Source: a virus
Length of the DNA: 44,805 bases
Strand: one strand, 5' to 3'
IMG/VR virus record: IMGVR_UViG_3300045988_165656
In this document: in pieces, positions 1 to 44,805 of the stretch
How the letters are laid out: each line of letters begins with the position of its first letter
Numbering within the stretch: position 1 is the first letter of the stretch
The notes under the pieces: generated by a model
Told to the model about the DNA's origin: nothing
Seen by the model: only the letters and a program-made list of their open reading frames with translations
Databases searched by the model: none
Program-made: the position numbers and the translations under genes

Positions 1-32
1 TTGTACATAGCCAAAATAACCAAAGTTTAGGT
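1..32. repeat. Terminal overlap, identical to 44774-44805 (circular-closure signature)
   Basis: ttgtacatagccaaaataaccaaagtttaggt occurs at both contig ends. The joined sequence equals the 78-bp element at 42937-43014. Confidence 0.8.
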
Positions 33-42
33 GATTTTCTTG

Positions 43-71
43 TTTACTTTGTACAACAAATGTGGTATAAT
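43..71 (+). promoter_or_regulatory. Sigma-70-type promoter with extended -10 for the RelE-like cassette
   Basis: TTTACT (43-48), 17-nt spacer, TGgTATAAT (63-71). The spacer holds a degenerate copy of the ACAACAnnTGTTG palindrome. About 25 nt upstream of the ATG at 97. Confidence 0.55.
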
Positions 72-96
72 AAAAATATGAAAGAGAGGTGAGAAC

Positions 97-333
97 ATGG
101 AGGTCAAATATTCGAAGCAAGCATATAAATATTGGAAGAAATTGCATCGTCCAAAACGAGAACAAATCGAGCGTGCGATCAATAACATTCCAAAAGGTGA
201 CATCAAAAAGCTGAAAGGAAATAGTGGTGATTATCGGCTACGCGTTGACGATTATAGAGTGCGATTCTATATTGAGGATGATATAATCAAAGTAATCAAA
301 ATCGGACCAAGAGGTGATATTTATGGCAATTGA
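97..333 (+). CDS. RelE/ParE-family type II toxin (mRNA interferase-like)
   Basis: 78 aa. C-terminal signature GDYRLRVDDYRVRFYIEDDIIKVIKIGPRGDIY is typical of RelE/ParE/StbE toxins. SD gagaggtg precedes the ATG. Confidence 0.8.
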   Translation: MEVKYSKQAYKYWKKLHRPKREQIERAINNIPKGDIKKLKGNSGDYRLRVDDYRVRFYIEDDIIKVIKIGPRGDIYGN

Positions 334-499
334 CTACAAACGATTGTTGGAACGTTTGGACAATATCCAAAAGGAAATTGAAGAAATCCATCAACAGCTG
401 CTAATTGGATTAGATGAAGAAGCTGAAGTGAAAGCAATCAAAGAAGAAGACGATTTCAGAACACTTGAAGAATGGCAAAAAGAAGAGCCCCTCGATTGA
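323..499 (+). CDS. Small acidic coiled-coil protein overlapping the toxin stop (candidate cognate antitoxin)
   Basis: ATG at 323 lies 7 nt after SD agaggtg and overlaps the toxin 3' end. 58 aa, rich in E/D, with no recognisable HTH or RHH. Confidence 0.5.
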   Translation: MAIDYKRLLERLDNIQKEIEEIHQQLLIGLDEEAEVKAIKEEDDFRTLEEWQKEEPLD

Positions 500-514
500 G
501 GAGCTCTTTTTCTT
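483..514. terminator. Bidirectional rho-independent terminator between convergent genes
   Basis: Stem aagagcccctc / gaggagctctt with loop gatt, followed by a T-run. A-rich on the other side. Confidence 0.6.
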
Positions 515-517
515 ATT

Positions 518-1378
518 TTAGCCGATGATGGATTTGATTAGAATCTGAGTGATGAGATTGTCTTTGGTTACTGATTTTGCCAATGAAATTTGGTTGTTCG
601 TAGTGTCGATTGTAAATTCAGCACCTTCAACATATAGCACACCGTTGATGTGAACCAGCAGAACATCTCCATCTTCGTAATTGGAAATCAGCGGAATCTC
701 ACGTTCGTTCTCTGTAGTTGTCTCATATGAGTACTGATATTTCTTCAGTTTTGTGTTTATTTGCAGCTCACTCTGAAGACTCGAAAGCCAACTATCAAAT
801 GATGTTTTCTGCTGTGTCATGTATGCTTCAAGCTCTGCTGTCTGCTCTTCGTAGTACTTATAGAATTGAGCATTAAGCTGTGACACGTCCACTTGCTTGA
901 TTAGTCCAGTGATCCACGGACAATAGGAACTGCCTCGATAATCTCGAATATCACTCTGAGAAATCGAACTTGAATTTGCTCTGATTCTCACTCGTGCAAT
1001 GCACAGTTCTGTGACGGTATCATTATTTGTCAGTGAGATAGTACCATCAGAACTCGTCTTCGTGAATACACCCACGCTTCTCACATTGTCAGCCAAATTG
1101 CATCTCAAGACGATGAGCTGATATGTATCACTGCTGACCGAGGCAGCATCAAACGTAATCGTGAACGGTGCATCGCATTCAATCCAATGCATATTCACAA
1201 GCGCTCTGCCTGTTCCAATGCTCACTGTCAATCCGCTTGTAGCAGTTACGGCAAACATGTTTCCGATAGTCTGATAGATACCATCTGACACGAGGCCCTT
1301 GAAGTACATTGTCATATCCTCAGCGTTATACTTTCTGTCGCCATCGACACTGTTGAAATATCCATATCGTACAGCCAT
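518..1378 (-). CDS. Distal tail/baseplate protein, putative receptor-binding component
   Basis: Last gene of the tail operon after Dit and the Tal-like gene. Start ATG at 1378 preceded by SD ggagtg (the ORF-track start at 1441 lies inside the upstream gene). Central coiled-coil segment. Confidence 0.55.
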   Translation of the reverse strand: MAVRYGYFNSVDGDRKYNAEDMTMYFKGLVSDGIYQTIGNMFAVTATSGLTVSIGTGRALVNMHWIECDAPFTITFDAASVSSDTYQLIVLRCNLADNVRSVGVFTKTSSDGTISLTNNDTVTELCIARVRIRANSSSISQSDIRDYRGSSYCPWITGLIKQVDVSQLNAQFYKYYEEQTAELEAYMTQQKTSFDSWLSSLQSELQINTKLKKYQYSYETTTENEREIPLISNYEDGDVLLVHINGVLYVEGAEFTIDTTNNQISLAKSVTKDNLITQILIKSIIG

Positions 1379-1379
1379 T

Positions 1380-2414
1380 TTACACACTCCATTCATCAAA
1401 TGTTGGAATTCGTGTATGACCACTTGTTGAATCACTTTCAATGATTTCTATGATTCTAGCTGTTGCTGTCATACCAAATTCATTCTTTACTTCTACGATG
1501 TCACCTAAGCCGCAGTATTCAGGAAAACTAATCACTTCACCAACATATTCAGGAAACGCCTCTGTCTCTGCCAATTTTTCCTTACCTCTATTTTTCAAGA
1601 TAGAAGTGTATTTGGATGATGTGGTACCTTCACTCGACAAGTCACGAGCATCGACATACATCTCACGCCGCTCTAGTCCACTTACTGTCCCTGAAAATGC
1701 TGTTTTACGTGCAGCTCCTTCGCCTTCACCTGCTACGAGTGCAACGTTTTTGAGCTCTTGGGTATCATAGGTGTATTCGGTATTTACCAAGTTCTCAAAT
1801 TCTGATGAGAATACTGCTGGTAAATTGTCTTTTTGAGACCTTGTTCTGTCAACTCCTGCGTACATCTCAAACGTGAATTTTCCATTGACGAGCGGCATCT
1901 TGAAACCGTAACCATATGACTGACAGTTTTGCACGATGATATCATAAACGTTATCACCAAAATATTGACCTTCGACTGTTTCAGCGAAACCTTTGGTCTC
2001 ACTTGTAACAGCGACTTCGTTTATTTGTCGCAAATCTTTTTCAACAATTGGGTCGGTGATATTCCATTCGATCAGATAATTTGCGAGCATTTCAATTTGC
2101 GTGTTGTTGGTGTTCACTCTGTTCGCAACGATTCTGCGACTTAGAATGCTTTCAGCACTACGACCTGAGACGGTCATGTAGTTACCGTTTTCCACATCTG
2201 TTTTCAAATTGATCGATTCAACAATCATAGTGTATTCACTCGACTCAATTTGTAGGTAGTAGCCGATCTGAAGCAAGTCAATGAATCGCTGTTCAACTGG
2301 AACATATAGCTCAAAATCACCTGCTTCGTAGTAGCGTGTTGTCCAAATGAGTGACACGTAGTTATCAATCAATCCTATTTTTTTCAAGCTTTTATCCAAA
2401 ACGTAAATGTACAT
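1380..2414 (-). CDS. Tail-associated protein, siphovirus Gp37-like (Tal position)
   Basis: N-terminus MYIYVLDKSLKKIGLIDNYVSLIWTTRYYEAGDFELYVP resembles the ReqiPepy6 Gp37-like family. Sits directly after Dit. SD gaggga precedes the ATG at 2414. Confidence 0.65.
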   Translation of the reverse strand: MYIYVLDKSLKKIGLIDNYVSLIWTTRYYEAGDFELYVPVEQRFIDLLQIGYYLQIESSEYTMIVESINLKTDVENGNYMTVSGRSAESILSRRIVANRVNTNNTQIEMLANYLIEWNITDPIVEKDLRQINEVAVTSETKGFAETVEGQYFGDNVYDIIVQNCQSYGYGFKMPLVNGKFTFEMYAGVDRTRSQKDNLPAVFSSEFENLVNTEYTYDTQELKNVALVAGEGEGAARKTAFSGTVSGLERREMYVDARDLSSEGTTSSKYTSILKNRGKEKLAETEAFPEYVGEVISFPEYCGLGDIVEVKNEFGMTATARIIEIIESDSTSGHTRIPTFDEWSV

Positions 2415-2415
2415 A

Positions 2416-3264
2416 TCAGATTCCCTCATATAGTGCGACGTATTCGATTGTTACTGTCAAGTTATTCTCGCCTTCATCGCAAGAATAACTAATCTCATTT
2501 TCTCCTGGCTCCAATTGCAGCCATGTAGAACCTTCTTGCACAGCATACAAAATATTGGTTTCTATACCTTCACGAATGAGAGTGACAGTCTTGCTGTTGA
2601 AATGAGTACTAATAACAATGCTGTCACCTTTCTTCATATCAACGTTCAAACCAAAAAATGTGTTATTCGTGTTGTTGTACACTTTTGGATTCAGGATGTC
2701 ATTTGTGTTTGCATGCAATGTAATGGTGATACCTGTTGGTGTTTCACCACCATTAATAATTTTGGTTTTTACTTTCTCAATTCGAGAAAATTCAATGCCT
2801 TCCTTTGCGATTGCAAAAGGAAATTCAAATAGCGGAATGACATTTGAGAACTCAACAATTTTGGTAGTTGAATCCTTGAAAAATGGGTCAGCACAAATAA
2901 TCGAAATTTGTGCCACTTGTGAATTAGAGAAATGGTCCAATTCGAACGATTCAACTTTTCCGACGATATACACATCGAGGCTTTCATGCCGAAAATACAA
3001 TGTGACATCGCTGTTGATTTTGAAATATTGGTAGAGCTTCAATCGATTCTTCTCGATTTCAGGATATATCTTGATGTACAAGACAATGTTTCTCGTACCA
3101 ATTCTATAGCTATTGAACATTGCTCCGTTACCTGTTGCAAATTCGGTAGTGTTTATTGTTCCTGCTACAGGATTTAGTCCGTCAATATCATACAGACAAT
3201 ATTCTTTCGAATAGGACAAATCCAAAATATTTCCAGCGTAATTTTTTACCTTTGCGAATATCAT
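2416..3264 (-). CDS. Distal tail protein (Dit, siphovirus tail component family)
   Basis: 282 aa immediately downstream of the tape measure gene, overlapping its stop. N-terminal region is typical of Dit proteins. Confidence 0.75.
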   Translation of the reverse strand: MIFAKVKNYAGNILDLSYSKEYCLYDIDGLNPVAGTINTTEFATGNGAMFNSYRIGTRNIVLYIKIYPEIEKNRLKLYQYFKINSDVTLYFRHESLDVYIVGKVESFELDHFSNSQVAQISIICADPFFKDSTTKIVEFSNVIPLFEFPFAIAKEGIEFSRIEKVKTKIINGGETPTGITITLHANTNDILNPKVYNNTNNTFFGLNVDMKKGDSIVISTHFNSKTVTLIREGIETNILYAVQEGSTWLQLEPGENEISYSCDEGENNLTVTIEYVALYEGI

Positions 3265-6200
3265 GCCTTTGCCCCCTTCAGAAGATTTTTACTTTGTCTG
3301 TAGATTTCCAAACGACTCAAAGATTTCGGGCTGTAGTTGTTCTGTGTGAAGTTCTGAACAACCGTATTGGAAGCCGCTCCAACACTACTGCCTGCACTTG
3401 CCAAATTGTTCTTGATATTCTGCGCAGGTGCCATCATCTTTTGTCCCATGGTTTTCATTGCATTTACTGCTGCACTCGTCTTGTCCTTGATACCTTCGGC
3501 CAGACCCATAGGCAAGAATTGACCTACTTGCTTTTCCATCACGACTGATGGAGAGTGAACACCAAAGAAATCCTTGATGCCATCGAGGACACCTTCACTG
3601 AATCCTGAAATTTTATCCTTCACCCATTGACCCATGTCATTGATACCATTCCAAAGACCTTCAACGATGTCAGAACCAATTGACAACATTTCACCAGGAA
3701 TTTCCTTGATTTTGTTCACGATGTTGTCAAACAGATCTTGTGCTGCTTGCTTACCTTTTTCAGGCAACTGCCTTGCGAAATCAGCAGCTTTAGAAATGGT
3801 ATTCTGCAACCATGTCCAAATTCTTGACGGAAGATTCTTGATCGTGTTGATGACATTATCGAGGAAGCTTTTTGCAGTTTCCTTCGCTTTTGTCTTCATG
3901 TTGGCTCCCCAGGTGATAATTTTGTTGATGGTATTTACGAGCCATTCCCAAACTTTTCCAGGAAGTTCCTTGAAAAATTGAATGATGTTCTCAATGATTT
4001 TCGGTACTTCATTTACAATCCAATTCTTTACATTGACTGCCCACGTTGCGAGAGTACCGATGACAGCACCAATCGCATAACCAATTTTGTACGGCAATTC
4101 TTGGAAGAACTGCACAACCGCTGCAATGATTTCTGTCACTTTTTCGGTGAATGCTGTTTTGACATTTCCAGCCCATTCAATCACTTTCTGTACACATTCG
4201 CCAATTTTATCAGCAAACTGTTGTCCTAATGGGGCAAGCCCCTGAATGATTGCTGCAATAATCTGCGGAACAGCCTGCACTAATGCAACTACAATTTGTG
4301 GAATGGCTTGCACAAGCGCCATGAATAATTGGATCGCTGCTTGCAAAAGAACAGGAATATTTTGGGTTAAAAAATTCACGAGCGCTTGAATGATTGAAGG
4401 TAATGCTGCAATCAATGCCTGTAAAATTTGAGGCAATGCATCGACAAGTCCCATAAACATTGTCACAGCCGCATTGATAATTTGCGGTAACGCTGAAGTC
4501 AAAAATGCACTGATTGTATTTATGATTTCAGGCAATTTAGGCAACAATTGATTCAGTAGCTCAGGTATAGCATTCACAATTTGCATGAATAATTGTGTTG
4601 CAGCATCCAACATTTGTGGTAAAAATGCTACTATTGTGTTGAGAAGCGTGTCAATTAGCGAAGTAATTTGACTTCCCAAATCCAATTGCATGATAGCATC
4701 GACCAAAACACTAAAGAGTTGAATTGCCGCCATTAGTAATTGCGGTGCAAGAGTGATTATTTGATTTGCAATTTGAGAAACAATTTCGACGATGTTTGTT
4801 AGCAATTGCGGCGCAAGCGTAACGATTCCATTTGTTAAGGTCATGATAATTTCACTTGCTGCCGACAAAATCATTCCAGCATTATCTGTAATACCTTGCA
4901 TCAAACTTTGGATGATTGTCACGCCGATGCTTACCACTGACGGTAAAATACCTGTGATTGTTGTCACAAGTGTTGTCAGAATATTACCAACAGCGGTGCC
5001 GATTTTTTGATCGGCTCCATCAACCCCATTTGCCAGATCGGTAAATGCACTCGCAATATTTTCAACATCAGGAACAATGGACGACAGGACACCTGCCCCG
5101 AATTGTGTGAACATCGCAAGGACCGGCGTGAATGCTGTACCAATTTGAGCAATCGAGTTTTTCATTTCGAGCTGAGCCTTATTCAGATCAATCATTGCTT
5201 GATTGTTCTTTTGGTACTCTGTGCCAAGTTCACCATACAAACCATTTAGCGTATCAACAATCAATTGCTGACGTTCTTGTTCGTCCGAACACGCAGAAAG
5301 TTTGTCGTTGAAATCGTCTTCATTTACGCCTGCCCAGTTCAGTGCATCTGCTAAGTTACCTGTGATTTGACCAACTTTTGCAGTCTCATTGACAGACTCA
5401 GCTAAACCATCGAGCGGGATAGAGTCACCGTACTTCGCCCAAATACCAGCGGAAGAATTCAGCAAACTGTTCAAATTCTCGGTGCTGGTACCCATCGCCA
5501 TAAAGTTGGAAACAGTCGTATTTGCGGCGGTCTCATCACCAAGAATTCCGTACAAATTGCTAAATGCACCTTCTGCAAAGTCAGTGCTGACGCCCGCCGC
5601 ATCTGCCGCAGTAGTCAATTTGGTCATGTTGTCAGTGAATTCTTTTGAGCTTTCGGTTGCAGCCACTAATCCACCAGCAAGCGCTGTTACAGCCGTACCA
5701 ATTCCAGCGATTGCACCTTTACCAATTGCACCGAGAAAGCCTTTCAGCTTGCCGCTTGACTTTTCTGACTTGTCACCTGTTTCATCAATTTCATCATTGA
5801 CTCCATCAAGTTTTTTCTCAGCACGTTTTGCTTCATCACCAGTTTCTTGTAATGCATCAGCGAGTTCATCTGCACCATCAGCAGAGCCGTCTGACCCTCT
5901 CTCAAGCTCATCCAAACTTTTCTCGTATTTTGAGATTGCTGCCTCATTACCTTTGATCGCTGCTTTCAATGAGTTCATTTTGATCTGAAGGTTTTGAGCA
6001 GATTCTGAATTTTCACCTTCAGTTCGAACTACGTCATCATATTTCTTTTGGACCTCATCCAAAATTTTTGTATAGCTTTCGTTGACACCTTTCAGCTGCG
6101 TAATTTTCGCAGATAGACCATCAGCACTGTCGCTCCATTTTTCCATTCCAGCAGTAGCATTCTTAAACTCAGAATTGGTCAGTGCGATAGCTCGGTTGGC

Positions 6201-6272
6201 ATCACGTAAACTTTGTTTTAGTTCAGAAATATCAACCCTGAATTTTGTTGTGGTTTCCGTACTTCTCGGCAT
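3261..6272 (-). CDS. Tail tape measure protein
   Basis: 1003 aa. N-terminal coiled coil, then a long hydrophobic Ala/Ile/Leu/Gln-rich reiterated segment (LPQI..A.QLF type). Located between the chaperone and Dit. Confidence 0.9.
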   Translation of the reverse strand: MPRSTETTTKFRVDISELKQSLRDANRAIALTNSEFKNATAGMEKWSDSADGLSAKITQLKGVNESYTKILDEVQKKYDDVVRTEGENSESAQNLQIKMNSLKAAIKGNEAAISKYEKSLDELERGSDGSADGADELADALQETGDEAKRAEKKLDGVNDEIDETGDKSEKSSGKLKGFLGAIGKGAIAGIGTAVTALAGGLVAATESSKEFTDNMTKLTTAADAAGVSTDFAEGAFSNLYGILGDETAANTTVSNFMAMGTSTENLNSLLNSSAGIWAKYGDSIPLDGLAESVNETAKVGQITGNLADALNWAGVNEDDFNDKLSACSDEQERQQLIVDTLNGLYGELGTEYQKNNQAMIDLNKAQLEMKNSIAQIGTAFTPVLAMFTQFGAGVLSSIVPDVENIASAFTDLANGVDGADQKIGTAVGNILTTLVTTITGILPSVVSIGVTIIQSLMQGITDNAGMILSAASEIIMTLTNGIVTLAPQLLTNIVEIVSQIANQIITLAPQLLMAAIQLFSVLVDAIMQLDLGSQITSLIDTLLNTIVAFLPQMLDAATQLFMQIVNAIPELLNQLLPKLPEIINTISAFLTSALPQIINAAVTMFMGLVDALPQILQALIAALPSIIQALVNFLTQNIPVLLQAAIQLFMALVQAIPQIVVALVQAVPQIIAAIIQGLAPLGQQFADKIGECVQKVIEWAGNVKTAFTEKVTEIIAAVVQFFQELPYKIGYAIGAVIGTLATWAVNVKNWIVNEVPKIIENIIQFFKELPGKVWEWLVNTINKIITWGANMKTKAKETAKSFLDNVINTIKNLPSRIWTWLQNTISKAADFARQLPEKGKQAAQDLFDNIVNKIKEIPGEMLSIGSDIVEGLWNGINDMGQWVKDKISGFSEGVLDGIKDFFGVHSPSVVMEKQVGQFLPMGLAEGIKDKTSAAVNAMKTMGQKMMAPAQNIKNNLASAGSSVGAASNTVVQNFTQNNYSPKSLSRLEIYRQSKNLLKGAKA

Positions 6273-6284
6273 ATTCTCACATCC

Positions 6285-6512
6285 TTAGAACCACGTGTCT
6301 GGAGCAGGTTTCATGATTTTTCGAGGTTTCTTTGCTCTATTTTGTCGTTTGTTATAATCCACAGTACGGCGCATAAGTATAACTACCTCATGCGCCGAAT
6401 AGCTGCGAATATTGATTGGGTTCAAACTGTGAAATCTTTCACATAATGACACGGTTATGTCGAAGAATACATCGTATAAGGACGTCTGCTCTCCGTCCTC
6501 TATCAGTTTCCC
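6285..6512 (-). CDS. gpT-like extension reached by -1 programmed frameshift (G-T fusion chaperone)
   Basis: I translated the -1 frame base by base from the slip site. It gives 73 open codons (LIEDGEQTSLYDVFFDITVSLCERF...KPAPDTWF) ending at TAA 6285-6287, just before the tape measure SD. Confidence 0.65.
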   Translation of the reverse strand, partial: GKLIEDGEQTSLYDVFFDITVSLCERFHSLNPINIRSYSAHEVVILMRRTVDYNKRQNRAKKPRKIMKPAPDTWF

Positions 6513-6823
6513 GACTTGTCATCGAGGCTGCTGATTTCAGAAAGTGCATAAGTAAATGCCTTAATGAATACAGCTACCAATTCTTTGGTTTTTGTGTTAC
6601 GAATCTCGGCATCAGTAATGCCAGGGAAAATCTGCTTCAGTAGCGGTTTAACCTGAGGCAGCACAGAGATGACTGCCTTTCCGATTGCTACTGCATCATC
6701 GAGTTTGTCAATGTCAATGACATTCAGCAAATCCTCAACGGTTCCCCACATCAGATCGAATTCAGATGCGGTATATGTTTTTACGATTTCACCTTTTTTG
6801 TAAATGTTCAGCTTCATTTCCAT
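6503..6823 (-). CDS. Tail assembly chaperone (gpG-like, zero-frame product)
   Basis: 106 aa between the major tail protein and the tape measure gene. Ends in the slippery heptamer GGGAAAC followed by TGA. Confidence 0.75.
   Translation of the reverse strand: MEMKLNIYKKGEIVKTYTASEFDLMWGTVEDLLNVIDIDKLDDAVAIGKAVISVLPQVKPLLKQIFPGITDAEIRNTKTKELVAVFIKAFTYALSEISSLDDKSGN
6506..6512 (-). promoter_or_regulatory. -1 ribosomal frameshift slippery site G_GGA_AAC
   Basis: Canonical X_XXY_YYZ heptamer in the zero frame, immediately 5' of the chaperone stop codon. Confidence 0.65.
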
Positions 6824-6851
6824 TTATGCTGCCCTCCAATTGTAAATTTTT

Positions 6852-7505
6852 TTAGACCGTCGGAACTACTTTGTTATGAACGTCCGCTGGTGTCCAAACT
6901 TTCTTTGTCCATGCTTCTTTCATTTCGTCTGTCATGCCGCCATAACGTTCGTCAACGACAATACCGCTCATTGTCTTATTGACAGTATTTTCACCAATTG
7001 TCTGTGCAAACTTGTAGATAGTATTGATCGCAGTAAACGTCAGTTCAGTGTTGGTAGTATCGATAGAATCAGATTCTGTGTTGACCTCTTCGGACGGGAT
7101 TGCAAACTGACCCTTATACTTCCAACAATAGCGCCAATTGCCATCGGTGCCCTTTGTCTTATAACCAATTGCAAAATACTTCGGCGTGACATCACCTTCC
7201 ATCAGCATGCCTGCTGTAGCATCAAATGCCTGGCCAGTAATCTCTGCCAAAGTTTCCAGCTTAGGCGGTGCGACTGTCAGAGTAAACGTCTCTGCACCCT
7301 TCGCATTGATTACAATCATGCCCTTGTTGTCATAGTAGTGAGTCTCAGACGAGCTCTCTACTTCTTTGGAGATTGTCGCAGTGTAAGACAGTCGCTTCGG
7401 TGTACCTGTGGAAAACTGATTCTCTGAATCTTCAGTGACCTCAGCATAAAACAGGTCCTCAACACCACGAAATTCAAAAACGTTATCTACCGGACTTGTA
7501 GCCAT
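6852..7505 (-). CDS. Major tail protein (phi13-like family)
   Basis: 217 aa upstream of the chaperone genes. Overall sequence character matches Firmicute siphovirus major tail proteins. Confidence 0.8.
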   Translation of the reverse strand: MATSPVDNVFEFRGVEDLFYAEVTEDSENQFSTGTPKRLSYTATISKEVESSSETHYYDNKGMIVINAKGAETFTLTVAPPKLETLAEITGQAFDATAGMLMEGDVTPKYFAIGYKTKGTDGNWRYCWKYKGQFAIPSEEVNTESDSIDTTNTELTFTAINTIYKFAQTIGENTVNKTMSGIVVDERYGGMTDEMKEAWTKKVWTPADVHNKVVPTV

Positions 7506-7508
7506 GTG

Positions 7509-7865
7509 TTATTCCTCCTGTAAGTTTTTCAAATATTCAACGGTAATTCCTCTACCGCTATGAGTGGGTTCATCGCTCAGAACGTCATGGGCATCACCCC
7601 AGCATTCAAAGCCATTTTCCTTTAGAATTTTCTTTGCTTGCCTCAGTACGCTATAGACGCGCTCTGGATCGACAGAATAGAAGTTTACGTCATAGTTATA
7701 TATGATTTGAGTTTCATTGTTGTCGTAGAATCCATCGCCATCAGATGCGTTATTCCAAAACGTAAAGAAATTATCAGGATAGGGTTCATCTTCCAAAATA
7801 CTTCCTTGCCGTCTTACTGGATAATGGAAACAGAGTGTAAGCAATTCAATCAACAAATCTTCCAT
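7509..7865 (-). CDS. Tail completion/terminator-position protein
   Basis: 118 aa between the HK97 gp10-like gene and the major tail gene. The call rests on position only. Confidence 0.45.
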   Translation of the reverse strand: MEDLLIELLTLCFHYPVRRQGSILEDEPYPDNFFTFWNNASDGDGFYDNNETQIIYNYDVNFYSVDPERVYSVLRQAKKILKENGFECWGDAHDVLSDEPTHSGRGITVEYLKNLQEE

Positions 7866-8305
7866 TATAGATTCCTCTCAATGTATTTTTGGATTGCTTC
7901 TTTTTGGATTTTTCTGATTTCGGCCTTTGTTTTCTTTCCGTAAAATGCATCATATAATGCATCTACTTTGCTCATTCTTGGCGTTCCATACATCAAGAAA
8001 ATTGATTTCAAACCTGATTTCTCCAAATCAAAACCAACTTTGATTTCAGCGGTGAAACCTTGCCAATTCACAGTCATATCTTTACGCAGTGATTTCTTGG
8101 TTTCACCACCTCTCCAATATTTACCTCTAGCGGGCATGTTGCCTTTTACCATGACGGAATTGACCTTACTATCGACATGTTGTTTGGACGCTTTCAATGC
8201 ATCTTCTGTCGCTTGTTTCAGTCCTGATTCTCCTGCGACTTTGTCAATTCCCGCCATCAATTCTTTCCAGCCTTTGAACTGAAGGCCAATTCTGTTTTTT
8301 GCCAT
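7865..8305 (-). CDS. HK97 gp10-family neck/tail component
   Basis: 146 aa. N-terminus MAKNRIGLQFKGWKELMAGIDKV is typical of the HK97 gp10 family. Start/stop overlap with neighbours. Confidence 0.7.
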   Translation of the reverse strand: MAKNRIGLQFKGWKELMAGIDKVAGESGLKQATEDALKASKQHVDSKVNSVMVKGNMPARGKYWRGGETKKSLRKDMTVNWQGFTAEIKVGFDLEKSGLKSIFLMYGTPRMSKVDALYDAFYGKKTKAEIRKIQKEAIQKYIERNL

Positions 8306-8643
8306 TATGCACCACCTGCAATCTTACGAATCTTGAATTTGAGACACTGATGCCTCTGATTGATGTCTTCAGGCGTTCCAAGAATTTCATACGATAAACC
8401 TGCAACGTCTTTCAGAATGCAATCAGACTTGATGTCAGGCCTGTACCAAGTTTCAATGACAGCTGTATCTTCAATGACAAGGACATCATTGCTCTTGACT
8501 TCTGTTCCTCCAAATGTTTTGAAGGAACAGTGAATCAATTCACCTTCGCTAGGATAAACTTTTTTCATAACGCCTTTGACCGTTTTGGTTTCTGGAATGA
8601 ATAGAAACATAGGAACGTTGAATGGTCCAATTGCTCGATACAT
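8305..8643 (-). CDS. Head closure protein (SPP1 gp16-like head-tail adaptor)
   Basis: 112 aa in the canonical position after the gp6-like connector. Ends ...LKFKIRKIAGGA. Confidence 0.7.
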   Translation of the reverse strand: MYRAIGPFNVPMFLFIPETKTVKGVMKKVYPSEGELIHCSFKTFGGTEVKSNDVLVIEDTAVIETWYRPDIKSDCILKDVAGLSYEILGTPEDINQRHQCLKFKIRKIAGGA

Positions 8644-8648
8644 TTACA

Positions 8649-9176
8649 TCACCCCAATTTTGTAACGATAGTTGTGATTCCTGCTTTCAGTGCAAGATTG
8701 TTGGACGTCACTTCGGTAACACAAATCTTGTGACCGTTTTCCGCAACGATGTCGGAAATGCCGTCCCACTCCACCCAGTCCGACAAATCTTCACTGTAAG
8801 CAGGTAACTTTACGTCGAACCGATAGCGGTAGAGAGCATTGGTATCAGCGACAGTGATTTTCGTTGTACCAATCTCACTACCTGCACTCGATTCTACAGC
8901 TAATTCTCCAACTACATATTTCAATTGGAGTGCACGATAAATGAAGTACGTTGACAATTCTGCTGTGCCCATTCCATAGTTCCACAGATCAGACACACCT
9001 CGAATGATAACTCCGACAGATACCGAAGAATTCAAAACGTCAGTTGAAACTCCGGCATCAATCAGGAAATGCTTGACTTCGTCAACGTAAGTCATCAAGG
9101 TTTCGTCTTGATACGTACCTGTTATACCGAGGCCAATTTTTACTTTTGTCAAAAGTTCAGTATCTGTCATTGTCAT
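8649..9176 (-). CDS. gp6-like head-tail connector with an extra C-terminal beta-rich domain
   Basis: The N-terminal ~95 aa (TELLTKVKIGLGITGTYQDETLMTYVDEVKHFLIDAGV) is gp6/QLRG-like. The C-terminal ~80 aa resembles the C-terminus of the adjacent 9183-9596 product. Confidence 0.7.
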   Translation of the reverse strand: MTMTDTELLTKVKIGLGITGTYQDETLMTYVDEVKHFLIDAGVSTDVLNSSVSVGVIIRGVSDLWNYGMGTAELSTYFIYRALQLKYVVGELAVESSAGSEIGTTKITVADTNALYRYRFDVKLPAYSEDLSDWVEWDGISDIVAENGHKICVTEVTSNNLALKAGITTIVTKLG

Positions 9177-9182
9177 CGCTCC

Positions 9183-9596
9183 TTAGTCAACCTTAACGTT
9201 CATCGTTGTCTGTCCAAACTTGACAGCAAACTTATTGGAATCTACTTCGTAAATACCAATCTTGTGGCCATCCTCACCCTGAATTTCAGACTTACCATCC
9301 CATGCAGTCAAGCTGCTCATATCATCACCATAATCAGGTGCTGTGATAGAGGAAGGTGAAGTCTTATATGCGTATGAGTTGCCACTTGTCAGTGCAGGCG
9401 TAACAGCAATCTTGGTATTACCTGCAGTAGTACCCTTAGTAGAAGTAACAGTCAGATTGCCAATCTCCTGGCCGCCTCCATAATGTGTTGTCATATAGTT
9501 CAGAACACCGACGATATTTGTCGCAGTGATCTTGTCGGCACTAGTCGCGCAGCCAATTGCAACCGCGAGATTTTTCAATGCTTCTACTTTGTTCAT
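9183..9596 (-). CDS. Putative head decoration / Ig-like domain protein
   Basis: 137 aa immediately after the major capsid gene. C-terminal domain shared with the 8649-9176 product. Confidence 0.45.
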   Translation of the reverse strand: MNKVEALKNLAVAIGCATSADKITATNIVGVLNYMTTHYGGGQEIGNLTVTSTKGTTAGNTKIAVTPALTSGNSYAYKTSPSSITAPDYGDDMSSLTAWDGKSEIQGEDGHKIGIYEVDSNKFAVKFGQTTMNVKVD

Positions 9597-9609
9597 GTTT
9601 GGTTACTCC

Positions 9610-10881
9610 TTATTTCTTCAAAATGAAGGCACCGTTGACATCAAGCATCTTACCGTCCATGATGCACAGACCCTTGTTGAAGTACTTGTTCTTGTCGTCA
9701 TCAAACCAACGTTTGAAACCGATCTGAAGCTGAGTATTTACAGCGTAGTCCATCGGTCTGAAGTACAGGCCCCAAGCATCACCAGACTGAGCACTGTCAT
9801 AATCGGCCAGCATATCGGGTTCAACCAGAATAACCTCTCGACCTGCGAAACGGCACTCAAGATTGCCAGTCGACGGGTTGTAAGTTTCCTGATACAGCGG
9901 ACGGTCATTTGCATCCTTCAGCGTCATGATATTGGATTCCCAAGTGCCTGCAGTCATAACGAATACGCCCTGACCACGATATGCCAGTGGAATCTTTGCA
10001 AACAGGTTCTTTCTGAACTTGGTCCAATCTGCCATATCAGCAGCGGCGAAAGTCAGCTTGTGATCTGCTGCAATTCGAGCATCATTCAGAATACCCAGCG
10101 GCTGACCAGAACCGGTGCCCTTCAGGATAACCCTGTCGAATTCCTTAGTGAATGCCTCTGCCAGCAGTCTAGCCATCTCAGTTTCGAGATAATTCAGCGA
10201 AACAACCTGAGACAGCAGAGACTGCGCCAGTCGAGCTTCGACGATGTGGTAACCGAAGGAAATAGACGTCTTAATGTTCGGAACTGCCTGTGTTTCGGAA
10301 ACAGTGGTTTCAGTGATCCAAGTAACAGTAGGAACGAGCTCCTCAATCGGGAATTCTACACCACCCTTGATGTTCAGCTTACGAACACGGTTGAACAGCT
10401 GACCGTACACCTTGATTTCCTTCAGGAACTCATTCATGATGGTGTTCGGGATAATCTTACCTACGTCAGAAGTGATAAGGGTTTCATCTGCCCGCTTTTC
10501 ATATTCCCACTTGCCAGTCTGAACATATCTCATGAACGCCTGCCGATATTCCATAGAGTCCAGCGCATTTCCGGTTCTCTGCTCTGTAGGCGGATTCTGA
10601 GAATAGCTTGCCATCGGGTTACCACCACGCTGCTGTGCATTTACAGGCGGTTCAGCAGAACGACCTTCATCTTTGCCGTCATCAGACTCACCTTCGTCCT
10701 CATCTTCGAGAGCATCCAGTTCATCCTGAACATCAGCGATATCATCATTGATATCTTCCAGCTGTTCGTTGATAGAGCGCACCTCGTTGACATCTGTAGA
10801 TGCCTGAGAGCGTTCTACAAGCTTTGCTTTCTTTGCCAGCAGTCTCTTCATTCTCTTTTCGAGTACTTTCTTTCTGTTCAT
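9610..10881 (-). CDS. Major capsid protein, HK97 fold, with N-terminal scaffolding (delta) domain
   Basis: 423 aa. Charged coiled-coil N-terminus followed by an HK97-family capsid body. Sits directly after the prohead protease. Confidence 0.9.
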   Translation of the reverse strand: MNRKKVLEKRMKRLLAKKAKLVERSQASTDVNEVRSINEQLEDINDDIADVQDELDALEDEDEGESDDGKDEGRSAEPPVNAQQRGGNPMASYSQNPPTEQRTGNALDSMEYRQAFMRYVQTGKWEYEKRADETLITSDVGKIIPNTIMNEFLKEIKVYGQLFNRVRKLNIKGGVEFPIEELVPTVTWITETTVSETQAVPNIKTSISFGYHIVEARLAQSLLSQVVSLNYLETEMARLLAEAFTKEFDRVILKGTGSGQPLGILNDARIAADHKLTFAAADMADWTKFRKNLFAKIPLAYRGQGVFVMTAGTWESNIMTLKDANDRPLYQETYNPSTGNLECRFAGREVILVEPDMLADYDSAQSGDAWGLYFRPMDYAVNTQLQIGFKRWFDDDKNKYFNKGLCIMDGKMLDVNGAFILKK

Positions 10882-10883
10882 GT

Positions 10884-11498
10884 TTACTTACCTCCAAGAA
10901 TTTGATTTTTGAGTTTAAATAGTTCCAACATTTCGTTTGGTTTTCTCGCACTATCCAGTACGCTTCGTGCATTGTCCAATGCAGTCCGATCTCTTGCCGA
11001 AATCTCTGTTGCTTCATATGCCGGAAATGTCACGGCAGAAACTTCCACAACAGAAGAAATCGACGTAATGTGACGAGTAGGATGATCGCTGTCCAGCGAT
11101 TCCCATTCCTCACCATCTATGCCAAACATGAATGACATTCCGGAAATGTCGCCACGTTTAACAGCAGAATATAATGCTCGTGCCTCAGCGTTATTTTCAA
11201 CATCCAAATTTACTCTGATTCCCATGCCGTCATCATCAGGCATGAGCTGCATTGTAGAATTCTTATTGTTGTTTCTGGAGCGGGCGAGCGGGATTTTATT
11301 TATGTCATGGTTTACCAAGAAACGCACATCTCTCAAATCAGTTTTATCGAGTGCGCCTCTTTCGATGACTTCGTCAAAATATCCCAAATTTGTCTTTGAC
11401 TCAAAGACAATTGGACGACCTGTGATAAATGTACCGTTGTCATCATTCTTGTCAGCCCTGATCTCGAATACATAATTTCGTCGAAGTAATTCATCCAT
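10884..11498 (-). CDS. HK97-family prohead serine protease
   Basis: 204 aa with family-typical segments FLVNHD, GDISGMSFMF and VSAVTFPAYEAT. Lies upstream of the capsid gene. Confidence 0.9.
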   Translation of the reverse strand: MDELLRRNYVFEIRADKNDDNGTFITGRPIVFESKTNLGYFDEVIERGALDKTDLRDVRFLVNHDINKIPLARSRNNNKNSTMQLMPDDDGMGIRVNLDVENNAEARALYSAVKRGDISGMSFMFGIDGEEWESLDSDHPTRHITSISSVVEVSAVTFPAYEATEISARDRTALDNARSVLDSARKPNEMLELFKLKNQILGGK

Positions 11499-11512
11499 TT
11501 ATCTCACCTCAC

Positions 11513-12004
11513 TTAACCGGTGTAGTTATAAGTAATAACTGTTCCGCCTGTGACATCCTCGCCCATTGTCTTATTCCAGCTATCAGCTTTTATAATTGCA
11601 TTCCATTGTTCTTCTGTACCTCTAAAGTAGATATTAGCCAAGCTTCTGCAATATTGAAACGCAAAATTTCCGATGGCTCTAACACTCTTTGGAATCGTAA
11701 TAGCTGCTAAATTGCCGCAATCTTGAAACGCATAATCGTCGACTATTGTGACACCTTCTGGAATAGACACTTTTGTCACTTCGTTCGATACCGTGTCAGC
11801 AGGCCAAATGACTTCTTGCGTCGTCGGTTTTTCTGCAACAGACGTGATTTCGTCAATCACGTCCGAAACAGTGATACCTTTCGATTCTTTTCCACTCAAC
11901 GCCGCATAAATGTTTTTCAGTGCTCCGACTTTGTTATATGCGTCGGAAACTTTTCCCAATTTTGCAGACAGAGCATTTAACGATTTTACATTTGACTTAC
12001 TCAT
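11513..12004 (-). CDS. BspA-type leucine-rich-repeat protein (moron between portal and protease)
   Basis: C-terminal half IPEGVTIVDDYAFQDCGNLAAITIPKSVRAIGNFAFQYCRSLANIYF matches the BspA-like LRR pattern. ATG at 12004 follows SD aaggtg. Confidence 0.7.
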   Translation of the reverse strand: MSKSNVKSLNALSAKLGKVSDAYNKVGALKNIYAALSGKESKGITVSDVIDEITSVAEKPTTQEVIWPADTVSNEVTKVSIPEGVTIVDDYAFQDCGNLAAITIPKSVRAIGNFAFQYCRSLANIYFRGTEEQWNAIIKADSWNKTMGEDVTGGTVITYNYTG

Positions 12005-13262
12005 TATTTTCACCTTCATCTTGTTTTTCATCGTCATCATCATTCTGGTCGTCTCCAGAACCTCCAGTTTGGTACTGTTTTGCGTATTCTACATTTACGT
12101 AGTTCAGAGACTGCATTCGTACACCTTCTAACTCAGGCAACGGTCTCAAACCAAAAGCAACACGCTTTTCATTTTCGTAAATGGAACCACTGTCACCAAG
12201 TAATCTCACCATCTCCAACGTCTGGTCTACACTCATGAAAATAAGGTCTTTAGGATAAAACTGAATCTTATTTCCAAATGACCGCTCTCTCGGAGTAAAC
12301 AGAGATCGCGTGAATCCTTGTGACATTGCAATGATTAGAGGCTCTAGCGTTTTCTGATAGAAAGCTTCGTATTGTTCTTTGGTATAATCACCCGTCAGAA
12401 TACAAAGCGGAACACCGAAATGACGAAGGATTTTCTCATCAATAAATTTCAGAGTTGCTTCATCGACTAACTGAACATCTCTCGTAATTGGAATAAATTC
12501 ACTCGTAATATCGAGTGGCAAGAATCCACTTTCTGAATTCTGCAGTTTCTGTTCCAATTCTTTCAATGCTGCTTCAGTTTTGCCTCCATCAATCATTGAC
12601 TTAAACTTGACAACACCGTTGATTGCGCAGCTTGACATCATTGCCTTTGACAAATTGTGCAAAAGCAAATAGTTCAAATTCAGCGTTTTTAGAAGTGCCT
12701 CGTTATCAGGTTGACCTTGCTCATTGCCGCCCATATACTCATTGACTGAATATTTGTAGCGGATATGAATGACATCTGAATATGCTAACGTGGTTTCAAA
12801 ATTATTTGCAAAAGTAAATTTCACATAGAGCGTGTCAGAGGCATCCTGGATGAAATCTACCTGCGTAGGCTGTATTGGATATAGGCCTGTGTATTTTCTC
12901 TTCTCAGTGCCATCCTTGTCTGTCCAAACGTAATATGTTGGAATGATAAACGAGTTGTAGTTGAAGAAGAGCTGCCAAACAATTTTCTCAATGAATTCTG
13001 ACGTTGTCATAATTTCATTTGGTGCATTCAAAACAGTTTGGATGTCGCTGTTCACAGGACTTACATCGCAACCAGATGCTCTGACATGTTGAGGTGTCAG
13101 CTTTTTCATTTCACTTACGATGCAATTTATCGCCTGTTGGACAACGTCACTGGCATAAATATCATCACCAAACTGAGAAAATATCGGAGTAAACCCATTT
13201 AGCATATCCGCATACTCGGTTTTAACTTTAGGCTTTCGCCTCAATTTATCTAACCATCCCAA
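11997..13262 (-). CDS. Portal protein (HK97 family)
   Basis: 421 aa with a portal-typical N-terminus and an acidic C-terminal tail. Lies between the terminase and the protease. Confidence 0.9.
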   Translation of the reverse strand: MGWLDKLRRKPKVKTEYADMLNGFTPIFSQFGDDIYASDVVQQAINCIVSEMKKLTPQHVRASGCDVSPVNSDIQTVLNAPNEIMTTSEFIEKIVWQLFFNYNSFIIPTYYVWTDKDGTEKRKYTGLYPIQPTQVDFIQDASDTLYVKFTFANNFETTLAYSDVIHIRYKYSVNEYMGGNEQGQPDNEALLKTLNLNYLLLHNLSKAMMSSCAINGVVKFKSMIDGGKTEAALKELEQKLQNSESGFLPLDITSEFIPITRDVQLVDEATLKFIDEKILRHFGVPLCILTGDYTKEQYEAFYQKTLEPLIIAMSQGFTRSLFTPRERSFGNKIQFYPKDLIFMSVDQTLEMVRLLGDSGSIYENEKRVAFGLRPLPELEGVRMQSLNYVNVEYAKQYQTGGSGDDQNDDDDEKQDEGENNE

Positions 13263-13295
13263 TCAATTCACCGCCTTTCATTCCAAATACATCGT

Positions 13296-13829
13296 TTAGA
13301 CGAGCATTACGTAGCCTTCAAATGCCTCATCAGAGGTAATCACGACGTTTGTACCAACTACCTGAACATCAACGAGGGCGATACCATAATTTGAGCCGCT
13401 CTTTCTCATTACAACAGCAGGAACCTGACCATTTGCAGCAGTGGTAAATGTGTCACTAGTCCAATTGTTAGTAGTGAAAGTTACCTTTGTAGGTGCTTTC
13501 AGACCGTTCAGCTTTGTTTTGAGTGCAGTCGTAAAGTCCTCAGTAGACAGGCCCTTACCTGTTTCCTTGTCGACCTTATTCGTGAATGCTGAATCAGTAC
13601 TCTTCACAAAGTTGCTGTCATTCGTGAGCTGACTCGTCTTTGTGGGTACAGCAGGGATTGCAGCAGAAGTGATGAAGCCAGAATCATTTGTCAGATCGCT
13701 CGTCTTCGTAGGTACGTCAGGAATAGCGGTTTTCTTCGCATAGTCATTCTGAATCTCAGTGAAATTGTCATTGATCTTACCAATTTCCTCTGCAATGAAA
13801 CCACCGTTTTTGATTGTCTGCATAGCCAT
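13296..13829 (-). CDS. Fibre-like repeat protein
   Basis: Tandem repeat IPDVPTKTSDLTNDSGFIT / IPAVPTKTSQLTNDSNFV, plus VDKETGKGLSTEDFT. Both motifs are common in phage fibre proteins. Confidence 0.5.
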   Translation of the reverse strand: MAMQTIKNGGFIAEEIGKINDNFTEIQNDYAKKTAIPDVPTKTSDLTNDSGFITSAAIPAVPTKTSQLTNDSNFVKSTDSAFTNKVDKETGKGLSTEDFTTALKTKLNGLKAPTKVTFTTNNWTSDTFTTAANGQVPAVVMRKSGSNYGIALVDVQVVGTNVVITSDEAFEGYVMLV

Positions 13830-13844
13830 AATAATTTCCTCCTG

Positions 13845-14315
13845 TTAGTTTAACTTGATGCCAATAATCTTTGTTATTGGTCTATCGCTGAATGATGGCA
13901 GGTAGCGCCCAGATGCGTTTGTTTTGATGCCAGCATAAACATTATTGCTGAACTTCAATTGCGTCTTAGAGCTGACCCGAGCGTTACACATGTACAAATT
14001 GCATCCTTCCATAGTTGAGAAATCTGATTCACAGTTCATCACCTTAAACACGGTTCCAACTGCAATTGAATCGATTCGCTGCCAACATGATGCACCTTCT
14101 CGCTGAATCATGATTCCATCAAACTTTGTGATGTCATCTGTCAATGTTATCGACACTGTGCTTCCAGAATCTTTTGAAGGAATAGTTTTGGAACCTTCAA
14201 AAAGAACTTTATAGCTGATTGGTTTATATGTCAGCTTGGCACTCAATTCAGAGAAATTAGAATTGATTCCCGAAATAAAATTCTTCAAGGTGGTTCCCAT
14301 TTTGAAAACTGTCAT
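13845..14315 (-). CDS. Hypothetical protein (N-terminus related to that of the 13296-13829 product)
   Basis: 156-aa ORF tightly abutting its neighbours. Shares the INxNFxE N-terminal motif. Confidence 0.4.
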   Translation of the reverse strand: MTVFKMGTTLKNFISGINSNFSELSAKLTYKPISYKVLFEGSKTIPSKDSGSTVSITLTDDITKFDGIMIQREGASCWQRIDSIAVGTVFKVMNCESDFSTMEGCNLYMCNARVSSKTQLKFSNNVYAGIKTNASGRYLPSFSDRPITKIIGIKLN

Positions 14316-14570
14316 TTACTCGCCCTCCAAATAAATTTTGCAAACACACGGATCATCGACAAAAAATTCAAAATCACCGTTTTCAAGAATCCTGTACACA
14401 GCAATCATGCTTTCCCAATTTACCTCATCATCCATTCGCCGAAGCGCTTTTTCAACGTGGTAATTTGTTCCCAAACAATGAGATGTAGCATAAATAGTTG
14501 CCTTATACAGTCCATCAGGCTGAGGCAAGAAGCTATTTGTTGATAGTGTTTTTGGATATACACTCGCCAT
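14316..14570 (-). CDS. Hypothetical protein
   Basis: 84-aa ORF starting 2 nt after the TerL stop. No recognisable motif. Confidence 0.4.
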   Translation of the reverse strand: MASVYPKTLSTNSFLPQPDGLYKATIYATSHCLGTNYHVEKALRRMDDEVNWESMIAVYRILENGDFEFFVDDPCVCKIYLEGE

Positions 14571-14572
14571 GA

Positions 14573-16276
14573 TTAGCCTTCAATAATCTGCTTGTACTCG
14601 GTTCTATATCTTCTGTACATTTCGTACAAAATAACAAATGTGACTGCTCCATCAATTCGCTTTGCAATCTCACTCTTAATGCACATGCATTGTCCAAGGT
14701 CATTTACTTTGATTGATGCATTTTTCAAACACCATTTATCTACTTCGTTATTATCGTAGTTTATGAGCTGATGTTTGAAATCCGCTTCACACAGTTTCAT
14801 AGCATTCGACAACGTTTGTGCATTCTGCATTATCAGAACCAAATCGTCGTTTTCTTTCATCCAACCGTATTCACCCATTCGAGTTATCCAGTCTTTCGAG
14901 AATCGTTGGTCGTAGCCGCATTTCCATAACTTAATGTCATATTCGACGTACAATTTGTAGAACCAATCAGCTACTATTGCCAAATCAATGTCGTTTCCTT
15001 CAGTGATTGTGACGAGTCCTTTCTTCGCCCATTCAAGATATTTTGCACCTGCATTTCCATCATCAGATTCTTCTAACTTTGATTCTGGAATAAAATACAT
15101 TGTGTGCACATATTTAACTGGGTCATTAGGTTTCATCATGAGGATTTTTGCACATGTCAAGTCAGTGGTTTCTGAAAGGTCAACCGCTCCCAAGCACACG
15201 CTTCCTCTGAAATCTTCCAAATTATGAACTGTGCCATAATTGTAGTCTTCGAGATTCAACCATGATTCAGCCGAATTCTGTTTGATGTTGAAGTCTTTGG
15301 AAAGTACGAACATTCTATCTGCTTTTGACTTTCTAGCCAAATCAATTTGTTCATCCAAATAGTCCCATTTTTTCACGATTCCTAGAGTTGGATTTGACTT
15401 CACCCAAGTTTTTCGGTCTTGCCAAATTTCTTGCTCTGAATCTTGTGTATAGAACCACGGAAGCAATCTCTCAGCAGAAGGACCATCGTCCTCTTTCCAA
15501 ATGACTGCTCTTGCTTTTCTCAATTCATCATCCAAATATCCGTCTACGACGAACCCTTCGGTGGTGATATTGATAAATTTAGGATTGTCTTTCAGTGACT
15601 GTGACTGCTCAATCGACTTGCCGATAATGTTTTCTTGCATCTCGTGAGTTTCGTCAATAATAGCAAAGTCAATGTTTCGACCTTCCTTATTTTTTGTACG
15701 ATCTGACAGCTTGAAGATTTTTGACCCATTCACTTTGTTGGAAATGAATCGCTGATTGCGCTTCGTGTCCAATTGGTCAGGGTCGATCAATAATCTCATC
15801 GTGTCAATCGCATCGTATGTAATGCTCGCCTGATTGTCATCATTGGAGCTGCAAACGATATCTGCACCTTCATTTCCGACAATCAATTCACTAAGGCCGA
15901 GAGCTGAGCAAGTTTCAGATTTTGTGTTCTTACGTGCGATCAACAGAATAACTTTTTTGAATCTGTCGAACGACGTTTCACTCATCTTGAAACTATACAC
16001 AGCTTCGATGAATGCCTTCTGCCACAGCATCAATTTCATTGGTTTATTGTAATACGGTGACTTTGTCAGTCGTACACAATTCTCCATGAAATCCATTCGC
16101 AACATTGCATCATCAGTATTGTAGTAGTAGGCATCGTTTAGGAAATCTTCTTTAAGATTTTGTAACTCCTGCCAAAGCTCTTGGCCTACCAATATTTCAC
16201 CGCATTCGATTCGCGCGTGGTATTCCAACAAGAAGCTGTTGTCAGGTGTCCAAATTTTCTTTTCCCTAATCAACAT
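14573..16276 (-). CDS. terL: Terminase large subunit (Terminase_1 type)
   Basis: 567 aa. Walker-A-like LIARKNTKSE, then IDETHE (Walker B), and a C-terminal nuclease region. Preceded by a P27-type TerS. Confidence 0.9.
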   Translation of the reverse strand: MLIREKKIWTPDNSFLLEYHARIECGEILVGQELWQELQNLKEDFLNDAYYYNTDDAMLRMDFMENCVRLTKSPYYNKPMKLMLWQKAFIEAVYSFKMSETSFDRFKKVILLIARKNTKSETCSALGLSELIVGNEGADIVCSSNDDNQASITYDAIDTMRLLIDPDQLDTKRNQRFISNKVNGSKIFKLSDRTKNKEGRNIDFAIIDETHEMQENIIGKSIEQSQSLKDNPKFINITTEGFVVDGYLDDELRKARAVIWKEDDGPSAERLLPWFYTQDSEQEIWQDRKTWVKSNPTLGIVKKWDYLDEQIDLARKSKADRMFVLSKDFNIKQNSAESWLNLEDYNYGTVHNLEDFRGSVCLGAVDLSETTDLTCAKILMMKPNDPVKYVHTMYFIPESKLEESDDGNAGAKYLEWAKKGLVTITEGNDIDLAIVADWFYKLYVEYDIKLWKCGYDQRFSKDWITRMGEYGWMKENDDLVLIMQNAQTLSNAMKLCEADFKHQLINYDNNEVDKWCLKNASIKVNDLGQCMCIKSEIAKRIDGAVTFVILYEMYRRYRTEYKQIIEG

Positions 16277-16568
16277 GCCTTGATTTCACCCACTTTCTTA
16301 GAGGTGAATCTTCTCCATCAGATTCATCTTCTACGCTGTGAGAAATTACCTTGATGATGTTCGTATACTGCTGCAAAAATTCTTTGTAGAGCTTTGCAGC
16401 AGGCGTTGCTTTTTGTATTTCTGGATTGTCTGGATGCACCTTTATCATGGGCAATTTTTCGAGATTTTCCAATTGGTTTTCCAAAAAGAGCATTTTGTCA
16501 ATGAGTGGTTCAATTGTACTAGAGTTTGAATTATTTACTAATTTTAACAATTCTTCTTTTCTGGTCAA
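16266..16568 (-). CDS. terS: Terminase small subunit, P27 family
   Basis: 100 aa overlapping the TerL start. Family-like segment PAAKLYKEFLQQYTNIIK. Ends in TAG. Confidence 0.75.
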   Translation of the reverse strand: MTRKEELLKLVNNSNSSTIEPLIDKMLFLENQLENLEKLPMIKVHPDNPEIQKATPAAKLYKEFLQQYTNIIKVISHSVEDESDGEDSPLRKWVKSRHVD

Positions 16569-16669
16569 TCTTTTTCACCCTCTTTCTAAAAACTCAAATT
16601 CGGAAATCTCGTTTTTTTGCTTTTCATGAAACTTATTGGATCTTCAACAGTTCTTTTTGAACCAAGAAA

Positions 16670-17371
16670 TTATGAAGATGGGGGGCCCTGTTTTTTCGGT
16701 GAAAATTTTTCCCACCAATCTTCGATGAAACCAGTCCATTCACCAACATCTCTACCGTCATTGCATTCATGCAATCTTCGAATACATTCATCCTTCGGCG
16801 TGTCAATGTATATCTCTCTCGCATCAAGACTCTTACGCAGTCGTTCTCTCTCAGATATAAGAGGATAACCACCAATAATCCATGCATTCAGCCATTTGCC
16901 TTGCCTCATACGTACCATATCTATCATATAATTACGTATACTAAATACACAGGATTGTAGTCTATTAGGCTTGACATATCTATCACAACCGCTAACACTC
17001 TGCCATATACTATCTATATCTACTATATAATCGCCTTCATTCATGTTGTCTCTAACGAATGTAGTCTTACCAGATAATGGACTACCATATACTAGATATA
17101 CCTGTCTATGGGAATAGCTCAGCTTATTGTGTATCTTGTTATGACAACGATGATGCACAAGCATGATGTTGTCTGGATTGAGTGATATAGTAGCATCCAA
17201 ATAATTGGCCTCTGTCAGCTCTATTTTGTGATGACATATACAATCATACTTAGCTACAATCGGCTTACCACAATACTCACATATGAGAAGTCCCTCAGGA
17301 TTGGTCCTTTCAAGACGAATAATTTTTGTGAGTTCAACCCAGTCTTTCGACTGATAGAATCCATTTAACAT
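16670..17371 (-). CDS. HNH endonuclease fused to a P-loop NTPase/kinase-like domain
   Basis: N-terminal Cys pairs (CEYCGKP, CICHHK) with HHRCHNKIH form the HNH. The C-terminal part has Walker A YGSPLSGKTT. Confidence 0.8.
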   Translation of the reverse strand: MLNGFYQSKDWVELTKIIRLERTNPEGLLICEYCGKPIVAKYDCICHHKIELTEANYLDATISLNPDNIMLVHHRCHNKIHNKLSYSHRQVYLVYGSPLSGKTTFVRDNMNEGDYIVDIDSIWQSVSGCDRYVKPNRLQSCVFSIRNYMIDMVRMRQGKWLNAWIIGGYPLISERERLRKSLDAREIYIDTPKDECIRRLHECNDGRDVGEWTGFIEDWWEKFSPKKQGPPSS

Positions 17372-17775
17372 CCTGATACCTGCACATAAAATGTACTATC
17401 AAAATAGTACACTTCCAAAAATACGCGAGTATAATTTGTGATATCTGGACTATTTAGAAACTTTACTGTGCCAGATTCTGCGGTGATAAATTCGCTTAGT
17501 TTTGAGCCAATTCCCATGTCCTTGTCAAATATAAAATAAACATGCGTCATGTCATTGTAAAAACCGCCAAGCATAACACCTTTTGTTTTTGTAAGACCTA
17601 CGTTCAAGTATTTTATAGCCAAATAAGCTTGGTCATAGTGAAGTGGCAAGATGCCATTTTTATCAGCATTTGTGCCAAACTCTTTCACTAGTCTTTGATT
17701 ATAAATTTGCTCTTTTGACATAGCTTCAACCTTGCATTTATTTTCACAAATCGCATAGCATATATCATGTGCCAT
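17365..17775 (-). CDS. Hypothetical protein
   Basis: ORF trimmed to the ATG at 17775, just after the upstream stop at 17780. No recognisable motif. Confidence 0.4.
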   Translation of the reverse strand: MAHDICYAICENKCKVEAMSKEQIYNQRLVKEFGTNADKNGILPLHYDQAYLAIKYLNVGLTKTKGVMLGGFYNDMTHVYFIFDKDMGIGSKLSEFITAESGTVKFLNSPDITNYTRVFLEVYYFDSTFYVQVSGC

Positions 17776-17779
17776 ATTT

Positions 17780-18145
17780 TCACCAACTTTCTGTATTGAA
17801 CATGCCTTTTGCTTTTGCCAAAAGCTCAGAGGCTCGAATGCGATTTCGCATCGGTTCTTCTTCATCATTCATGATTTTTGTCCAAAATCCTTGTATCTCA
17901 GCAATCGATGCGATGTTATGTTTTACACACTCAGCAACCTTTTGGGTGTAATTTTGTGCAACCTCAGCGTTAAGTTGTGTAATATATTCCTGTACATCGC
18001 GCCTTTTGAGTAATTTTGCTGCACTTGTTCTCGCTGAAGCAGGTTTATATCCAGCTTTGATTGCTGCTTGTGCTTTATCGCCTTTGCATTCTCCAATGAG
18101 GTATTGACAAAATAAAATTTGCTTTTGATTCAGCATTTGTCTCAC
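17780..18145 (-). CDS. Terminase_2-type small-subunit-like DNA-binding protein
   Basis: LNQKQILFCQYLIGECKGDKAQAAIKAGYKPASARTSAAKLLKRRDVQEYI matches the N-terminal HTH signature of Terminase_2-family TerS proteins. Confidence 0.7.
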   Translation of the reverse strand: MRQMLNQKQILFCQYLIGECKGDKAQAAIKAGYKPASARTSAAKLLKRRDVQEYITQLNAEVAQNYTQKVAECVKHNIASIAEIQGFWTKIMNDEEEPMRNRIRASELLAKAKGMFNTESW

Positions 18146-19002
18146 CCGGTTTCATTCGTGTATTTCTTATCGATCCAACCTGTAACCGCTCCATTTTGTT
18201 TTGCACTGATTCTGAATCTGCCATTGATGATTTTTCCATCTGTCACATAGTAGAATCCTGTCAGAACATTCGCTCTTTTCTTGGCATCACTTGATGCGAA
18301 CAGTTCCATGTGGTCCAATTGAATCTTGTAACCTGCTGCAATTTTACTTGTGCTTGCCACGCCGTGTGTAGTAACACTAGCTTTCTTCGTCCAAAATCCA
18401 TTCCTACCAGCTTTCTTGATCGCTGTCGGATAGTCAAAATAGCACTCGTTGATGTCTACATTTCCAGCAATACCATAAACCTTGCCTGTGCTGGATTTCT
18501 GCCAGATACCATACTGACCCGAATATGTGCACTTTGTGTTATACTGAGCAACCCAAACTGCATAACGTTTCCGAATGTCATCAGTGAAGTATGTACTCAA
18601 AAAAGACTTACTCGTGTACAATCCGACCCAATAACCTGCATTCTCAAGAACATCAAAGAACGCTTTCGCAATAGAAGAGCATTTTGCTTTACCAAGTGCA
18701 AACTGTTTCTTTTCCTCGATGTCATAATAGATCGGAAACTCAAACGTCTTACCGGCAATTACCTTCAGGCAAACAGCAGCTTCTTGTTTGGCTTCAGCTT
18801 CACTCATAGCGTAACTGTACCAATATGCTCCACAAGGAATACTATTGGATTTGCATCCTGCATAGTTATTTTCGAATTGCTGGTCTTTCTGTGAAATCTC
18901 TTTGCCGTAACCTGCGCGGATAATGGCAAACTTTACGCCATCTGCTTTCACATGAGACCAATTCACATTTCCTTGATGTTTGGAGACGTCAATTCCTTTC
19001 AT
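18142..19002 (-). CDS. Endolysin: GH25 muramidase with a C-terminal SH3-like wall-binding domain
   Basis: MKGIDVSKHQGNVNWSHVKADGVKFAIIRAGYG is the GH25 N-terminal signature. The C-terminal ~90 aa ends NGRFRISAKQNGAVTGWI. Confidence 0.9.
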   Translation of the reverse strand: MKGIDVSKHQGNVNWSHVKADGVKFAIIRAGYGKEISQKDQQFENNYAGCKSNSIPCGAYWYSYAMSEAEAKQEAAVCLKVIAGKTFEFPIYYDIEEKKQFALGKAKCSSIAKAFFDVLENAGYWVGLYTSKSFLSTYFTDDIRKRYAVWVAQYNTKCTYSGQYGIWQKSSTGKVYGIAGNVDINECYFDYPTAIKKAGRNGFWTKKASVTTHGVASTSKIAAGYKIQLDHMELFASSDAKKRANVLTGFYYVTDGKIINGRFRISAKQNGAVTGWIDKKYTNETG

Positions 19003-19003
19003 G

Positions 19004-19231
19004 TCAATTCTCCTTTTCTAAGTCTTCGATTCGATGATTTGCAACCTTAATTTGCTCCTCATCACGTGTCAATCGTTCTTCGATCTTGAATGTTCTTTCG
19101 ATCAGATTGTTATGCTTGTTCACACGCTTTTCCAATTGTTCAATTCGATATGCTGTCAGCTTATTTCCACCGTAAACAGTCAAAATCGTACCGATCAATG
19201 TAATGACACTTACCGCTATTTCTGTACTCAT
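19004..19231 (-). CDS. XhlA-like membrane protein (lysis accessory)
   Basis: 75 aa with one N-terminal TM helix followed by a coiled coil. Sits between the holin and the endolysin. Confidence 0.6.
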   Translation of the reverse strand: MSTEIAVSVITLIGTILTVYGGNKLTAYRIEQLEKRVNKHNNLIERTFKIEERLTRDEEQIKVANHRIEDLEKEN

Positions 19232-19497
19232 TCTTCTTTTCCTAACTGCTTGTAGATTTGGTTTCCGTAAACTGCTGTACCTGCACAGAGAATCCCCTGC
19301 ACGATTCCAGAGAATATTCCGTCAAGCGATAAACCATAAAGGCTGATCGTATAAAGCGCACTCAGGACGACACCAGATATGCCCAGGAGCATCGGAATAT
19401 ATTTGTTCTTAACCATATCGGCATCACTAAAAATCTTACCAATTACGACTAATGCCGGAATCAGAATCAACATTTCAGGCCGAACATAATCAGTCAT
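19228..19497 (-). CDS. Holin (phi LC3-like family)
   Basis: ATG at 19497 follows SD gaggtg. About 89 aa with multiple TM helices and a charged C-terminus (NQIYKQLGKEE). Confidence 0.7.
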   Translation of the reverse strand: MTDYVRPEMLILIPALVVIGKIFSDADMVKNKYIPMLLGISGVVLSALYTISLYGLSLDGIFSGIVQGILCAGTAVYGNQIYKQLGKEE

Positions 19498-19521
19498 CGT
19501 TATCACCTCATCTCTAATAAT

Positions 19522-19550
19522 ATTATACCGAAATAGTGTCATATTTTACA
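19522..19550 (-). promoter_or_regulatory. Candidate promoter of the lysis-packaging-morphogenesis operon
   Basis: On the minus strand: TGTAAA, 17 nt, TATAAT, about 25 nt upstream of the holin SD. Confidence 0.4.
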
Positions 19551-19578
19551 TATACAGTAAATAACACTAATGTTACAC

Positions 19579-19602
19579 ATGCACATAACTTGTTATGTGC
19601 AT
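19579..19602. promoter_or_regulatory. Perfect 11-2-11 palindrome upstream of the candidate late promoter
   Basis: atgcacataac tt gttatgtgcat. Arms are exact reverse complements. Confidence 0.5.
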
Positions 19603-19664
19603 AAAAAATAAGCCGCTCAGAATCATCTCTGAACGACTTTTATTTTGATTATATAATTTATCGT

Positions 19665-19703
19665 ACACAAAATAAAAGCGCTCCAGAACTAATCTGAAGC
19701 GCT
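19665..19703 (-). terminator. Rho-independent terminator ending the small-gene operon upstream of the lysis cassette
   Basis: Stem agcgctccaga / tctgaagcgct (one mismatch) followed on the minus strand by tttattttg. A weaker second hairpin lies at about 19614-19635. Confidence 0.55.
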
Positions 19704-19710
19704 CTGAGCA

Positions 19711-19899
19711 TTAGTCAATAGATACACCTAAGATTTCAGCTGCATGATAGATAACTTCTTCAAAAGTATCTGCATCGGCATCTTCCTAGTCAGTTTCGAG
19801 CCCTGCACGCTTGCACAGCTCCTTGCAAGCACTCTCGTCCCAATAGTCATACTCATTGATTTCTGCAGCCAGCATTTCATTTGTCCATTCGTCAAACAT
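19711..19899 (-). pseudogene. 62-codon small ORF interrupted by an in-frame TAG at 19786-19788
   Basis: SD agagga lies 8 nt before the ATG at 19899. Reads MFDEWTNEMLAAEINEYDYWDESACKELCKRAGLETD-TAG-EDADADTFEEVIYHAAEILGVSID-TAA. Coding character continues past the TAG. Confidence 0.6.
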
Positions 19900-19951
19900 T
19901 TTTATTTCCTCTTTCTCCCCGTATTGCCGGTAGGTCAGCAGTTTTGGTTTG

Positions 19952-20401
19952 TTAAACTAAAATTCTAAAAGTGCTTCCTCTTTTAGAAATTTTGACAAAT
20001 TCCTTTTTGATGAGATTGTCCCAAATTTCATTTGCAATGAACGACGTTAATTTATCTCGGCTGTCAAAGTCATTCTCATAGATGTTCTCGAGCATTTTGT
20101 CTAAAATTTCTACGGGATAATAACCGTGAAAGCATTTGTGCTCGTTTATCCACTTATTACTCTTGATGCTTTCTAAAGCATCGTTGATTTCTTCTTCGTG
20201 AGATTCTGTTTCTTCAATATCATTGATTCTGAGCTCATTTCCGACTATGTGGGCATTCTTGAAAGTAAACCAGCAATTAAGCGGAGCATATGCCACTTTA
20301 CCAATATAATGAATATTGTGATTATCGTCGTAAATCACAATGATTTGCTGATTTTCTTCGTTGTTTTCTAACATTTTTTCAATGTACTCATTAACAGTCA
20401 T
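19952..20401 (-). CDS. Hypothetical protein
   Basis: ATG at 20401 follows SD ggaggt. The longer ORF-track version overlaps the upstream gene. Confidence 0.5.
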   Translation of the reverse strand: MTVNEYIEKMLENNEENQQIIVIYDDNHNIHYIGKVAYAPLNCWFTFKNAHIVGNELRINDIEETESHEEEINDALESIKSNKWINEHKCFHGYYPVEILDKMLENIYENDFDSRDKLTSFIANEIWDNLIKKEFVKISKRGSTFRILV

Positions 20402-20426
20402 TTTGACTACCTCCATATTCATGTTA

Positions 20427-20621
20427 TTAGAAATTAGCATCAATTTCATCATATTCACGAGTGAGTTTTGCAACTTCTTGAGCAATGCACTGTCTGCGGA
20501 ATCTATTTTTACAAGCGTTACCTTCTTTGGTGAGCTTTTCGATTTCTGCTTTTCTTCTTGTAAGAACTTCGATTTCGTTACCAGCAAGTGCATCTTTCAA
20601 ATCTCTTTCGAATCTTGTCAT
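20427..20621 (-). CDS. Hypothetical small coiled-coil protein
   Basis: ATG at 20621 follows SD gaggta. 64 aa. Confidence 0.5.
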   Translation of the reverse strand: MTRFERDLKDALAGNEIEVLTRRKAEIEKLTKEGNACKNRFRRQCIAQEVAKLTREYDEIDANF

Positions 20622-20676
20622 TTTAACTACCTCAATCTTTCTGAGCATCTGCGCTCTTGTTTTGTTTACAGTTATT

Positions 20677-20712
20677 ATTATACAACAATTGTTGCACTAG
20701 AAATACACTGTT
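20677..20712 (-). promoter_or_regulatory. Member of the reiterated promoter-operator family
   Basis: Minus strand reads ...gtgcaacaattgttgTATAAT, with the CAACAnnTGTTG palindrome abutting the -10. Confidence 0.5.
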
Positions 20713-20743
20713 TTAGTAAATTGATTGTGAACAAAATATAAAA

Positions 20744-20771
20744 AGCCCTCAGAACCAAAATTCTGAGGGCT
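20744..20771 (-). terminator. Rho-independent terminator after the ArpU-like gene
   Basis: Stem agccctcagaa / ttctgagggct, followed by a T-run on the minus strand. Confidence 0.65.
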
Positions 20772-20791
20772 TCATAATGCACAAATGATAT

Positions 20792-21178
20792 TTATAAGAA
20801 CAATTCATAGATTACATCGTCGGCAAAAATGAGATACTTCAATCGGTTTATTAGTCTTCGTTTGTTACGGCTAATCGTTGTTACGGTCGTGTCAAAATAT
20901 TCTGCTACTGCTTCACGAGTCTGATTCTCAAAATATATCATTGGAATAATATCATAGTAGAGATCATCGTATAGTTCCTTCAAGGCATTATCCACAATGT
21001 CGACAAATTTCTTTGCTGTACCATCTTCGCTATATGATTTCTTCAGCTCATTGTAGTTTTTCAGAATCTGTTCAGTTTTCTGAAATGCACTCTGTCGATT
21101 GTCTTTCATTAGTCCCGACATTTTCAACTTGGCGATTGTACAATTCACTGTTTCTTGAATAATTTCACTTACTTCCAC
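20792..21178 (-). CDS. Sigma-70 region-4-like / ArpU-RinA-type late transcription regulator
   Basis: C-terminal IYFENQTREAVAEYFDTTVTTISRNKRRLINRL looks like a sigma region-4 HTH. Likely start is GTG at 21178 after SD gaaggtg (the ORF-track start at 21211 is a TTG). Confidence 0.55.
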   Translation of the reverse strand: MEVSEIIQETVNCTIAKLKMSGLMKDNRQSAFQKTEQILKNYNELKKSYSEDGTAKKFVDIVDNALKELYDDLYYDIIPMIYFENQTREAVAEYFDTTVTTISRNKRRLINRLKYLIFADDVIYELFL

Positions 21179-21180
21179 AT

Positions 21181-21415
21181 TATCACCTTCTTTCACAAAA
21201 TGTGGTGTCAAGTCAGCTTATATAATATATCTATAATAATATATATTCTATTATATATACGTCGAAAAATTTCACCGTCGAAAAAAGTTAACGCTGGAGT
21301 ATATATAAAATGAGCACTTTAAGCTGAATTGCGGAATTGAAACCCCTATTATGCGGTCCCAGTTAGCTTTTCACCGATTCAGCTTAAATCGATTTAAGCT
21401 GACTTTGTTGAATTT
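21181..21415. repeat. Left copy of a diverged inverted duplication of regulatory DNA (partner at 40238-40457)
   Basis: The reverse complement aligns by eye with 40238-40457. Shared blocks are aattcaacaaagtcagc, caattccRcaattcaRcttaaaRYgctcattttatatata, cgtcgaaaaatttc, ataatatatatt, cttgacttgacac and gaaagaagg. Confidence 0.7.
21380..21401. promoter_or_regulatory. Perfect 22-bp palindrome
   Basis: cagcttaaatc|gatttaagctg is an exact reverse-complement pair. It contains two copies of the TTAAGCTG motif that recurs in this gap. Confidence 0.55.
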
Positions 21416-21550
21416 TAAGCTGACTTTTTTTCGCTTATTTTTATATACCTTGCACAAAAATAACGTACTAGGTATCTTCAAATTCGTCACGTAAAAAAAT
21501 AACCAAAATTCACCGTTTTTTTCGCAACTTTTCGTACTATCCCAGGAGCT

Positions 21551-21578
21551 AAAAAGTCAGCTTAGAAGCTGACTTTTT
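21551..21578. terminator. Bidirectional rho-independent terminator after the dCMP deaminase gene
   Basis: aaaaagtcagctt ag aagctgacttttt is a perfect 13-2-13 palindrome with flanking A and T runs, 3 nt after the stop at 21582. Confidence 0.7.
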
Positions 21579-21581
21579 AAG

Positions 21582-21983
21582 TCAACCTGAATTCAACCTG
21601 ACTTTCGCAATGCCTGCATTTTTCATCATTCTTCGACAAATCGGGCAAGGTTCCGCCGCAATCACTTTTCCGTTTTCTTCGCCGTAAAGGTAGAGCGTAG
21701 AGCCAATCATATCCTTGCGAGCAGCCGAGATCATCGCATTCATTTCAGCATGCACGCTTTCGCAGTCACCATAATCACCATCATTGTGCTCATGACCAAG
21801 TCTTTTGCAGGTACCTCCGTCACAACAATTCGCTTCACCTCGAGGTGAGCCATTATATCCTGTTGCGATGATCTCATCATTCTTGACTATCACCGCTCCA
21901 TACTGTCTGCGCGTGCATGTTGATCGCTTACTGACGGCTGCTGCAATGCCAAGATAATATTCTTCGATTGTAGGTCTGTTCAT
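21582..21983 (-). CDS. dCMP (deoxycytidylate) deaminase
   Basis: Zinc motifs VHAEMNA and PCPICRRMM. 133 aa, ComEB/T4-cd-like. Confidence 0.9.
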   Translation of the reverse strand: MNRPTIEEYYLGIAAAVSKRSTCTRRQYGAVIVKNDEIIATGYNGSPRGEANCCDGGTCKRLGHEHNDGDYGDCESVHAEMNAMISAARKDMIGSTLYLYGEENGKVIAAEPCPICRRMMKNAGIAKVRLNSG

Positions 21984-23635
21984 TAGATTTTCTCCAATAC
22001 AGTGTTGCCGACAACGAGTACATCTGTACCACTTGTAATCCAGCTCTTTACTGCTACTTCTGTCGATTCAATGATCGGGTTGTTGTGCAAGTTGAAGCTC
22101 GTATTGATGAGCGCCTTCTTGCCAGTAAGAAGCTGATAGATTGAGAGTACTTTCCAGATGAACGGATCTTCATTCTGAGAGACGATTTGCGGTCTTGCTG
22201 TATGATCTACGTGGCAAGCAGCAGGATAGCTCTCGATGAATTCTGGCGTACAATCGAACGTCATCGTCATATGCTTTGCACTGTCTCTGCCACCATCAAG
22301 CTCCAAGAACAGGTCATCCGCTACTTCTTCGCGGCATACAGGAGCGAAAGGCATAAACTCTGTACGACCAAGCTTGTCATTGAGCCAAGTGTTGGTTTCC
22401 TTCGTGTCGCAATTATACAGAATGCTACGATGGCAAAGAGCACGAGGACCGAATTCCATCTTACCCTTGACGAGGCAAACGATCTTATTTTCACTGAGCA
22501 TCTCTGCGATTGTCCGTGCCAATTCATTATCGTTAGCAATTCTACGGCAAGAATACTTGTCAGACTCACCTACGATCAAACGTTCATTTGCAATTGTGCC
22601 ACATTGATTCGGGCTGATTTTTGCTTCAGGAAGATTGTCAGACAGAATAGCGTATGCTGCACCAATTGCATTGCCTTCGTCTCCCATTGCAGGGCACACA
22701 TAGACGTTTTTGAAGATACCCAATTCTTTGATTCTCTGATTGATTTTGACATTTGCAAATAATCCACCAGACAAATAGCAATTATAGTCATATTCGTCAA
22801 CGTTTTCGTATATCCACTTGCAAACACACTGCTCTGCATATTCCTGAACTGTAGCAGCGATGTCCTCACGTGTTGCTCCTGCTGCTTTCAGATTTTCAAC
22901 GAGCGAATAAGTTGCTTTCTTCAGTTTGAGGAAATCACCGAAATCATAGATGTGAGATTCTTCCACCATCTGTTCTTCTTCCTCTGTCAGAGGTACATTG
23001 CGAGATTCTACTTCCAAAGAATAGAATTCTCTCAAATATTTTGGCTGACCAAATGCTGCAAGGCCTGTGATTTTTCCTTCATGCTTGAGCTCTGTGAAGC
23101 CTAATGCACCGGTCACAAATTGATACACCAAACCAACTGAAGCTCTGAGCGGCAAAGATACGTTGACTTCATCATTACCGTATCGGTAAATGATTCCGCT
23201 GTAACCATCGCCAAAACCATCAGACGTGATGAGATAGTCACCATTTTTTGGATTGTCATAAAATGCGACTGTAGCAAAAGCATGAGCCCAGTGATGAGGC
23301 ACGTGAATGATGTCTTCAAAATCAATTGCCGTATGCTCGCGAAAGTAGTTGCGAATCACATCATGCCAATTGTCACTGTGAAGATTGTATTTTTTACCGT
23401 ACTTCTCCAAATAGTCTGTGCTCATGTTCTCATAGTGAGATACTGCGAGAGCTTCGAAATTGTATACACCAGAGAGCTCACAGCACTTCACAGCCGCATC
23501 GAAAGGAAGCTCTTTGGTATTCTTTTCACCATTCAGACGTTCCTGAGAGATCGCTGCAAGCACTCCTCGTTTGCTAGATACAACGCACGCTGAACTGTTA
23601 TGACTGAATGACATTCCAAGATAAAATTTTTCCAC
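21983..23635 (-). CDS. NodU/CmcH-family carbamoyltransferase
   Basis: 550 aa. N-terminus LGMSFSHNSSACVV...ISQERLNGEKNTKELP and HHWAHAFATVAF are family hallmarks. C-terminal carbamoyltransferase domain is present. Confidence 0.85.
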   Translation of the reverse strand: MEKFYLGMSFSHNSSACVVSSKRGVLAAISQERLNGEKNTKELPFDAAVKCCELSGVYNFEALAVSHYENMSTDYLEKYGKKYNLHSDNWHDVIRNYFREHTAIDFEDIIHVPHHWAHAFATVAFYDNPKNGDYLITSDGFGDGYSGIIYRYGNDEVNVSLPLRASVGLVYQFVTGALGFTELKHEGKITGLAAFGQPKYLREFYSLEVESRNVPLTEEEEQMVEESHIYDFGDFLKLKKATYSLVENLKAAGATREDIAATVQEYAEQCVCKWIYENVDEYDYNCYLSGGLFANVKINQRIKELGIFKNVYVCPAMGDEGNAIGAAYAILSDNLPEAKISPNQCGTIANERLIVGESDKYSCRRIANDNELARTIAEMLSENKIVCLVKGKMEFGPRALCHRSILYNCDTKETNTWLNDKLGRTEFMPFAPVCREEVADDLFLELDGGRDSAKHMTMTFDCTPEFIESYPAACHVDHTARPQIVSQNEDPFIWKVLSIYQLLTGKKALINTSFNLHNNPIIESTEVAVKSWITSGTDVLVVGNTVLEKI

Positions 23636-23647
23636 GATAATTCCTCC

Positions 23648-24118
23648 TCAATATTCGATCCAATGTGATTTGAACCAGTGTGTCCAGTTTCGATCAGTCA
23701 ATTTGGTTTTTACTACTCCGAAACCTACACCGATAGCGTATGACGATTCAATAACCTCTCCGTTTCCAACGTAAATACCAACGTGATTAGGCATGTATAC
23801 CAAAACACCTGCTATATTTGGAATGGTGTCAATTGTTCCATTTTCCGTTGCGAGTTTGAACAGGTCATCGGTTGCAATATCCTCTGACACTTCTGCACAT
23901 TTCTTCACTAGGCCGATACAATCGAAACAATATATGTACCGACCGATGAAGCTTTTAAGATATTCAACAACTGCGTGATTGTAACGTTTTGGGGCAATTT
24001 GGATTCCTTTGTTTATGACTTCTTCGCTGATGATTTCACCAGAAGCTCCCCATACAAACAAAGTGTTGATTTTCTCTAACCGTTTAGCGGTTAGAGCAAC
24101 TTCTCCGCTCGTTCTCAT
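23648..24118 (-). CDS. NlpC/P60-fold (papain-like Cys-His) protein with no signal peptide or wall-binding domain
   Basis: FDCIGLVKKC (catalytic Cys context) and PNHVGIYVGNGEVIESS (His context). 156 aa. Overlaps the ThyX-like stop. Confidence 0.6.
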   Translation of the reverse strand: MRTSGEVALTAKRLEKINTLFVWGASGEIISEEVINKGIQIAPKRYNHAVVEYLKSFIGRYIYCFDCIGLVKKCAEVSEDIATDDLFKLATENGTIDTIPNIAGVLVYMPNHVGIYVGNGEVIESSYAIGVGFGVVKTKLTDRNWTHWFKSHWIEY

Positions 24119-24834
24119 ATAAATTCCTCCATGTACGGTAATTTTTCAACCCATTCGCAGAACGTCCGCCATTCGTCAAGCTTATGGGTCTTTCTCGAAT
24201 GGTACATGTTCAACAGCACTTCATAATTCAATTGTACCGTTGCACGCTGGTTATAACTTGACGGTAAAAGCTGAATCATCTGCCACCAGTATTTTTTATC
24301 TTTTGTTTGTAAATACATATTCTTGTTACTGTTCAATACCGCCACGGTTATTTGTAATAACGAATAAGGGTGTAAAAGTATATCGTATTCACCAACCGAT
24401 AATTTAGCGTGAGTATTACCAGTAGTTTCTAAATGTTCATGCGAAAAATCATCTATAGTAAATTCTTTTTTGTGAATCGTGTGCATCGTTGAACAAGAAT
24501 TGCGAACAGTGCCAACCTTATATGTATCGAATTCCTTCCACCAATATAACGGTGCTGTGATGTCAACTGTCACATTTATCATACGAAGGAATTTTCTATG
24601 GTCTGTACCAGCTTTGACGAGTTTCTTCATCCGAGCAAGGTCATTTTCACCGACAATAAGATGAGCTGTATTTTCATTACAAACGCAACGGTGAACACAA
24701 TTTTTAGGACATTCTTCATCATACCAAGTGTCGCAAAAATCACTATCCGACTTGTCCCAACTGTTCATTGGATTTCTCATTCCACGAATGGCTGCTTCCC
24801 ATCCGTATACTTCATCATTTTCAATTTGAATCAC
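24115..24834 (-). CDS. ThyX-like (flavin-dependent thymidylate synthase family) protein with a divergent substrate motif
   Basis: DHRKFLRMINVTVDITAPLYWWKEFDTYKVGTVRNSCSTMH and LPSSYNQRATVQLNYEVLLNMYHSRK parallel ThyX blocks. The canonical RHRxxSxxxxSxRY motif is altered. Confidence 0.55.
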   Translation of the reverse strand: MIQIENDEVYGWEAAIRGMRNPMNSWDKSDSDFCDTWYDEECPKNCVHRCVCNENTAHLIVGENDLARMKKLVKAGTDHRKFLRMINVTVDITAPLYWWKEFDTYKVGTVRNSCSTMHTIHKKEFTIDDFSHEHLETTGNTHAKLSVGEYDILLHPYSLLQITVAVLNSNKNMYLQTKDKKYWWQMIQLLPSSYNQRATVQLNYEVLLNMYHSRKTHKLDEWRTFCEWVEKLPYMEEFI

Positions 24835-25138
24835 TCTTGACCTCCAAATCTAACGCATCAAGGTCGATGCCATACTCTTTTCGCAAATAGCTGATCGCAT
24901 CATCAGCTGTCACATCTTTCCCGAAAATATCAGGCCAATGAAGAATTTCATTTGCACTTTCTACAATTCGCTCAAGACGTTTCTTGCGCCATCCTAGCGT
25001 TCTTTCTAATGCGATCAAACATATGGCAATACCTTGCTTTGCACCATCTCCCAGCGCAGTCTGAAAGATCTCATCTCTCATTTGTTCATATGCTGCCACT
25101 GAGATTTTTACCGTGTTTCTATCTTTGAGGGTTTTCAC
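24821..25138 (-). CDS. Hypothetical protein
   Basis: 105-aa ORF with a GTG start at 25138, overlapping the ThyX-like start. Confidence 0.4.
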   Translation of the reverse strand: MKTLKDRNTVKISVAAYEQMRDEIFQTALGDGAKQGIAICLIALERTLGWRKKRLERIVESANEILHWPDIFGKDVTADDAISYLRKEYGIDLDALDLEVKSDSN

Positions 25139-25216
25139 TTACAAAATAACACCTCCGAGAATGAAACCGAATACAAAACACACAAATCCGATAAAGGCGT
25201 ACGCCATAACTCTCAT
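25139..25216 (-). CDS. Possible 25-aa hydrophobic peptide
   Basis: MRVMAYAFIGFVCFVFGFILGGVIL exactly fills the gap between two genes. It is short, so support is weak. Confidence 0.3.
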   Translation of the reverse strand: MRVMAYAFIGFVCFVFGFILGGVIL

Positions 25217-25217
25217 G

Positions 25218-25523
25218 TCATTCACCTCTCAATCGTTTTTGAACATATTGGATTGTTTCACACAGTGAATCCAATTCGTCAACAATCTTATCGAACTTTT
25301 TCTGTACTTCGTTTAGATCATCTTCAAAATCGAAACCTAACAATTGATTTGGTGTAACATGGAATTCATTGCAAATTTTTAGAAGCGTCGTTGTGCTAGG
25401 AACGGATTTTTCGCTTTCATAGGTGTAAATTATGTTCTTACTTACTCCCAAGCGTTCTGCGAATTGTTCTCGTGTCAATCCTTCACGTTTACGCAAAATT
25501 TTCAGGTTTTTTGCAAACTTCAT
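25218..25523 (-). CDS. XRE-family HTH transcriptional regulator embedded in the nucleotide operon
   Basis: LKILRKREGLTREQFAERLGVSKNIIYTYESEKSVPSTTTLLKICNEF is a classic Cro/C1-type HTH. Confidence 0.8.
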   Translation of the reverse strand: MKFAKNLKILRKREGLTREQFAERLGVSKNIIYTYESEKSVPSTTTLLKICNEFHVTPNQLLGFDFEDDLNEVQKKFDKIVDELDSLCETIQYVQKRLRGE

Positions 25524-25526
25524 GCT

Positions 25527-25946
25527 TTATACTCCTGTACTCCCAAAGCCGTTGCTTCCACGTTCCTCAATATCCTCTGTGACAAAATCAGCAATAACAA
25601 CTGGTGTAATTACCAATTGGCCAATTCTGTCACCGTTATGTACAATGAAGGATTCTCTACCTACGTTTGTAACGATCGCGTGAATTTCTCCACGGTAACC
25701 AGAATCAATTGGAGGAAGCTCACAAACAATTCCCTTTGTGCTCAAGCCGCTTCTTGGAAATACGCATGCAGCATAACCATCAGGGAGAATCAATCCCAAA
25801 CCGAGAGGAATCTTACGAGTGTGATTCGGAGGAATTACAATTGTTCCTTCACCTGTGATATGAGCATGTACATCTGCACCTGCATCGTTTGCGTGAGCTC
25901 TAAGCGGCAGTTTCTCATAGCCGTAGTCCAACACCTTAATCTTCAT
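25527..25946 (-). CDS. dut: Trimeric dUTPase-family nucleotidohydrolase
   Basis: AGADVHA, PRSGLS, IDSGYRGEI and C-terminal RGSNGFGSTG motifs. Confidence 0.9.
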   Translation of the reverse strand: MKIKVLDYGYEKLPLRAHANDAGADVHAHITGEGTIVIPPNHTRKIPLGLGLILPDGYAACVFPRSGLSTKGIVCELPPIDSGYRGEIHAIVTNVGRESFIVHNGDRIGQLVITPVVIADFVTEDIEERGSNGFGSTGV

Positions 25947-26739
25947 ACTTTTCCTCCTTCAAAATGCCATAGTCTTCACATGCCAGAACCAAATCAATTT
26001 TTGGAGTTTCACTTTTTTCAACAATTTGCTCCAAAATGAACTTGTAGCACATCAACTTTTCAAAATCGACCGAAATTTGAAGAGTTGGAATTGTAGCAGC
26101 CGCTCTTACGATGTCATCATAATTGCGTTCATACACGTGCAGACTTACGACTGTATGCGTATATGTGCCACATTCAACGTCCAGTCTTTTGGCGATATAT
26201 TTCTGCAGCTCAGTGAAGAAAATCGTGTCATACGGTAAACCATACCAAACGTCATTGCTGCGCATGATTCCATAACCGTGTAGCTTGCCGTCACGAATGA
26301 GGAACTGCAATGCAATCGTGCAAATCTCATCCTTCGTCTCAATCACACGTTTATTTGGAACATTGAAATTGATAACTGCCCGTCTGCTTGTAGGGTCACT
26401 GCACAAAAGCTGAATGATCTTCTCGACCTGATTGAAACCGTGTCTACCGAAGACAATATCACCATACGCTGAATATGAGGTTACTCCGTCATCCGAGATG
26501 CGACCCCAAAGACCTGCGAATTTGTTTATAAAGCCTACATCATTGCGCCCAAGAGCGTACCAGAGCAGCTCTCCGCAAATGTACGGCTTTGAGATATTTC
26601 TCACGTTGATAACGTTATTATCCAAATTAGTCAGCGTGAATGAATATCCGTTTAGCTCTTTCGTTCCTCTCACTTCGGGTGCATCTACCAAATCGCTACA
26701 AATTTTTTTGTAAATGCTATCCATGTTGTTTGCAATCAT
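25936..26739 (-). CDS. ThyA-family pyrimidine C5 transferase, predicted dCMP-specific (hydroxymethylase or methylase)
   Basis: Aligns without gaps to E. coli ThyA from the catalytic Cys (EICTIALQF) through RSND to GLPYD. Asp replaces the specificity residue Asn177. Confidence 0.75.
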   Translation of the reverse strand: MIANNMDSIYKKICSDLVDAPEVRGTKELNGYSFTLTNLDNNVINVRNISKPYICGELLWYALGRNDVGFINKFAGLWGRISDDGVTSYSAYGDIVFGRHGFNQVEKIIQLLCSDPTSRRAVINFNVPNKRVIETKDEICTIALQFLIRDGKLHGYGIMRSNDVWYGLPYDTIFFTELQKYIAKRLDVECGTYTHTVVSLHVYERNYDDIVRAAATIPTLQISVDFEKLMCYKFILEQIVEKSETPKIDLVLACEDYGILKEEKYED

Positions 26740-26953
26740 GTTTCTTCTCTCCTAACATTTCGTAAATTTTTCTGAATGAGGTCATTTGTGCAATTTCGTT
26801 CATTGTGAATTTCACGTCGAATTCGTCCTCGATAGCGACGATTAAACCGATATGAGCAAGACTGTCCCATCCATCGGTATTTTCTGGTGTAGAATTTTCA
26901 TCTACCTCTACTTTCAGCACTTCGCGAAAGATTTCTTTCAATCGTTCGAGCAT
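26717..26953 (-). CDS. Acyl carrier protein
   Basis: 78 aa, acidic, with the phosphopantetheine-attachment context GWDSLAHIGLIVAIEDEF. Ends in TAG and overlaps the next start. Confidence 0.8.
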   Translation of the reverse strand: MLERLKEIFREVLKVEVDENSTPENTDGWDSLAHIGLIVAIEDEFDVKFTMNEIAQMTSFRKIYEMLGEKKHDCKQHG

Positions 26954-28545
26954 TCAATCACCTCATTTTTTTCAGTATAGTCATCAACGTTTAACATCCA
27001 ACGAGCAACCGAATATTTGGTGAAACCTAACTTTTGGTATATGTCAAGATTTGAGTTGTTTCTGTCGTTTTCGAAAAAAAGTCCTACAACCTGTTTGATA
27101 CCTCTTGATTTGCATTCATCGATGAAAGAATCAAATAATGCAAATTCCAAATCTCGTTTGAGAACTCTACAGCTCATCACCCAAATATCTATGACAGCTG
27201 AATCGTTTTCCATCTTTGCAGAAATAACACTGACTAAACCGTTATCACCAAATTTGTCTTTTAGCTTTGCTGTCAGCGTGAATCTGTTCTCGTTGCGAAG
27301 AACACTCTCGCTGATTTTGTATCCTGTCAAATTGAATTGGTGCGTTTTGTTGATTAGCTGAATAGATCGCTCAATCGTGTCATCGTTTAACATTTCGATT
27401 TTTGCTTGCATGTGCAAACTTTCCAAATATTCGCGATAGTCGGAAAATTTACCTTCGAACGATTGTCTTTCGGCGTTCGCTTTGTACATATCTGCCCTAT
27501 TCAGATCGTCGTTTGTAACGATCGTCGGTTCGAAATACGCTTGCTTATCCAATTCTCTTATTCTCTCGGTGATATCTGCCATGAGTGGCGTTTCAACTCC
27601 GAGCTGTTCATGAACCAGATAACGTTCCGCTTCATTGTCGTCGATGAACACAAAATCAGTAGGTGCAATGCCGACTTCTTCTGATAATCGTTCCAAGTTA
27701 CTAGCTTTGTCGTTCCAATTTGCAAGTATGATAGGAAAATCAGATTCGCCGAGAATTCCTCCAGATGTTCTCAACGCACTCAGAGCAGCATCTTCGTTAT
27801 TCTTCGATATAACATATAACGGCACATTCAAATCCTTGATGTACTGTTGGAACTCTCTGAATGCTCTACCTATAGCATTATCTGCGGCAACATTTACCGT
27901 GCCTTCTCCTGCTAATCCATCCCACAATGTGTTATCCAAATCAATTGCGATGGCTTTTTTATTTTCACCGCAAATAGACTTTATGATATGCAAAATATTC
28001 GAACACAATATTGGAATTGCAGCAACGTCTAACGCATAACCATACATGTACCAATGAGACAGATTGTGCCATTTTTCAAGACCGTAATTCGCAGAAAGCC
28101 AATTGATGTCATTGATATGGAACCAATCGTGACTTGCCGCAAAGTCATAAAACTTCTCATTGAGTTTTGCTAAAAATCTAGATTTGCCTCTAACATCGTA
28201 GCAATCTCGATTTCCTAACAATCGATAAAACGGCATCTCGAAATTATTTTGGATAACATGGCAATCATAATCGTCATGCAACTTCAACCACATTTCTTCA
28301 TACCGATTATATTCGTTGTCCAGTTTTCTCAGGATCTCATCTGGTGAATCTTTCACGTTCGGCTCATAAATTATATTCCTATTTGTAGTGTGAATGTAGA
28401 TGAAATCTGGAGTGAATCCGTGAAAATCACCATACATCGCTGTTTCCCAAAACTTGCCGAAATCGTCCTCGTAAACCTCGTGATGTTCTCCTAAAATTTT
28501 GGCAATATGAGCAGTAGTGGAACCTCCCAAAATAGCTATCTTCAT
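26938..28545 (-). CDS. FkbH-like HAD-IIIC phosphatase/acyltransferase (glyceryl-ACP loading type)
   Basis: IAIDLDNTLWDG, VISKNNEDAA, ANWNDKASNL, FVFIDDNEAER and C-terminal VMSCRVLKRDLE match the FkbH-domain blocks. ATG at 28545 overlaps the upstream stop (ATGA). Confidence 0.85.
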   Translation of the reverse strand: MKIAILGGSTTAHIAKILGEHHEVYEDDFGKFWETAMYGDFHGFTPDFIYIHTTNRNIIYEPNVKDSPDEILRKLDNEYNRYEEMWLKLHDDYDCHVIQNNFEMPFYRLLGNRDCYDVRGKSRFLAKLNEKFYDFAASHDWFHINDINWLSANYGLEKWHNLSHWYMYGYALDVAAIPILCSNILHIIKSICGENKKAIAIDLDNTLWDGLAGEGTVNVAADNAIGRAFREFQQYIKDLNVPLYVISKNNEDAALSALRTSGGILGESDFPIILANWNDKASNLERLSEEVGIAPTDFVFIDDNEAERYLVHEQLGVETPLMADITERIRELDKQAYFEPTIVTNDDLNRADMYKANAERQSFEGKFSDYREYLESLHMQAKIEMLNDDTIERSIQLINKTHQFNLTGYKISESVLRNENRFTLTAKLKDKFGDNGLVSVISAKMENDSAVIDIWVMSCRVLKRDLEFALFDSFIDECKSRGIKQVVGLFFENDRNNSNLDIYQKLGFTKYSVARWMLNVDDYTEKNEVIECSND

Positions 28546-29018
28546 CAAATCATCCTTTCGATCTCGTTAACTACCTCATCAACAGTCTTACCTGTGGTGT
28601 CAACAAGAGGAAATAAACACGAATCTGAAAGTGTGACATAGTCACGATTGATATTTTTCACTAATTCGAAATCTTCGACGTATTCGTCACCTCTAGCTTC
28701 GAGTCGTTTCTTCAATTCAGATTCGCTCGCCGTCAAGATAAACACTTTACAACCGTAGCTGTCCAACAAAGTAAATAACATGTCCTCAACAGTATCATCG
28801 AATTTTGGTTTGCGACCGAAATATCTTGGATAGATGAGCTCGCTGATGAAACAACGATCATGTACCATGTTATCTGGCACCATTACTTCCATATACTTTC
28901 TTATTGTACCGTCACCGTCATGAGTAAGTCTGATGATGTCACAATGCAAGCGATTGGCCAATTTTTCAACAACTGACGTTTTACCTGTACAATCGCATCC
29001 TTCGATCAAAATTCTCAT
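28545..29018 (-). CDS. Thymidylate-kinase-like dNMP kinase
   Basis: P-loop ILIEGCDCTGKTS (compare Tmk EGxDGxGKT). ATG at 29018 follows SD gaggagg. Confidence 0.65.
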   Translation of the reverse strand: MRILIEGCDCTGKTSVVEKLANRLHCDIIRLTHDGDGTIRKYMEVMVPDNMVHDRCFISELIYPRYFGRKPKFDDTVEDMLFTLLDSYGCKVFILTASESELKKRLEARGDEYVEDFELVKNINRDYVTLSDSCLFPLVDTTGKTVDEVVNEIERMI

Positions 29019-29189
29019 TTGTTCCTCCTCACGGTTCATTTCTTGTGAATCTCACAACTGCAACAAATTTTTTCCGGCTGAGATCATATGTCATATGCCA
29101 GTCAATCACCGCTACCTTATTGGATAACTGTGCTAACTGTGCTGCAAGATTGACTCTGTTCATAGCCTCAAAGCTGATACATTCGACCA

Positions 29190-31076
29190 TTATGCACCTT
29201 CTTTCTTGACAAATATACGATACTTCTTACCTTTGATCGTCTTGTCCTTGATGTCAAAGTCAAACTGCTTTTTGACCTGTTTAGAAAACTCAATGTGTGA
29301 CATCGGATTGAATGCATTTGCCAAACAAAATTCACCGTACAATTTGTAGATTTCTTTTGTTGGTTCATTCTCGATGTCATCAGCACCGACTTCTTTGAAG
29401 AACAATTGGATAGGATTGTTCGTCTCTTCATATTCTTCGATTGACTTCTGAACCTTATCTGACTTCGTGAACGCATTATTGCTCAAAATACGTTTCAAAC
29501 CTTTGATTCCTAAGATTATGAGGTACTCCAGAACTTCAGGTTCGATTAGCTTATATTTGATATATGGGTCAAAATCAGGGTCATCCTTAGAGAATCTAGC
29601 ATCAAATGGAATGATAACCAATCGACTCAATACCGCACCCGATTTGTCTTTCATTCTAGGAATATTATTGGCTGAGAATAATAGCTTACAATACGGTGCG
29701 AAGAAGAATTCGTTTTGGCCTTTCTTTTCACCTTTTATCGGATCTCCAGAAACAATTTTCTTGAATATCGATGGATTTGCAATGAAGTCATCGCCAATAT
29801 CATCACCGATATTTGCCAATTTTCCGAATAACGATGCTGATGAAAATCTGTCACCCAATTCATTCAGGTCCAATGCTGCCGTATTATCATCACCGAGTAA
29901 TTCTTTAAGCATTGATAAATATGTAGACTTACCATTCTTCTTGTCACCTGTTAGGATAAATGATTTTCTCAACTCATTTCGTCGATAGAAACAATAACCA
30001 ACAGCTTCTTCCAACAACGCTCTGATATTAGGATCGTTGCATGATAATTTATCAAGCGTGCCGTCCAACAATTCACTTTTAGCATTTGAATTATAGTTGA
30101 AATTGATTTTGTTAGTGATAATTATGTCAGGTGAAAAATCAGTCAATGTGTCTTCTTCGATGTCATAAATTCCATTTTTGAATGCTATGTACCTAGCATC
30201 ACTAGGACGAGTATTTTTCCGTGTTAGCACGTCAAGATAACTCAACACCTCAGTTCGCTTTGAGCGATTCAAATTTGGAATGTGTTCGATCATCGCTGCT
30301 TCGATGTCCAATTGGCCAGGAACATAAATTCCATCATGATAAATATGCAACTGCCCGTTGATTCTCACTATGTGATGAGTATTCTTCAAATATATTGCAA
30401 ACTTGTCAAATTGAAATTTTCCGTTTTTGAAGAACATCGGTTTTTTGAATGCTTCATCTCTGAGAATCGTGTTCAGTTCTGATTCATCTAATTTGTCTTT
30501 TAACAAATACTCGTTGATGATGCCGATGCACTCTCGAGCTTCGTCAACTGAAAAATCATTCGATTGCAATGTCAAAATATAATTGAACAGCGTTTGATTT
30601 CTACCATCGCCTCTCTCCATTTCCAAGAAATCGATCGAGCTTTTGACCGGTATCAACCATTTTGGAACGGTGTCATATTCGTCGCAATCGTAAATTATTT
30701 CACGTTCTCGATCATCATATTTCAAAATCGAATATGAGTTTTTTGTCCCTATTTTGATATCTGCGGTTAGGCCGCAAGCCAATTTAGTACGAATCTTGTT
30801 CGTCTCAAGTTTGTCATTGATAAACAAAAAATGCTTTCCTCTGGTGGTCTGATAAACTCTGCATTGCAACTTCATTTCCTGAACAATCTTGAACAGAATT
30901 TCTGACTGCTCAAAATCATCGATGTCGATCAGAGCTGTTTCATCAGATAAAATACCAGCATACTCAGGTAAGTTTTTCACTTGCTCGTACGTTTGTAATT
31001 CTTCTGACGTTTTACCTTTGAATTTCAACAGGCATTTCTTGTCTTTCGTAGGAACATATCCTTTGAAAAAATTCAC
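29190..31076 (-). CDS. Bifunctional primase-polymerase / SF3 (D5/P4-type) helicase
   Basis: N-terminal prim-pol-like region (ALIDIDD...TTRGKHFLF). Walker A GDKKNGKST within a P4/D5-like C-terminal domain. Confidence 0.85.
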   Translation of the reverse strand: MNFFKGYVPTKDKKCLLKFKGKTSEELQTYEQVKNLPEYAGILSDETALIDIDDFEQSEILFKIVQEMKLQCRVYQTTRGKHFLFINDKLETNKIRTKLACGLTADIKIGTKNSYSILKYDDREREIIYDCDEYDTVPKWLIPVKSSIDFLEMERGDGRNQTLFNYILTLQSNDFSVDEARECIGIINEYLLKDKLDESELNTILRDEAFKKPMFFKNGKFQFDKFAIYLKNTHHIVRINGQLHIYHDGIYVPGQLDIEAAMIEHIPNLNRSKRTEVLSYLDVLTRKNTRPSDARYIAFKNGIYDIEEDTLTDFSPDIIITNKINFNYNSNAKSELLDGTLDKLSCNDPNIRALLEEAVGYCFYRRNELRKSFILTGDKKNGKSTYLSMLKELLGDDNTAALDLNELGDRFSSASLFGKLANIGDDIGDDFIANPSIFKKIVSGDPIKGEKKGQNEFFFAPYCKLLFSANNIPRMKDKSGAVLSRLVIIPFDARFSKDDPDFDPYIKYKLIEPEVLEYLIILGIKGLKRILSNNAFTKSDKVQKSIEEYEETNNPIQLFFKEVGADDIENEPTKEIYKLYGEFCLANAFNPMSHIEFSKQVKKQFDFDIKDKTIKGKKYRIFVKKEGA

Positions 31077-31276
31077 TTACCGTCACTCCGTTGCCATTTA
31101 TTTGAGCAGTACACACATTTTGTTGATGTGCCACGTCTCAAGTTATCACCTCTTACTGCTTTCGTTCTTCCACAAATATCACACATGCAATTCCAATATG
31201 CTCGTTTCTTGTTGTCGAGAAAACTAAATTCAAAAACGTGCCAATGGCCAAAAGTTTGGCCGCTTATATCTATCAT
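31073..31276 (-). CDS. Small zinc-ribbon protein
   Basis: 67 aa with CMCDICG...CVYC. Overlaps both neighbours. Confidence 0.45.
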   Translation of the reverse strand: MIDISGQTFGHWHVFEFSFLDNKKRAYWNCMCDICGRTKAVRGDNLRRGTSTKCVYCSNKWQRSDGK

Positions 31277-33216
31277 GTTTGCATCACTCCAAACTGAGTT
31301 AGTCTATCTTTTGCCATTTTGATGTACCATTCTCTATCGAGTCTCCAACCAACAGTTGCTTTTTTCACATCATCGTTCACGATGAAGCAATGTTCTGGAG
31401 TATTTGCAAATTTTTCAATAATTGCACCGTCAGTCTTTTGCTTTCCAATAAAACCGTCTGTCGTTTTTACTGAAGCGAATACTCTGAATGTTCTATCGTT
31501 CAATTTGACATTTCCATGACTATCGGCGGAGTGTGTTTCATAATATTTACACCCATTACACTCGCAGCGGTTAATGTCGATTTCTCCAAATTTATCCGGA
31601 TTATGAACGTTTGGATTCGAACACGAATATAAATGGAAACGACTGTCACCCAAATCTTTCATGTATTTACATGTTTCATCTTTGTAATCACTAGGATATT
31701 TTGACAGTGCATGCCAGCTGTTCTTAAACTTACCTGAAAGCTTGACGATCTTTTGGAACATAATGAGATCGTTGCATTCAGCGATCGTCTTTTCGACTGG
31801 AATACCGATTGTCATATAGTCAACCATTGCTTTATTGACAATTGGCAAATCATAATCCAATGTATTTTGCTTTTTGACGTATGAACCTTTTGATTTGTAG
31901 TGTCCATCACCATCGACAACAACATAATTGTTAACGTCTTTTTGGAAAATACGTCGATATTCATCAAATTCCATATTCAAACCAGTACGCTGTTCCCATT
32001 CATAAACGATGTCGTCAATGATTTCAAACCATTTGTTTTCATCTTTGTCGTCAGGCATTCTAATCAAAATACCATCGGTGTTCGACTGAATGATTTCTGC
32101 ATATGGTTCCAATTTTTCCATCAAATCCAACAGCAGTAACTGTCCAAAAATACAAATGTTATTTGCCATCAACGGATCGTATAACTGGTTGTTTTTATCT
32201 TTGAGACAACCGTATGTACCATTCAACAACCATTTCAACGGTGCTTGCAATGGATTCTTTTCCGCTTTGTATTTTATTCGTTGATGGTAAATATCAATGA
32301 ACTTTTGAGGGTCCTTAATGTTTCTAGAATGCAAATTGTATTGGATCATAAGCGAAGGATATAGGCTTCTAACGTCCATATTGATGAAATAACCTTCAGC
32401 GACATATTTCTTGCGAGCCGAGTGAATACCACCCCAACCGAATAGTGTTTCTACACCTGCGACTAAAACTGTCAACGATTTTGAATAATCTCGATTGTTC
32501 ACATCTTTATACCAATCTACAACATTGGTATATTTGGATATTCTCAATGTATCTGGGAACGAAATGTCAAATTCGTCTCCTCTTGATTCACGAGGTCTGT
32601 GAGCATCAAGAATCATTGCTGACAACTGTGCTTTCGTTCTGCTGATATTTGACATCGGCAAACCGAACATTTTTATCATGCCGATTTGGGCATCGAAATC
32701 GTCTTTCCGTGAGAAGAAAACTTCGATAGTTTGCTCAACATCATGTCGGCAATATTTGACGGTTTCTTCGATCTCACTTTTAGTCAACTTTCTATCAATG
32801 TCGAACGGCACAGATGTTTCTTTGATATCATTTCCCATAAAACCTTCAAGTGACTTAAGGCCTCTGTCACTACGATACATCACGTCGTAATTGTACATTT
32901 GGAATTTTCTGAATAGGCCACTGAATTGCCATCCATATTTTCCTTTAGCGATAATGAAATCATTGACTTCCTTAGGATTGAATCCACAAAGAATTGCTTT
33001 CAGAATATATTGGTCATAGTGGTTGTTATTATAACCAACCCAAATTTGATTCTTGTGAGCATCGTAATATTCTTGGAGCTTCTCTTTGTCGTTGATAATC
33101 ACCACTTCTGATTTTTCGTAGATATTGATAATTGCAACGAGCCAATCTTCTTTGAACACCTCAAAATCGTAGAAATTGAGAATTGAACTCACCTCCTGAC
33201 TAACCCACCTTCCCAC
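31273..33216 (-). CDS. Family-B-like DNA polymerase with 3'-5' exonuclease domain (start codon uncertain)
   Basis: Exo motifs FYDFEVF, NNHYDQYIL and YCRHDVEQT. Polymerase motifs DVRSLYPSLM and QSNTDGILI. There is no ATG in the first ~100 codons. Confidence 0.8.
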   Translation of the reverse strand: MGRWVSQEVSSILNFYDFEVFKEDWLVAIINIYEKSEVVIINDKEKLQEYYDAHKNQIWVGYNNNHYDQYILKAILCGFNPKEVNDFIIAKGKYGWQFSGLFRKFQMYNYDVMYRSDRGLKSLEGFMGNDIKETSVPFDIDRKLTKSEIEETVKYCRHDVEQTIEVFFSRKDDFDAQIGMIKMFGLPMSNISRTKAQLSAMILDAHRPRESRGDEFDISFPDTLRISKYTNVVDWYKDVNNRDYSKSLTVLVAGVETLFGWGGIHSARKKYVAEGYFINMDVRSLYPSLMIQYNLHSRNIKDPQKFIDIYHQRIKYKAEKNPLQAPLKWLLNGTYGCLKDKNNQLYDPLMANNICIFGQLLLLDLMEKLEPYAEIIQSNTDGILIRMPDDKDENKWFEIIDDIVYEWEQRTGLNMEFDEYRRIFQKDVNNYVVVDGDGHYKSKGSYVKKQNTLDYDLPIVNKAMVDYMTIGIPVEKTIAECNDLIMFQKIVKLSGKFKNSWHALSKYPSDYKDETCKYMKDLGDSRFHLYSCSNPNVHNPDKFGEIDINRCECNGCKYYETHSADSHGNVKLNDRTFRVFASVKTTDGFIGKQKTDGAIIEKFANTPEHCFIVNDDVKKATVGWRLDREWYIKMAKDRLTQFGVMQT

Positions 33217-33229
33217 CCAGTCAAAAGAA

Positions 33230-33679
33230 TCATTCTACTTCGAACGAATCAATAATTTCGAACGTGTTGAAACCTTTCTTGTTCTCGCCATAGTCAAGAA
33301 CAAATTCAACCTTGTCCTCGATTTCTTCGAAGATGTCTGCAAGCATCTCTGCATACTGAGAGTAAGACTCGAACTGTACATCAACAGTAGTTTCAAGAGA
33401 ACGTAAGAACTCATCTGCGATGTGAATCTGGAAGCCCTGAGTGATGACCTGATTCATAAAGATCAAAGAACCCTTATACTCGCCATTGGTAACCTTGAAC
33501 CAAACGCTTACCTTCGGGTCACCCTTCTTGGATTCTGTCAGTTCGAGCTTGGTGATCGCTACCTCATACTTACCGTGAGGCACTTCCTTGAAATCACCTC
33601 CGCCGTTTTCTTCTGCATCCATGATGTCCTGCTTCAGACCTTCGAGGTCTACCTGTTTGTCAAATTTGCTGAAATCCAT
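33230..33679 (-). CDS. DUF669-like protein (SSB-like partner of Sak4 recombinases)
   Basis: 149 aa. The segment VPHGKYEVAITKLELTESKKGDPKVSVWFKVTNGEYKGSLIF is typical of DUF669. Confidence 0.7.
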   Translation of the reverse strand: MDFSKFDKQVDLEGLKQDIMDAEENGGGDFKEVPHGKYEVAITKLELTESKKGDPKVSVWFKVTNGEYKGSLIFMNQVITQGFQIHIADEFLRSLETTVDVQFESYSQYAEMLADIFEEIEDKVEFVLDYGENKKGFNTFEIIDSFEVE

Positions 33680-33699
33680 ATGTAAATTCCTCCTTGAAA

Positions 33700-33870
33700 T
33701 TATTCAACAATGATCGTGCGTACTTCGTCGAGATTGTAGAATGCAATCCAGATTCTATCTTTCATCACAATGAAAAACTTTCCATCGTAGGTGTAGTCAT
33801 CCCATTCGTCTTTTTCCCACTCTGCGAAATTTCCGTCTTTCATCGTGACAGTGATTTTTTCAAGATTCAT
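33700..33870 (-). CDS. Hypothetical 56-aa protein
   Basis: ATG overlaps the upstream stop (ATGA). Reads MNLEKITVTMKDGNFAEWEKDEWDDYTYDGKFFIVMKDRIWIAFYNLDEVRTIIVE. Below the ORF-track length cutoff. Confidence 0.4.
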   Translation of the reverse strand: MNLEKITVTMKDGNFAEWEKDEWDDYTYDGKFFIVMKDRIWIAFYNLDEVRTIIVE

Positions 33871-35534
33871 TCTGCACGCTTCTTTCTGGTTCTGCGCTTA
33901 GGCTTTTCCTCAGAGACGTCTGGAGCTGCCTCAGGCGCTTTTTCTTCAGGTTCTGATGTAGTTACATCTGCCTTTTCAGTTGTTTCACTGGGAGTCTTCT
34001 TGACGCATTCATGCTGCGCTTCTTCAGCAGCTTCAGCGTAAACTTCCATGAGGTCATCGTATGTGCAAGGAATCTCCTTACCAACAACGTTGAGACGACC
34101 ACCGCCAAAAATCACGTTGTCAGTCTTAAAGCTGATTGTTCTCGTGTCATCATCCTTAACGATGATTCTTGCAACGATGTCAACCATACCTGCTAACTTA
34201 GTAGCAATTGCTTCTTGAATGTTCGGTCCGATACGAGTGATCTGTTCACCGCTCTTCTTGGTGATAGTCTTTGTGACATCTTCGTGAGAGCAAATGATGA
34301 TGTTGTCATAGTCCAAATTGAAGAAACGTCTCATTGTGGACAGGTACTCAGTCTTGATAACATCCCAGCCCTTACCAAAGCCGCTGTCAGATTCGTGCTG
34401 AATACCCATCTTGTCGTACATGTACAAGCGGCACATTTCACGAGTGTCTTCAACGAGGTCAAGCGTGATTGTCTTGAAGTCATTCTGCTTCTTTTCCAGT
34501 TCATCCAGGATTTCCTTGAATACTTCCCACGCAAACTTGCGATTGGTAACTCTGCCAGTAACAGTGACTTCGTCCTTAATGTAGAGATACGGAGCGGTAA
34601 CGTTCTTGATGTTGCCGTCAGTGGTAAGAATCAGCGGATCAGGAAATTTGTCCGTCAGCGTTGTCTTACCTGCGAACGGCGGAGCATACAGCCAAATTTT
34701 CTTCTTGTTGGAGATTTCAATCTCTCGACGTTCATTCTTTGGAAGGTTCATGTAATCAATTCCTTTCTCACAATAGAGTTGGTATTCGCACCAGTCACAC
34801 AGGCGCGTCGGATTTTTTGTATATTCAGTATCTTCAATGCAATGTTTTGTATCGATAAGATACTCAATAACTTTGTTTGGGTCATAATCAATTTTCTTGA
34901 CAGTGATTTCTTTTTGTTCAAGATCTTCCATGCATCTCTTTCGAAACTCATAAATGGTCTCATCTCTTGGATTTGTCTTGTTCTTACGCTTCATTCTCAG
35001 ATTGCATTTTGGAACAAATACAAAATAGAGATTTCGGATGCGTTTACCCGGATTTGTAAGCTCAAAGAAGTATTTATAAAGATGAAGCTGTGCTGAGTCC
35101 AAATATCCTTTCACGTTGTTGGAATATTTGAAGTCGTAGATGTCATAATATTCACATTCCCTTGGTTCGTCTGGAGCATCAAGCCAGAGCCCTTTGCCAA
35201 CCGGAACCAACAAATCGATGAATCCAACAAAATCTTCAGTTTCAATCTTTACTTCATGCTGTCCTTCAGGTAACAACTTCTTGACTTTGGGAATCAAATA
35301 CTCAAGCTTCATCGCTTCCGTTACATGTGCATCGTCGATAACTGGGTATGCCCCATAGTATTCGTCGATTGCAGCAGCAACGTCTTTCTCAATTCCTGTG
35401 TGCAACGCATGCCCTAAAACCAGTGCATTCTGCGGATCGCAATTGAAAATAGTTTTCAATTTATCACGATACCGCAACTTGAATTGGTACGGGCATTTCT
35501 CATGCGTTGACACTCTTGAATAGCTCACCTGCAT
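33867..35534 (-). CDS. Fusion of a Cas4/RecB-like PD-(D/E)XK nuclease and a Sak4-like (AAA_24) ATPase
   Basis: Nuclease half has KCPYQF plus CDWCEYQLYC (four-Cys cluster), GFIDLL, YDFKYS and QLHLYKYF. ATPase half has WLYAPPFAGKTTL...LILTTDGN. Confidence 0.8.
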   Translation of the reverse strand: MQVSYSRVSTHEKCPYQFKLRYRDKLKTIFNCDPQNALVLGHALHTGIEKDVAAAIDEYYGAYPVIDDAHVTEAMKLEYLIPKVKKLLPEGQHEVKIETEDFVGFIDLLVPVGKGLWLDAPDEPRECEYYDIYDFKYSNNVKGYLDSAQLHLYKYFFELTNPGKRIRNLYFVFVPKCNLRMKRKNKTNPRDETIYEFRKRCMEDLEQKEITVKKIDYDPNKVIEYLIDTKHCIEDTEYTKNPTRLCDWCEYQLYCEKGIDYMNLPKNERREIEISNKKKIWLYAPPFAGKTTLTDKFPDPLILTTDGNIKNVTAPYLYIKDEVTVTGRVTNRKFAWEVFKEILDELEKKQNDFKTITLDLVEDTREMCRLYMYDKMGIQHESDSGFGKGWDVIKTEYLSTMRRFFNLDYDNIIICSHEDVTKTITKKSGEQITRIGPNIQEAIATKLAGMVDIVARIIVKDDDTRTISFKTDNVIFGGGRLNVVGKEIPCTYDDLMEVYAEAAEEAQHECVKKTPSETTEKADVTTSEPEEKAPEAAPDVSEEKPKRRTRKKRAE

Positions 35535-35536
35535 AA

Positions 35537-35896
35537 TCAATCCACCAAGAAATTCGTATCAAGTGCAAACCAATGAGTTGCTGCGGCTTGATCTTCGGAA
35601 AACACCATTGTAATGTCACCATTAGTTTCGATTTTCCACCGTGCAATCATAGGGACACCACCGCTGGCTGATTTGTTCTGAAGAAAATGATATACTCTCG
35701 TCGGTCTATGACCAACGGGCAATGTTGCAACCACAACACTATCTCCTGTAATTCCCTTGATACCGCCACGAATGTAAACTGCTTCACCAATTTTTCGATA
35801 CTGCGGAATAACAGAATCAGAATTGGGTGTGATTCCGCTTTTCAGCGGCAACGTTTTCCAGCCGCTGTCTGCTGTCATTTCGTAAACACCTTTCAT
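35537..35896 (-). CDS. Stand-alone copy of a fibre-tip-like domain (paralogue of the 35910-36620 C-terminus)
   Basis: 119 aa align over their full length to the last ~110 aa of the upstream gene (GW..L.L.SGI....IPQ.RK.G..V..RG..K...G..V.ATLPVG.RPT). Strong SD aaggagg. Confidence 0.5.
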   Translation of the reverse strand: MKGVYEMTADSGWKTLPLKSGITPNSDSVIPQYRKIGEAVYIRGGIKGITGDSVVVATLPVGHRPTRVYHFLQNKSASGGVPMIARWKIETNGDITMVFSEDQAAATHWFALDTNFLVD

Positions 35897-35909
35897 GCAT
35901 CATTCCTCC

Positions 35910-36620
35910 TTAAATGTCAAAGCATGTGTGAATCGGAAACCATTTGGATGCGTCAAACGAGGCGCCATCAGAAATAGCTTCCAGCTTAACTTCACCCGCA
36001 GCATTAATCGTAAATCTCGCAAACATTGGGAAGCCTCCCTCGCGAAGCGATGTGTTCTGAATGAAACTGATTGTCGCTGTAGGTCTACAACCAACAGGGA
36101 GAGTTGCAAGAACACCTGTTCCCAATACATTTTTGACTGCACCTCGAACAAATACAGTGCTGCCAACTTTGCGGCACTGCGGAATTTGAGAATCTGCATA
36201 TGATTCAATGCCGCTTGTAAGTGTCAAATTCACCCAACCAGTATCGGTCGCATCGAACACTTTCCAAGCTCCCCAAGAATTCGAATAATAGCAGCGCTCG
36301 AAATATACTTTTTCTTCTTTACGGCAAACAGTATACTTCTGAATTTTCTGACCGCCTGAGCCGCCGCAAAATACCTCCAACATTCCAGTGTAATTTGCAG
36401 CAGCTGTGGGTGCATTGAGCAGACTCTGTGCAACCGCAACCGTAGGAATGATATAGCGACCACAATCTAATGTGTTCAAATCGGTGCCGGCAACGAGCAT
36501 CTGACCGTCAAGAGCTTCAACCTTCACCAACCGTGCATTATGGAGAGTGACTGTAGTTTGCAGTGCAGCAACCTGCTCTTGCAATGTTGCCACGTCATCG
36601 TAAATATTACTCATTTCCAA
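35910..36620 (-). CDS. Tail-fibre-like protein: coiled coil, pyocin-knob-like domain and C-terminal tip domain
   Basis: N-terminal heptad region. GTDLNTLDCGRYIIP...LNAPTAAANYTGMLEVF...SNSWGAWKVF resembles fibre knob domains. C-terminal domain is shared with 35537-35896. Confidence 0.55.
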   Translation of the reverse strand: MEMSNIYDDVATLQEQVAALQTTVTLHNARLVKVEALDGQMLVAGTDLNTLDCGRYIIPTVAVAQSLLNAPTAAANYTGMLEVFCGGSGGQKIQKYTVCRKEEKVYFERCYYSNSWGAWKVFDATDTGWVNLTLTSGIESYADSQIPQCRKVGSTVFVRGAVKNVLGTGVLATLPVGCRPTATISFIQNTSLREGGFPMFARFTINAAGEVKLEAISDGASFDASKWFPIHTCFDI

Positions 36621-36835
36621 ATTACCTCCATTTCTCTTGTGAAATTGTCTTCCTTAAGGTTCTTGATGAATTCCTTGAATCTTGGAAATGCCGAAGGATA
36701 TAAAACCAATGCAAAGCCACCAGCATCGCGAATCTTCTCAATGTTGTACAATTGCAGCTCTGACGGTCTTCCTTGCTGAGCTTTCACTTCAATGGCTACA
36801 AAATAACCATTGACACAAGCTAAGATGTCAGGCAC
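36611..36835 (-). CDS. VRR-NUC nuclease (coordinates from the first canonical start; conserved frame extends up to 36946)
   Basis: GVPDILACVNGYFVAIEVKAQQGRPSELQ carries the D...ExK...Q core. 37 more open in-frame codons upstream encode a typical VRR-NUC N-terminus. Confidence 0.7.
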   Translation of the reverse strand: MPDILACVNGYFVAIEVKAQQGRPSELQLYNIEKIRDAGGFALVLYPSAFPRFKEFIKNLKEDNFTREMEVIWK

Positions 36836-36942
36836 ACCTGCTTTTGTAAATTGGGAACCTGCCCAATACTTGATGAACCATGCTCCTTCTGCCTCAAGGA
36901 ATTTCTTGATTTTGTTCTCGAAGCATTTTTCTTGAGCCGTTT

Positions 36943-37197
36943 TTATTCACCTCTTTTCGTAAGAGTAATCTTCTTAGCGCGTCCGTTGAGAATGAGCACG
37001 AAAGATGCTGTGCCGTCTTTGTCGGGTTCGATGGAGTACTCTCCTGGCTCCTGAAGTACCTTGATTTCACGGCAATCTCGCTTTGCACAGTAAACTGACT
37101 TTGCAATCAGATATGCTCCGATGATTGCTGCAAGGCCTAAGCAGAGGAAAATAACGACCAAATCAAACTTTATATCGTAGGAAAAATTATTCCACAT
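36943..37197 (-). CDS. Small membrane-anchored protein
   Basis: ATG at 37197. One TM helix (LVVIFLCLGLAAIIGAYLIA). 84 aa. Confidence 0.45.
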   Translation of the reverse strand: MWNNFSYDIKFDLVVIFLCLGLAAIIGAYLIAKSVYCAKRDCREIKVLQEPGEYSIEPDKDGTASFVLILNGRAKKITLTKRGE

Positions 37198-38458
37198 TTT
37201 CAAACAACCTTTCAGTGTAGTCACGTCTCATTTTAAGGGCGCTATAGATTTTTGTTTCGATTGAATTTTTACAAATCAAATAGTAATAGAAACATGTTCG
37301 TTCCTGACCTATTCGATGCGTACGCTTTTTGCTCTGTTCAAATAATTCACTTGATAACGGAGGAGTGAAGTACACAATCTTATTGGACTTTTGGAGATTA
37401 AGTCCCATTGCTCCTGCTTGATATTGAATCAAGGTGACAGAATTTTCAAAATTCTCATAAGCTGACAAATCCTTTGTATCACCGTTCACGATGCTCAAAG
37501 GGCGATCTGAATCAATTACTATTTCAGATAATTTCATCAGTTCATTCTGAAAATTATAGAAAACAATGAGTCTGTCATCAGTCGAACTCAGCAAATCTTT
37601 GAACAAATTGAGTTTTTCCTTATTTGCAAATCCACACAACATTCGTTCATAAAGCATTTTTGTAAGTGATGTATCACCAACAAATTCTTGATTGTCGAAT
37701 TTTACTATTGCATCTTTGTGGAATTTGCGGTATTCTTTTGATACTGTACAATGGAGATTAGTATCGATTTGTTGAGGCAAATCAAATACTTCGTTCGATT
37801 TCATGAACACTGCTCCTTGCTCACGAAGCTTTCGTTTCAATCGCTCGACATTTTTATATCCATCGATAATTTTGACTGGAAAACCGTCGAAATCTTCAAA
37901 ATGATATTTCACATATGTATTCCAAAATGCTGTCTTTGAAATGTTCCAACCTAATAGCTGACATTGACTCCAAAGCTTTTCGTATTTACCTCCTGTTGGT
38001 GTACCCGACAAGAGTATTACGTTTTCAGGCTTCAATCGCTTGAGAATAAATTTGGAACGTTTAGATGTCTCATTTTGTACCAATGATGACTCATCCAAAA
38101 TCAATGTGAAATTTCTCAATTTTGTAAGTGCGGGTCGTCTGAAAATCAAGTCATAATTGATGATACCGACTATCGTATGTGGAATCACTTCACATAAATG
38201 TATGAAACTCTCGAATTTATCAATTTTTAATGTAGTCAAATCAACGACTTCGCATTGATAATTTACGTTGAAGTGGTCACACCAATCGTGAATCTTTGAC
38301 TTTTGACAAATAACCAAGTTGACTTTGGCACCGAGCTCTCGCATTTTCTCACTACCTACAAAAGTCTTGCCGAGGCCCATGTCGAGGTAGTAAGCAACAC
38401 GATTCTGAGAAGATGTCATCTCAAGAGCCGTTTTTTGGTGAGGAAATAAGTTCACCAT
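37187..38458 (-). CDS. SNF2-family (SF2) helicase/ATPase
   Basis: LFPHQKTAL, DMGLGKT, LILDESSLVQN and C-terminal RTHRIGQ motifs. Confidence 0.85.
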   Translation of the reverse strand: MVNLFPHQKTALEMTSSQNRVAYYLDMGLGKTFVGSEKMRELGAKVNLVICQKSKIHDWCDHFNVNYQCEVVDLTTLKIDKFESFIHLCEVIPHTIVGIINYDLIFRRPALTKLRNFTLILDESSLVQNETSKRSKFILKRLKPENVILLSGTPTGGKYEKLWSQCQLLGWNISKTAFWNTYVKYHFEDFDGFPVKIIDGYKNVERLKRKLREQGAVFMKSNEVFDLPQQIDTNLHCTVSKEYRKFHKDAIVKFDNQEFVGDTSLTKMLYERMLCGFANKEKLNLFKDLLSSTDDRLIVFYNFQNELMKLSEIVIDSDRPLSIVNGDTKDLSAYENFENSVTLIQYQAGAMGLNLQKSNKIVYFTPPLSSELFEQSKKRTHRIGQERTCFYYYLICKNSIETKIYSALKMRRDYTERLFENVE

Positions 38459-38488
38459 TCTACAACCTCTAAGTTATCATAATTGGTT

Positions 38489-39517
38489 CTACTCCAACCG
38501 AACTTGCCATAACCAGAATTGGAGCAATCCAAATAGAATGTTTTTTTCATCAGGAATCCATTCAGTCGGTTTCTCTCCGCCTCTCCATGCACAGCCATTC
38601 TTCTCGGCTTCTTCCATGAAACTTTTTACATTTTCCTCTGTTAGCTTCACAGCAAACGCAGCATTTTTGAATCCCTCCCAATCGAAAGATGTTTCCCATA
38701 CGATGACCTTTGAACCGTCTTCAGGCGCATAATTGCAGAACATGAGATTTCCGTCTACCATGTGAATACAAAGCTTATCACTCGGCACGCTGGCACTTAT
38801 TAGTGACAAAACACCCTTAAGCTCTTCAGGTATACTGTCATAAGACTCAAATGGGTTCCATTCCGTTGCAGTATGGTCGCACCAATTGCAATCATTCTTT
38901 TCGCATTCCTTCAGGAAATCGGCAATTGTCTCACGAGTAACTTCAACGAAAATATCACCCTTGATAAAACCGTTCCAGTCAAATGCGGTTTCCAGTGTGG
39001 GCTCTGCAAAACCGAACATCCGATCAAAAGCAATCTTTGCGCCGGTAGCAAAATCGAATGTATCTTCAGGACAGCATCTTGCAAGTCCTTTTTCCATCAC
39101 CTTACCGTTAATATAGTACTTTGCGATTGTCTTCTTACCTTTGCGGGTGATGACGATCTTCTCTTCCTCTTCGAACAAATCGAAGCATTCTTCCAAAACT
39201 GTGTACTGGTTAACTTTGATTTTTCCATTGTTCAGTACATCTCTCACGATTCCCTTATAACCCTTGCAGGTAATTCCATAATACTTATCAGCAAGGTCAT
39301 TACCGATAACCTTGTCGCCGATCTTGAATTTTCTCGCAGTGACCGGAATCAGTGCTCGACCGAATGACGAATTTGGCATGAAGCTGTCTGGAGCATGTTC
39401 ACCTTCAACAGTCTTGTAATGACACCATGTACGACTGATCTTTGTGATCTCAATGATGTTTTCTGCTTCTTCACCCGAGCCTACCTTATAACGTCCACCT
39501 ACAACAAACTTTCCCAT
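38489..39517 (-). CDS. Hypothetical protein with an internal duplicated ~45-aa module
   Basis: FDWNGFIKGDIFVEVTRETIADFLKECEKNDCNW...TEWNP and FDWEGFKNAAFAVKLTEENVKSFMEEAEKNGCAW...TEWIP are clear repeats. Confidence 0.5.
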   Translation of the reverse strand: MGKFVVGGRYKVGSGEEAENIIEITKISRTWCHYKTVEGEHAPDSFMPNSSFGRALIPVTARKFKIGDKVIGNDLADKYYGITCKGYKGIVRDVLNNGKIKVNQYTVLEECFDLFEEEEKIVITRKGKKTIAKYYINGKVMEKGLARCCPEDTFDFATGAKIAFDRMFGFAEPTLETAFDWNGFIKGDIFVEVTRETIADFLKECEKNDCNWCDHTATEWNPFESYDSIPEELKGVLSLISASVPSDKLCIHMVDGNLMFCNYAPEDGSKVIVWETSFDWEGFKNAAFAVKLTEENVKSFMEEAEKNGCAWRGGEKPTEWIPDEKNILFGLLQFWLWQVRLE

Positions 39518-39519
39518 AG

Positions 39520-39687
39520 TTAACTTACCTTTCCCAAGTACTCTTGTAACTTGTGTTCACTGATGTGATATGTCCATTTGCTTGACATCTTCACAGCATA
39601 TCCAAACGGTAGAATTCCTCTTTGTAAACCAATTCTTACAAATTGTTCACTCTTTCCAAGTAGCTTAGCAGCTTCTTTCACTGTCAT
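39520..39687 (-). CDS. Excisionase/MerR-like HTH protein
   Basis: MTVKEAAKLLGKSEQFVRIGLQRGILPFGYA is typical of the HTH_17/excisionase-type domain. The ATG at 39687 is the chosen start. Confidence 0.55.
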   Translation of the reverse strand: MTVKEAAKLLGKSEQFVRIGLQRGILPFGYAVKMSSKWTYHISEHKLQEYLGKVS

Positions 39688-39910
39688 CGTTACTACCATC
39701 CTCAATGAAAATTTTCCGAATTTCTTCACTAGTCAGACAGTAACGTTTTGCAATGCTAGCAATCTCATGCTGACTGAATGAACTTTTGCCACATAATTTG
39801 CTAGCAGCAGTTTGACGGCTGATTCCCAATAGTTCTGAAAGACTTTGGGAAAAATTCTCGTCACCATACAAAATCATTTTTGATTTCAACAATGTTGCGT
39901 TTGTCACCAT
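39665..39910 (-). CDS. Cro-like early HTH regulator
   Basis: ATG at 39910 follows SD gaggaggtg. LSELLGISRQTAASKLCGKSSFSQHEIASIAKRY is HTH-like. First gene of the leftward early operon. Confidence 0.5.
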   Translation of the reverse strand: MVTNATLLKSKMILYGDENFSQSLSELLGISRQTAASKLCGKSSFSQHEIASIAKRYCLTSEEIRKIFIEDGSNDDSERSC

Positions 39911-39926
39911 TATCACCTCCTCGAAA

Positions 39927-39941
39927 TTATTCTGATATAAC
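39927..39941. promoter_or_regulatory. Operator-like half of a perfect 15-bp inverted repeat (partner at 40023-40037)
   Basis: ttattctgatataac at 39927-39941 and gttatatcagaataa at 40023-40037 are exact reverse complements. They bracket the Cro-like gene promoter. Confidence 0.5.
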
Positions 39942-39976
39942 ATTCGCGATACAGATTCGTTCTTGTTACATTCTCT

Positions 39977-40004
39977 ATTATAACGCTTTTTACAGTTTTT
40001 GTAA
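39977..40004 (-). promoter_or_regulatory. Candidate early promoter of the Cro-like operon
   Basis: Minus strand reads TTACAA, 16 nt, TATAAT, between the two 15-bp inverted-repeat arms. Confidence 0.4.
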
Positions 40005-40237
40005 ATTGACAAAACAGACAAAGTTATATCAGAATAACGGTTTATTTTTTACAAATCGATTAGTTTCCTTACCAAGAAGGTAAATTTATTATAGTAGGAT
40101 AGTTAGGGGTAATCAATAGGGGAAATAGAGGCTATGTACATTGTATATTACGTAGAATAATATAGGGATATGCAGACAACTCTAGGAGAATTTAAGGGGT
40201 GATTGTGACAATTTTGTTACAAATCAAAATTCAAGAT

Positions 40238-40457
40238 AAATTCAACAAAGTCAGCATAATTCGAATAATGTTGAATTGCGAAAAACCGTTGGTATGCCGC
40301 ACTTTTTTGACTGCCAATTCCACAATTCAACTTAAAACGCTCATTTTATATATACTTATACGTCGATAATTTTTAACGTCGAAATTTTTCGACGTAGATA
40401 TATAGAATAATATATATTATTATATTATCTTGACTTGACACTGAAAGAAGGAGAATG
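40238..40457. repeat. Right copy of the diverged inverted duplication (partner at 21181-21415); integrase upstream region
   Basis: See 21181-21415. Includes the integrase SD region gaaagaaggag. Confidence 0.7.
40376..40395. promoter_or_regulatory. Perfect 9-2-9 palindrome ACGTCGAAA-TT-TTTCGACGT
   Basis: Exact reverse-complement arms. An extra ACGTCGA half-site lies at about 40359. A degenerate copy sits at 21259-21278 in the left repeat. Confidence 0.6.
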
Positions 40458-40461
40458 CACT

Positions 40462-41478
40462 ATGAAAAATCCAAATGGCTACGGTTCAGTATTCAAATTA
40501 GGAGGAAATCGGCGACGACCGTGGTGTGCCAGAGTAACAGTAGGATGGACAGACGACGGCAAACAAAAATATCAGAATATTGGATATTATGAAGAACGTA
40601 GCGAAGCACTAATTGCACTTGCAAAATATAACGACGATCCATATGACTTAGATGCAAACAAAATCACGTTCGCTGAGATATACGAAAAATGGTCAGAAGA
40701 GAAATTTCCAAAAATCTCTCAGAGTAACATTAGAGGGTATCGAACGTCTTTCAATAAATGCTCAAGACTTCACAATGTGAAATTTAGACAAATCAAGAAA
40801 ATGCACATGCAAAGAGTTATCACTGAGAATGAGCATTTATCGTTTCAAATTAGAAGTAAAATGAAAACGCTGTTCTCACAGCTCTATCGTTTTGCTATTG
40901 AGAATGACATAGTTGAGAAAGATTATTCTCAATTCGTCGATGCTGGAGAAATGACAACAAAAATAATACGTATGCCTTTCTCAGATAACGAAATAGAGCT
41001 ACTCTGGGACAATTTGGATATGGAATATATAGATACAATATTGATTATGATATACACAGGGATGCGTGTCGGAGAGCTTCTGGAGATGCGATGCGATGAC
41101 ATTGATATAAACTCTCGTATTATGATCGGTGGAATAAAAACAGCAGCAAGTAAAAATCGTGCTATTCCAATTCATAAACGAATAGTACCGCTTGTTGAAA
41201 AACGATTGAAACAAGAATATTTAGTGCAAAGTCCAACCGGTAAGAAATTTTCCTACAACAATTACATACAGCGGCAATTTACTCCACTCATGACGAAATT
41301 AGGTATGAGTCACCTGCCGCATGACTGCCGTCATACCACCGCTACTAAATTGGATAACGTAGGTGCAAACACCACTATTATCAAACGAATATTAGGCCAT
41401 GCTTCGCATGATATTACAGAACGAGTATACACTCACAAAACACACGAACAATTGGTAGAAACTATAGACAAAATATAA
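40462..41478 (+). CDS. int: Tyrosine recombinase (phage integrase)
   Basis: ATG at 40462 follows SD gaaggag. Catalytic context TGMRVGEL, HDCRHT, LGHAS and RVYTH. N-terminal arm-binding-like domain. Confidence 0.9.
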   Translation: MKNPNGYGSVFKLGGNRRRPWCARVTVGWTDDGKQKYQNIGYYEERSEALIALAKYNDDPYDLDANKITFAEIYEKWSEEKFPKISQSNIRGYRTSFNKCSRLHNVKFRQIKKMHMQRVITENEHLSFQIRSKMKTLFSQLYRFAIENDIVEKDYSQFVDAGEMTTKIIRMPFSDNEIELLWDNLDMEYIDTILIMIYTGMRVGELLEMRCDDIDINSRIMIGGIKTAASKNRAIPIHKRIVPLVEKRLKQEYLVQSPTGKKFSYNNYIQRQFTPLMTKLGMSHLPHDCRHTTATKLDNVGANTTIIKRILGHASHDITERVYTHKTHEQLVETIDKI

Positions 41479-41512
41479 AGCGCTCAGAATCACTCCTGAG
41501 CGCTTTTTCTTT
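41479..41512 (+). terminator. Rho-independent terminator after int
   Basis: Stem agcgctcag / ctgagcgct followed by tttttctttt. Confidence 0.7.
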
Positions 41513-41528
41513 TCGGTATATAATTCTA

Positions 41529-41699
41529 TTAGTGGCGGTTACGCATGTGTTCCTTGTGTTTCTCATACGCTTCTGGGTGAGTTACATAAAAGACAGTGGA
41601 CATCGAACAACCAAAATACTTGCAAATGAACTTATACGTGAATCTATTCACATGCATTTCGATCATCTTACTTTTTTCTTTAGTCGTGTACCGTCTCAT
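41529..41699 (-). CDS. Small HTH-like protein
   Basis: ATG at 41699 follows SD gaaggagg. 56 aa with the segment FICKYFGCSMSTVFYV. Confidence 0.45.
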   Translation of the reverse strand: MRRYTTKEKSKMIEMHVNRFTYKFICKYFGCSMSTVFYVTHPEAYEKHKEHMRNRH

Positions 41700-42168
41700 T
41701 TTTCTTAGCCTCCTTCTTTGCTGCACGAGCAGCTTTGCGATCCGCTTTCACTTTGTCACATGCCTTCTTGTACTTTTCACCGTCACGTTCGAAGTTCTCT
41801 TCAGTAGACACATACCGTACTCTGTAGCCATTAGCTCTGAGATCGCGGTAGAAATCGTTGCGATTTGCATATTCACTGCGTACTACTTCGAACTCATTGG
41901 TTTCAGTATTTCTTACACTTGCAACAAGCAGTTTCTTTTTCTTCTGAACAGATTCATCATTCTTAGAAGCTTCAGATTCGCTCTCAGGCACACTTTCTTC
42001 TTCGGTAAGTAAAGTATCTACGAAAGTTTCTTCTTCGTCCTGAGACTCGTTCTGAGCGTTCTGAATAGCTTCGATGAGTTCAGTCTTCTTCATGCTCCAC
42101 CAGTTCTTGATCTTCAGCTCTTTTGCTGTTGCCTTGAGTTCTTTGCTTGTCATGTTTTCGATATTCAT
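41680..42168 (-). CDS. Hypothetical protein with a Rho_N/SAP-like N-terminal motif
   Basis: SKELKATAKELKIKNWWSMKKTELIEAI, followed by an acidic linker and a basic C-terminus. Confidence 0.45.
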   Translation of the reverse strand: MNIENMTSKELKATAKELKIKNWWSMKKTELIEAIQNAQNESQDEEETFVDTLLTEEESVPESESEASKNDESVQKKKKLLVASVRNTETNEFEVVRSEYANRNDFYRDLRANGYRVRYVSTEENFERDGEKYKKACDKVKADRKAARAAKKEAKKNETVHD

Positions 42169-42201
42169 AATAGTTACCTCTTTCTTTTAGTTGATATATT
42201 C

Positions 42202-42230
42202 ATTATACAACAAAAGTTGTAGGTTGTACA
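42202..42230 (-). promoter_or_regulatory. Reiterated promoter-operator (TGTACA-N17-TATAAT)
   Basis: Minus strand reads TGTACA acctacaacttttgttg TATAAT, upstream of the 41680-42168 gene. Confidence 0.55.
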
Positions 42231-42311
42231 ACGTTTGTTTGAGGAAGTTTATTCCCAACACTCTCTTTCGAGAGCGTTTCGTCTTAATTTTCAAAGACTC
42301 ATCAGGGGAAT

Positions 42312-42890
42312 TTACTTGATTCTATATGTTTTACCTTTGGCTGTTACGAAATATTCGTTCTTACCATTTCTCCATACTTTTTCAATATCGGCGATTTTGA
42401 CTGATTTGCATTTCGGCTGTCTCTTAATGAACGGGAGAATGATTTTCTTTGCTTTGTCCGGAAGAACAAAGATTTTTTGTGTTTTTCTCGATTCATATCG
42501 CTCGTTCATTTTTCTCATTGCTTCTCCTGCTTCTTCCTCTGTTCCGTAGAACTTCTCATATGAGCGATTCTGTCTGCCGATCTGATAGAATTTTTCAGAG
42601 CGAATAACTTCAAGCTTATTGTTCCAGACTGTATTATATCCGCTTTTTGAGTTTGCCTTAACATTTGTATCGGTACATTTTCCAACGATGATTTCGATAC
42701 CTTTTTTATTAGCTTCCCAATCTCTGAACTCGCTCATCACAATACGGATGATTGTTGAGCCGTCAGTCAAATCAATGTGAGCAATTTCACCTTGTGAACC
42801 ACTCATCGTTGTTGTGTTGATGTAGAATCCGTCATTCATGTGGTCCATAACGATTTCTGAATATCTCTTGTTGATCTCTGTCATTGTCAT
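42312..42890 (-). CDS. Hypothetical protein
   Basis: 192-aa ORF with its own copy of the reiterated promoter. No recognisable motif. Confidence 0.5.
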   Translation of the reverse strand: MTMTEINKRYSEIVMDHMNDGFYINTTTMSGSQGEIAHIDLTDGSTIIRIVMSEFRDWEANKKGIEIIVGKCTDTNVKANSKSGYNTVWNNKLEVIRSEKFYQIGRQNRSYEKFYGTEEEAGEAMRKMNERYESRKTQKIFVLPDKAKKIILPFIKRQPKCKSVKIADIEKVWRNGKNEYFVTAKGKTYRIK

Positions 42891-42936
42891 CTTTATTTCT
42901 CCTTTAGTTTAAGCTCTTCAGCTTGATTACATTATC

Positions 42937-43014
42937 TATTATACAACATTTGTTGTAGTTTGTACATAGCCAAAATAACCAAAGTTTAGGTGATTTTCTT
43001 GTTTACTTTGTACA
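42937..43014. repeat. 78-bp element exactly duplicated across the contig junction (44751-44805 plus 33-55)
   Basis: tattatacaacatttgttgtagtttgtacatagccaaaataaccaaagtttaggtgattttcttgtttactttgtaca is identical at both loci when the ends are joined through the 32-nt overlap. Confidence 0.85.
42938..42966 (-). promoter_or_regulatory. Reiterated promoter-operator (TGTACA-N17-TATAAT)
   Basis: Minus strand reads TGTACA aactacaacaaatgttg TATAAT. The spacer holds the palindrome CAACAaaTGTTG. Confidence 0.55.
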
Positions 43015-43057
43015 TCGGTGCTTTTTTGAAATTTCAATAAATTATTCCCCCTATATA

Positions 43058-43086
43058 TGTACAAGATACCACATTTGTTGTATAAT
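43058..43086 (+). promoter_or_regulatory. Reiterated promoter-operator (TGTACA-N17-TATAAT), plus strand
   Basis: TGTACA agataccacatttgttg TATAAT, 30 nt upstream of the ATG at 43116. Confidence 0.55.
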
Positions 43087-43115
43087 AAATATATACTAAT
43101 GAAGGAGGAAACAAA

Positions 43116-43283
43116 ATGAATGAACTACAAATGTTAGAAGAAATGATCGCTGCAGGATATTGCGAGCTGAATGAATTCGTTCGACAATATGAAAAATTGA
43201 AAAACGATGGTCACATTCGAGATAACTTCTCAGACCATGTTCGATTCAGTTACGACATATTCGAAGACGAAACAAAATATTGA
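43116..43283 (+). CDS. Hypothetical 55-aa acidic protein
   Basis: SD gaaggagg lies 8 nt before the ATG. Reads MNELQMLEEMIAAGYCELNEFVRQYEKLKNDGHIRDNFSDHVRFSYDIFEDETKY. Below the ORF-track length cutoff. Confidence 0.55.
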   Translation: MNELQMLEEMIAAGYCELNEFVRQYEKLKNDGHIRDNFSDHVRFSYDIFEDETKY

Positions 43284-43305
43284 GAGGCGTCAGCCTCTCT
43301 TTTTC
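43282..43305 (+). terminator. Hairpin plus T-run (possibly an attenuating terminator within the operon)
   Basis: Stem gagaggc / gcctctc with loop gtca, followed by tttttc. Confidence 0.55.
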
Positions 43306-43347
43306 AAACAAAGGGAGAAGATAAACATAGAACTAGGTCAAACAGTA

Positions 43348-43587
43348 ATGACACGAGCCGTTGGAAATGCAGTAGTTAAAAATTATTTATTTTATCATTT
43401 TGTGTTTAGTAGTTTGGAAAGATATAAGAAGCATGATTGGGGAGATTTGCCGGCTGAAGATAAACGCATGAATGATAAAGGTGACGATAGAATTGTCGCA
43501 CGCTATAATAGTGAATATGGCGACATCTATATAATTAGCGAGTACGATCGTTCTTACACGACGATACTGTTCACAGATGAATATTGA
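43348..43587 (+). CDS. Small protein with the HDWGDL...ND...IISEYDRSYTTILFTDEY signature (plasmid/phage family of unknown function)
   Basis: First ATG of the frame, with a weak SD. The signature resembles a small-protein family I recall from plasmids and phages. Confidence 0.5.
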   Translation: MTRAVGNAVVKNYLFYHFVFSSLERYKKHDWGDLPAEDKRMNDKGDDRIVARYNSEYGDIYIISEYDRSYTTILFTDEY

Positions 43588-43598
43588 GGAGGTAACAT

Positions 43599-43829
43599 AT
43601 GACAAAACTGAAAACACTGAGGCAGGCCAAAGGCTTGTCTCAGTCTCAGCTTGCTGAGAAAGCCGAAATCAACGTACGAGTATTACAGCACTATGAGCAA
43701 GGTTCTAGGGATTTCGATCACGCTAACATTGGTACAATTTTACGAGTATGCATTGCTCTCGATTGTAAATTGGAAGACGTGATTGAAAACCAAGAATATA
43801 TTGAACTTTTGAAGAAAACGATGAAATAA
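43599..43829 (+). CDS. XRE-family HTH regulator (Aca-like position)
   Basis: LRQAKGLSQSQLAEKAEINVRVLQHYEQGSRDFDHANIGTILRVCIAL. SD gaggaggt. Last gene of the small plus-strand operon. Confidence 0.85.
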   Translation: MTKLKTLRQAKGLSQSQLAEKAEINVRVLQHYEQGSRDFDHANIGTILRVCIALDCKLEDVIENQEYIELLKKTMK

Positions 43830-43834
43830 AAAAG

Positions 43835-43868
43835 AGGCCACCGAATAATTTCGGCGGCCTTAATTTTT
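43835..43868. terminator. Rho-independent terminator
   Basis: Stem aggccaccgaa / ttcggcggcct followed by taattttt. Confidence 0.65.
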
Positions 43869-44044
43869 GTATATTTTTTGTATATTACATGCGTATTTTG
43901 ACGGTACTTCAAAGATACTCAAATCCAATAATACCAATGTTTTCAGTCTGTGAGTATGTACGAAGATAGTATATACTATTTCGCTCCAAATGTTAACCTG
44001 CCAACAACTGCTGTATATTACGTGAGTATTATTTAGAGAAAACA

Positions 44045-44074
44045 ATGAGCATTCAGAAAACTCTGAGTGCTCAT
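44045..44074 (-). terminator. Hairpin terminator after the 49-aa gene
   Basis: Stem atgagcattcaga / tctgagtgctcat (one G-T pair) with loop aaac. Confidence 0.5.
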
Positions 44075-44084
44075 TTCTGATTCT

Positions 44085-44234
44085 TTAGTTGTAGAGATCA
44101 GCGGACAATCTCACTCTTGCTTTGACGCCGATTCTTCTCAATTCTTTGATTCTTGCTTCGGCTTCTTCAATTGTTGAGTATTCCTTAACGGACCATTTCC
44201 AGCGTCTCTTGAACCACACTTGTAGTTTGTACAT
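44085..44234 (-). CDS. Hypothetical 49-aa basic protein
   Basis: SD gaggta precedes the ATG at 44234. Reads MYKLQVWFKRRWKWSVKEYSTIEEAEARIKELRRIGVKARVRLSADLYN. Below the ORF-track length cutoff. Confidence 0.5.
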   Translation of the reverse strand: MYKLQVWFKRRWKWSVKEYSTIEEAEARIKELRRIGVKARVRLSADLYN

Positions 44235-44255
44235 TTCAATTACCTCAATTTCTAT

Positions 44256-44702
44256 TTATGCACGAAAAGTAACGTTCAGCTTGTCCATGAAGTCGTCTGC
44301 ATATCTACCTACGCACTCGTACACTTTACCGCTTGCAAGGTCAATGTATGCCCTCGAGTAAGCTTCACTTACACGGAAACTTTCACGATTGCTGATTTTT
44401 TCGTTGTTTAACCACGCACTGCAGATGTTACCGCTCTTATAAAAATCAAGTTCAAGACCCATAAGAGCATCACCGATGCGACTGAGATACATGCGGTCTT
44501 TACCGTATTTAGTCCAACGAGTTGCACCTGCTTCTTCCAATTTAGTGATGTTCCAACCGCTTATGATCTCATCAGACGGTGTTTTTGCTTCTGCCCATGC
44601 TTGCTTCATGGCGTAGGACAGTTTAGCGATTCTGTCACCAGTTAACGTTCTGTAGATCTCCCATGCTCTTTTCATGATCTCGCTCTTGTTGTACATCATC
44701 AT
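44256..44702 (-). CDS. Hypothetical protein
   Basis: 148-aa ORF. SD agaggt. Own copy of the reiterated promoter. Confidence 0.55.
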   Translation of the reverse strand: MMMYNKSEIMKRAWEIYRTLTGDRIAKLSYAMKQAWAEAKTPSDEIISGWNITKLEEAGATRWTKYGKDRMYLSRIGDALMGLELDFYKSGNICSAWLNNEKISNRESFRVSEAYSRAYIDLASGKVYECVGRYADDFMDKLNVTFRA

Positions 44703-44751
44703 CTTAAATACCTCTTTCTGAGCTTTCGCTCTGTTTGTTTATCATGATATT

Positions 44752-44780
44752 ATTATACAACATTTGTTGTAGTTTGTACA
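44752..44780 (-). promoter_or_regulatory. Reiterated promoter-operator (TGTACA-N17-TATAAT)
   Basis: Identical to the 42938-42966 copy. Upstream of the 44256-44702 gene. Confidence 0.55.
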
Positions 44781-44805
44781 TAGCCAAAATAACCAAAGTT
44801 TAGGT

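Follow-up and report, generated by a model that had tools for sequence, protein, structure and literature searches.

A predicted hydroxymethylcytosine carbamoylation core and an accessory FkbH/ACP and NlpC/P60 cassette in one gene array of a gut phage

Introduction

The phage record IMGVR_UViG_3300045988_165656 (44,805 nucleotides, here called the window, i.e. the whole stretch of DNA that was analysed) carries an array in which genes of nucleotide metabolism stand next to genes for an O-carbamoyltransferase, an FkbH-like enzyme, an acyl carrier protein (ACP) and an NlpC/P60 protein. The question raised by this locus is whether all these genes serve a single pathway of DNA hypermodification, as was proposed in an earlier note made from the sequence, or whether the array is composite. 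We give a probability of roughly 0.5 to the reading that it joins a hydroxymethylcytosine/carbamoylation core to an accessory cassette, likely envelope-directed.

Results and discussion

Gene content of the array

ORF calls combined with family searches delineate 11 tightly packed minus-strand genes at 21582-29039 (Table 1), with start/stop overlaps of 1-23 nt at seven of the ten junctions and gaps of 3, 12 and 79 nt at the other three; no convincing internal terminator was found in the array. These results bear out the earlier note with respect to the strand, place and tight packing of all the genes it named, to the identity of the dNMP kinase, FkbH-like enzyme, ACP, dUTPase (a canonical trimeric one), dCMP deaminase and NodU/CmcH-type O-carbamoyltransferase (in which both domains were found), and to the family-B polymerase and primase-helicase directly upstream, the Pfam match of the polymerase being weak. 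The kinase gene extends to 29039, the previously given end coordinate 29018 corresponding to an internal Met, and the HTH gene and the 105-aa ORF had been left out. The window also carries an integrase gene.

Table 1. Genes of the array and other features of the window
Feature	Position	Strand	Length	Supporting evidence
Holin/GH25 lysis cassette	18142-19542			
dCMP deaminase	21582-21983	-	133 aa	dCMP_cyt_deam_1 E 1e-19; ComEB-like
NodU/CmcH/TobZ-type O-carbamoyltransferase	21983-23635	-	550 aa	Carbam_trans_N E 6e-31, Carbam_trans_C E 9e-50
Stand-alone NlpC/P60 domain	23648-24118	-	156 aa	Pfam 24.3 bits (cutoff 23)
phrog_6721 protein, remotely ThyX-like	24115-24834	-	239 aa	phrog_6721 E 1e-76
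105-aa ORF	24821-25138	-	105 aa	No significant family match
XRE-family HTH protein	25218-25523	-	101 aa	HTH_19, HTH_3 E 1e-13
Trimeric dUTPase	25527-25946	-	139 aa	Pfam dUTPase E 1e-22; NCBIfam dut equivalog NF001862, 110.8 bits (cutoff 103)
ThyA homologue	25936-26739	-	267 aa	ThyA family E 3e-22
Acyl carrier protein	26717-26953	-	78 aa	PP-binding E 6e-8, 33 bits (cutoff 21); DSL serine
FkbH-like HAD-IIIC enzyme	26938-28548	-	536 aa	TIGR01686, 198 bits (cutoff 147)
P-loop dNMP/dTMP-kinase-like protein	28545-29039	-	164 aa	phrog_761 'thymidylate kinase' E 6e-13; Pfam AAA_18, Thymidylate_kin
Primase-helicase, D5_N/DUF5906	29190-31076	-		Pfam; directly upstream of array, co-directional
67-aa ORF	between primase-helicase and polymerase (29190-33216 block)	-	67 aa	
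Family-B DNA polymerase	31273-33216	-		DxxSLYPS, KxxxNGxYG, NTDG in translation; weak Pfam match

A predicted pathway to carbamoylated hydroxymethylcytosine

The ThyA homologue, whose top PDB match is the CMP hydroxymethylase MilA (E 6e-30), keeps the catalytic cysteine (Cys140, the C146 position in E. coli numbering) and has Asp171 at the N177 position, which is the cytosine-type specificity residue noticed earlier, Asp137 in place of L143, and Asp163 at the D169 position, i.e. Asp is retained there and not changed to Asn. Cys146, Asp177, Asp143 and Asp169 are the published residue criteria for dCMP hydroxymethylases (PMC13326640); the protein bears this signature and is predicted to be a dCMP 5-hydroxymethylase.

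The carbamoyltransferase, predicted to act on 5-hydroxymethylcytosine (5hmC), matches GdmN, NovN and TobZ in the PDB and can be aligned from end to end with the MetaGPA 5hmC carbamoyltransferase, whose activity was proven biochemically (26% identity, E 3e-35), although its score against the natural-product enzyme GdmN is higher, and NovN is also closer. A phage NodU/TobZ-type enzyme that O-carbamoylates 5hmC and co-occurs with ThyA(Asp) and a dCMP deaminase was published in 2021, and it was this association that led to 5-carbamoyloxymethylcytosine (5cmC) (Yang et al., eLife 2021; PMC8670742). In the MetaGPA data the co-occurrence was seen only on cytosine-modified contigs (PMC8670742); Thymidylat_synt, dCMP_cyt_deam_1, Carbam_trans_N/C, Thy1, dUTPase, DNA_pol_B, PDDEXK_1 and SNF2_N were enriched on modified contigs, and PP-binding was unenriched on cytosine-modified ones (2 against 268). 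The hydroxymethylcytosine and carbamoylation gene set is therefore already described, so that the earlier suggestion of O-carbamoylation of a hydroxymethylpyrimidine retains its substance, given the ThyA signature and the constant link to ThyA, and loses its novelty.

The kinase gene is found in all family members at only 46-65% identity, and its product presumably phosphorylates the modified dNMP. To our knowledge, the canonical dUTPase is no homologue of T4 gp56. The likeness to the T4 hydroxymethylpyrimidine set drawn in the earlier note holds for the ThyA signature and the gene set as a whole, but not for the dUTPase, and the ThyX-like member is a weak call. The phrog_6721 protein reaches only E 0.039 against Pfam Thy1, below the cutoff (four of 40 relatives match), finds no PDB match by sequence or profile, and aligns colinearly with T. 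maritima ThyX (TM0449) in hhalign at E 0.059 and ~1% probability, the RHR motif being changed to TYK; what stands of the assignment is a remote colinear likeness. Every full-length family contig examined has in this slot either a homologue or an ORF of matching size, which lies directly upstream of the carbamoyltransferase gene unless an NlpC/P60 gene or a small ORF stands between them, and by this conservation the ThyX-like protein is to be counted as a core gene. The HTH protein has relatives at 45-47% identity and is missing from several genomes; the 105-aa ORF has weak homologues in L014 and L048.

According to the reading that we favour, the ThyA homologue would convert dCMP to 5-hydroxymethyl-dCMP, which the phage dNMP kinase and the host NDP kinase would phosphorylate to the triphosphate for incorporation by the phage family-B polymerase. 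The carbamoyltransferase would use carbamoyl phosphate and ATP to turn 5hmC into 5cmC, with single-stranded DNA or the dNTP as substrate, a step suggested by analogy with the MetaGPA enzyme and by the same gene association, while the dCMP deaminase, the dUTPase and possibly the ThyX-like protein would supply dTTP and keep dUTP low. We infer both the 5hmC and the 5cmC assignment from residues and gene association.

Distribution of core and accessory genes

Comparison of related phages reveals a clear division of the array. The core, comprising the dNMP kinase, ThyA homologue, dUTPase, ThyX-like protein, carbamoyltransferase and dCMP deaminase, is conserved among related gut phages, at least 12 contigs of ~44 kb carrying it. 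The FkbH, ACP and NlpC/P60 genes are all present in the window, L002/L036, L008, L049 and L050, and all absent from seven relatives with the full core (L003, L014, L015, L048 and L211-L213); in L003 the ThyA homologue and the carbamoyltransferase are 87% identical to those of the window, yet the three genes are missing. Because these seven phages go without them, the three genes are dispensable accessories of one close sub-clade. All FkbH-positive genomes belong to a single close clade, and hence the co-occurrence of FkbH/ACP with NlpC/P60 is effectively a single event. Genes unrelated to these (for an RNA ligase, DUF3310 and HTH proteins) have also entered the region, i.e. it is an insertion hot spot as well. 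The carbamoyltransferase gene, on the other hand, always adjoins ThyA(Asp) and deaminase genes in the relatives; ThyA(Asp), carbamoyltransferase, kinase and deaminase genes are adjacent also in the distant phages L016-L020, L022-L024 and L028, and the ThyA-carbamoyltransferase adjacency holds down to 38-45% carbamoyltransferase identity. All three accessory genes are under purifying selection (dN/dS 0.11 for FkbH, 0.08 for ACP and 0.11 for NlpC/P60) and must therefore do something for the phage.

Origin and possible role of the accessory genes

In the FkbH-like enzyme the motifs DxDNT, SKN, DD and SCR (Cys460) are invariant. The protein has thousands of homologues in Clostridia, with which it shares 43-46% identity along its whole length, and the phage ACP is 36-39% identical to ACPs that come after bacterial FkbH homologues. 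Among 80 GTDB loci an ACP gene lies within the 8-kb flanks in 44 (by ORF clustering) to 65 (by tblastn), usually immediately downstream. MBOAT genes occur in 49 of 77 GTDB FkbH loci and DHHW genes in 16; the corresponding counts in 80 metagenome FkbH loci are 42 and 15, and none of these 80 has a ThyA or NlpC/P60 homologue. The DHHW family is that of the wall-polysaccharide O-acetyltransferase PatB1, which works with the MBOAT protein PatA1 (PMC9487903), and the neighborhood is thus a Dlt/Pat-like context of cell-envelope O-acylation. By sequence, the FkbH/ACP genes are a host-derived pair with ancestry in Clostridia pairs that are usually found beside MBOAT and DHHW genes.

The NlpC/P60 protein has conserved Cys67, His112 and Glu124 in the canonical Cys-before-His order, not in the LRAT permutation. 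Its AF2 model (pLDDT 95.9) retrieves RipB, Acd24020, CwlO and LytE as top PDB matches in Foldseek, HRASLS3 reaching only E 0.5, and the closest relatives outside the clade carry PG_binding_1, SH3_3 or CW_7 domains. The protein thus appears to group in sequence and modelled fold with peptidoglycan endopeptidases and endolysins. Of the earlier description, the Cys-His pair and the cytoplasmic look stand (signal peptide and wall-binding domain are both absent), and the LRAT-type option does not agree with the structural comparison proposed to check it.

In the reading favoured here the FkbH/ACP pair and the NlpC/P60 gene would be later additions, unneeded by the core. Family chemistry and the intact catalytic motifs suggest that FkbH presumably loads a glyceryl-type acyl unit, most likely from 1,3-bisphosphoglycerate, onto the adjacent phage ACP. 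The ancestry of the pair suggests that a host MBOAT/DHHW (Pat/Dlt-like) machine may receive the acyl-ACP and use it to O-acylate a cell-wall polymer in the course of infection. The window itself encodes no MBOAT or DHHW protein, and this envelope reading therefore needs a compatible host machine. The NlpC/P60 protein would most likely be a wall-peptide endopeptidase domain. We rank such an envelope-directed role as the most likely one for the accessory genes. Against it, the placement of the FkbH-ACP pair and of the NlpC/P60 gene would also suit a DNA-directed role, and an endopeptidase would here have neither export nor wall-binding features and be encoded far from the lysis cassette.

Alternative explanations

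The alternative that survives best, unlikely in itself, is that FkbH, ACP and NlpC/P60 act on another target that is neither DNA nor envelope (a small molecule, a protein of the virion or of the host, and a glycan from host enzymes were considered), or that NlpC/P60 is functionally independent of FkbH/ACP. FkbH-type loaders feed diverse pathways, their bacterial neighbors include MaoC/SDR or transketolase genes, and in the Ruminococcus loci L004-L007 the FkbH-ACP pair is followed by a 197-aa unknown gene in flanks without a called MBOAT (8 kb in L004); independence of NlpC/P60 is favoured by L047, a phage without FkbH/ACP whose corresponding slot holds a homologue at 35% identity. The window, however, encodes no KS, C-domain or GT partner enzymes, and MBOAT is the dominant bacterial partner of FkbH/ACP.

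Next comes the model of the earlier note, which we regard as doubtful: FkbH would make glyceryl-S-ACP, from which NlpC/P60, working as an acyltransferase, would transfer the acyl group to the 5-CH2OH of hydroxymethylcytosine, either in parallel or in combination with carbamoylation. Papain-fold enzymes can feasibly pass an acyl group from a thioester via acyl-Cys to an O-acyl product. The two insertions are placed within the modification module and are translationally coupled, the FkbH-ACP pair sitting exactly between the kinase and ThyA genes and joined to each of them by a stop/start overlap; an NlpC/P60 gene is present in all FkbH/ACP-positive genomes and immediately precedes the carbamoyltransferase gene in the window clade and also in L011 (60% identity) and L047, three lineages in all; the wall-binding domain of its relatives has been lost, its top viral Foldseek match is auto-named 'lecithin retinol acyltransferase', and the accessory genes are under purifying selection. 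The basis of this model is gene position, in an insertion hot spot. Against it stand the single clade of FkbH-positive genomes, the phage with NlpC/P60 but no FkbH/ACP, the seven relatives whose core runs without all three genes, the peptidoglycan-hydrolase fold and residue order, the unenriched PP-binding domain, and the competition for one and the same hydroxyl that the carbamoyltransferase would bring. Our comparisons do not support the proposal that ACP/FkbH and NlpC/P60 are wired into DNA modification: the combination with ThyA(Asp) and carbamoyltransferase recurs in one close sub-clade only, a scan of IMG/VR, INPHARED, GTDB and metagenomes found no independent phage lineage joining FkbH/ACP with ThyA or carbamoyltransferase, and phage FkbH/ACP pairs elsewhere sit in sugar-acyl clusters.

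Least probable is the absence of any DNA hypermodification, with the ThyA homologue making 5-methyl-dCMP or dTMP and with a glycan or small molecule being the substrate of the carbamoyltransferase, as assumed for cyanophage and natural-product homologues: it draws on the closeness to GdmN and NovN, on the many phage carbamoyltransferases (in cyanophages and pelagiphages) without a ThyA neighbor and on the integrase, which suggests a temperate lifestyle, for which wholesale dC replacement would be unusual, but Asp at 177 and 143 argues against both a dUMP methylase and a methyl product, the ThyA-carbamoyltransferase adjacency persists at low identity, and in the MetaGPA data this association was found only on experimentally modified contigs (PMC8670742).

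The array thus shares ThyA(Asp), carbamoyltransferase and deaminase with the MetaGPA 5hmC system, and FkbH, ACP and NlpC/P60 are an extra of the window's sub-clade. ACP-delivered decoration, if true, would be a new, carrier-protein-dependent DNA hypermodification.

Organization of the operon

Eleven co-directional ORFs lie on the minus strand between positions 21582 and 29039, and family searches with their products bear out the claim of the earlier note that a nucleotide-metabolism operon also encodes a carbamoyltransferase, an ACP, an FkbH protein and an NlpC/P60 protein. All of the genes named there are present, an XRE-type HTH gene and a 105-aa ORF had been missed, and the label "ThyX-like" goes back to one weak call. 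Seven of the ten junctions in the array are start/stop overlaps of 1-23 nt, the other gaps measuring 3, 12 and 79 nt. A terminator scan found no convincing terminator inside the array, the first strong one being located downstream of it, and promoter and terminator scans inside the operon gave nothing above background. Directly upstream of the array are genes for a D5_N/DUF5906 primase-helicase and a family-B polymerase. A megablast search with the operon against 50,697 phage records returned no match.

Features of the window and selected genes in related phage contigs (L-numbers)
Feature	Coordinates	Strand	Basis
P-loop dNMP/dTMP-kinase-like protein	28545-29039	-	family searches
FkbH	26938-28548	-	TIGR01686, 198 bits vs cutoff 147
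ACP, 78 aa	26717-26953	-	family searches
ThyA homolog	25936-26739	-	family searches
Canonical trimeric dUTPase	25527-25946	-	family searches
XRE-type HTH protein	25218-25523	-	family searches
Unknown protein, 105 aa	24821-25138	-	ORF
phrog_6721 protein	24115-24834	-	family searches
NlpC/P60 domain, 156 aa	23648-24118	-	Pfam above cutoff
NodU/CmcH carbamoyltransferase, two-domain	21983-23635	-	family searches
dCMP deaminase	21582-21983	-	family searches
First strong terminator downstream of the array	20742-20773		terminator scan
Holin/GH25 lysis cassette	18142-19542		
Family-B polymerase, 647 aa	31273-33216	-	
Tyrosine integrase	40435-41478	+	Phage_integrase, E 3e-22
phrog_6721 gene, L002	8689-9399		
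phrog_6721 gene, L003	9180-9872		
phrog_6721 gene, L047	8568-9326		
RNA ligase, L008	16535-17173		PF09414
RNA ligase, L049	9132-9770		PF09414
RNA ligase, L050	11632-12270		PF09414

The window polymerase contains a Cys-rich segment of ~70 residues (residues ~500-570), at which its tblastn match splits in the related contigs L002, L003 and L008; the ORFs called there comprise 573-583 aa, with a separate ORF of 78 aa. The integrase gene, located at a strand switch, suggests that the phage is probably temperate, and is an unusual find in a genome that has both its own family-B polymerase and a module of the dC-replacement type. The phage has the look of a temperate siphophage infecting Clostridia of the gut, as suggested by the hosts of annotated phages that carry a homolog of the ThyX-like protein and by the bacterial taxa in which the nearest FkbH relatives occur.

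The predicted core pathway: ThyA homolog and carbamoyltransferase

The best-supported reading of the core genes is a conserved pathway that would lead from dC through 5hmdC to 5-carbamoyloxymethyl-dC. The best solved relative of the ThyA homolog is the CMP 5-hydroxymethylase MilA (5b6d, E 6e-30). According to the residue rules for phage ThyA homologs (PMC13326640, 2026), C146 is catalytic, N177D selects cytosine, L143D/E accompanies a hydroxymethyl product, and D169N marks 5-hydroxy-dCMP synthases. HMMER alignment to 5b6d and a MAFFT alignment place Cys140, Asp171 ("GLPYD"), Asp137 ("DEIC", vs "DVAC" in MilA) and Asp163 ("RSND") of the window protein at these positions; because the MAFFT alignment opens a gap of two residues ahead of the Cys against the E. 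coli sequence, position 143 was assigned via MilA. All four residues are invariant across six relatives. The protein thus combines the catalytic Cys146, the Asp at 177 and the acidic residue at 143 of dCMP 5-hydroxymethylases of the T4 gp42/MilA type, while the Asp kept at position 169 speaks against a 5-hydroxy-dCMP synthase of the RB69 gp48 type. Under these rules the ThyA homolog is predicted to be a dCMP hydroxymethylase, neither a dUMP methylase nor a 5hoC synthase.

The carbamoyltransferase has a Kae1-like plus YrdC-like architecture (Carbam_trans_N, E 6e-31; Carbam_trans_C, E 9e-50). Its PDB matches include GdmN, NovN and TobZ (the last ranked seventh), so that sequence alone does not fix the substrate; the association of its gene with that of the ThyA homolog argues for a substrate of the 5hmC type. 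The two genes adjoin, the ThyA homolog having Asp at E. coli position 177, and this adjacency is kept in relatives: among 24 IMG/VR loci found with a profile of 30 relatives, ThyA is beside the carbamoyltransferase in 14, usually with a kinase or deaminase, and the association persists down to 38-46% carbamoyltransferase identity. In the MetaGPA study, Yang et al. (eLife 2021, PMC8670742) reported that cytosine-modified phage contigs are the only ones on which carbamoyltransferase and ThyA(Asp177) genes occur together, close to dCMP deaminase and MazG-type genes, and that one such enzyme uses carbamoyl phosphate and ATP to turn 5hmC into 5-carbamoyloxymethylcytosine (5cmC) in ssDNA, dNTPs and RNA; residues corresponding to TobZ positions W408, G421 and R423 are differentially conserved in these enzymes. 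By analogy, the window enzyme is predicted to carbamoylate 5hmC in DNA or dNTP with ATP and carbamoyl phosphate. The proposal, made from the sequence, that a hydroxymethylpyrimidine is O-carbamoylated is therefore well supported by gene association, but it is not new, the reaction having been described in 2021 (PMC8670742).

The resemblance to the MetaGPA 5hmC module extends beyond the two-domain NodU/TobZ-type carbamoyltransferase beside ThyA(Asp177) and dCMP deaminase, as dUTPase, Thy1-like, PolB, PDDEXK and SNF2 genes are also shared. Families enriched on modified contigs in the supplementary table of that study comprise Thymidylat_synt, dCMP_cyt_deam_1, Carbam_trans_N/C, Thy1 and dUTPase, and further DNA_pol_B, PDDEXK_1, SNF2_N and RNA_ligase (PMC8670742). 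They are found in the replication module of the window (Thy1 and DNA_pol_B only below their cutoffs), except RNA_ligase, which occurs in the related contigs L008, L049 and L050 but not in the window. On the other hand, the window carbamoyltransferase, aligned end to end with the characterized MetaGPA enzyme, is only 26% identical to it (E 3e-35), there is no MazG/PRA-PH gene, and one sub-clade on the window side has FkbH, ACP and NlpC/P60 inserted. With the dC-replacement pathway of T4 the window shares the pre-replicative synthesis of hm-dCMP by a ThyA homolog, a dedicated kinase, a dCMP deaminase and the post-synthetic addition of a group to 5-CH2OH. It differs from T4 in having a canonical trimeric dUTPase and no gp56-type dCTPase, in offering only a diverged ThyX-like protein in place of the ThyA-type td, and in the transferred group, which is glucose in T4 and predicted to be carbamoyl here.

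The ThyX-like protein

The protein taken in the earlier note for a ThyX-like enzyme belongs to phrog_6721, a very large family (4030 representative clusters) that is represented among Clostridium, Enterocloster, Clostridioides and Fusobacterium phages and is always annotated as hypothetical. It is encoded by a core gene upstream of the carbamoyltransferase, directly so where no NlpC/P60 gene or small ORF comes between. The match to Pfam Thy1 is below threshold (E 0.039, 14 bits vs cutoff 24.8) and is shared by 4 of 40 relatives; PDB sequence and profile searches gave no match, and hhalign against T. maritima ThyX (sequence verified) yielded a colinear alignment that is not significant (E 0.059, about 1% probability). 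In that alignment the ThyX RHRxxS motif is replaced, "FRHRIAS" of ThyX corresponding to "DTYKVGT", a stretch invariant in the family. A single-sequence AlphaFold (AF2) model reached a pLDDT of 36, too low for use. A fold derived from ThyX is possible, but the description of this protein as a thymidylate synthase is not justified.

Core and accessory genes in the phage family

More than 100 clusters of close homologs (46-95% identity) were found for the carbamoyltransferase, many of them on 40-52 kb contigs from gut samples. Every full-length member examined shows the same gene order: primase, kinase, ThyA, dUTPase, small ORFs, phrog_6721, carbamoyltransferase and deaminase. FkbH, ACP and NlpC/P60 occur together in the window and in the related contigs L002/L036, L008, L049 and L050, which make up a single close sub-clade, these proteins being 75-81% identical within it. 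All three are missing from seven other relatives (L003, L014, L015, L048, L211, L212 and L213), of which L003 is 92% identical to the window in the primase and 87% in both ThyA and the carbamoyltransferase. The three genes do not form a strictly co-varying unit, a possibility we dropped because L047, which lacks FkbH/ACP, encodes a 159-aa NlpC/P60 homolog (35% identity) at the corresponding place ahead of the carbamoyltransferase gene. The 2.5-kb contig L011 carries ThyA, dUTPase, a 59-aa ORF, NlpC/P60 (60% identity) and carbamoyltransferase. RNA ligase, DUF3310 and HTH genes are also inserted in this region in some members, which makes it an insertion hot spot. The RNA ligase gene is situated between the carbamoyltransferase and dCMP deaminase genes in the FkbH-positive contigs L008, L049 and L050, and the latter two have a DUF3310 gene before the ThyX-like gene.

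Comparison of the window with L008 gave dN/dS values of 0.11 for FkbH, 0.08 for ACP and 0.11 for NlpC/P60, similar to those of ThyA (0.10) and the carbamoyltransferase (0.15), all of them rough because dS is near saturation. These low values, together with the absence of the accessory genes from relatives with a full core, indicate that the accessory genes are functional and that the core does not require them.

Ancestry of the FkbH/ACP pair

FkbH of the window, made up of a HAD-IIIC domain and a C-terminal transferase part, retains the HAD motifs DxDNT, SKN and DD and the SCR cysteine, with D203, D205, T207, S248, K249, D303, D304 and C460 invariant; we take C460 to be catalytic, after OzmB/FkbH. 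The ACP gene adjoins the FkbH gene, as in bacteria. In these respects, and in its score above the TIGR01686 cutoff with a dedicated ACP immediately downstream, the pair resembles the FkbH/OzmB glyceryl-ACP loaders, and by analogy with them it is a putative source of glyceryl-S-ACP formed from 1,3-bisphosphoglycerate. Unlike polyketide/tetronate FkbH systems, the window has no PKS, KS or FkbG-K partners, and the closest relatives of its FkbH are not the Streptomyces enzymes but Clostridia proteins of ~590 aa with an FkbH_N domain, linked to MBOAT/DHHW. Beyond four phage relatives, the nearest homologs, thousands of such proteins in Ruminococcus, Oscillospiraceae, Lachnospiraceae and other Clostridia, share 43-46% identity with it along the full length; in the Ruminococcus loci the gene after FkbH encodes an ACP 36% identical to that of the phage.

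We clustered the neighbors of FkbH in the best 80 GTDB loci and also examined the best 80 metagenome loci. An ACP is present within the 8-kb flanks in 44-65 of the best 80 GTDB loci (44 by ORF clustering, 65 by tblastn), typically directly downstream. An MBOAT protein was found in 49 of 77 of the best GTDB loci and a DHHW/AlgX-like SGNH protein in 16, the recurrent gene orders being MBOAT-DHHW-FkbH-ACP and FkbH-ACP-(MaoC-SDR)-MBOAT. The best 80 metagenome loci include 42 with MBOAT and 15 with DHHW, and none with a ThyA or NlpC/P60 homolog. B. cereus PatB1, which O-acetylates wall polysaccharide together with the MBOAT protein PatA1, is a member of the DHHW family (PMC9487903). These neighbors suggest a bacterial system akin to Dlt/Pat O-acylation of the envelope, with a carrier that is loaded by FkbH. 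Common to the phage and the Dlt/PatA-PatB systems is a small carrier protein that receives its load in the cytoplasm, and the bacterial homologs of the phage FkbH/ACP pair reside in operons such as MBOAT-DHHW-FkbH-ACP, but the phage possesses only the loader and the carrier, and the loader is FkbH-like rather than a DltA adenylating ligase. Neither MBOAT nor DHHW was found in the window by tblastn with bacterial MBOAT, DHHW and c5 representatives, so the MBOAT and extracytoplasmic SGNH/DHHW transferase that characterize a Dlt/Pat-like system are missing there.

Several other loci deserve mention. Phage pairs with a short FkbH-like gene (324-340 aa) occur in L001:7453-15196 and L039-L042, in clusters with SDR, KASIII, MaoC, DegT, hexapeptide-acyltransferase and methyltransferase/GT2 genes, without ThyA or carbamoyltransferase, and adjoining PAPS-reductase-like and N6/N4 DNA methylase genes; these look like an acylated amino-sugar pathway. 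In the Ruminococcus loci L004-L007 (e.g. L004:8001-10634) FkbH-ACP is followed by genes for a conserved 197-aa protein that matches no family and for an inorganic pyrophosphatase, the mraZ/dcw cluster comes immediately downstream, and no MBOAT is called in the flanks; the 197-aa protein, considered as a counterpart of NlpC/P60, shows no similarity to it. We rejected MT835480 ("Bacteriophage sp.") as a phage example: its FkbH region (L009, MT835480.1 59476-75110), where FkbH and ACP are accompanied by GH2, two DHHW genes, a Mur-ligase-like gene and a DUF308 membrane protein, has the appearance of bacterial DNA for envelope acylation, not of phage DNA. In a Candidatus Endomicrobiellum MAG (L083) a carbamoyltransferase homolog lies within 8 kb of FkbH, the only such case among the 160 bacterial loci examined.

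The NlpC/P60 protein

Outside the phage clade, the relatives of the NlpC/P60 protein are proteins of ~245 aa, 39% identical over the whole query, several of which carry PG_binding_1, SH3_3, CW_7 or PG_binding_3 in an endolysin-like architecture; one is encoded near the integrase end of a temperate phage. The window protein stops where its relatives begin their PG_binding, SH3 or CW_7 domains. Asp66-Cys67, His112 and Glu124 are conserved, in a papain-like fold with Cys, then His, then a polar third residue. An alignment-based AlphaFold model (pLDDT 95.9) has as its best Foldseek matches in PDB DL-endopeptidases and phage or diffocin baseplate hydrolases (RipB, Acd24020, CwlO, LytE). Viral models (BFVD) gave peptidoglycan hydrolases, save for the top match, auto-named "lecithin retinol acyltransferase", which belongs to the same phage family. 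LRAT/H-RAS-like suppressor acyltransferases have a circularly permuted order, with His before Cys. Cys67 precedes His112 in the window protein and HRASLS3 appears only at rank 50 of the PDB list (E 0.5), which speaks against an LRAT-type acyltransferase. Although the protein shares the fold and canonical Cys-His-Glu order with DL-endopeptidases and endolysin and tail-lysin domains, it differs from them in lacking a cell-wall-binding module and an export signal (its N-terminus is not hydrophobic), and its gene belongs to the early nucleotide-metabolism array, far from the lysis cassette.

Possible role of the accessory genes

The earlier note had recommended a search for ThyA(Asp), carbamoyltransferase, FkbH and ACP in other genomes. 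No independent phage lineage combining FkbH/ACP with ThyA or a carbamoyltransferase emerged from single-protein and profile scans of IMG/VR or from tblastn against INPHARED, in which the only such pair belongs to the window's own clade (L036, identical to L002). GTDB and metagenome scans revealed none among the matches listed, where intermediate lineages could be missed. No publication that connects FkbH with the modification of phage DNA came to light, and in the MetaGPA data PP-binding is not enriched on modified contigs (2 vs 268; PMC8670742).

One sub-clade has added to the predicted 5-carbamoyloxymethyl-dC pathway a host-derived FkbH/ACP loader-carrier pair, and it keeps a stand-alone NlpC/P60 domain. 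Ancestry and fold suggest that the accessory genes are directed at the cell envelope. Because of where they are placed and how they are coupled in translation, the idea that they decorate DNA survives at low odds: FkbH/ACP would supply a glyceryl or other small hydroxyacyl thioester, which NlpC/P60 would move onto 5hmC or its carbamoyl derivative. We consider this unlikely; if true, it would be the first case in which a DNA base is acylated by way of a carrier protein.

With the predicted core, the 5-carbamoyloxymethylcytosine pathway would reach a large family of phages of ~44 kb that are probably temperate and probably infect gut Clostridia, which bears on restriction evasion, sequencing bias in the gut virome and enzyme tools. 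The phrog_6721 protein, conserved with its ThyX motif lost, is a question in its own right. FkbH, ACP and NlpC/P60 make up an unexplained set under selection, for which phages of the L002/L008 type and of the L003 type are near-isogenic natural controls. Should this cassette act on DNA, base modification would gain a new chemical class; should it supply MBOAT systems of the host, phages would have a new means of remodeling the Gram-positive cell wall in the course of infection.

What the first reader, a model, noticed from the sequence alone, without database searches (positions are those of the whole stretch)
21983..24118. NodU/CmcH carbamoyltransferase and a cytoplasmic NlpC/P60-fold protein at the end of the nucleotide operon
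The 550-aa protein has the family N-terminus and the HHxAHA motif of NodU/CmcH/TobZ-type O-carbamoyltransferases. These enzymes combine a Kae1/TsaD-like domain with a YrdC-like domain that makes carbamoyl-AMP, so they are relatives of the tRNA t6A machinery that modifies a nucleobase. Here it is translationally coupled to dCMP deaminase: the stop and start share nt 21983.

The adjacent 156-aa protein has the Cys (FDCIGLV) and His (HVGIYVGNG) contexts of NlpC/P60. It lacks a signal peptide, a wall-binding domain and any link to the lysis cassette 5 kb away. A role as an acyl-transfer, thioesterase or amidase step is therefore as plausible as a role in lysis.
Basis: partly seen in the sequence, partly recalled or inferred. 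Interest (0 to 1): 0.7.

Follow-up and report, generated by a model that had tools for sequence, protein, structure and literature searches.

The report
Phage cytosine carbamoyltransferase with endolysin-derived peptidase
A temperate phage of gut Clostridia carries the already described enzyme set for replacing cytosine in its DNA with a carbamoylated derivative, and next to the carbamoyltransferase sits an optional cysteine peptidase, descended from a phage cell-wall lysin, whose role is still open.

Summary
Both ORFs are real and lie at the stated coordinates. The 550-aa protein is a full-length NodU/CmcH/TobZ-type carbamoyltransferase (CT). The 156-aa protein is a catalytically intact NlpC/P60 Cys-His-Glu enzyme.

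The CT sits in a conserved phage module: dNMP kinase, an Asp143/Asp177 thymidylate-synthase homolog, dUTPase, CT and dCMP deaminase. Yang et al. 2021 (eLife) linked this gene combination to 5-carbamoyloxymethylcytosine DNA and validated one enzyme. The window CT is only 26% identical to that enzyme. It belongs to a separate clade of viral CTs linked to a thymidylate-synthase homolog, so its function is inferred from context, not orthology.

The closest relatives of the NlpC/P60 protein outside its own clade are about 245-aa prophage endolysins with wall-binding tails. The CT-linked forms are monophyletic. All lack the tail and a loop next to the catalytic Cys, and all lie immediately 5' of the CT. 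They are under purifying selection but are absent from 8 of 14 related phage lineages. The protein is therefore not needed for carbamoylation.

New lead: in the window's subclade an FkbH-like enzyme and an acyl carrier protein are inserted in the same operon. One close relative lacks these two genes and also NlpC/P60.

Verdict: a known kind of system, in a variant with unexplained accessory genes.

The parts
21983..23635 (-). Carbamoyltransferase (550 aa), NodU/CmcH/TobZ family. Has a Kae1-like N-domain with HHWAHA and a YrdC-like C-domain with GPRALCHRS and NTSFN motifs.
   Evidence: Pfam N and C domains. PDB phmmer: GdmN E=7e-52, NovN, TobZ 2e-26. PHROG 1601. 120+ metagenomic homologs at 46-95% identity, several on phage-sized contigs.
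23648..24118 (-). NlpC/P60 cysteine peptidase or amidase (156 aa), catalytic domain only. Triad Cys67-His112-Glu124.
   Evidence: Pfam. Homologs. AF2 model with pLDDT 95.9. Foldseek against PDB and BFVD. Loop and tail analysis.
21582..21983 (-). dCMP/cytidine deaminase (133 aa). Its start overlaps the CT stop.
   Evidence: Pfam dCMP_cyt_deam_1, 70.5 bits. TAATG junction.
24115..24834 (-). 239-aa protein of PHROG 6721, a divergent ThyX-like fold. Immediately upstream of NlpC/P60.
   Evidence: PHROG 6721 E=1e-76. Weak Thy1 hits in 5 of 7 family members, best E 0.006. No PDB sequence hit.
25527..25946 (-). Trimeric dUTPase-family enzyme (139 aa).
   Evidence: Pfam. NCBIfam dut equivalog, 110.8 bits against cut-off 103.
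25936..26739 (-). Thymidylate-synthase homolog (267 aa), predicted (deoxy)cytidylate C5-hydroxymethylase. Asp at E. coli L143 (KDEIC) and N177 (PYD). Arg and Ser at the MilA K133 and A176 positions.
   Evidence: Best PDB hit is MilA CMP hydroxymethylase, E=6e-30, against ThyA at about 1e-15. Motif scan across relatives. Residue rules from PMC5175136 and PMC13326640.
26717..26953 (-). Acyl carrier protein (78 aa) with a DGWDSLAH phosphopantetheine-attachment motif.
   Evidence: Translation. Weak ACP hits in NCBIfam (1e-6) and PHROG 5934. PP-binding flagged on the L004 ortholog.
26938..28548 (-). FkbH-like HAD-IIIC phosphatase/acyltransferase (536 aa) with DLDNTLW and MSCRV motifs.
   Evidence: NCBIfam TIGR01686 FkbH, 198.2 bits against cut-off 146.65. 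45% identical to homologs in Ruminococcus, Lachnospiraceae and other Clostridia.
28545..29039 (-). dNMP (thymidylate-type) kinase (164 aa). Its stop overlaps the FkbH-like start.
   Evidence: Pfam, NCBIfam and PHROG 761.
18142..19542 (-). Separate lysis cassette: GH25 endolysin (286 aa), a 75-aa ORF and a holin (104 aa).
   Evidence: PHROG 291 endolysin E=1e-54. Holin homologs carry Phage_holin_5_2 in relatives.

Best explanation
The window is a temperate siphovirus-type phage of gut Clostridia. It makes its own modified cytosine.

Inferred pathway:
1. The dUTPase-family enzyme and the host supply dCMP.
2. The thymidylate-synthase (TS) homolog, which has Asp at the ThyA 143 and 177 positions, converts dCMP to 5-hydroxymethyl-dCMP.
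3. The phage dNMP kinase and host NDP kinase raise it to the triphosphate.
4. The phage B-family polymerase incorporates it into DNA.
5. The 550-aa carbamoyltransferase makes carbamoyl-AMP from carbamoyl phosphate and ATP in its YrdC-like domain. It then transfers the carbamoyl group to the C5 hydroxymethyl oxygen in its Kae1-like domain. The substrate could be the nucleotide or single-stranded DNA. The product is 5-carbamoyloxymethylcytosine, which should block restriction.
6. The coupled deaminase and the ThyX-like protein keep dTMP supplied.

The 156-aa protein is an active NlpC/P60 Cys-His-Glu amidase. It descends from the catalytic domain of a prophage endolysin. It is an optional passenger of this operon and is not part of the carbamoylation chemistry. 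I think it most likely still cleaves a gamma-glutamyl-type peptide bond of peptidoglycan or its precursors, acting as an auxiliary lysin without a wall-binding domain.

Shown: domain identities, catalytic residues, gene order and coupling, distribution among relatives, and purifying selection. Inferred: every substrate and the chemistry.
For: Carbamoyltransferase (CT):
- Both Pfam domains are far above cut-off. The full length matches the solved O-carbamoyltransferases GdmN, NovN and TobZ.
- H114/H118/D139/D319, GPRAL and NTSFN are invariant in 21 relatives.

Context:
- Kinase, TS, dUTPase and CT, with a deaminase nearby, are conserved in 14 related phage lineages.
- The TS has RSNDxxxGLPYD in all of them where the region is held.
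- In a neighbour-joining tree of 108 CTs, all TS-linked CTs fall in one clade, apart from about 80 unlinked ones.
- The same CT, TS and deaminase association was found for cytosine-modified phage contigs. One such CT made 5cmdC from 5hmdC with carbamoyl phosphate and ATP.
- At the TobZ G421 position, both the window clade and the characterised enzyme have Cys. GPRALCH occurs in 15 of 22 TS-linked CTs but in about 5 of 166 others.
- The best solved match of the TS is MilA hydroxymethylase. The residue rules favour a deoxy-cytidylate substrate and a non-methyl product.

NlpC/P60:
- The triad is intact in all homologs.
- Relatives at 30-43% identity are mostly 210-266-aa proteins with C-terminal extensions, several of which carry PG_binding_1, SH3_3 or CW_7 domains.
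- The nearest relative outside the clade, P0010, overlaps the last of three small membrane proteins in a prophage.
- Top structural matches are peptidoglycan DL-endopeptidases.
- dN/dS is 0.10-0.15.
- It is absent from L002, L006, L009, L010, L037, L213, L214 and L219, all of which keep the CT.
Against: - The CT is only 26% identical to the one characterised 5hmC carbamoyltransferase (126 bits). That is less similar than it is to the antibiotic-tailoring GdmN. In the tree the characterised enzyme is a long branch outside the window's clade. At the TobZ R423 position the window keeps Arg, while the characterised enzyme has Thr.
- TS homologs with the same two Asp substitutions include flavin-dependent 5-hydroxy-dCMP synthases, whose best structural match is also MilA. 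The acceptor could therefore be 5-hydroxycytosine.
- No chemistry was measured.
- For NlpC/P60, an auxiliary-lysin role does not explain several observations:
  - The gene sits in a terminator-free early operon, tightly coupled to the CT, in three lineages diverged to 35-60% identity.
  - All six CT-linked forms share a shortened loop beside the catalytic Cys and have lost the tail.
  - The phage already has a complete lysis cassette.
Confidence: 0.5

Rival explanations
1. The NlpC/P60 protein has been repurposed as a thioester-using enzyme of the DNA-modification pathway. In the window's subclade the FkbH-like enzyme loads a glyceryl-type acyl group from a phosphorylated precursor onto the phage ACP. 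The NlpC/P60 Cys takes the acyl group from the ACP. It then either transfers the group to the hydroxymethyl or carbamate group of the modified cytosine, or hydrolyses it as an editing thioesterase. The result would be a second, still undescribed decoration.
For: - FkbH-like and ACP genes are inserted between the kinase and TS only in genomes that also have NlpC/P60: the window, L001, L004 and L005.
- L002, whose CT is 87% identical to the window's, lacks FkbH-like, ACP and NlpC/P60 through two separate replacements.
- FkbH passes its curated cut-off and keeps the DxDxT and SCRV motifs. The ACP keeps the DSL serine.
- The bacterial homologs work with MBOAT and DltD-like transferases that the phage lacks, so a transferase is missing.
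- The CT-linked NlpC/P60 clade has lost the wall-binding tail and a loop beside the active site.
- All these genes are under equal purifying selection.
- I found no paper describing this.
Against: - L036 has a CT-linked NlpC/P60 but no FkbH-like or ACP gene between the kinase and TS. The peptidase therefore predates, and functions without, the acyl-carrier genes.
- The co-variation rests on perhaps two independent events. A naive Fisher test on 9 genomes gives p of about 0.05 and ignores phylogeny.
- The fold is the unpermuted P60 type, closest to peptidoglycan hydrolases and not to LRAT-type acyltransferases.
- Family-wide conserved residues are retained.
- No phosphopantetheinyl transferase was found in the window.
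Confidence: 0.2
2. The NlpC/P60 protein is a cytoplasmic host-takeover or small-molecule amidase unrelated to DNA chemistry. For example, it might cleave UDP-MurNAc-peptide precursors or recycled muropeptides early in infection. It would stay next to the CT only through inherited synteny.
For: - It is expressed from the early or middle operon, has no export signal and has no wall-binding domain.
- Its distribution is patchy, like that of a moron.
- A related phage (L219) carries another stand-alone wall-hydrolase-like 3D-domain gene in its early replication module.
- From background knowledge, NlpC/P60 and CHAP enzymes include cytoplasmic amidases such as YkfC-type muropeptide peptidases and glutathionylspermidine amidase.
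Against: - There is no direct evidence.
- It does not explain the constant adjacency and translational coupling to the CT while the upstream neighbours change: p239 in the window and L035, a 68-aa ORF in L036 and a 59-aa ORF in L034.
Confidence: 0.2
3. The carbamoyltransferase does not act on nucleic acid. Like the cyanophage and bacterial NodU-like enzymes, it would carbamoylate a sugar or another metabolite.
For: - It is more similar to GdmN and NovN than to the characterised DNA enzyme.
- Many phage CTs lie next to sugar-metabolism genes.
- A distant CT is coupled to an FkbH-like gene in a sugar-tailoring cluster (L102).
Against: - It lies inside a tight kinase, TS, dUTPase and deaminase operon with overlapping stops and starts.
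- It belongs to a clade in which linkage to an Asp-type TS is the rule.
- No glycosyltransferase or sugar-nucleotide genes were detected in the held flanks of the close relatives.
Confidence: 0.08

Closest known systems
5-hydroxymethylcytosine carbamoyltransferase of sewage phage contigs (MetaGPA; Yang et al. 2021, eLife, PMC8670742)
   Same: - Same two-domain NodU/TobZ architecture.
- Same gene company: Asp177-type TS homolog, dCMP deaminase (PF00383 and PF14437) and a dNMP-handling enzyme.
- Cys at the TobZ G421 position.
- Predicted same reaction: carbamoyl phosphate plus ATP gives carbamoyl-AMP, which is transferred to the oxygen of 5hmC.
   Different: - Only 26% identity, and not in the same clade in my tree.
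- Arg is retained at the TobZ R423 position, where the characterised enzyme has Thr.
- A trimeric dUTPase replaces the MazG-like PRA-PH partner.
- The host is a Gram-positive gut anaerobe and the phage is temperate.
- Extra genes (NlpC/P60, FkbH-like, ACP, ThyX-like) lie in the operon.
TobZ, GdmN and NovN antibiotic O-carbamoyltransferases (PDB 3VEN, 7VYJ, 9S2T)
   Same: Full-length alignment (E=7e-52 to GdmN). HxxxH metal motif, GPRAL and NTSFN motifs. Two-step mechanism via carbamoyl-AMP.
   Different: - No C-terminal extension of the GdmN type.
- GPRAL-Cys-His instead of GPRAL-Gly-Asn/His.
- Phage nucleotide context instead of a natural-product cluster.
Prophage endolysins with an N-terminal NlpC/P60 domain and a C-terminal PG_binding_1, SH3 or CW_7 domain (P0006-P0043), and solved peptidoglycan endopeptidases (Acd24020 7CFL, RipB 3PBI, CwlO, LytE)
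   Same: - Same fold, with catalytic residues in the order Cys, then His, then Glu.
- The same N-terminal helical subdomain.
- 30-43% identity to the endolysins.
- D66, G69, Y116, G118, E124 and W148 are conserved.
   Different: - No wall-binding tail.
- 12 residues instead of 16-32 in the loop after the catalytic-Cys helix.
- Not next to a holin. It is embedded in the nucleotide operon and coupled to the CT.
FkbH/OzmB-type glyceryl-ACP loading enzymes, and the FkbH-like + ACP + MBOAT + DltD-like polysaccharide acylation loci of Clostridia
   Same: The FkbH domain scores above the curated cut-off. HAD DxDxT and SCRV motifs are present. A small ACP with a WDS(L/I) motif lies adjacent.
   Different: - Phage-borne.
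- No MBOAT, DltD-like or ketosynthase partner.
- Inserted between a dNMP kinase and a pyrimidine hydroxymethylase.

Membership tests
NodU/CmcH/TobZ O-carbamoyltransferase (PF02543 + PF16861) | N-terminal Kae1/ASKHA-like domain and C-terminal YrdC-like domain in one chain | tested here: met
   108.6 bits (cut-off 24) and 169 bits (cut-off 27). Full-length matches to GdmN, NovN and TobZ.
NodU/CmcH/TobZ O-carbamoyltransferase (PF02543 + PF16861) | Metal-binding HxxxH plus two Asp, and the GPRAL and NTSFN nucleotide/carbamoyl-phosphate motifs | tested here: met
   H114, H118, D139, D319, G396-L400 and N511-N515 are invariant in 21 sequences. Equating them with the TobZ ligands rests on my background knowledge of Parthier et al. 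2012.
Phage 5hmC carbamoyltransferase (Yang et al. 2021) | Encoded next to an Asp177-type TS homolog and a dCMP deaminase on a phage genome | tested here: met
   TS with the PYD motif lies 2.3 kb upstream. The deaminase overlaps the CT stop.
Phage 5hmC carbamoyltransferase (Yang et al. 2021) | Same phylogenetic clade as the characterised enzyme | tested here: not met
   26% identity and 126 bits. The characterised enzyme is a long branch outside the TS-linked clade that holds the window (neighbour-joining, no bootstrap).
Phage 5hmC carbamoyltransferase (Yang et al. 2021) | Differential residues at TobZ W408, G421 and R423 | tested here: inconclusive
   Window L388, C401, R403. Characterised enzyme I, C, T. 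TS-unlinked CTs mostly R, G, R. The Cys is shared and the third position is not.
Phage 5hmC carbamoyltransferase (Yang et al. 2021) | Carbamoylates 5hm-dC in DNA or nucleotides with carbamoyl phosphate and ATP | not testable with these tools
   Needs an enzyme assay or nucleoside mass spectrometry.
NlpC/P60 (PF00877), P60-like unpermuted branch | Papain-like fold with Cys at the N-terminus of a helix, followed by His and a polar third residue | tested here: met
   Cys67, His112 and Glu124 are conserved. Pfam 24.3 bits against cut-off 23. The model matches 7CFL, 3PBI, 6BIQ and others.
Holin-dependent phage endolysin | Peptidoglycan-hydrolase domain encoded beside a holin, in Gram-positive hosts usually with a wall-binding domain | tested here: not met
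   The hydrolase domain is homologous to endolysins. There is no tail. The gene is 4-5 kb from the holin and lies inside the nucleotide operon. Peptidoglycan cleavage itself is not testable here.
LRAT/HRASLS-type acyltransferases of the NlpC/P60 superfamily | Circularly permuted core with His before the catalytic Cys (background knowledge: Anantharaman and Aravind 2003) | tested here: not met
   Cys67 precedes His112. No LRAT or HRASLS structure appears among the 50 PDB matches listed. One BFVD hit is labelled 'Lecithin retinol acyltransferase', which I take to be an automatic name, on a 230-aa phage protein.
FkbH (TIGR01686) with cognate ACP | HAD-IIIC DxDxT phosphatase motif, acyl-accepting Cys (SCRV), and an adjacent carrier protein with a phosphopantetheinyl Ser | tested here: met
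   198.2 bits against cut-off 146.65. DLDNTLW and MSCRV are present. The 78-aa ORF has DGWDSLAH, but it scores below the ACP equivalog cut-offs.

The most novel reading that the evidence does not exclude
In the window's subclade the phage would make a doubly tailored cytosine. The FkbH-like enzyme and phage ACP would generate a glyceryl-type thioester. The endolysin-derived NlpC/P60 protein, stripped of its wall-binding parts, would act as the acyltransferase or editing thioesterase. It would put this acyl group on, or remove it from, the hydroxymethyl or carbamate group of the modified base. That would be the first carrier-protein-dependent DNA hypermodification, and the first lysin domain recruited into nucleobase chemistry.
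Probability: 0.12. Interest if true: 0.9.

Novelty: new variant of a known kind. Interest (0 to 1): 0.5.

Why it matters
The carbamoyltransferase extends the 5-carbamoyloxymethylcytosine pathway, so far validated for one sewage-phage enzyme, in two directions. It adds a separate and populous enzyme lineage, and it adds temperate phages of gut Clostridia. The analysis also suggests a possible sequence signature (GPRAL-Cys-His) and points to cultured Bacteroides and Acinetobacter phages where the chemistry could be tested.

The unexplained parts are the interesting ones. A lysin-derived cysteine enzyme is fixed in front of the carbamoyltransferase, and an FkbH-like protein and ACP pair is inserted in the same operon. 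If these genes act on the base, phage DNA chemistry would gain acyl-carrier-dependent modifications. That would bear on restriction evasion and on tools for 5hmC detection. If they do not, they are an example of wall-directed accessory genes carried in an early operon.

Tried and rejected
- Megablast of the operon against 50,697 phage records found nothing.
- The GTDB genome scan found no CT above 40% identity, so it gave no prophage copy and no host assignment.
- The JGI metagenome scan added only one close relative, L037.
- I first thought NlpC/P60, the FkbH-like protein and the ACP co-occur perfectly. L036 has NlpC/P60 without the other two genes, which refutes a strict link.
- I rejected the LRAT-type acyltransferase reading because the Cys and His are in the unpermuted order and the PDB matches are peptidoglycan hydrolases.
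- FkbH-like genes on other viral contigs (L118-L132) are not next to TS, CT or NlpC/P60. L118 appears to be flanking bacterial DNA at a prophage end.
- The sequence search of the 239-aa protein against the PDB gave nothing. Only weak ThyX profile hits were found.
- No phosphopantetheinyl transferase was detected among the window ORFs scanned.
- Overall similarity of the TS homolog cannot separate 5hm- from 5ho-dCMP synthases, because both types have MilA as their best match.
I re-ran it without that sequence.


Full report
**Observation**

All genes in the region are on the minus strand. The 550-aa ORF (21983-23635) carries both carbamoyltransferase Pfam domains far above cut-off. It contains HHWAHA. 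It aligns over its full length with the solved O-carbamoyltransferases GdmN (E=7e-52), NovN and TobZ. Its TAA stop overlaps the ATG of a 133-aa dCMP deaminase as TAATG.

The 156-aa ORF (23648-24118) ends 12 nt before the GGAGG-preceded GTG start of the carbamoyltransferase (CT). It starts in an ATGA overlap with the upstream 239-aa gene. It passes the NLPC_P60 Pfam cut-off narrowly, at 24.3 against 23 bits. Its Cys67, His112 and Glu124 are conserved across 37-38 homologs. An AlphaFold model built on 37 sequences has pLDDT 95.9. The protein has no hydrophobic segment.

**Context**

The window is almost a whole temperate phage. It has an integrase at 40435-41478 and a replication module with an SNF2 helicase, PD-(D/E)XK/AAA_24, DUF669, a 647-aa protein whose L036 and L219 counterparts carry a faint DNA_pol_B Pfam hit, and a D5-type primase-helicase. 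It also has terminase, portal and tail genes.

Between the primase gene and the late genes lies a tightly packed block with no strongly stemmed terminator-like site. In order of transcription it contains:
- a dNMP kinase (28545-29039);
- an FkbH-like protein (26938-28548);
- a 78-aa acyl carrier protein, ACP (26717-26953);
- a thymidylate-synthase (TS) homolog (25936-26739);
- a dUTPase (25527-25946);
- an HTH protein and a 105-aa protein;
- a 239-aa protein with a weak ThyX-like signal (24115-24834);
- NlpC/P60, the CT and the dCMP deaminase.

A separate GH25 endolysin and holin cassette lies at 18142-19542.

**What the CT most likely does**

The TS homolog has Asp at the positions of E. coli ThyA N177 (PYD) and L143 (KDEIC). 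Its best solved relative is the CMP hydroxymethylase MilA (E=6e-30, against about 1e-15 for true thymidylate synthases). It has Arg and Ser where MilA has the ribose-selecting Lys133 and Ala176. This is the deoxy-type pattern. Asp177 selects cytosine, and an acidic residue at position 143 goes with a non-methyl C5 product.

Yang et al. 2021 showed that, in cytosine-modified phage contigs, CTs co-occur with exactly such TS homologs and with dCMP deaminases. They also showed that one such enzyme converts 5hmdC to 5-carbamoyloxymethyl-dC, in ssDNA, dsDNA, RNA and as the triphosphate, using carbamoyl phosphate and ATP. It had no activity on 5hmdUTP. The same logic applies here.

The module of kinase, TS, dUTPase and CT, with a deaminase nearby, is kept in 14 related phage lineages whose CTs are about 50-95% identical to the window's. 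I built a neighbour-joining tree of 108 CTs drawn from the loci fetched up to that point. In it, every TS-linked CT falls in one clade that contains the window, apart from about 80 TS-unlinked ones.

Cultured Bacteroides (BF503P1) and Acinetobacter (MD-2021a, HHU4, Effie) phages show the same CT, TS and deaminase linkage.

**Membership caveats**

The window CT is only 26% identical to the characterised enzyme. It is less similar to that enzyme than to GdmN. In my tree the characterised enzyme is a long branch outside the window's clade.

The three positions that Yang et al. found to be differential are TobZ W408, G421 and R423. I verified the mapping.
- The window has L, C and R at these positions.
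- The characterised enzyme has I, C and T.
- TS-unlinked CTs mostly have R, G and R.
- GPRAL-Cys-His occurs in 15 of 22 TS-linked CTs but in about 5 of 166 others.

The assignment is therefore by context plus one shared signature residue, not by orthology.

A second caveat concerns the acceptor. TS homologs with the same two Asp residues, and with MilA as best structural match, include the newly described flavin-dependent 5-hydroxy-dCMP synthases of RB69 and DLP3. The acceptor could therefore be 5-hydroxycytosine. The closest cultured-phage TS homologs (43-45% identity) are from Enterococcus phages VPE25 and VFW. Their cytosines resist bisulfite and they encode a T4-like beta-glucosyltransferase. 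This mildly favours the hydroxymethyl route.

A third caveat concerns the deaminase. Phage deaminases linked to such TS genes often prefer modified dCTPs. The coupled deaminase may therefore act on the modified nucleotide.

**What the NlpC/P60 protein is**

A search of 5.8 billion proteins found only five close, equally short relatives (60-99% identity). The next tier, at 30-43% identity, consists mostly of 210-266-aa proteins. Several of these carry PG_binding_1, SH3_3, CW_7 or PG_binding_3 tails. The nearest of them, P0010, overlaps the last of three small membrane proteins in a prophage. That is a classical holin-endolysin arrangement.

Foldseek against the PDB returns peptidoglycan hydrolases first: Acd24020, RipB, NlpC2, CwlO and LytE, at E of about 1e-4 and TM of about 0.58. 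BFVD returns phage endopeptidases and tail lysins. One 230-aa phage protein there is labelled 'LRAT', which I take to be an automatic name. The catalytic order is Cys before His, the unpermuted P60 type and not the LRAT type. The protein therefore descends from an endolysin catalytic domain.

**Distribution and derived features**

A homolog lies immediately 5' of the CT in these genomes:
- the window;
- L001;
- L004 and L005;
- L035 (78% identity);
- L034 (60%);
- L036 (35%, with the Cys and His kept).

The upstream neighbour differs between lineages: p239, a 68-aa ORF or a 59-aa ORF. The gene is absent from L002, L006, L009, L010, L037, L213, L214 and L219, all of which keep the CT. L213 is a close relative of L036 (their CTs are 82% identical) and lacks it.

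The CT-linked forms are monophyletic in a neighbour-joining tree. All six have exactly 12 residues between the catalytic Cys and a conserved Asp, against 16-32 in the 32 other homologs. All six have a C-terminal tail of 0-4 residues. dN/dS is 0.10-0.15, the same as for the CT, TS, FkbH-like protein and ACP.

I conclude four things:
- The gene is functional.
- It was recruited once.
- It changed in two structural respects.
- It is dispensable for carbamoylation.

**The FkbH-like and ACP lead**

The 536-aa protein passes the curated FkbH model at 198 against 146.65 bits. It keeps the DLDNTLW and MSCRV motifs. The 78-aa ORF has an ACP-type DGWDSLAH motif. Their nearest non-phage relatives (45% identity) are in Ruminococcus, Lachnospiraceae and other Clostridia. 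There they sit with an ACP and, in a polysaccharide locus, with MBOAT and DltD-like transferases. The phage has no such transferase and no phosphopantetheinyl transferase.

These two genes occur only in the window, L001, L004 and L005, all of which have NlpC/P60. L002 has a CT as close to the window's as L001's is, yet it lacks all three genes. Its kinase segment has been replaced by an L006-type kinase (72% identity to L006's, 49% to the window's). In place of NlpC/P60 it has a 37-codon ORF.

This co-variation suggests a link. It rests on very few independent events, and L036 shows NlpC/P60 without the FkbH-like and ACP genes. I found no literature on FkbH, ACP or NlpC/P60 genes in phage DNA-modification clusters.

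**Judgement**

- The CT is a new member, from a distinct lineage, of a known kind of phage DNA-modifying enzyme.
The idea gains some support from the derived features and the fixed position.
- I rank the NlpC/P60 roles in this order: a retained peptidoglycan or gamma-glutamyl-peptide hydrolase activity first, then a pathway role in thioester or acyl handling, then an unrelated cytoplasmic role. None of these is shown.
- The decisive data would be nucleoside mass spectrometry of virion DNA from relatives with and without the accessory genes, together with simple enzyme assays.

Noticed in passing
window 26717-28548 (-): An FkbH-like HAD-IIIC enzyme (536 aa, above the TIGR01686 cut-off) and a 78-aa acyl carrier protein lie between the dNMP kinase and the pyrimidine hydroxymethylase. 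The start of each overlaps the stop of the gene before it. They are 45% identical to homologs in Ruminococcus, Lachnospiraceae and other Clostridia. I found no report of such genes in phage DNA-modification operons.
   Followed up: partly
window 24115-24834 (-): The 239-aa protein of PHROG 6721 is conserved next to the CT in most relatives. It gives weak ThyX (PF02511) hits in 5 of 7 family members, and I did not see the canonical RHR...S motif in it by eye. It could be a divergent flavin-dependent pyrimidine enzyme.
   Followed up: partly
window 40435-41478 (+): A tyrosine integrase is present, so the phage is temperate although it encodes a base-replacement pathway. No prophage copy was found in the GTDB representative genomes.
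   Followed up: partly
window 25936-26739 (-): The TS homolog has Asp at both the ThyA 143 and 177 positions, and its best PDB match is MilA. The same holds for the recently described 5-hydroxy-dCMP synthases. The base could therefore be 5-hydroxy- rather than 5-hydroxymethyl-cytosine.
   Followed up: partly
L002 7872-8000: In this close relative a 37-codon hydrophobic ORF (MFEVGIITFCLLSILFLSADNKRLEEELKERKENPDE) occupies the place of NlpC/P60. The kinase segment has been replaced by an L006-type kinase without the FkbH-like and ACP genes.
   Followed up: yes
L004 9132-9770; L005 10632-11270; L035 3779-4417: An RNA-ligase-family gene (PF09414) is inserted between the CT and the dCMP deaminase in one sublineage.
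   Followed up: no
L001 compared with L004: The operon is mosaic. NlpC/P60, the FkbH-like protein, TS and the deaminase are 95-99% identical between these two phages, but the CT and the 239-aa protein are only 81% identical. This indicates recombination inside the operon.
   Followed up: partly
L219 590-1033: A 147-aa 3D-domain protein (PF06725, a wall-hydrolase-like fold) lies in the early replication module of a related phage. It is another wall-enzyme-like gene outside a lysis cassette.
   Followed up: no
L102 4544-7917: On a metagenome contig a distant CT (32% identity) is translationally coupled to an FkbH-like gene (28% identity). They lie inside a sugar-tailoring cluster with a radical SAM/SPASM protein, an SDR, a methyltransferase, a PhyH dioxygenase and a DegT aminotransferase.
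   Followed up: partly
L217 (Bacteroides phage BF503P1, OP172670) and L218 (Acinetobacter phage MD-2021a): Cultured phages carry a CT next to a dCMP-hydroxymethylase-type TS, a dut or deaminase gene and, in the Acinetobacter phage, a DNA ligase. The CT is annotated as hypothetical in BF503P1. These are ready systems for testing 5cmdC.
   Followed up: partly
window 41680-42168 (-): A 162-aa protein with an N-terminal Rho_N domain lies in the lysogeny region.
   Followed up: no
L214 3407-4378: A PAPS-reductase-family gene (PF01507) lies in the replication module of a relative that has the minimal kinase, TS, dUTPase and CT module.
   Followed up: no

Follow-up and report, generated by a model that had tools for sequence, protein, structure and literature searches.

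The open reading frame (ORF) at positions 25936..26739 (minus strand) of the 44,805-nucleotide virus record IMGVR_UViG_3300045988_165656 (hereafter the window) very probably encodes a folate-dependent deoxycytidylate (dCMP) 5-hydroxymethylase, and is predicted to be the functional equivalent of gp42 from phage T4. The assignment draws on homology, active-site signature, fold and a conserved gene neighbourhood, all of which were observed. Most likely, the gene starts a known route by which phage cytosine is replaced with a modified, restriction-resistant base. The call is sound but ordinary, adding a further case of a known enzyme type, and it corrects a public annotation in which the gene and its relatives are recorded as "thymidylate synthase" or "hypothetical protein". 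The source is an uncultured gut phage, whose host is probably a member of the gut Clostridia; a megablast search of positions 23000-30000 against 50,697 phage records found no near-identical genome.

A thymidylate synthase superfamily protein whose closest solved relative is MilA

The 267-residue protein is encoded by an ATG-initiated ORF with an AGGAG ribosome-binding site approximately 10 nt 5' of its start. It matches the Pfam family PF00303 (Thymidylat_synt) with an E-value of 2.9e-22 and a score of 79.5 bits, far enough above the cutoff of 24.3 to exclude a chance match. The NCBIfam equivalog models for thymidylate synthase (TS) all scored far under their cutoffs, the best reaching 81 bits vs 175. 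The catalytic set of the superfamily (C146, E58, Y94, R126, R127, R166, S167, D169, H207 and Y209 in E. coli ThyA) is complete, being formed by Cys140, Glu57, Tyr92, Arg119/Arg120, Arg160, Ser161, Asp163, His201 and Tyr203; Asp137, Thr141 and Asp171 are the other key residues. The catalytic nucleophile Cys140 (codon tgc, 26320..26322, minus strand) is equivalent to C146 of the E. coli enzyme and C148 of T4 gp42.

The best sequence match in the PDB is to MilA, with a phmmer E-value of 6e-30 as against 1e-12 to 1e-15 for thymidylate synthases. An AlphaFold2 (AF2) model was obtained with a pLDDT of 84 and low confidence at residues 77-101, a segment which includes Tyr92. The top seven Foldseek matches to this model are all MilA (E 5e-18, TM 0.74), and TS-fold structures were matched at E 1e-13 or better. 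MilA is the closest solved relative by both sequence and fold, despite its differing active-site signature.

The active-site signature is that of T4 dCMP hydroxymethylase

The sequence-only reading had aligned the catalytic core to E. coli ThyA without gaps and placed an aspartate at the specificity position Asn177, and each element of that alignment was borne out. The motifs are present, with EICTIALQF holding Cys140, MRSND starting at Met159 and GLPYD ending at Asp171, and the spacings are correct (Arg160 lies 20 residues after Cys140, and Asp171 a further 11 after Arg160). MAFFT alignments were made with E. coli ThyA and T4 gp42 sequences taken from public records. There is no gap in either the window or the E. 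coli row between Cys140 and Asp171, and Asp171 (codon gac, 26227..26229, minus strand) stays at the specificity position, aligned with ThyA Asn177 and T4 gp42 Asp179. Independent HMMER alignments to the solved thymidylate synthases 4dq1, 6auj and 3ix6 set the same aspartate on the TS asparagine. In every reference enzyme aligned, the Asn/Asp split at position 177 tracks the known substrate, with Asn in ThyA, SPO1 gp29 and the ViI-like enzyme of Menlow, and Asp in T4 gp42, MilA, Xp12 and RB69 gp48. This split, together with the resistance to bisulfite conversion at C of DNA from the cultured phages VPE25 and VFW (PMC4999554), whose homologs are 43% identical to the window protein, supports the earlier proposal that the aspartate predicts a cytosine nucleotide substrate and marks the enzyme that opens the route to a modified cytosine.

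The comparison was made at six diagnostic positions (126/143/147/167/169/177 in E. coli numbering), the meaning of which has been published (PMC8670742, PMC5175136, PMC13326640). The window protein has the signature R-D-T-S-D-D, which is identical to that of T4 gp42. The signature is R-L-H-S-D-N in E. coli ThyA, R-N-P-S-D-D in the dCMP methylase of Xp12, R-E-T-S-N-D in the 5-hydroxy-dCMP synthase of RB69 (gp48), R-D-N-S-D-N in the dUMP hydroxymethylases SPO1 gp29 and Menlow, and K-D-T-A-D-D in MilA. A canonical ThyA would display Asn177 and His147 and pass the equivalog cutoff; the window protein has Asp171 and Thr141 at these two positions and falls below the cutoff. An acidic residue at position 143 is found in hydroxymethylases, where it admits water and leads to a hydroxymethyl product (PMC13326640). 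This rule rests on few characterised enzymes (four hydroxymethylases and two methyl-formers in our alignment), among which the window protein, with Asp137 (codon gat, 26329..26331, minus strand) in place of E. coli Leu143, resembles T4, MilA and SPO1, each with Asp, and not the methyl-forming ThyA (Leu) and Xp12 (Asn). Preference for deoxy- or ribonucleotides is set by the residues at Ser167 and Arg126' (PMC5175136), and here both are of the deoxyribose type (Ser161 and Arg119).

Asp171 is invariant in the closest 120 cluster representatives (62-96% identity) and across 90 loci that include relatives down to 42% identity, while 147 of 150 diverse representatives of 50% clusters have Asp at 177. 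All 120 close homologs and all 90 loci keep the full signature, as do 141 of the 150 diverse representatives.

The gene lies in a nucleotide-metabolism operon with a putative carbamoylation module

The operon is tight, with overlaps of 4-23 nt from a kinase gene through to a dUTPase gene. The trimeric dUTPase (25527..25946, minus strand; 139 aa; PF00692, E 1e-22) has a start which overlaps the hydroxymethylase stop by 11 nt, and this adjacency is kept in most related loci. We considered whether it might be a dCTPase in disguise, an idea that was rejected on the grounds that the full set of five canonical dUTPase motifs is readable in its sequence. A P-loop dNMP kinase of the thymidylate kinase type (28545..29039, minus strand) matches Thymidylate_kin, AAA_18 and phrog_761 (thymidylate kinase), as well as TIGR00041 at 3.3e-10, which is under the cutoff of that model. 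It adjoins the TS homolog in relatives too, and is predicted to phosphorylate hm-dCMP towards hm-dCTP. A phage DNA polymerase of 647 aa is encoded at 31273..33216 (minus strand; phrog_1252, E 1e-163).

The operon also includes, on the same strand, genes for a dCMP deaminase (21582..21983; 133 aa; PF00383, 1.2e-19) and for an O-carbamoyltransferase of the NodU/CmcH/TobZ family (21983..23635; 550 aa; Carbam_trans_N 5.7e-31 and Carbam_trans_C 8.7e-50). The best PDB matches for the latter are GdmN, novobiocin carbamoyltransferase and TobZ, and on the basis of its membership of this GdmN/NovN/TobZ-like family it is predicted to be a 5-hydroxymethylcytosine carbamoyltransferase. In the MetaGPA study (eLife 2021, PMC8670742), an Asp177-type TS, a carbamoyltransferase and a dCMP deaminase were found together only in cytosine-modified contigs, and one of the carbamoyltransferases, a protein of ~63 kDa, turned 5hmdC into 5cmdC. 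The window carries this combination (an Asp177-type TS homolog, Carbam_trans_N/C and dCMP deaminase) on a single contig, and the carbamoylation module is also found in the related loci L009, L012, L014, L015, L018-L022 and L024.

A ThyX-fold protein is encoded nearby

It had also been proposed that a separate ThyX-like gene serves dTMP synthesis. The ORF concerned (24115..24834, minus strand; 239 aa) belongs to phrog_6721, a family of unknown function. It has no Pfam or NCBIfam match at threshold and no phmmer match in the PDB at E <= 10; its similarity to Pfam Thy1 (E 0.039, 14.2 bits) is below the cutoff of 24.8, and sub-threshold Thy1 matches are seen in 13 of the 34 members of its family. 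Structure prediction and Foldseek were needed to see the fold: for an AF2 model with a pLDDT of 80, all of the top matches are ThyX (E 3e-6, TM ~0.55). The RHRxxSxxxxSxR signature of ThyX is absent. Alignment with a single ThyX sequence, TM0449, using hhalign gave a weak match of 34 columns (residues 63-98 of the ORF on 39-72 of TM0449), and its ungapped extension, made by reading and not by structural alignment, puts TYK at RHR, Cys114 at Ser88 and Thr116 at Arg90. In this comparison, TYK...SCS.MH seems to stand where ThyX has RHR...S.R. The earlier proposal is thus correct only in part: the protein has a ThyX fold, but its Thy1 match is below threshold and its signature is non-canonical, which leaves the proposed TS activity putative. 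The conclusion on the hydroxymethylase is independent of this neighbour.

An accessory FkbH-ACP pair adjoins the hydroxymethylase gene

Just upstream of the hydroxymethylase gene, and overlapping its start by 23 nt, is an accessory gene for an acyl carrier protein (ACP; 26717..26953, minus strand; 78 aa; PF00550, 6.4e-8) which contains the DSL phosphopantetheine-attachment motif. It is accompanied by a gene for an FkbH-like HAD-IIIC loader with an intact DLDNT motif (26938..28548, minus strand; 536 aa; TIGR01686 FkbH, 1.9e-58, above cutoff), an accessory insertion between kinase and hydroxymethylase that some close relatives carry and others lack; loci L015 and L018 have it, and L014 and L020 do not. 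Translation of the pair is coupled to that of the hydroxymethylase, and the pair, very uncommon among phages, is the one unusual feature of the locus. It is under purifying selection, with dN/dS values of 0.07 for the ACP (vs locus L018) and 0.11 for the FkbH-like gene, and occurs in a small sub-lineage of the hydroxymethylase clade.

Relatives of FkbH were found in 2 of 50,697 phage records, one of which is bacterial-looking (it has DHHW/AlgX-like genes), and one distant relative was found in IMG/VR, at locus L017, within a different sugar- or acyl-pathway cluster. Being few and in other contexts, these provide no precedent for assigning a role, and a search for ACP- or FkbH-dependent DNA modification found nothing relevant in the literature covered. 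Bacterial FkbH-ACP relatives serve glycan O-acylation with MBOAT partners. It is possible, but unlikely, that the pair forms part of the DNA-modification pathway, in which case a glyceryl-type acyl group would be loaded onto holo-ACP and then passed to the hydroxyl of hmC or to the carbamate. If true, this would amount to ACP-dependent DNA hypermodification, a kind so far undescribed. No transferase was found for the final step. An NlpC/P60-like ORF (23648-24118), which co-occurs with FkbH in 5/5 FkbH-bearing loci, was considered for that part. It was dropped as a supported link because a homolog with 35% identity is found in loci L012 and L013 without FkbH, because the ORF has ordinary Cys/His lysin motifs, and because its homologs in other phages lie in tail/lysis modules, away from any TS or carbamoyltransferase gene.

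Predicted pathway and alternative activities

In the reaction that we propose, Cys140 would attack C6 of dCMP, and Asp171 (with Thr141) would take the N3/N4 face of cytosine and not the uracil face, while Ser161 and Arg119 would suit a 2'-deoxyribonucleotide. The methylene of 5,10-methylene-THF would be transferred to C5, and the exocyclic methylene intermediate would then be hydrated and not reduced, yielding 5-hm-dCMP and THF. Hydration is expected in view of the presence of Asp137 at the active-site entrance instead of a water-excluding Leu. The adjoining kinase, together with the NDK of the host, would convert 5-hm-dCMP to hm-dCTP. The phage's own polymerase would have to accept this modified dNTP and build it into DNA, after which the O-carbamoyltransferase could convert 5-hmC to 5-carbamoyloxymethylcytosine, with dCMP deaminase and dUTPase presumably balancing the dUMP/dTTP side. 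The ORFs scanned include no dCTPase of the gp56/MazG type, so complete substitution of C cannot be taken for granted.

The sequence-only reading had left the product as either 5-hm-dCMP or 5-methyl-dCMP. The first is now strongly favoured and the second disfavoured, given the acidic residue at position 143, the identity of MilA as nearest structure and the hydroxyl-requiring decorating enzymes which adjoin the gene and its relatives. An Xp12-type dCMP methylase would reduce the methylene with a hydride from THF to release 5-methyl-dCMP and dihydrofolate. Asp177 is common to Xp12 and the window protein, and changing this Asn to Asp turns TS into a dCMP methylase (work cited in PMC8670742). Such an activity is nonetheless very unlikely here: like all four aligned hydroxymethylases, the window protein has Asp at position 143, where Xp12 (a single reference enzyme) has Asn and ThyA has Leu; at position 147 it shares Thr with T4 and MilA, where Xp12 has Pro; and identity to Xp12 is 24.5% as against 38.8% to MilA. 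A methyl group would also present no acceptor to the adjoining O-carbamoyltransferase or to the glucosyltransferases of relatives, and no DHFR was found among the ORFs scanned, whereas that of Xp12 is two genes from its methylase. The flavin-dependent 5-hydroxy-dCMP synthases typified by RB69 gp48 and DLP3 gp80, which use O2 to place a hydroxyl directly on C5, were recognised within the TS superfamily only recently (PMC13326640), and they too combine Asp177 and Thr147 with an acidic residue at 143. It is extremely improbable that the window protein is one of them, because it lacks the D169N change that is diagnostic of all tested 5hodCMP synthases (PMC13326640). It has instead Asp163 (codon gac, 26251..26253, minus strand), within MRSND, as do T4 gp42 and the proteins of 90/90 related loci. 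There are no arabinosyl/glycosyl pathway genes nearby, and identity to RB69 gp48 is 26.6%.

With regard to the substrate, the public annotation and the presence nearby of dCMP deaminase and dUTPase, both of which make dUMP, would be compatible with an enzyme for uracil nucleotides, either an ordinary thymidylate synthase or a dUMP hydroxymethylase. We consider this highly improbable, as all of the dUMP-using references combine Asn177 with His or Asn at 147 where the window protein has Asp and Thr, the NCBIfam TS models score it far under cutoff and the DNA of the cultured relatives VPE25 and VFW carries modified C. For a dUMP hydroxymethylase of the SPO1 gp29/ViI type, the acidic residue at 143 does match, but residue 177 is Asp and not Asn. 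MilA, the best solved match, prefers CMP, so that the window protein might instead act, like MilA or BcmA, as a CMP hydroxymethylase feeding a nucleoside metabolite or RNA modification as opposed to DNA. There is very little chance of this, because the residues shown by mutagenesis to set the ribonucleotide preference of MilA, Ala176 and Lys133' (PMC5175136), are replaced by Ser161 and Arg119, the deoxy-type pair seen in TS and T4 dCMP hydroxymethylase, and because the gene is part of an operon for phage DNA replication that also encodes a dNMP kinase, dUTPase and DNA polymerase.

Relevance of the hydroxymethylase clade

Assignment of the gene as a dCMP hydroxymethylase leads to the prediction that, in a widespread group of human-gut phages of ~45 kb whose hosts are probably Clostridia, 5-hydroxymethylcytosine takes the place of C and probably bears a carbamoyl cap. 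The group is large, numbering at least 120 clusters when clustered at 90% identity and 211 at 50% identity (E <= 1e-30). Such DNA resists many restriction enzymes and does not behave normally in workflows based on bisulfite, enzymatic conversion or nanopores, so the finding is relevant to phage-host biology and to bias in metagenome sequencing, as well as providing a source of nucleotide-modifying enzymes. At least three different decorating enzymes accompany the hydroxymethylase across the clade, namely a carbamoyltransferase, a beta-glucosyltransferase and a CMAS-like methyltransferase, making this a compact set for the study of how hmC decoration diversifies.

Comparison with known systems

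T4 gp42 (PDB 1B5E and others), for which the same reaction is predicted here, is identical to the window protein at R126, D143, C146, T147, S167, D169 and D177, including the MRSND motif, and it too comes from a phage that encodes a dNMP kinase and a dCMP deaminase. Overall identity is only 27%, however, and the two proteins diverge in their C-terminal extension, where there are ~60 additional residues (helices 226-256). The T4 system ends in glucosylation, whereas carbamoylation is predicted for the window phage, which has no visible gp56-type dCTPase and whose host is probably among the gut Clostridia. MilA, the CMP 5-hydroxymethylase of mildiomycin biosynthesis (5B6D, 5JNH and 5JP9), is similar in its core (~39% identity), in Asp143/Asp177 and Thr147 and in its hydroxymethylation chemistry, but differs at Ala176/Lys133' (Ser161/Arg119 here) and belongs to Streptomyces secondary metabolism, not to a phage replication module.

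The module described by MetaGPA (Yang et al., eLife 2021) has the same domain combination, with Asp177 and a residue other than His at 147. Its carbamoyltransferase resembles that of the window in domains and size (~550 aa/63 kDa), and the end product predicted here is likewise 5-carbamoyloxymethylcytosine. The two differ in that a MazG-like PRA-PH domain co-occurs there and was not found in the window, and in that the FkbH-ACP pair of the window was not reported in that study. The closest TS homologs in cultured phages (43-51% identity) are those of the Enterococcus phages VPE25, VFW, nattely and 9183 and of Lactobacillus phage ATCCB, which share the signature and the gene order of a small upstream ORF (516 bp in VPE25), the TS homolog and dUTPase. 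In these phages, a T4-like beta-glucosyltransferase then follows in place of the carbamoyltransferase; the TS homolog is paired with such a glucosyltransferase in VPE25, ATCCB and loci L058, L068 and L070, and with a carbamoyltransferase in the window's own group. The cultured relatives have genomes of ~80-87 kb (VPE25 and VFW being described as lytic siphophages), whereas the window's group are integrase-carrying phages of ~45 kb.

Active-site signature of the thymidylate synthase homolog

The ORF listing and Pfam place a thymidylate synthase (TS) homolog of 267 residues with an ATG start at 25936-26739 (- strand), and an AGGAG ribosome-binding site lies about 10 nt 5' of it. The Pfam Thymidylat_synt model matches this protein with E = 2.9e-22 (79.5 bits; cutoff 24.3), and the NCBIfam thymidylate synthase equivalog models all fall far under their cutoffs. 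A sequence-only reading had placed an Asp opposite the specificity residue Asn177 of E. coli ThyA. The motifs behind that reading, EICTIALQF (containing Cys140), MRSND (Arg160 to Asp163) and GLPYD (ending in Asp171), are all present at the claimed spacings of 20 and 11 residues. The protein was aligned using MAFFT with references fetched from public records (E. coli thyA, T4 gene 42, SPO1 gene 29, the Xp12 TS homolog, RB69 gene 48 and the ViI-type enzyme of Klebsiella phage Menlow). Asp171 falls on ThyA Asn177 and T4 gp42 Asp179, Cys140 falls on C146/C148, and the stretch between them is gapless in the window and E. coli rows. The same Asp is set against the TS Asn when HMMER aligns the protein to solved thymidylate synthases, three in number.

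We then compared the residues at positions 126/143/147/167/169/177 (E. coli ThyA numbering), as taken from the alignment with the reference enzymes. These are R L H S D N in ThyA, R N P S D D in the Xp12 dCMP methylase, K D T A D D in the CMP hydroxymethylase MilA, R E T S N D in RB69 gp48 and R D N S D N in both SPO1 gp29 and the Menlow enzyme. The window protein has R119, D137, T141, S161, D163 and D171, identical to the R D T S D D of T4 gp42, and the MRSND pentapeptide is also common to the two. An exhaustive search of 50%-identity clusters returned 211 at E <= 1e-30; of the 150 best representatives, 141 have the full signature. Positions 147 and 177 are kept in all 120 close cluster representatives, and the C-T...D...D pattern in 90/90 related loci, at identities down to 42%. 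Four cluster representatives (P0391, P0393, P0399 and P0412) are fusions of 440-616 aa in which an N-terminal domain of about 170-350 aa precedes the hydroxymethylase domain.

Substrate and product class

According to PMC8670742, which cites Hardy, Liu/Santi and Graves 1992, and also PMC5175136, N177D switches specificity from uracil to cytosine; position 147 ranks second in telling cytosine-modified from unmodified phage contigs (PMC8670742). Uracil-specific enzymes mismatch the window protein at 177 and 147, and this explanation appears to fail. A ribonucleotide enzyme of the MilA type has the structural comparisons in its favour: MilA is the solved protein nearest in sequence (E 6e-30, with thymidylate synthases at 1e-12 to 1e-15 and T4 gp42 at 4e-10), and an AlphaFold2 model built with 40 homologs (mean pLDDT 84, pTM 0.85, low confidence at residues 77-101 only) retrieves MilA chains as its top seven Foldseek matches (E ~5e-18, TM 0.74), ahead of thymidylate synthases (E ~1e-13). 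However, the preference of MilA for CMP over dCMP comes from Ser167 to Ala and Arg126' to Lys (PMC5175136), and the window protein mismatches MilA at both positions, which argues for a deoxyribonucleotide substrate on a MilA-like fold.

The product can be approached in the same way. At position 143, Leu correlates with a methyl product and Asp/Glu with a hydroxymethyl product, and the newly recognised flavin-dependent 5-hydroxy-dCMP synthases are marked by D169N (PMC13326640). An RB69-type 5-hydroxylase shares Asp at 177 and Thr at 147 but would be expected to carry that Asn, where the window protein has Asp163. An Xp12-type methylase likewise shares Asp at 177, but mismatches at 143 and 147 and would leave the O-carbamoyltransferase of the same operon without a substrate. 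Having allowed either 5-hm-dCMP or 5-methyl-dCMP, the sequence-only reading can be narrowed to the former: Asp is present at 143, and the hydroxymethyl product is favoured because glucosyl- and carbamoyl-transferases require a hydroxyl as acceptor. Its assignment of a cytosine nucleotide from Asp at 177 was correct and, on the identity of the signature with gp42, is sharpened to a T4-type enzyme; the window protein is very probably a dCMP hydroxymethylase.

Genome and operon context

At ~45 kb, the window is in essence a complete tailed-phage genome, encoding portal, capsid, terminase, GH25 endolysin and holin, together with its own DNA polymerase and D5-type primase-helicase. A tyrosine integrase (40435-41478, +) and a repressor-like ORF (39665-40021) suggest a temperate lifestyle, which is uncommon among phages predicted to swap a base via the nucleotide pool. 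The TS homolog lies in a - strand operon, in which successive genes overlap by 4-23 nt, after a dNMP kinase (28545-29039), an FkbH-like HAD-IIIC loader of 536 aa (26938-28548) and an acyl carrier protein (ACP) of 78 aa (26717-26953), and before a dUTPase (25527-25946) with all canonical dUTPase motifs. There follow an HTH protein, a 105-aa ORF, a ThyX-fold protein of 239 aa (24115-24834), an NlpC/P60-like protein (23648-24118), a full-length O-carbamoyltransferase of the GdmN/NovN/TobZ type (21983-23635) and a dCMP deaminase (21582-21983), these last four on the - strand. No gp56- or MazG-type dCTPase was found among the ORFs scanned between 19000 and 40000, small ORFs being only partly covered.

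The ThyX-fold neighbour had been taken to supply dTMP. Its fold is borne out by an AF2 model (pLDDT 80) whose Foldseek matches are ThyX only (E 3e-6, TM ~0.55), but the role in dTMP synthesis is not. The protein has no Pfam, NCBIfam or PDB-sequence match at normal thresholds and falls in phrog_6721 (function unknown), within an unannotated family that is very large, running to at least 8000 clusters; 13 of 34 members give Thy1 matches below threshold. In hhalign, residues 63-98 are anchored on residues 39-72 of T. maritima ThyX (a sequence 100% identical to PDB 1KQ4); onward from this anchor, TYK...SCS.MH appears in place of the RHR...S.R signature, with an invariant Cys114. Instead of a plain ThyX, the protein may be a flavin-dependent pyrimidine-modifying enzyme that has diverged; the main conclusion is independent of this premise.

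The FkbH-ACP pair

The FkbH-ACP pair (26717-28548, -) is inserted between the kinase and the hydroxymethylase, stop and start codons overlapping. For the FkbH-like protein, the TIGR01686 match is over cutoff (1.9e-58) and the DLDNT motif is intact; the ACP carries a DSL motif. Of the loci examined, the window, L015, L018, L019 and L021 have the pair, and the equally close L014 and L020 lack it. Close FkbH relatives form only four 90%-identity clusters (78-95% identity), beyond which identity drops to ~45% and the homologs are chromosomal genes of Clostridia, Ruminococcus and Lachnospiraceae among them. An ACP and an MBOAT accompany one such homolog (L102) in a polysaccharide locus, and another (L101) has a different neighbourhood; one IMG/VR contig and just 2 of 50,697 phage records contain any relative. 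For the window against L018, dN/dS is 0.11 for FkbH, 0.07 for the ACP and 0.10 for the TS homolog. The pair is under purifying selection (0.07-0.11), at the same level as the TS homolog, and is therefore functional in the phage.

The role of the pair could be to supply the hydroxymethylcytosine (hmC) pathway with an acyl (glyceryl-type) group, or the two could be a host-surface acylation module of a temperate phage; ACP-dependent acylation of hmC itself seems improbable, and no downstream transferase was identified for the pair. The small NlpC/P60-like ORF (Cys/His motifs FDCIGL and HVGIY), set inside the nucleotide-metabolism operon, accompanies FkbH-ACP in 5/5 loci. As a candidate transferase it was rejected, being by appearance an ordinary lysin domain; L012 and L013 have a homolog of 35% identity but no FkbH, and in other phages the homologs belong to tail or lysis modules. 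A 77 kb viral contig (L017, 7453-15196; IMGVR_UViG_3300037067_006298) also encodes an ACP and a short FkbH-like protein, adjoining KAS III, an SDR, a DegT-type aminotransferase fragment and a hexapeptide acyltransferase, with a DNA methylase and a methyltransferase-GT2 fusion. These genes make up an unrelated phage cluster for an acyl or sugar pathway.

Proposed pathway and comparison with known systems

With its catalytic set intact, the hydroxymethylase would add Cys140 to C6 of dCMP, Asp171 and Thr141 setting the orientation, and the methylene of CH2-THF would pass to C5. Asp137 at the cleft entrance would then allow the exocyclic methylene to be resolved by water, not hydride, yielding 5-hm-dCMP. 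The kinase and host NDK would produce hm-dCTP for incorporation by the phage polymerase, after which the carbamoyltransferase would cap the hydroxyl, and dCMP deaminase and dUTPase would supply dUMP and keep dUTP low. The final base is probably carbamoyloxymethyl-C, an assignment made with less assurance than that of the enzyme.

Metagenomic relatives repeat the core made up of the kinase, TS homolog, dUTPase, carbamoyltransferase and deaminase. In about 15 loci of more distant members of the TS clade, a CMAS-like SAM methyltransferase (PF02353) replaces the carbamoyltransferase after the same Asp-type hydroxymethylase (L010, at about 9001-9753, L011, L023, L025, L027, L029, L035, L038, L040, L041, L044, L059, L064, L066, L069 and L072), and could provide a different, undescribed hmC decoration such as O-methylation. 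A large group of IMG/VR viral contigs of ~35-39 kb (L028-L057; TS homolog 48-51% identical) shares the set of kinase, hydroxymethylase, dUTPase and dCMP deaminase and has none of the three decorating enzymes searched for; hmC may be bare in these phages, or its decoration unrecognised.

In other distant members of this clade (phages VPE25 and ATCCB, and loci L058, L068 and L070), the gene after the TS homolog is instead a T4-like beta-glucosyltransferase. The VPE25 and VFW homologs are 43% identical to the window protein, and the cytosines of both phages resist bisulfite conversion (PMC4999554). In the MetaGPA study (PMC8670742), the combination of TS homolog, carbamoyltransferase and deaminase domains was confined to cytosine-modified phage contigs, a PRA-PH domain co-occurred with the module, and a carbamoyltransferase of ~63 kDa turned 5hmdC into 5-carbamoyloxymethyl-dC. 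The N177D principle is textbook for the TS family, and the gene module is one already described from metagenomes.

Follow-up and report, generated by a model that had tools for sequence, protein, structure and literature searches.

Organization of the locus

The window, i.e. the whole stretch of viral DNA analysed here (44,805 nucleotides, IMG/VR record IMGVR_UViG_3300045988_165656), carries an acyl carrier protein (ACP) gene and an FkbH-like gene amid nucleotide-metabolism genes. The genes considered below are the following:

21582 to 21983, minus strand: dCMP deaminase (PF00383, 70.5 bits)
21983 to 23635, minus strand: NodU/TobZ-type O-carbamoyltransferase of 550 aa, predicted 5-hydroxymethylcytosine (5hmC) carbamoyltransferase
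23648 to 24118, minus strand: stand-alone cytoplasmic NlpC/P60 domain of 156 aa (PF00877 match); catalytic codons Cys67 23918-23920, His112 23783-23785, Glu124 23747-23749
25527 to 25946, minus strand: dUTPase/dCTP-deaminase-like enzyme (PF00692, 80.8 bits; PF22769), nucleotide-pool conditioning
25936 to 26739, minus strand: thymidylate-synthase (TS) homologue, predicted dCMP C5-hydroxymethylase; catalytic Cys140 26320-26322, and Asp171 26227-26229, aligned with E. coli Asn177
26717 to 26953, minus strand: discrete ACP of 78 aa, pI 4.8; phosphopantetheine-attachment residue Ser31, codon 26861-26863 (checked), within a Trp-Asp-Ser motif
26938 to 28545, minus strand: FkbH-type loader, 535 aa from ATG, with three domains (FkbH_N, residues ~1-190; HAD-IIIC phosphatase, ~197-340; GNAT-fold acyl-transfer domain, ~370-535); checked codons Asp202 27940-27942, Asp204 27934-27936, Lys280 27706-27708, Asp302/303 27637-27642, Cys459 27169-27171
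28545 to 29039, minus strand: dNMP-kinase homologue of 164 aa (TIGR00041, PF02223 and phrog_761 matches)

The loader gene is tightly packed with its neighbours, as its start overlaps the kinase stop codon by 1 nt and its stop overlaps the ACP gene by 16 nt, and an in-frame TTG at 28548, if used as the start, would extend the product to 536 aa. Seven successive genes (D5, orf53, kinase, FkbH, ACP, TS homologue, dUTPase) overlap by 1-23 nt, and a second run (phrog_6721, NlpC/P60, carbamoyltransferase, deaminase) is joined by overlaps or a 12-nt gap. The operon genes are preceded by Shine-Dalgarno-like motifs, and GC and GC3 are uniform, FkbH and ACP matching their neighbours.

A complete loader and its carrier protein

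The first-pass annotation, made from the letters alone, had proposed an ACP paired with an FkbH-like loader, and this pair proves genuine: both ORFs lie on the minus strand at the coordinates listed, and all five of the FkbH blocks it had quoted are found in the translation (IDLDNTLW, SKNNED, NWNDK, FIDDNEAER and SCRVLKRDLE). In profile searches, the 535-aa ORF matches the TIGR01686 FkbH domain over profile positions 3-320 of 323 (E=1.9e-58, 198.2 bits, for a curated cutoff of 146.65 bits) and the TIGR01681 HAD-IIIC family with 39.4 bits (cutoff 35.75). The N-terminal ~190 aa, which the first-pass annotation could not place, correspond to a known domain, FkbH_N, with a weak match to PF21211, an alignment of residues 2-323 with Bacteroides fragilis BF1531 (PDB 3slr, E=9e-29) and a Foldseek TM-score of 0.78 between the N-domain plus HAD region and the same structure. 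The AF2 model of the loader has a pLDDT of 81.6, and the Foldseek matches of its C-terminal domain are GNATs.

Residues D202, D204, T206, S247, K248, K280, D302 and D303, which form HAD motifs I-IV (DxDxT; S/T; K; DD), do not vary among 34 homologues from phages and bacteria, and neither does Cys459, the acyl-enzyme cysteine of the C-terminal SCRVLxR motif within the GNAT-like domain. Profiles and motifs together confirm the ORF as a full FkbH-type loader by sequence, with all catalytic residues intact. In this family, D-1,3-bisphosphoglycerate supplies the glyceryl unit that is loaded onto a discrete ACP (PMC3625739), and the phage enzyme would, by family membership, form glyceryl-S-ACP from the same substrate.

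The carrier protein, which includes GWDSLAHIGLIVAIEDEF, matches the PF00550 PP-binding family (E=6.4e-8, 33.2 bits, for a gathering cutoff of 20.8 bits), and W29, D30 and S31 are invariant among eight carrier proteins encoded after FkbH genes. Low dN/dS values (0.05-0.06 for ACP, 0.08-0.11 for FkbH) indicate purifying selection on both genes, and the two look, at the level of sequence, like a working loader/carrier pair. As had already been noticed, no phosphopantetheinyl transferase (PPTase) is encoded in the window, profiles of the ACPS and Sfp families giving no match among the ~30 non-structural ORFs scanned, and no PPTase gene was found to co-vary with the pair and the NlpC/P60 gene described below. 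The same ~30 ORFs contain, by Pfam, no polyketide synthase (PKS), KAS-III or methoxymalonyl tailoring families, and no ligase partner for the pair is present in the window. The earlier remark that no synthase or ligase partner lies nearby thus stands for these families, but not for partners in general, as a candidate NlpC/P60 protein, encoded ~2.5 kb downstream, shows the same pattern of presence and absence as the pair.

A predicted cytosine-modification operon

The first-pass annotation had placed the pair in a phage nucleotide operon, a location that is correct and can be made more precise. The best PDB match of the TS homologue is the CMP 5-hydroxymethylase MilA (108 bits, against at most 59 bits for true thymidylate synthases), and its GLPYD motif aligns with GLPFN, an Asn177-to-Asp change that introduces the residue described as cytosine-specific at this position of E. 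coli TS (PMC8670742). The carbamoyltransferase possesses both expected domains (PF16861, 169 bits; PF02543, 108.6 bits) together with a phrog_1601 match, and its gene, which begins 12 nt after the NlpC/P60 gene, shares a strand with the TS homologue at a distance of 2.3 kb. Such a pairing of TS homologue and carbamoyltransferase produces 5hmC, and then 5-carbamoyloxymethylcytosine (5cmC) (Yang et al., eLife 2021, PMC8670742). Judged from its gene content, the operon is a T4-like 5-hydroxymethyl-dCMP pathway completed by a 5hmC carbamoyltransferase, i.e. a DNA-hypermodification module, and in this gut phage a chemically decorated form probably takes the place of cytosine. Selection is comparable across the module, with dN/dS values of 0.108 (FkbH), 0.060 (ACP), 0.111 (NlpC/P60), 0.102 (TS homologue) and 0.154 (carbamoyltransferase).

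An NlpC/P60 domain outside the lysis cassette

The NlpC/P60 protein retains a Cys-His-Glu triad (C67, H112, E124), with D66, C67 and H112 invariant, and its dN/dS of 0.111 indicates purifying selection. Its AF2 model (pLDDT 95.9) adopts a papain-like fold, the top Foldseek neighbours being peptidoglycan DL-endopeptidases. Its nearest relatives by sequence are lysins or peptidoglycan endopeptidases, which carry PG_binding_1, SH3 or CW_7 domains or are annotated as endolysins, while the window protein consists of the catalytic domain alone. Neither signal peptide, transmembrane segment, hydrophobic N-terminus nor wall-binding domain was detected in this protein, whose pI is 6.1; the true lysin of the phage has a pI of 9.3 and is encoded beside the holin, in a lysis cassette at 18142-19542. 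The gene lies directly upstream of the carbamoyltransferase gene, even in a lineage that is just 60% identical. LRAT-type acyltransferases are absent from the top sequence matches, and LRAT/HRASLS enzymes from the top 50 Foldseek PDB matches, Cys-His chemistry alone being held in common. The protein is nevertheless a candidate acyl-transfer or thioesterase partner of the FkbH/ACP pair, in view of its distribution.

Joint presence and absence across related phages

The main new result is the presence/absence pattern of FkbH, ACP and NlpC/P60. The window and related phage loci (L003, L008, L009, L004, L092/93) carry the full trio, and others (L010/13/94/95, L011, L014/96, L097, L098/196, L197, L198) carry none of it, with no partial set among ~15 informative loci. 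In mosaic sister phages, their gain or loss takes the form of two clean indels of whole genes, at sites apart from each other, one of ~2 kb containing FkbH and ACP, and one of 475 bp corresponding exactly to the NlpC/P60 gene. The most informative case, L094, lacks the three genes and is nested among carriers: its backbone is 88-89% identical to the window, against 85-86% for L004/L093, with which it shares 93-95% identity in the TS homologue and 97-98% in the dUTPase. In this nested mosaic phage both sites were lost cleanly, between flanks that are 82-98% identical. The independent events behind this co-variation are few: the genes were gained together about once, and lost together about once.

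The three genes were seen only in phages possessing the 5hmC/carbamoyltransferase module, interleaved with its genes. FkbH and ACP are conserved at 78-100% identity in several phage lineages, and the pair recurs on dozens of ~44 kb contigs. The kinase variant also tracks the three genes (65-99% identical among carriers, at most 58% to non-carriers), which may be simple linkage. The hydroxymethylase and the carbamoyltransferase are no different in carriers of the three genes than in phages that lack them, so that the base pathway appears unchanged, an observation that speaks against acylation of DNA; the hydroxyl of 5hmC may already be occupied by a carbamoyl group.

Bacterial relatives of the pair

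Bacterial homologues of the loader are abundant (6297 matches). The nearest, from Clostridia, are 44-45% identical over the full three-domain length, and the setting of the nearest non-phage relatives is an MBOAT-DHHW-FkbH-ACP operon with a Dlt-like layout (L110/111, L214, L215, L001), so that the likeness to polyketide and tetronate pathways suggested by the first-pass annotation is not the closest one. Among 80 bacterial loci, ACP adjoins the FkbH-like gene in 69, and an MBOAT gene lies within 6 kb in at least 43; an NlpC/P60 neighbour occurs in none. The phage ACP is 36-40% identical to MBOAT-linked ACPs, and neither MBOAT nor DHHW genes were found in the window or in the sister phages. Partner sets vary within the FkbH family (MBOAT/DHHW; MaoC, SDR and KAS-III; dehydrogenase and pyrophosphatase), which suggests that the carrier-bound product is put to varied uses.

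What does the loaded carrier protein serve?

The reading that we favour, though tentatively, is that FkbH makes glyceryl-S-ACP and that the NlpC/P60 protein passes the acyl group to a modified cytosine. A host PPTase would activate Ser31 of the carrier, since the phage encodes no such enzyme. The FkbH-type enzyme would take D-1,3-bisphosphoglycerate, its HAD domain removing the 3-phosphate, and the glyceryl would be held on Cys459 of the GNAT-like domain before transfer to the carrier, as family membership and intact catalytic residues suggest. The pair is translationally coupled into the predicted 5-hydroxymethyl-dCMP pathway (dCMP-specific TS homologue, dNMP kinase, dUTPase-like enzyme and dCMP deaminase), whose last step would be the conversion of 5hmC to 5cmC by the O-carbamoyltransferase. 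Cys67 of the NlpC/P60 protein may then accept the glyceryl from the carrier and pass it on to the modified (hydroxymethylated or carbamoylated) cytosine, at either a hydroxyl or an amino group, in a nucleotide or in DNA. The outcome would be a second-layer, carrier-protein-dependent hypermodification giving phage DNA more protection from host nucleases. While the gene identities, the intact catalytic residues, the purifying selection, the operon coupling and the co-variation are directly observed, we infer the acyl group, the role of NlpC/P60 and the acceptor. More doubtful is the full claim that virion DNA contains a glyceroylated cytosine, made from glyceryl-S-ACP by a repurposed lysin-type NlpC/P60 acting on 5-hydroxymethyl- or 5-carbamoyloxymethyl-cytosine, which would be the first carrier-protein-dependent hypermodification of a DNA base; no description of such a phage DNA modification was found in the literature searched. 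The homology of all three genes, on the other hand, points to the cell envelope.

This homology underlies the main competing reading, which we consider rather unlikely, and in which the acyl-S-ACP is consumed by presumed host MBOAT and DHHW (Dlt-like) machinery, so altering, in the infected cell, how wall polysaccharide or teichoic acid is esterified, with the NlpC/P60 protein as an accessory peptidoglycan endopeptidase released via the holin; possible benefits include receptor masking, superinfection exclusion or lysis tuning. The MBOAT-DHHW-FkbH-ACP setting of the closest non-phage loaders, the wall-binding domains or endolysin annotations of NlpC/P60 relatives and the DL-endopeptidase fold neighbours of the phage domain are all consistent with it, and a public source labels this NlpC/P60 protein a 'cell wall-associated NlpC family hydrolase'. 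Yet the phage encodes neither MBOAT nor DHHW, its ACP is only distantly related to MBOAT-linked ones, and its NlpC/P60 protein has no wall-binding domain and, unlike the true lysin, is not basic. The three genes are moreover split over two sites, translationally coupled between nucleotide and DNA-modification genes of an early/replication operon, and near neither the lysis cassette nor the lysogeny region. An acyl-ACP system directed to neither DNA nor envelope, with NlpC/P60 as a thioesterase or as a transferase to another acceptor, appears improbable to us: one option is a shunt from 1,3-bisphosphoglycerate to free glycerate redirecting host glycolysis, another the acylation of a small molecule, or of a protein from either phage or host. 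Thioesters are readily hydrolysed by Cys-His papain-fold enzymes, all three proteins are soluble and cytoplasmic, and FkbH pairs have several partner sets; however, this would leave unexplained the restriction to 5hmC/carbamoyltransferase phages and the interleaving, and a simple hydrolytic shunt would need no carrier protein.

We also give little weight to the idea that NlpC/P60 is functionally unrelated (for instance a gamma-glutamyl hydrolase, or an additional lysin), co-occurring by shared descent with an FkbH/ACP pair that has another phage or host partner. The few independent gains and losses sampled, the confinement of all carriers to one narrow phage group and the lack of NlpC/P60 neighbours at the bacterial loci speak for it, and the clean loss of both sites in the nested sister phage and the lack of partial sets against it. 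Very improbable, and effectively refuted, is the case that the first-pass annotation had named as fatal to its own proposal, namely a recently captured, non-functional bacterial capsule/LPS fragment. Abundant bacterial homologues could have supplied such a fragment, but the phage loader is only ~45% identical to the nearest of them, and the pair is kept across phage lineages down to 78% identity and on dozens of contigs, with dN/dS of 0.05-0.11, intact catalytic residues, overlapping reading frames and a GC/GC3 composition like that of its neighbours.

Significance

Hypermodifications of phage DNA are drivers of the arms race with restriction and CRISPR, and a source of epigenomics tools. To our knowledge, the donors of known hypermodifications are nucleotide-sugars, amino acids, ATP, carbamoyl phosphate or SAM-type cofactors. 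If the DNA-acylation reading is true, thioester chemistry, by way of an acyl donor tethered to a carrier protein, would join the known means of decorating DNA, and the modification would be tied to host glycolysis via 1,3-bisphosphoglycerate. Even if the envelope were the target, these data bring to light a Dlt-like bacterial MBOAT-DHHW-FkbH-ACP system with a glyceryl loader, widespread and seemingly uncharacterised, of which the phage would borrow the cytoplasmic half only. Since near-identical phages occur as natural pairs, one carrying the three genes and the other lacking them, the question lends itself to a direct test.

Comparison with known systems

In the glucosylation of T4 5hmC and in thymidine hypermodification (5hmdU kinase/aGPT-Pplase), a hydroxymethyl-pyrimidine is built as a nucleotide, then decorated by co-encoded transferases, and the window follows the same logic. 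The donors in these systems include UDP-glucose, ATP and amino acids, and we know of none that involves a phosphopantetheinyl carrier protein. The window also resembles the system described in PMC8670742, in which an Asp177-type TS homologue, a NodU/TobZ-type carbamoyltransferase and dUTPase, dCMP deaminase and kinase form one module. Sister phages devoid of FkbH, ACP and NlpC/P60 look like plain members of that system, from which these three components are absent, the paper mentioning none of them. PP-binding domains are not enriched in its cytosine-modified contigs (MetaGPA, supplementary table of PMC8670742: 2 modified vs 268 unmodified), an observation that weighs against DNA acylation.

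With the FkbH/OzmB/Tmn16-type glyceryl-S-ACP synthases of methoxymalonyl-ACP and tetronate pathways, the phage loader shares the TIGR01686 match, the HAD motifs, the cysteine of SCRVLxR, a discrete ACP gene immediately downstream and the same presumed reaction from 1,3-bisphosphoglycerate. Unlike these pathways, the phage has no PKS, KAS-III or FkbG/I/J/K tailoring enzymes, and its loader carries an extra FkbH_N domain (as in BF1531), is phage-encoded inside a nucleotide operon, and is related to Clostridia envelope-operon proteins rather than to actinomycete polyketide enzymes. The MBOAT-DHHW/AlgX-FkbH-ACP operons, which combine a DltB-like MBOAT, a DltD-like SGNH protein and a carrier protein, and in which FkbH takes the place of the DltA ligase, contain the closest homologues of both phage proteins in the same FkbH-then-ACP order. 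They differ in having MBOAT and DHHW and a loader with ~35 more N-terminal residues, and, unlike bacterial FkbH/ACP pairs, the phage pair co-varies with a soluble NlpC/P60 domain. This domain has in common with peptidoglycan DL-endopeptidases and phage endolysins (Acd24020, RipB, CwlO, LytE) a papain-like fold and a Cys-His-polar triad, but it has no wall-binding module or signal peptide and is near-neutral in charge. In contrast to endolysins, it resides beside the carbamoyltransferase in an early DNA-modification module instead of a lysis cassette, and is co-inherited with an ACP system.

The FkbH-type loader and its carrier protein

The first-pass annotation had described an acyl carrier protein (ACP) and an FkbH-like loader encoded by overlapping ORFs, and both are found where it placed them, on the minus strand. 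The genes most relevant here are the following.

28545-29039, minus strand: dNMP kinase
26938-28545, minus strand: FkbH-like protein, 535 aa from the ATG (536 aa from an upstream in-frame TTG), matching TIGR01686
26717-26953, minus strand: ACP, 78 aa, matching the PP-binding profile
25936-26739, minus strand: thymidylate synthase (TS) homologue
24115-24834, minus strand: phrog_6721 protein, 239 aa
23648-24118, minus strand: NlpC/P60-like protein, 156 aa
21983-23635, minus strand: carbamoyltransferase
21582-21983, minus strand: dCMP deaminase

All the motifs attributed to the pair are present in the translations (GWDSLAHIGLIVAIEDEF, DLDNTLW, SKNNED, NWNDK, FIDDNEAER and SCRVLKRDLE), and the profile searches proposed at that stage bear them out: the ACP scores 33.2 bits against a PP-binding gathering score of 20.8, and the FkbH protein 198 bits over nearly the full TIGR01686 profile (cutoff 146.65), with HAD-IIIC also above its cutoff. 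These matches are far beyond chance. The pair falls into an established enzyme family, and in public pipelines its proteins already bear the names 'FkbH-like protein' and 'acyl carrier protein'. The N-terminal stretch of about 190 aa, initially reported to match nothing recognised, is instead the family's own N-domain, with a weak match to PF21211 (FkbH_N), and the N-terminal and phosphatase parts align with Bacteroides fragilis BF1531 (3slr, E=9e-29). The AlphaFold model (pLDDT 81.6) separates into three parts: the N-domain and the HAD domain, which jointly match 3slr (TM 0.78), and the C-terminal domain, which has a RimI-like GNAT fold (TM about 0.7) and bears the conserved cysteine.

Across 34 aligned FkbH homologues from phages and bacteria, Asp202, Asp204, Thr206, Ser247, Lys248, Lys280, Asp302, Asp303 and Cys459 are invariant, and the catalytic codons are confirmed in the window DNA. 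Similarly, a Trp-Asp-Ser motif is invariant in eight carrier proteins encoded after FkbH genes, its serine being Ser31 in the window. Measured against a phage lineage 79% identical to the window, dN/dS is 0.108 for FkbH and 0.060 for the ACP (0.102 for the TS homologue and 0.154 for the carbamoyltransferase). GC and GC3 of the two genes are like those of their neighbours, with which their reading frames overlap. The exact sequences of both proteins turn up again across many samples, on contigs of about 41-45 kb, and fall into clusters with 35-63 near-identical members. Judging by these signatures, FkbH and ACP are functional, resident phage genes, and the possibility that they are a recent, non-functional bacterial fragment is effectively refuted. 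That they constitute an intact loader and carrier is well supported, and the most probable product of the pair is glyceryl-S-ACP, formed from 1,3-bisphosphoglycerate as described for the FkbH family (PMC3625739). As first reported, a phosphopantetheinyl transferase is absent: none was found in the non-structural part of the window genome or among genes co-varying with the pair and the NlpC/P60 gene, so that a host enzyme would be needed.

The surrounding operon

The window, at about 44.8 kb, is the genome of a temperate siphophage; it has terminase genes and encodes an integrase, a GH25 lysin and a Hol44 holin. FkbH and ACP are links in a chain of genes overlapping by 1-23 nt (D5 primase-helicase, orf53, dNMP kinase, FkbH, ACP, TS homologue, dUTPase-like), followed, with overlaps or a 12-nt gap, by orf105, phrog_6721, NlpC/P60-like, carbamoyltransferase and dCMP deaminase. 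Promoter and terminator scans gave the same counts as shuffled controls.

The TS homologue is nearest to the CMP 5-hydroxymethylase MilA (108 bits, versus at most 59 bits for true thymidylate synthases) and carries an Asp at the position of Escherichia coli ThyA Asn177; an Asp there shifts specificity to dCMP, away from dUMP, and is characteristic of TS homologues from phage contigs with modified cytosine (PMC8670742). It looks like a dCMP hydroxymethylase. Residue 141 of the protein, which corresponds to E. coli His147, is a Thr; this is the second site at which TS homologues of modified and unmodified contigs differ in the same study (MetaGPA, PMC8670742). Together with such a TS homologue, a phage NodU/TobZ-type carbamoyltransferase converts 5-hydroxymethylcytosine (5hmC) into 5-carbamoyloxymethylcytosine (5cmC), on DNA and on 5hmdCTP (PMC8670742). 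The 'nucleotide operon' of the first-pass annotation does hold nucleotide genes, but is more exactly, on this evidence, a T4-like 5hm-dCMP pathway with a 5hmC carbamoyltransferase, a known DNA-hypermodification module. ACP, FkbH, HAD and NlpC are not mentioned in PMC8670742, and in the MetaGPA supplement PP-binding proteins are unenriched on cytosine-modified contigs (2 modified versus 268 unmodified).

The phrog_6721 protein has more than 8000 homologues, a very large phage family that is strongly conserved, with many invariant residues, and is found in gut phages of about 40-130 kb with or without the DNA-modification module. Pfam gave no match, and neither sequence nor profile searches of the PDB gave a relative. 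The protein was rejected as the missing partner of the pair, given the size of its family and its presence in about 70 viral loci without TS, carbamoyltransferase and FkbH, and a ThyX-like identity is unsupported by Pfam, PDB sequence search and profile search. Between the deaminase and the lysis genes, a 139-aa ORF (20792-21211, minus strand), 82-99% identical across sister phages, encodes a protein with a stretch resembling a helix-turn-helix in its C-terminal part (TTISRNKRRLINRLKYL), perhaps a late-gene regulator.

The NlpC/P60-like protein

The NlpC/P60 protein keeps the invariant Asp66-Cys67, His112 and Glu124, and its predicted fold (pLDDT 95.9) is nearest, by Foldseek, to the peptidoglycan DL-endopeptidases Acd24020, RipB, CwlO and LytE. 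Beyond the phage clade, the nearest sequences (about 39% identity) are some 245 aa long and carry PG_binding_1, SH3 or CW_7 domains; relatives in annotated phages are named endolysins. The phage protein consists of the catalytic core only (pI 6.1), without wall-binding domain, signal peptide or transmembrane segment; the phage's real lysin has a pI of 9.3 and adjoins the holin. The top 50 Foldseek PDB matches include no LRAT-type acyltransferase, so the case for an acyl-transfer role is made from Cys-His chemistry, co-variation and position rather than from specific homology.

Co-inheritance of the three genes

Genomic contexts were gathered from ENA, Logan, IMG/VR and JGI, and the phage loci (L-numbers denote collected comparison loci) contain either all three of FkbH, ACP and NlpC/P60 or none, with no partial sets.

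All three present: window, L003, L008, L009, L004, L092/93
All three absent: L010/13/94/95, L011, L014/96, L097, L098/196, L197, L198

Loci without the three genes otherwise retain the order kinase, TS, dUTPase, phrog_6721, carbamoyltransferase, deaminase. Over eight backbone genes, L094/L010, which lack them, are 88-89% identical to the window, versus 85-86% for L004/L093, which have them; between these two pairs of loci, TS is 93-95% and dUTPase 97-98% identical. In DNA sequence, two clean indels with flanks 82-90% identical separate L093 from L094, one of about 2 kb (the 3' part of the kinase gene, FkbH and most of ACP), and one of 475 bp that coincides exactly with the NlpC/P60 gene, where L094 has 4 bp instead. 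The presence/absence pattern is more than simple shared descent. In L108, a far more divergent lineage (60% identity), the NlpC/P60 gene likewise lies directly upstream of the carbamoyltransferase gene.

The dNMP-kinase variant tracks the three genes, with 65-99% identity among carriers and 46-58% to non-carriers. This could be no more than linkage, or the kinase could have adapted to a bulkier nucleotide substrate. Hydroxymethylase and carbamoyltransferase sequences do not group according to whether a phage has the three genes; such grouping would have pointed to a changed substrate.

Two other regions also vary. The DNA polymerase gene (31273-33216, minus strand) is mosaic among otherwise near-identical phages (55-61% identity in L003 and L094, 92-97% in L004, L008 and L009), and its type does not track FkbH, ACP and NlpC/P60. 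Near the lysogeny region, a 65-aa ORF and a 162-aa Rho_N-domain protein (41529-42168, minus strand) occur in IMG/VR 3300045988_176188, which has the three genes, and were undetected in 3300045988_164467, which lacks them, a single comparison that may be coincidence.

Relatives and other contexts

The FkbH phage clade is small (78-95% identity), and beyond it Clostridia, among them Ruminococcus and Lachnospiraceae, encode full-length homologues by the thousand at 44-45% identity, typically in operons ordered MBOAT, DHHW/AlgX, FkbH, ACP (L110/111, 4160-9033 in L110; L214, 7158-12033; L215, 609-4241; and, similarly, L001, 7869-13924). Of 80 bacterial FkbH loci from many phyla, 69 have an adjacent ACP and at least 43 an MBOAT no more than 6 kb away; none has an NlpC/P60-like gene. 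These operons are laid out like the Dlt system, with FkbH in the place of the DltA ligase, and look like a widespread, uncharacterised Dlt-like system of surface-polymer acylation with an FkbH loader.

Other partner sets exist. L117 and L119 combine FkbH with a MaoC dehydratase, an SDR and an unknown protein, to which L002, a 76.7-kb viral contig (IMGVR_UViG_3300037067_006298), adds KAS-III, DegT and a hexapeptide transferase. Its gene order (5453-14038) is SDR, YopX, KAS-III, MaoC, an FkbH core without N-domain, ACP, DegT aminotransferase, hexapeptide acyltransferase, DNA methylase, a methyltransferase/GT2 protein and a PAPS-reductase-like protein. As an acyl-aminosugar-type cluster, it is not comparable with the window, and is a different, sugar-acylation-like use of a viral FkbH/ACP pair. 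In L005-7 the partners are a dehydrogenase and a pyrophosphatase; L005 (7147-11192, a Ruminococcus MAG), which adjoins the dcw cluster and lacks MBOAT, encodes an NAD-binding dehydrogenase, FkbH, ACP, a 197-aa protein without Pfam match and an inorganic pyrophosphatase.

Among 50,697 annotated phage records, an FkbH homologue occurs in only two, both unannotated faecal 'Bacteriophage sp.' entries, one with a bacterial-looking DHHW context, and a megablast of the region against annotated phages gave no match. As for the host, no prophage copy was found in species-representative genomes (best match 43% identity); the large terminase, 48% identical to those of Butyrivibrio phages, gives no more than a hint of Lachnospiraceae.

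Possible roles of the three genes

We tentatively favour, as a possibility still short of probable, a three-component cytoplasmic acylation system, formed by the pair and the NlpC/P60 protein, that would be grafted onto the 5hmC/5cmC pathway and acylate modified cytosine. Cys67 of the NlpC/P60 protein would take the glyceryl group off the carrier and deliver it to modified cytosine, at the nucleotide or the DNA level. This model is supported by the split yet interleaved position of the three genes beside those of the hydroxymethylase and carbamoyltransferase, by their translational coupling, by their confinement to phages carrying the carbamoyltransferase, by their all-or-none inheritance, and by the fact that both captured components have lost their envelope-specific parts. 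In the main rival, which is unlikely, the phage feeds a host MBOAT/DHHW system and carries an accessory endopeptidase; the closest homologues of all three proteins are envelope enzymes.

Two points count against a DNA target: the carbamoyltransferase and hydroxymethylase do not differ between carriers and non-carriers of the three genes, and independent gains or losses of these genes are few. A thioesterase shunt, or delivery of the glyceryl group to another acceptor, we regard as quite improbable, and we would give just as poor a chance to an unrelated NlpC/P60 gene co-occurring by descent, a reading that has to face the two clean indels. Carrier-protein-dependent glyceroyl modification of cytosine in DNA is less likely than not, and would be highly interesting if true.

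Comparison with known systems

The literature searched contains no paper linking FkbH or carrier proteins to phage DNA modification. The combination found here, in which loader and carrier have neither MBOAT nor PKS beside them and are co-inherited with a trimmed NlpC/P60 protein inside a 5hmC-carbamoyl operon, is unlike the partner sets in the loci or papers searched.
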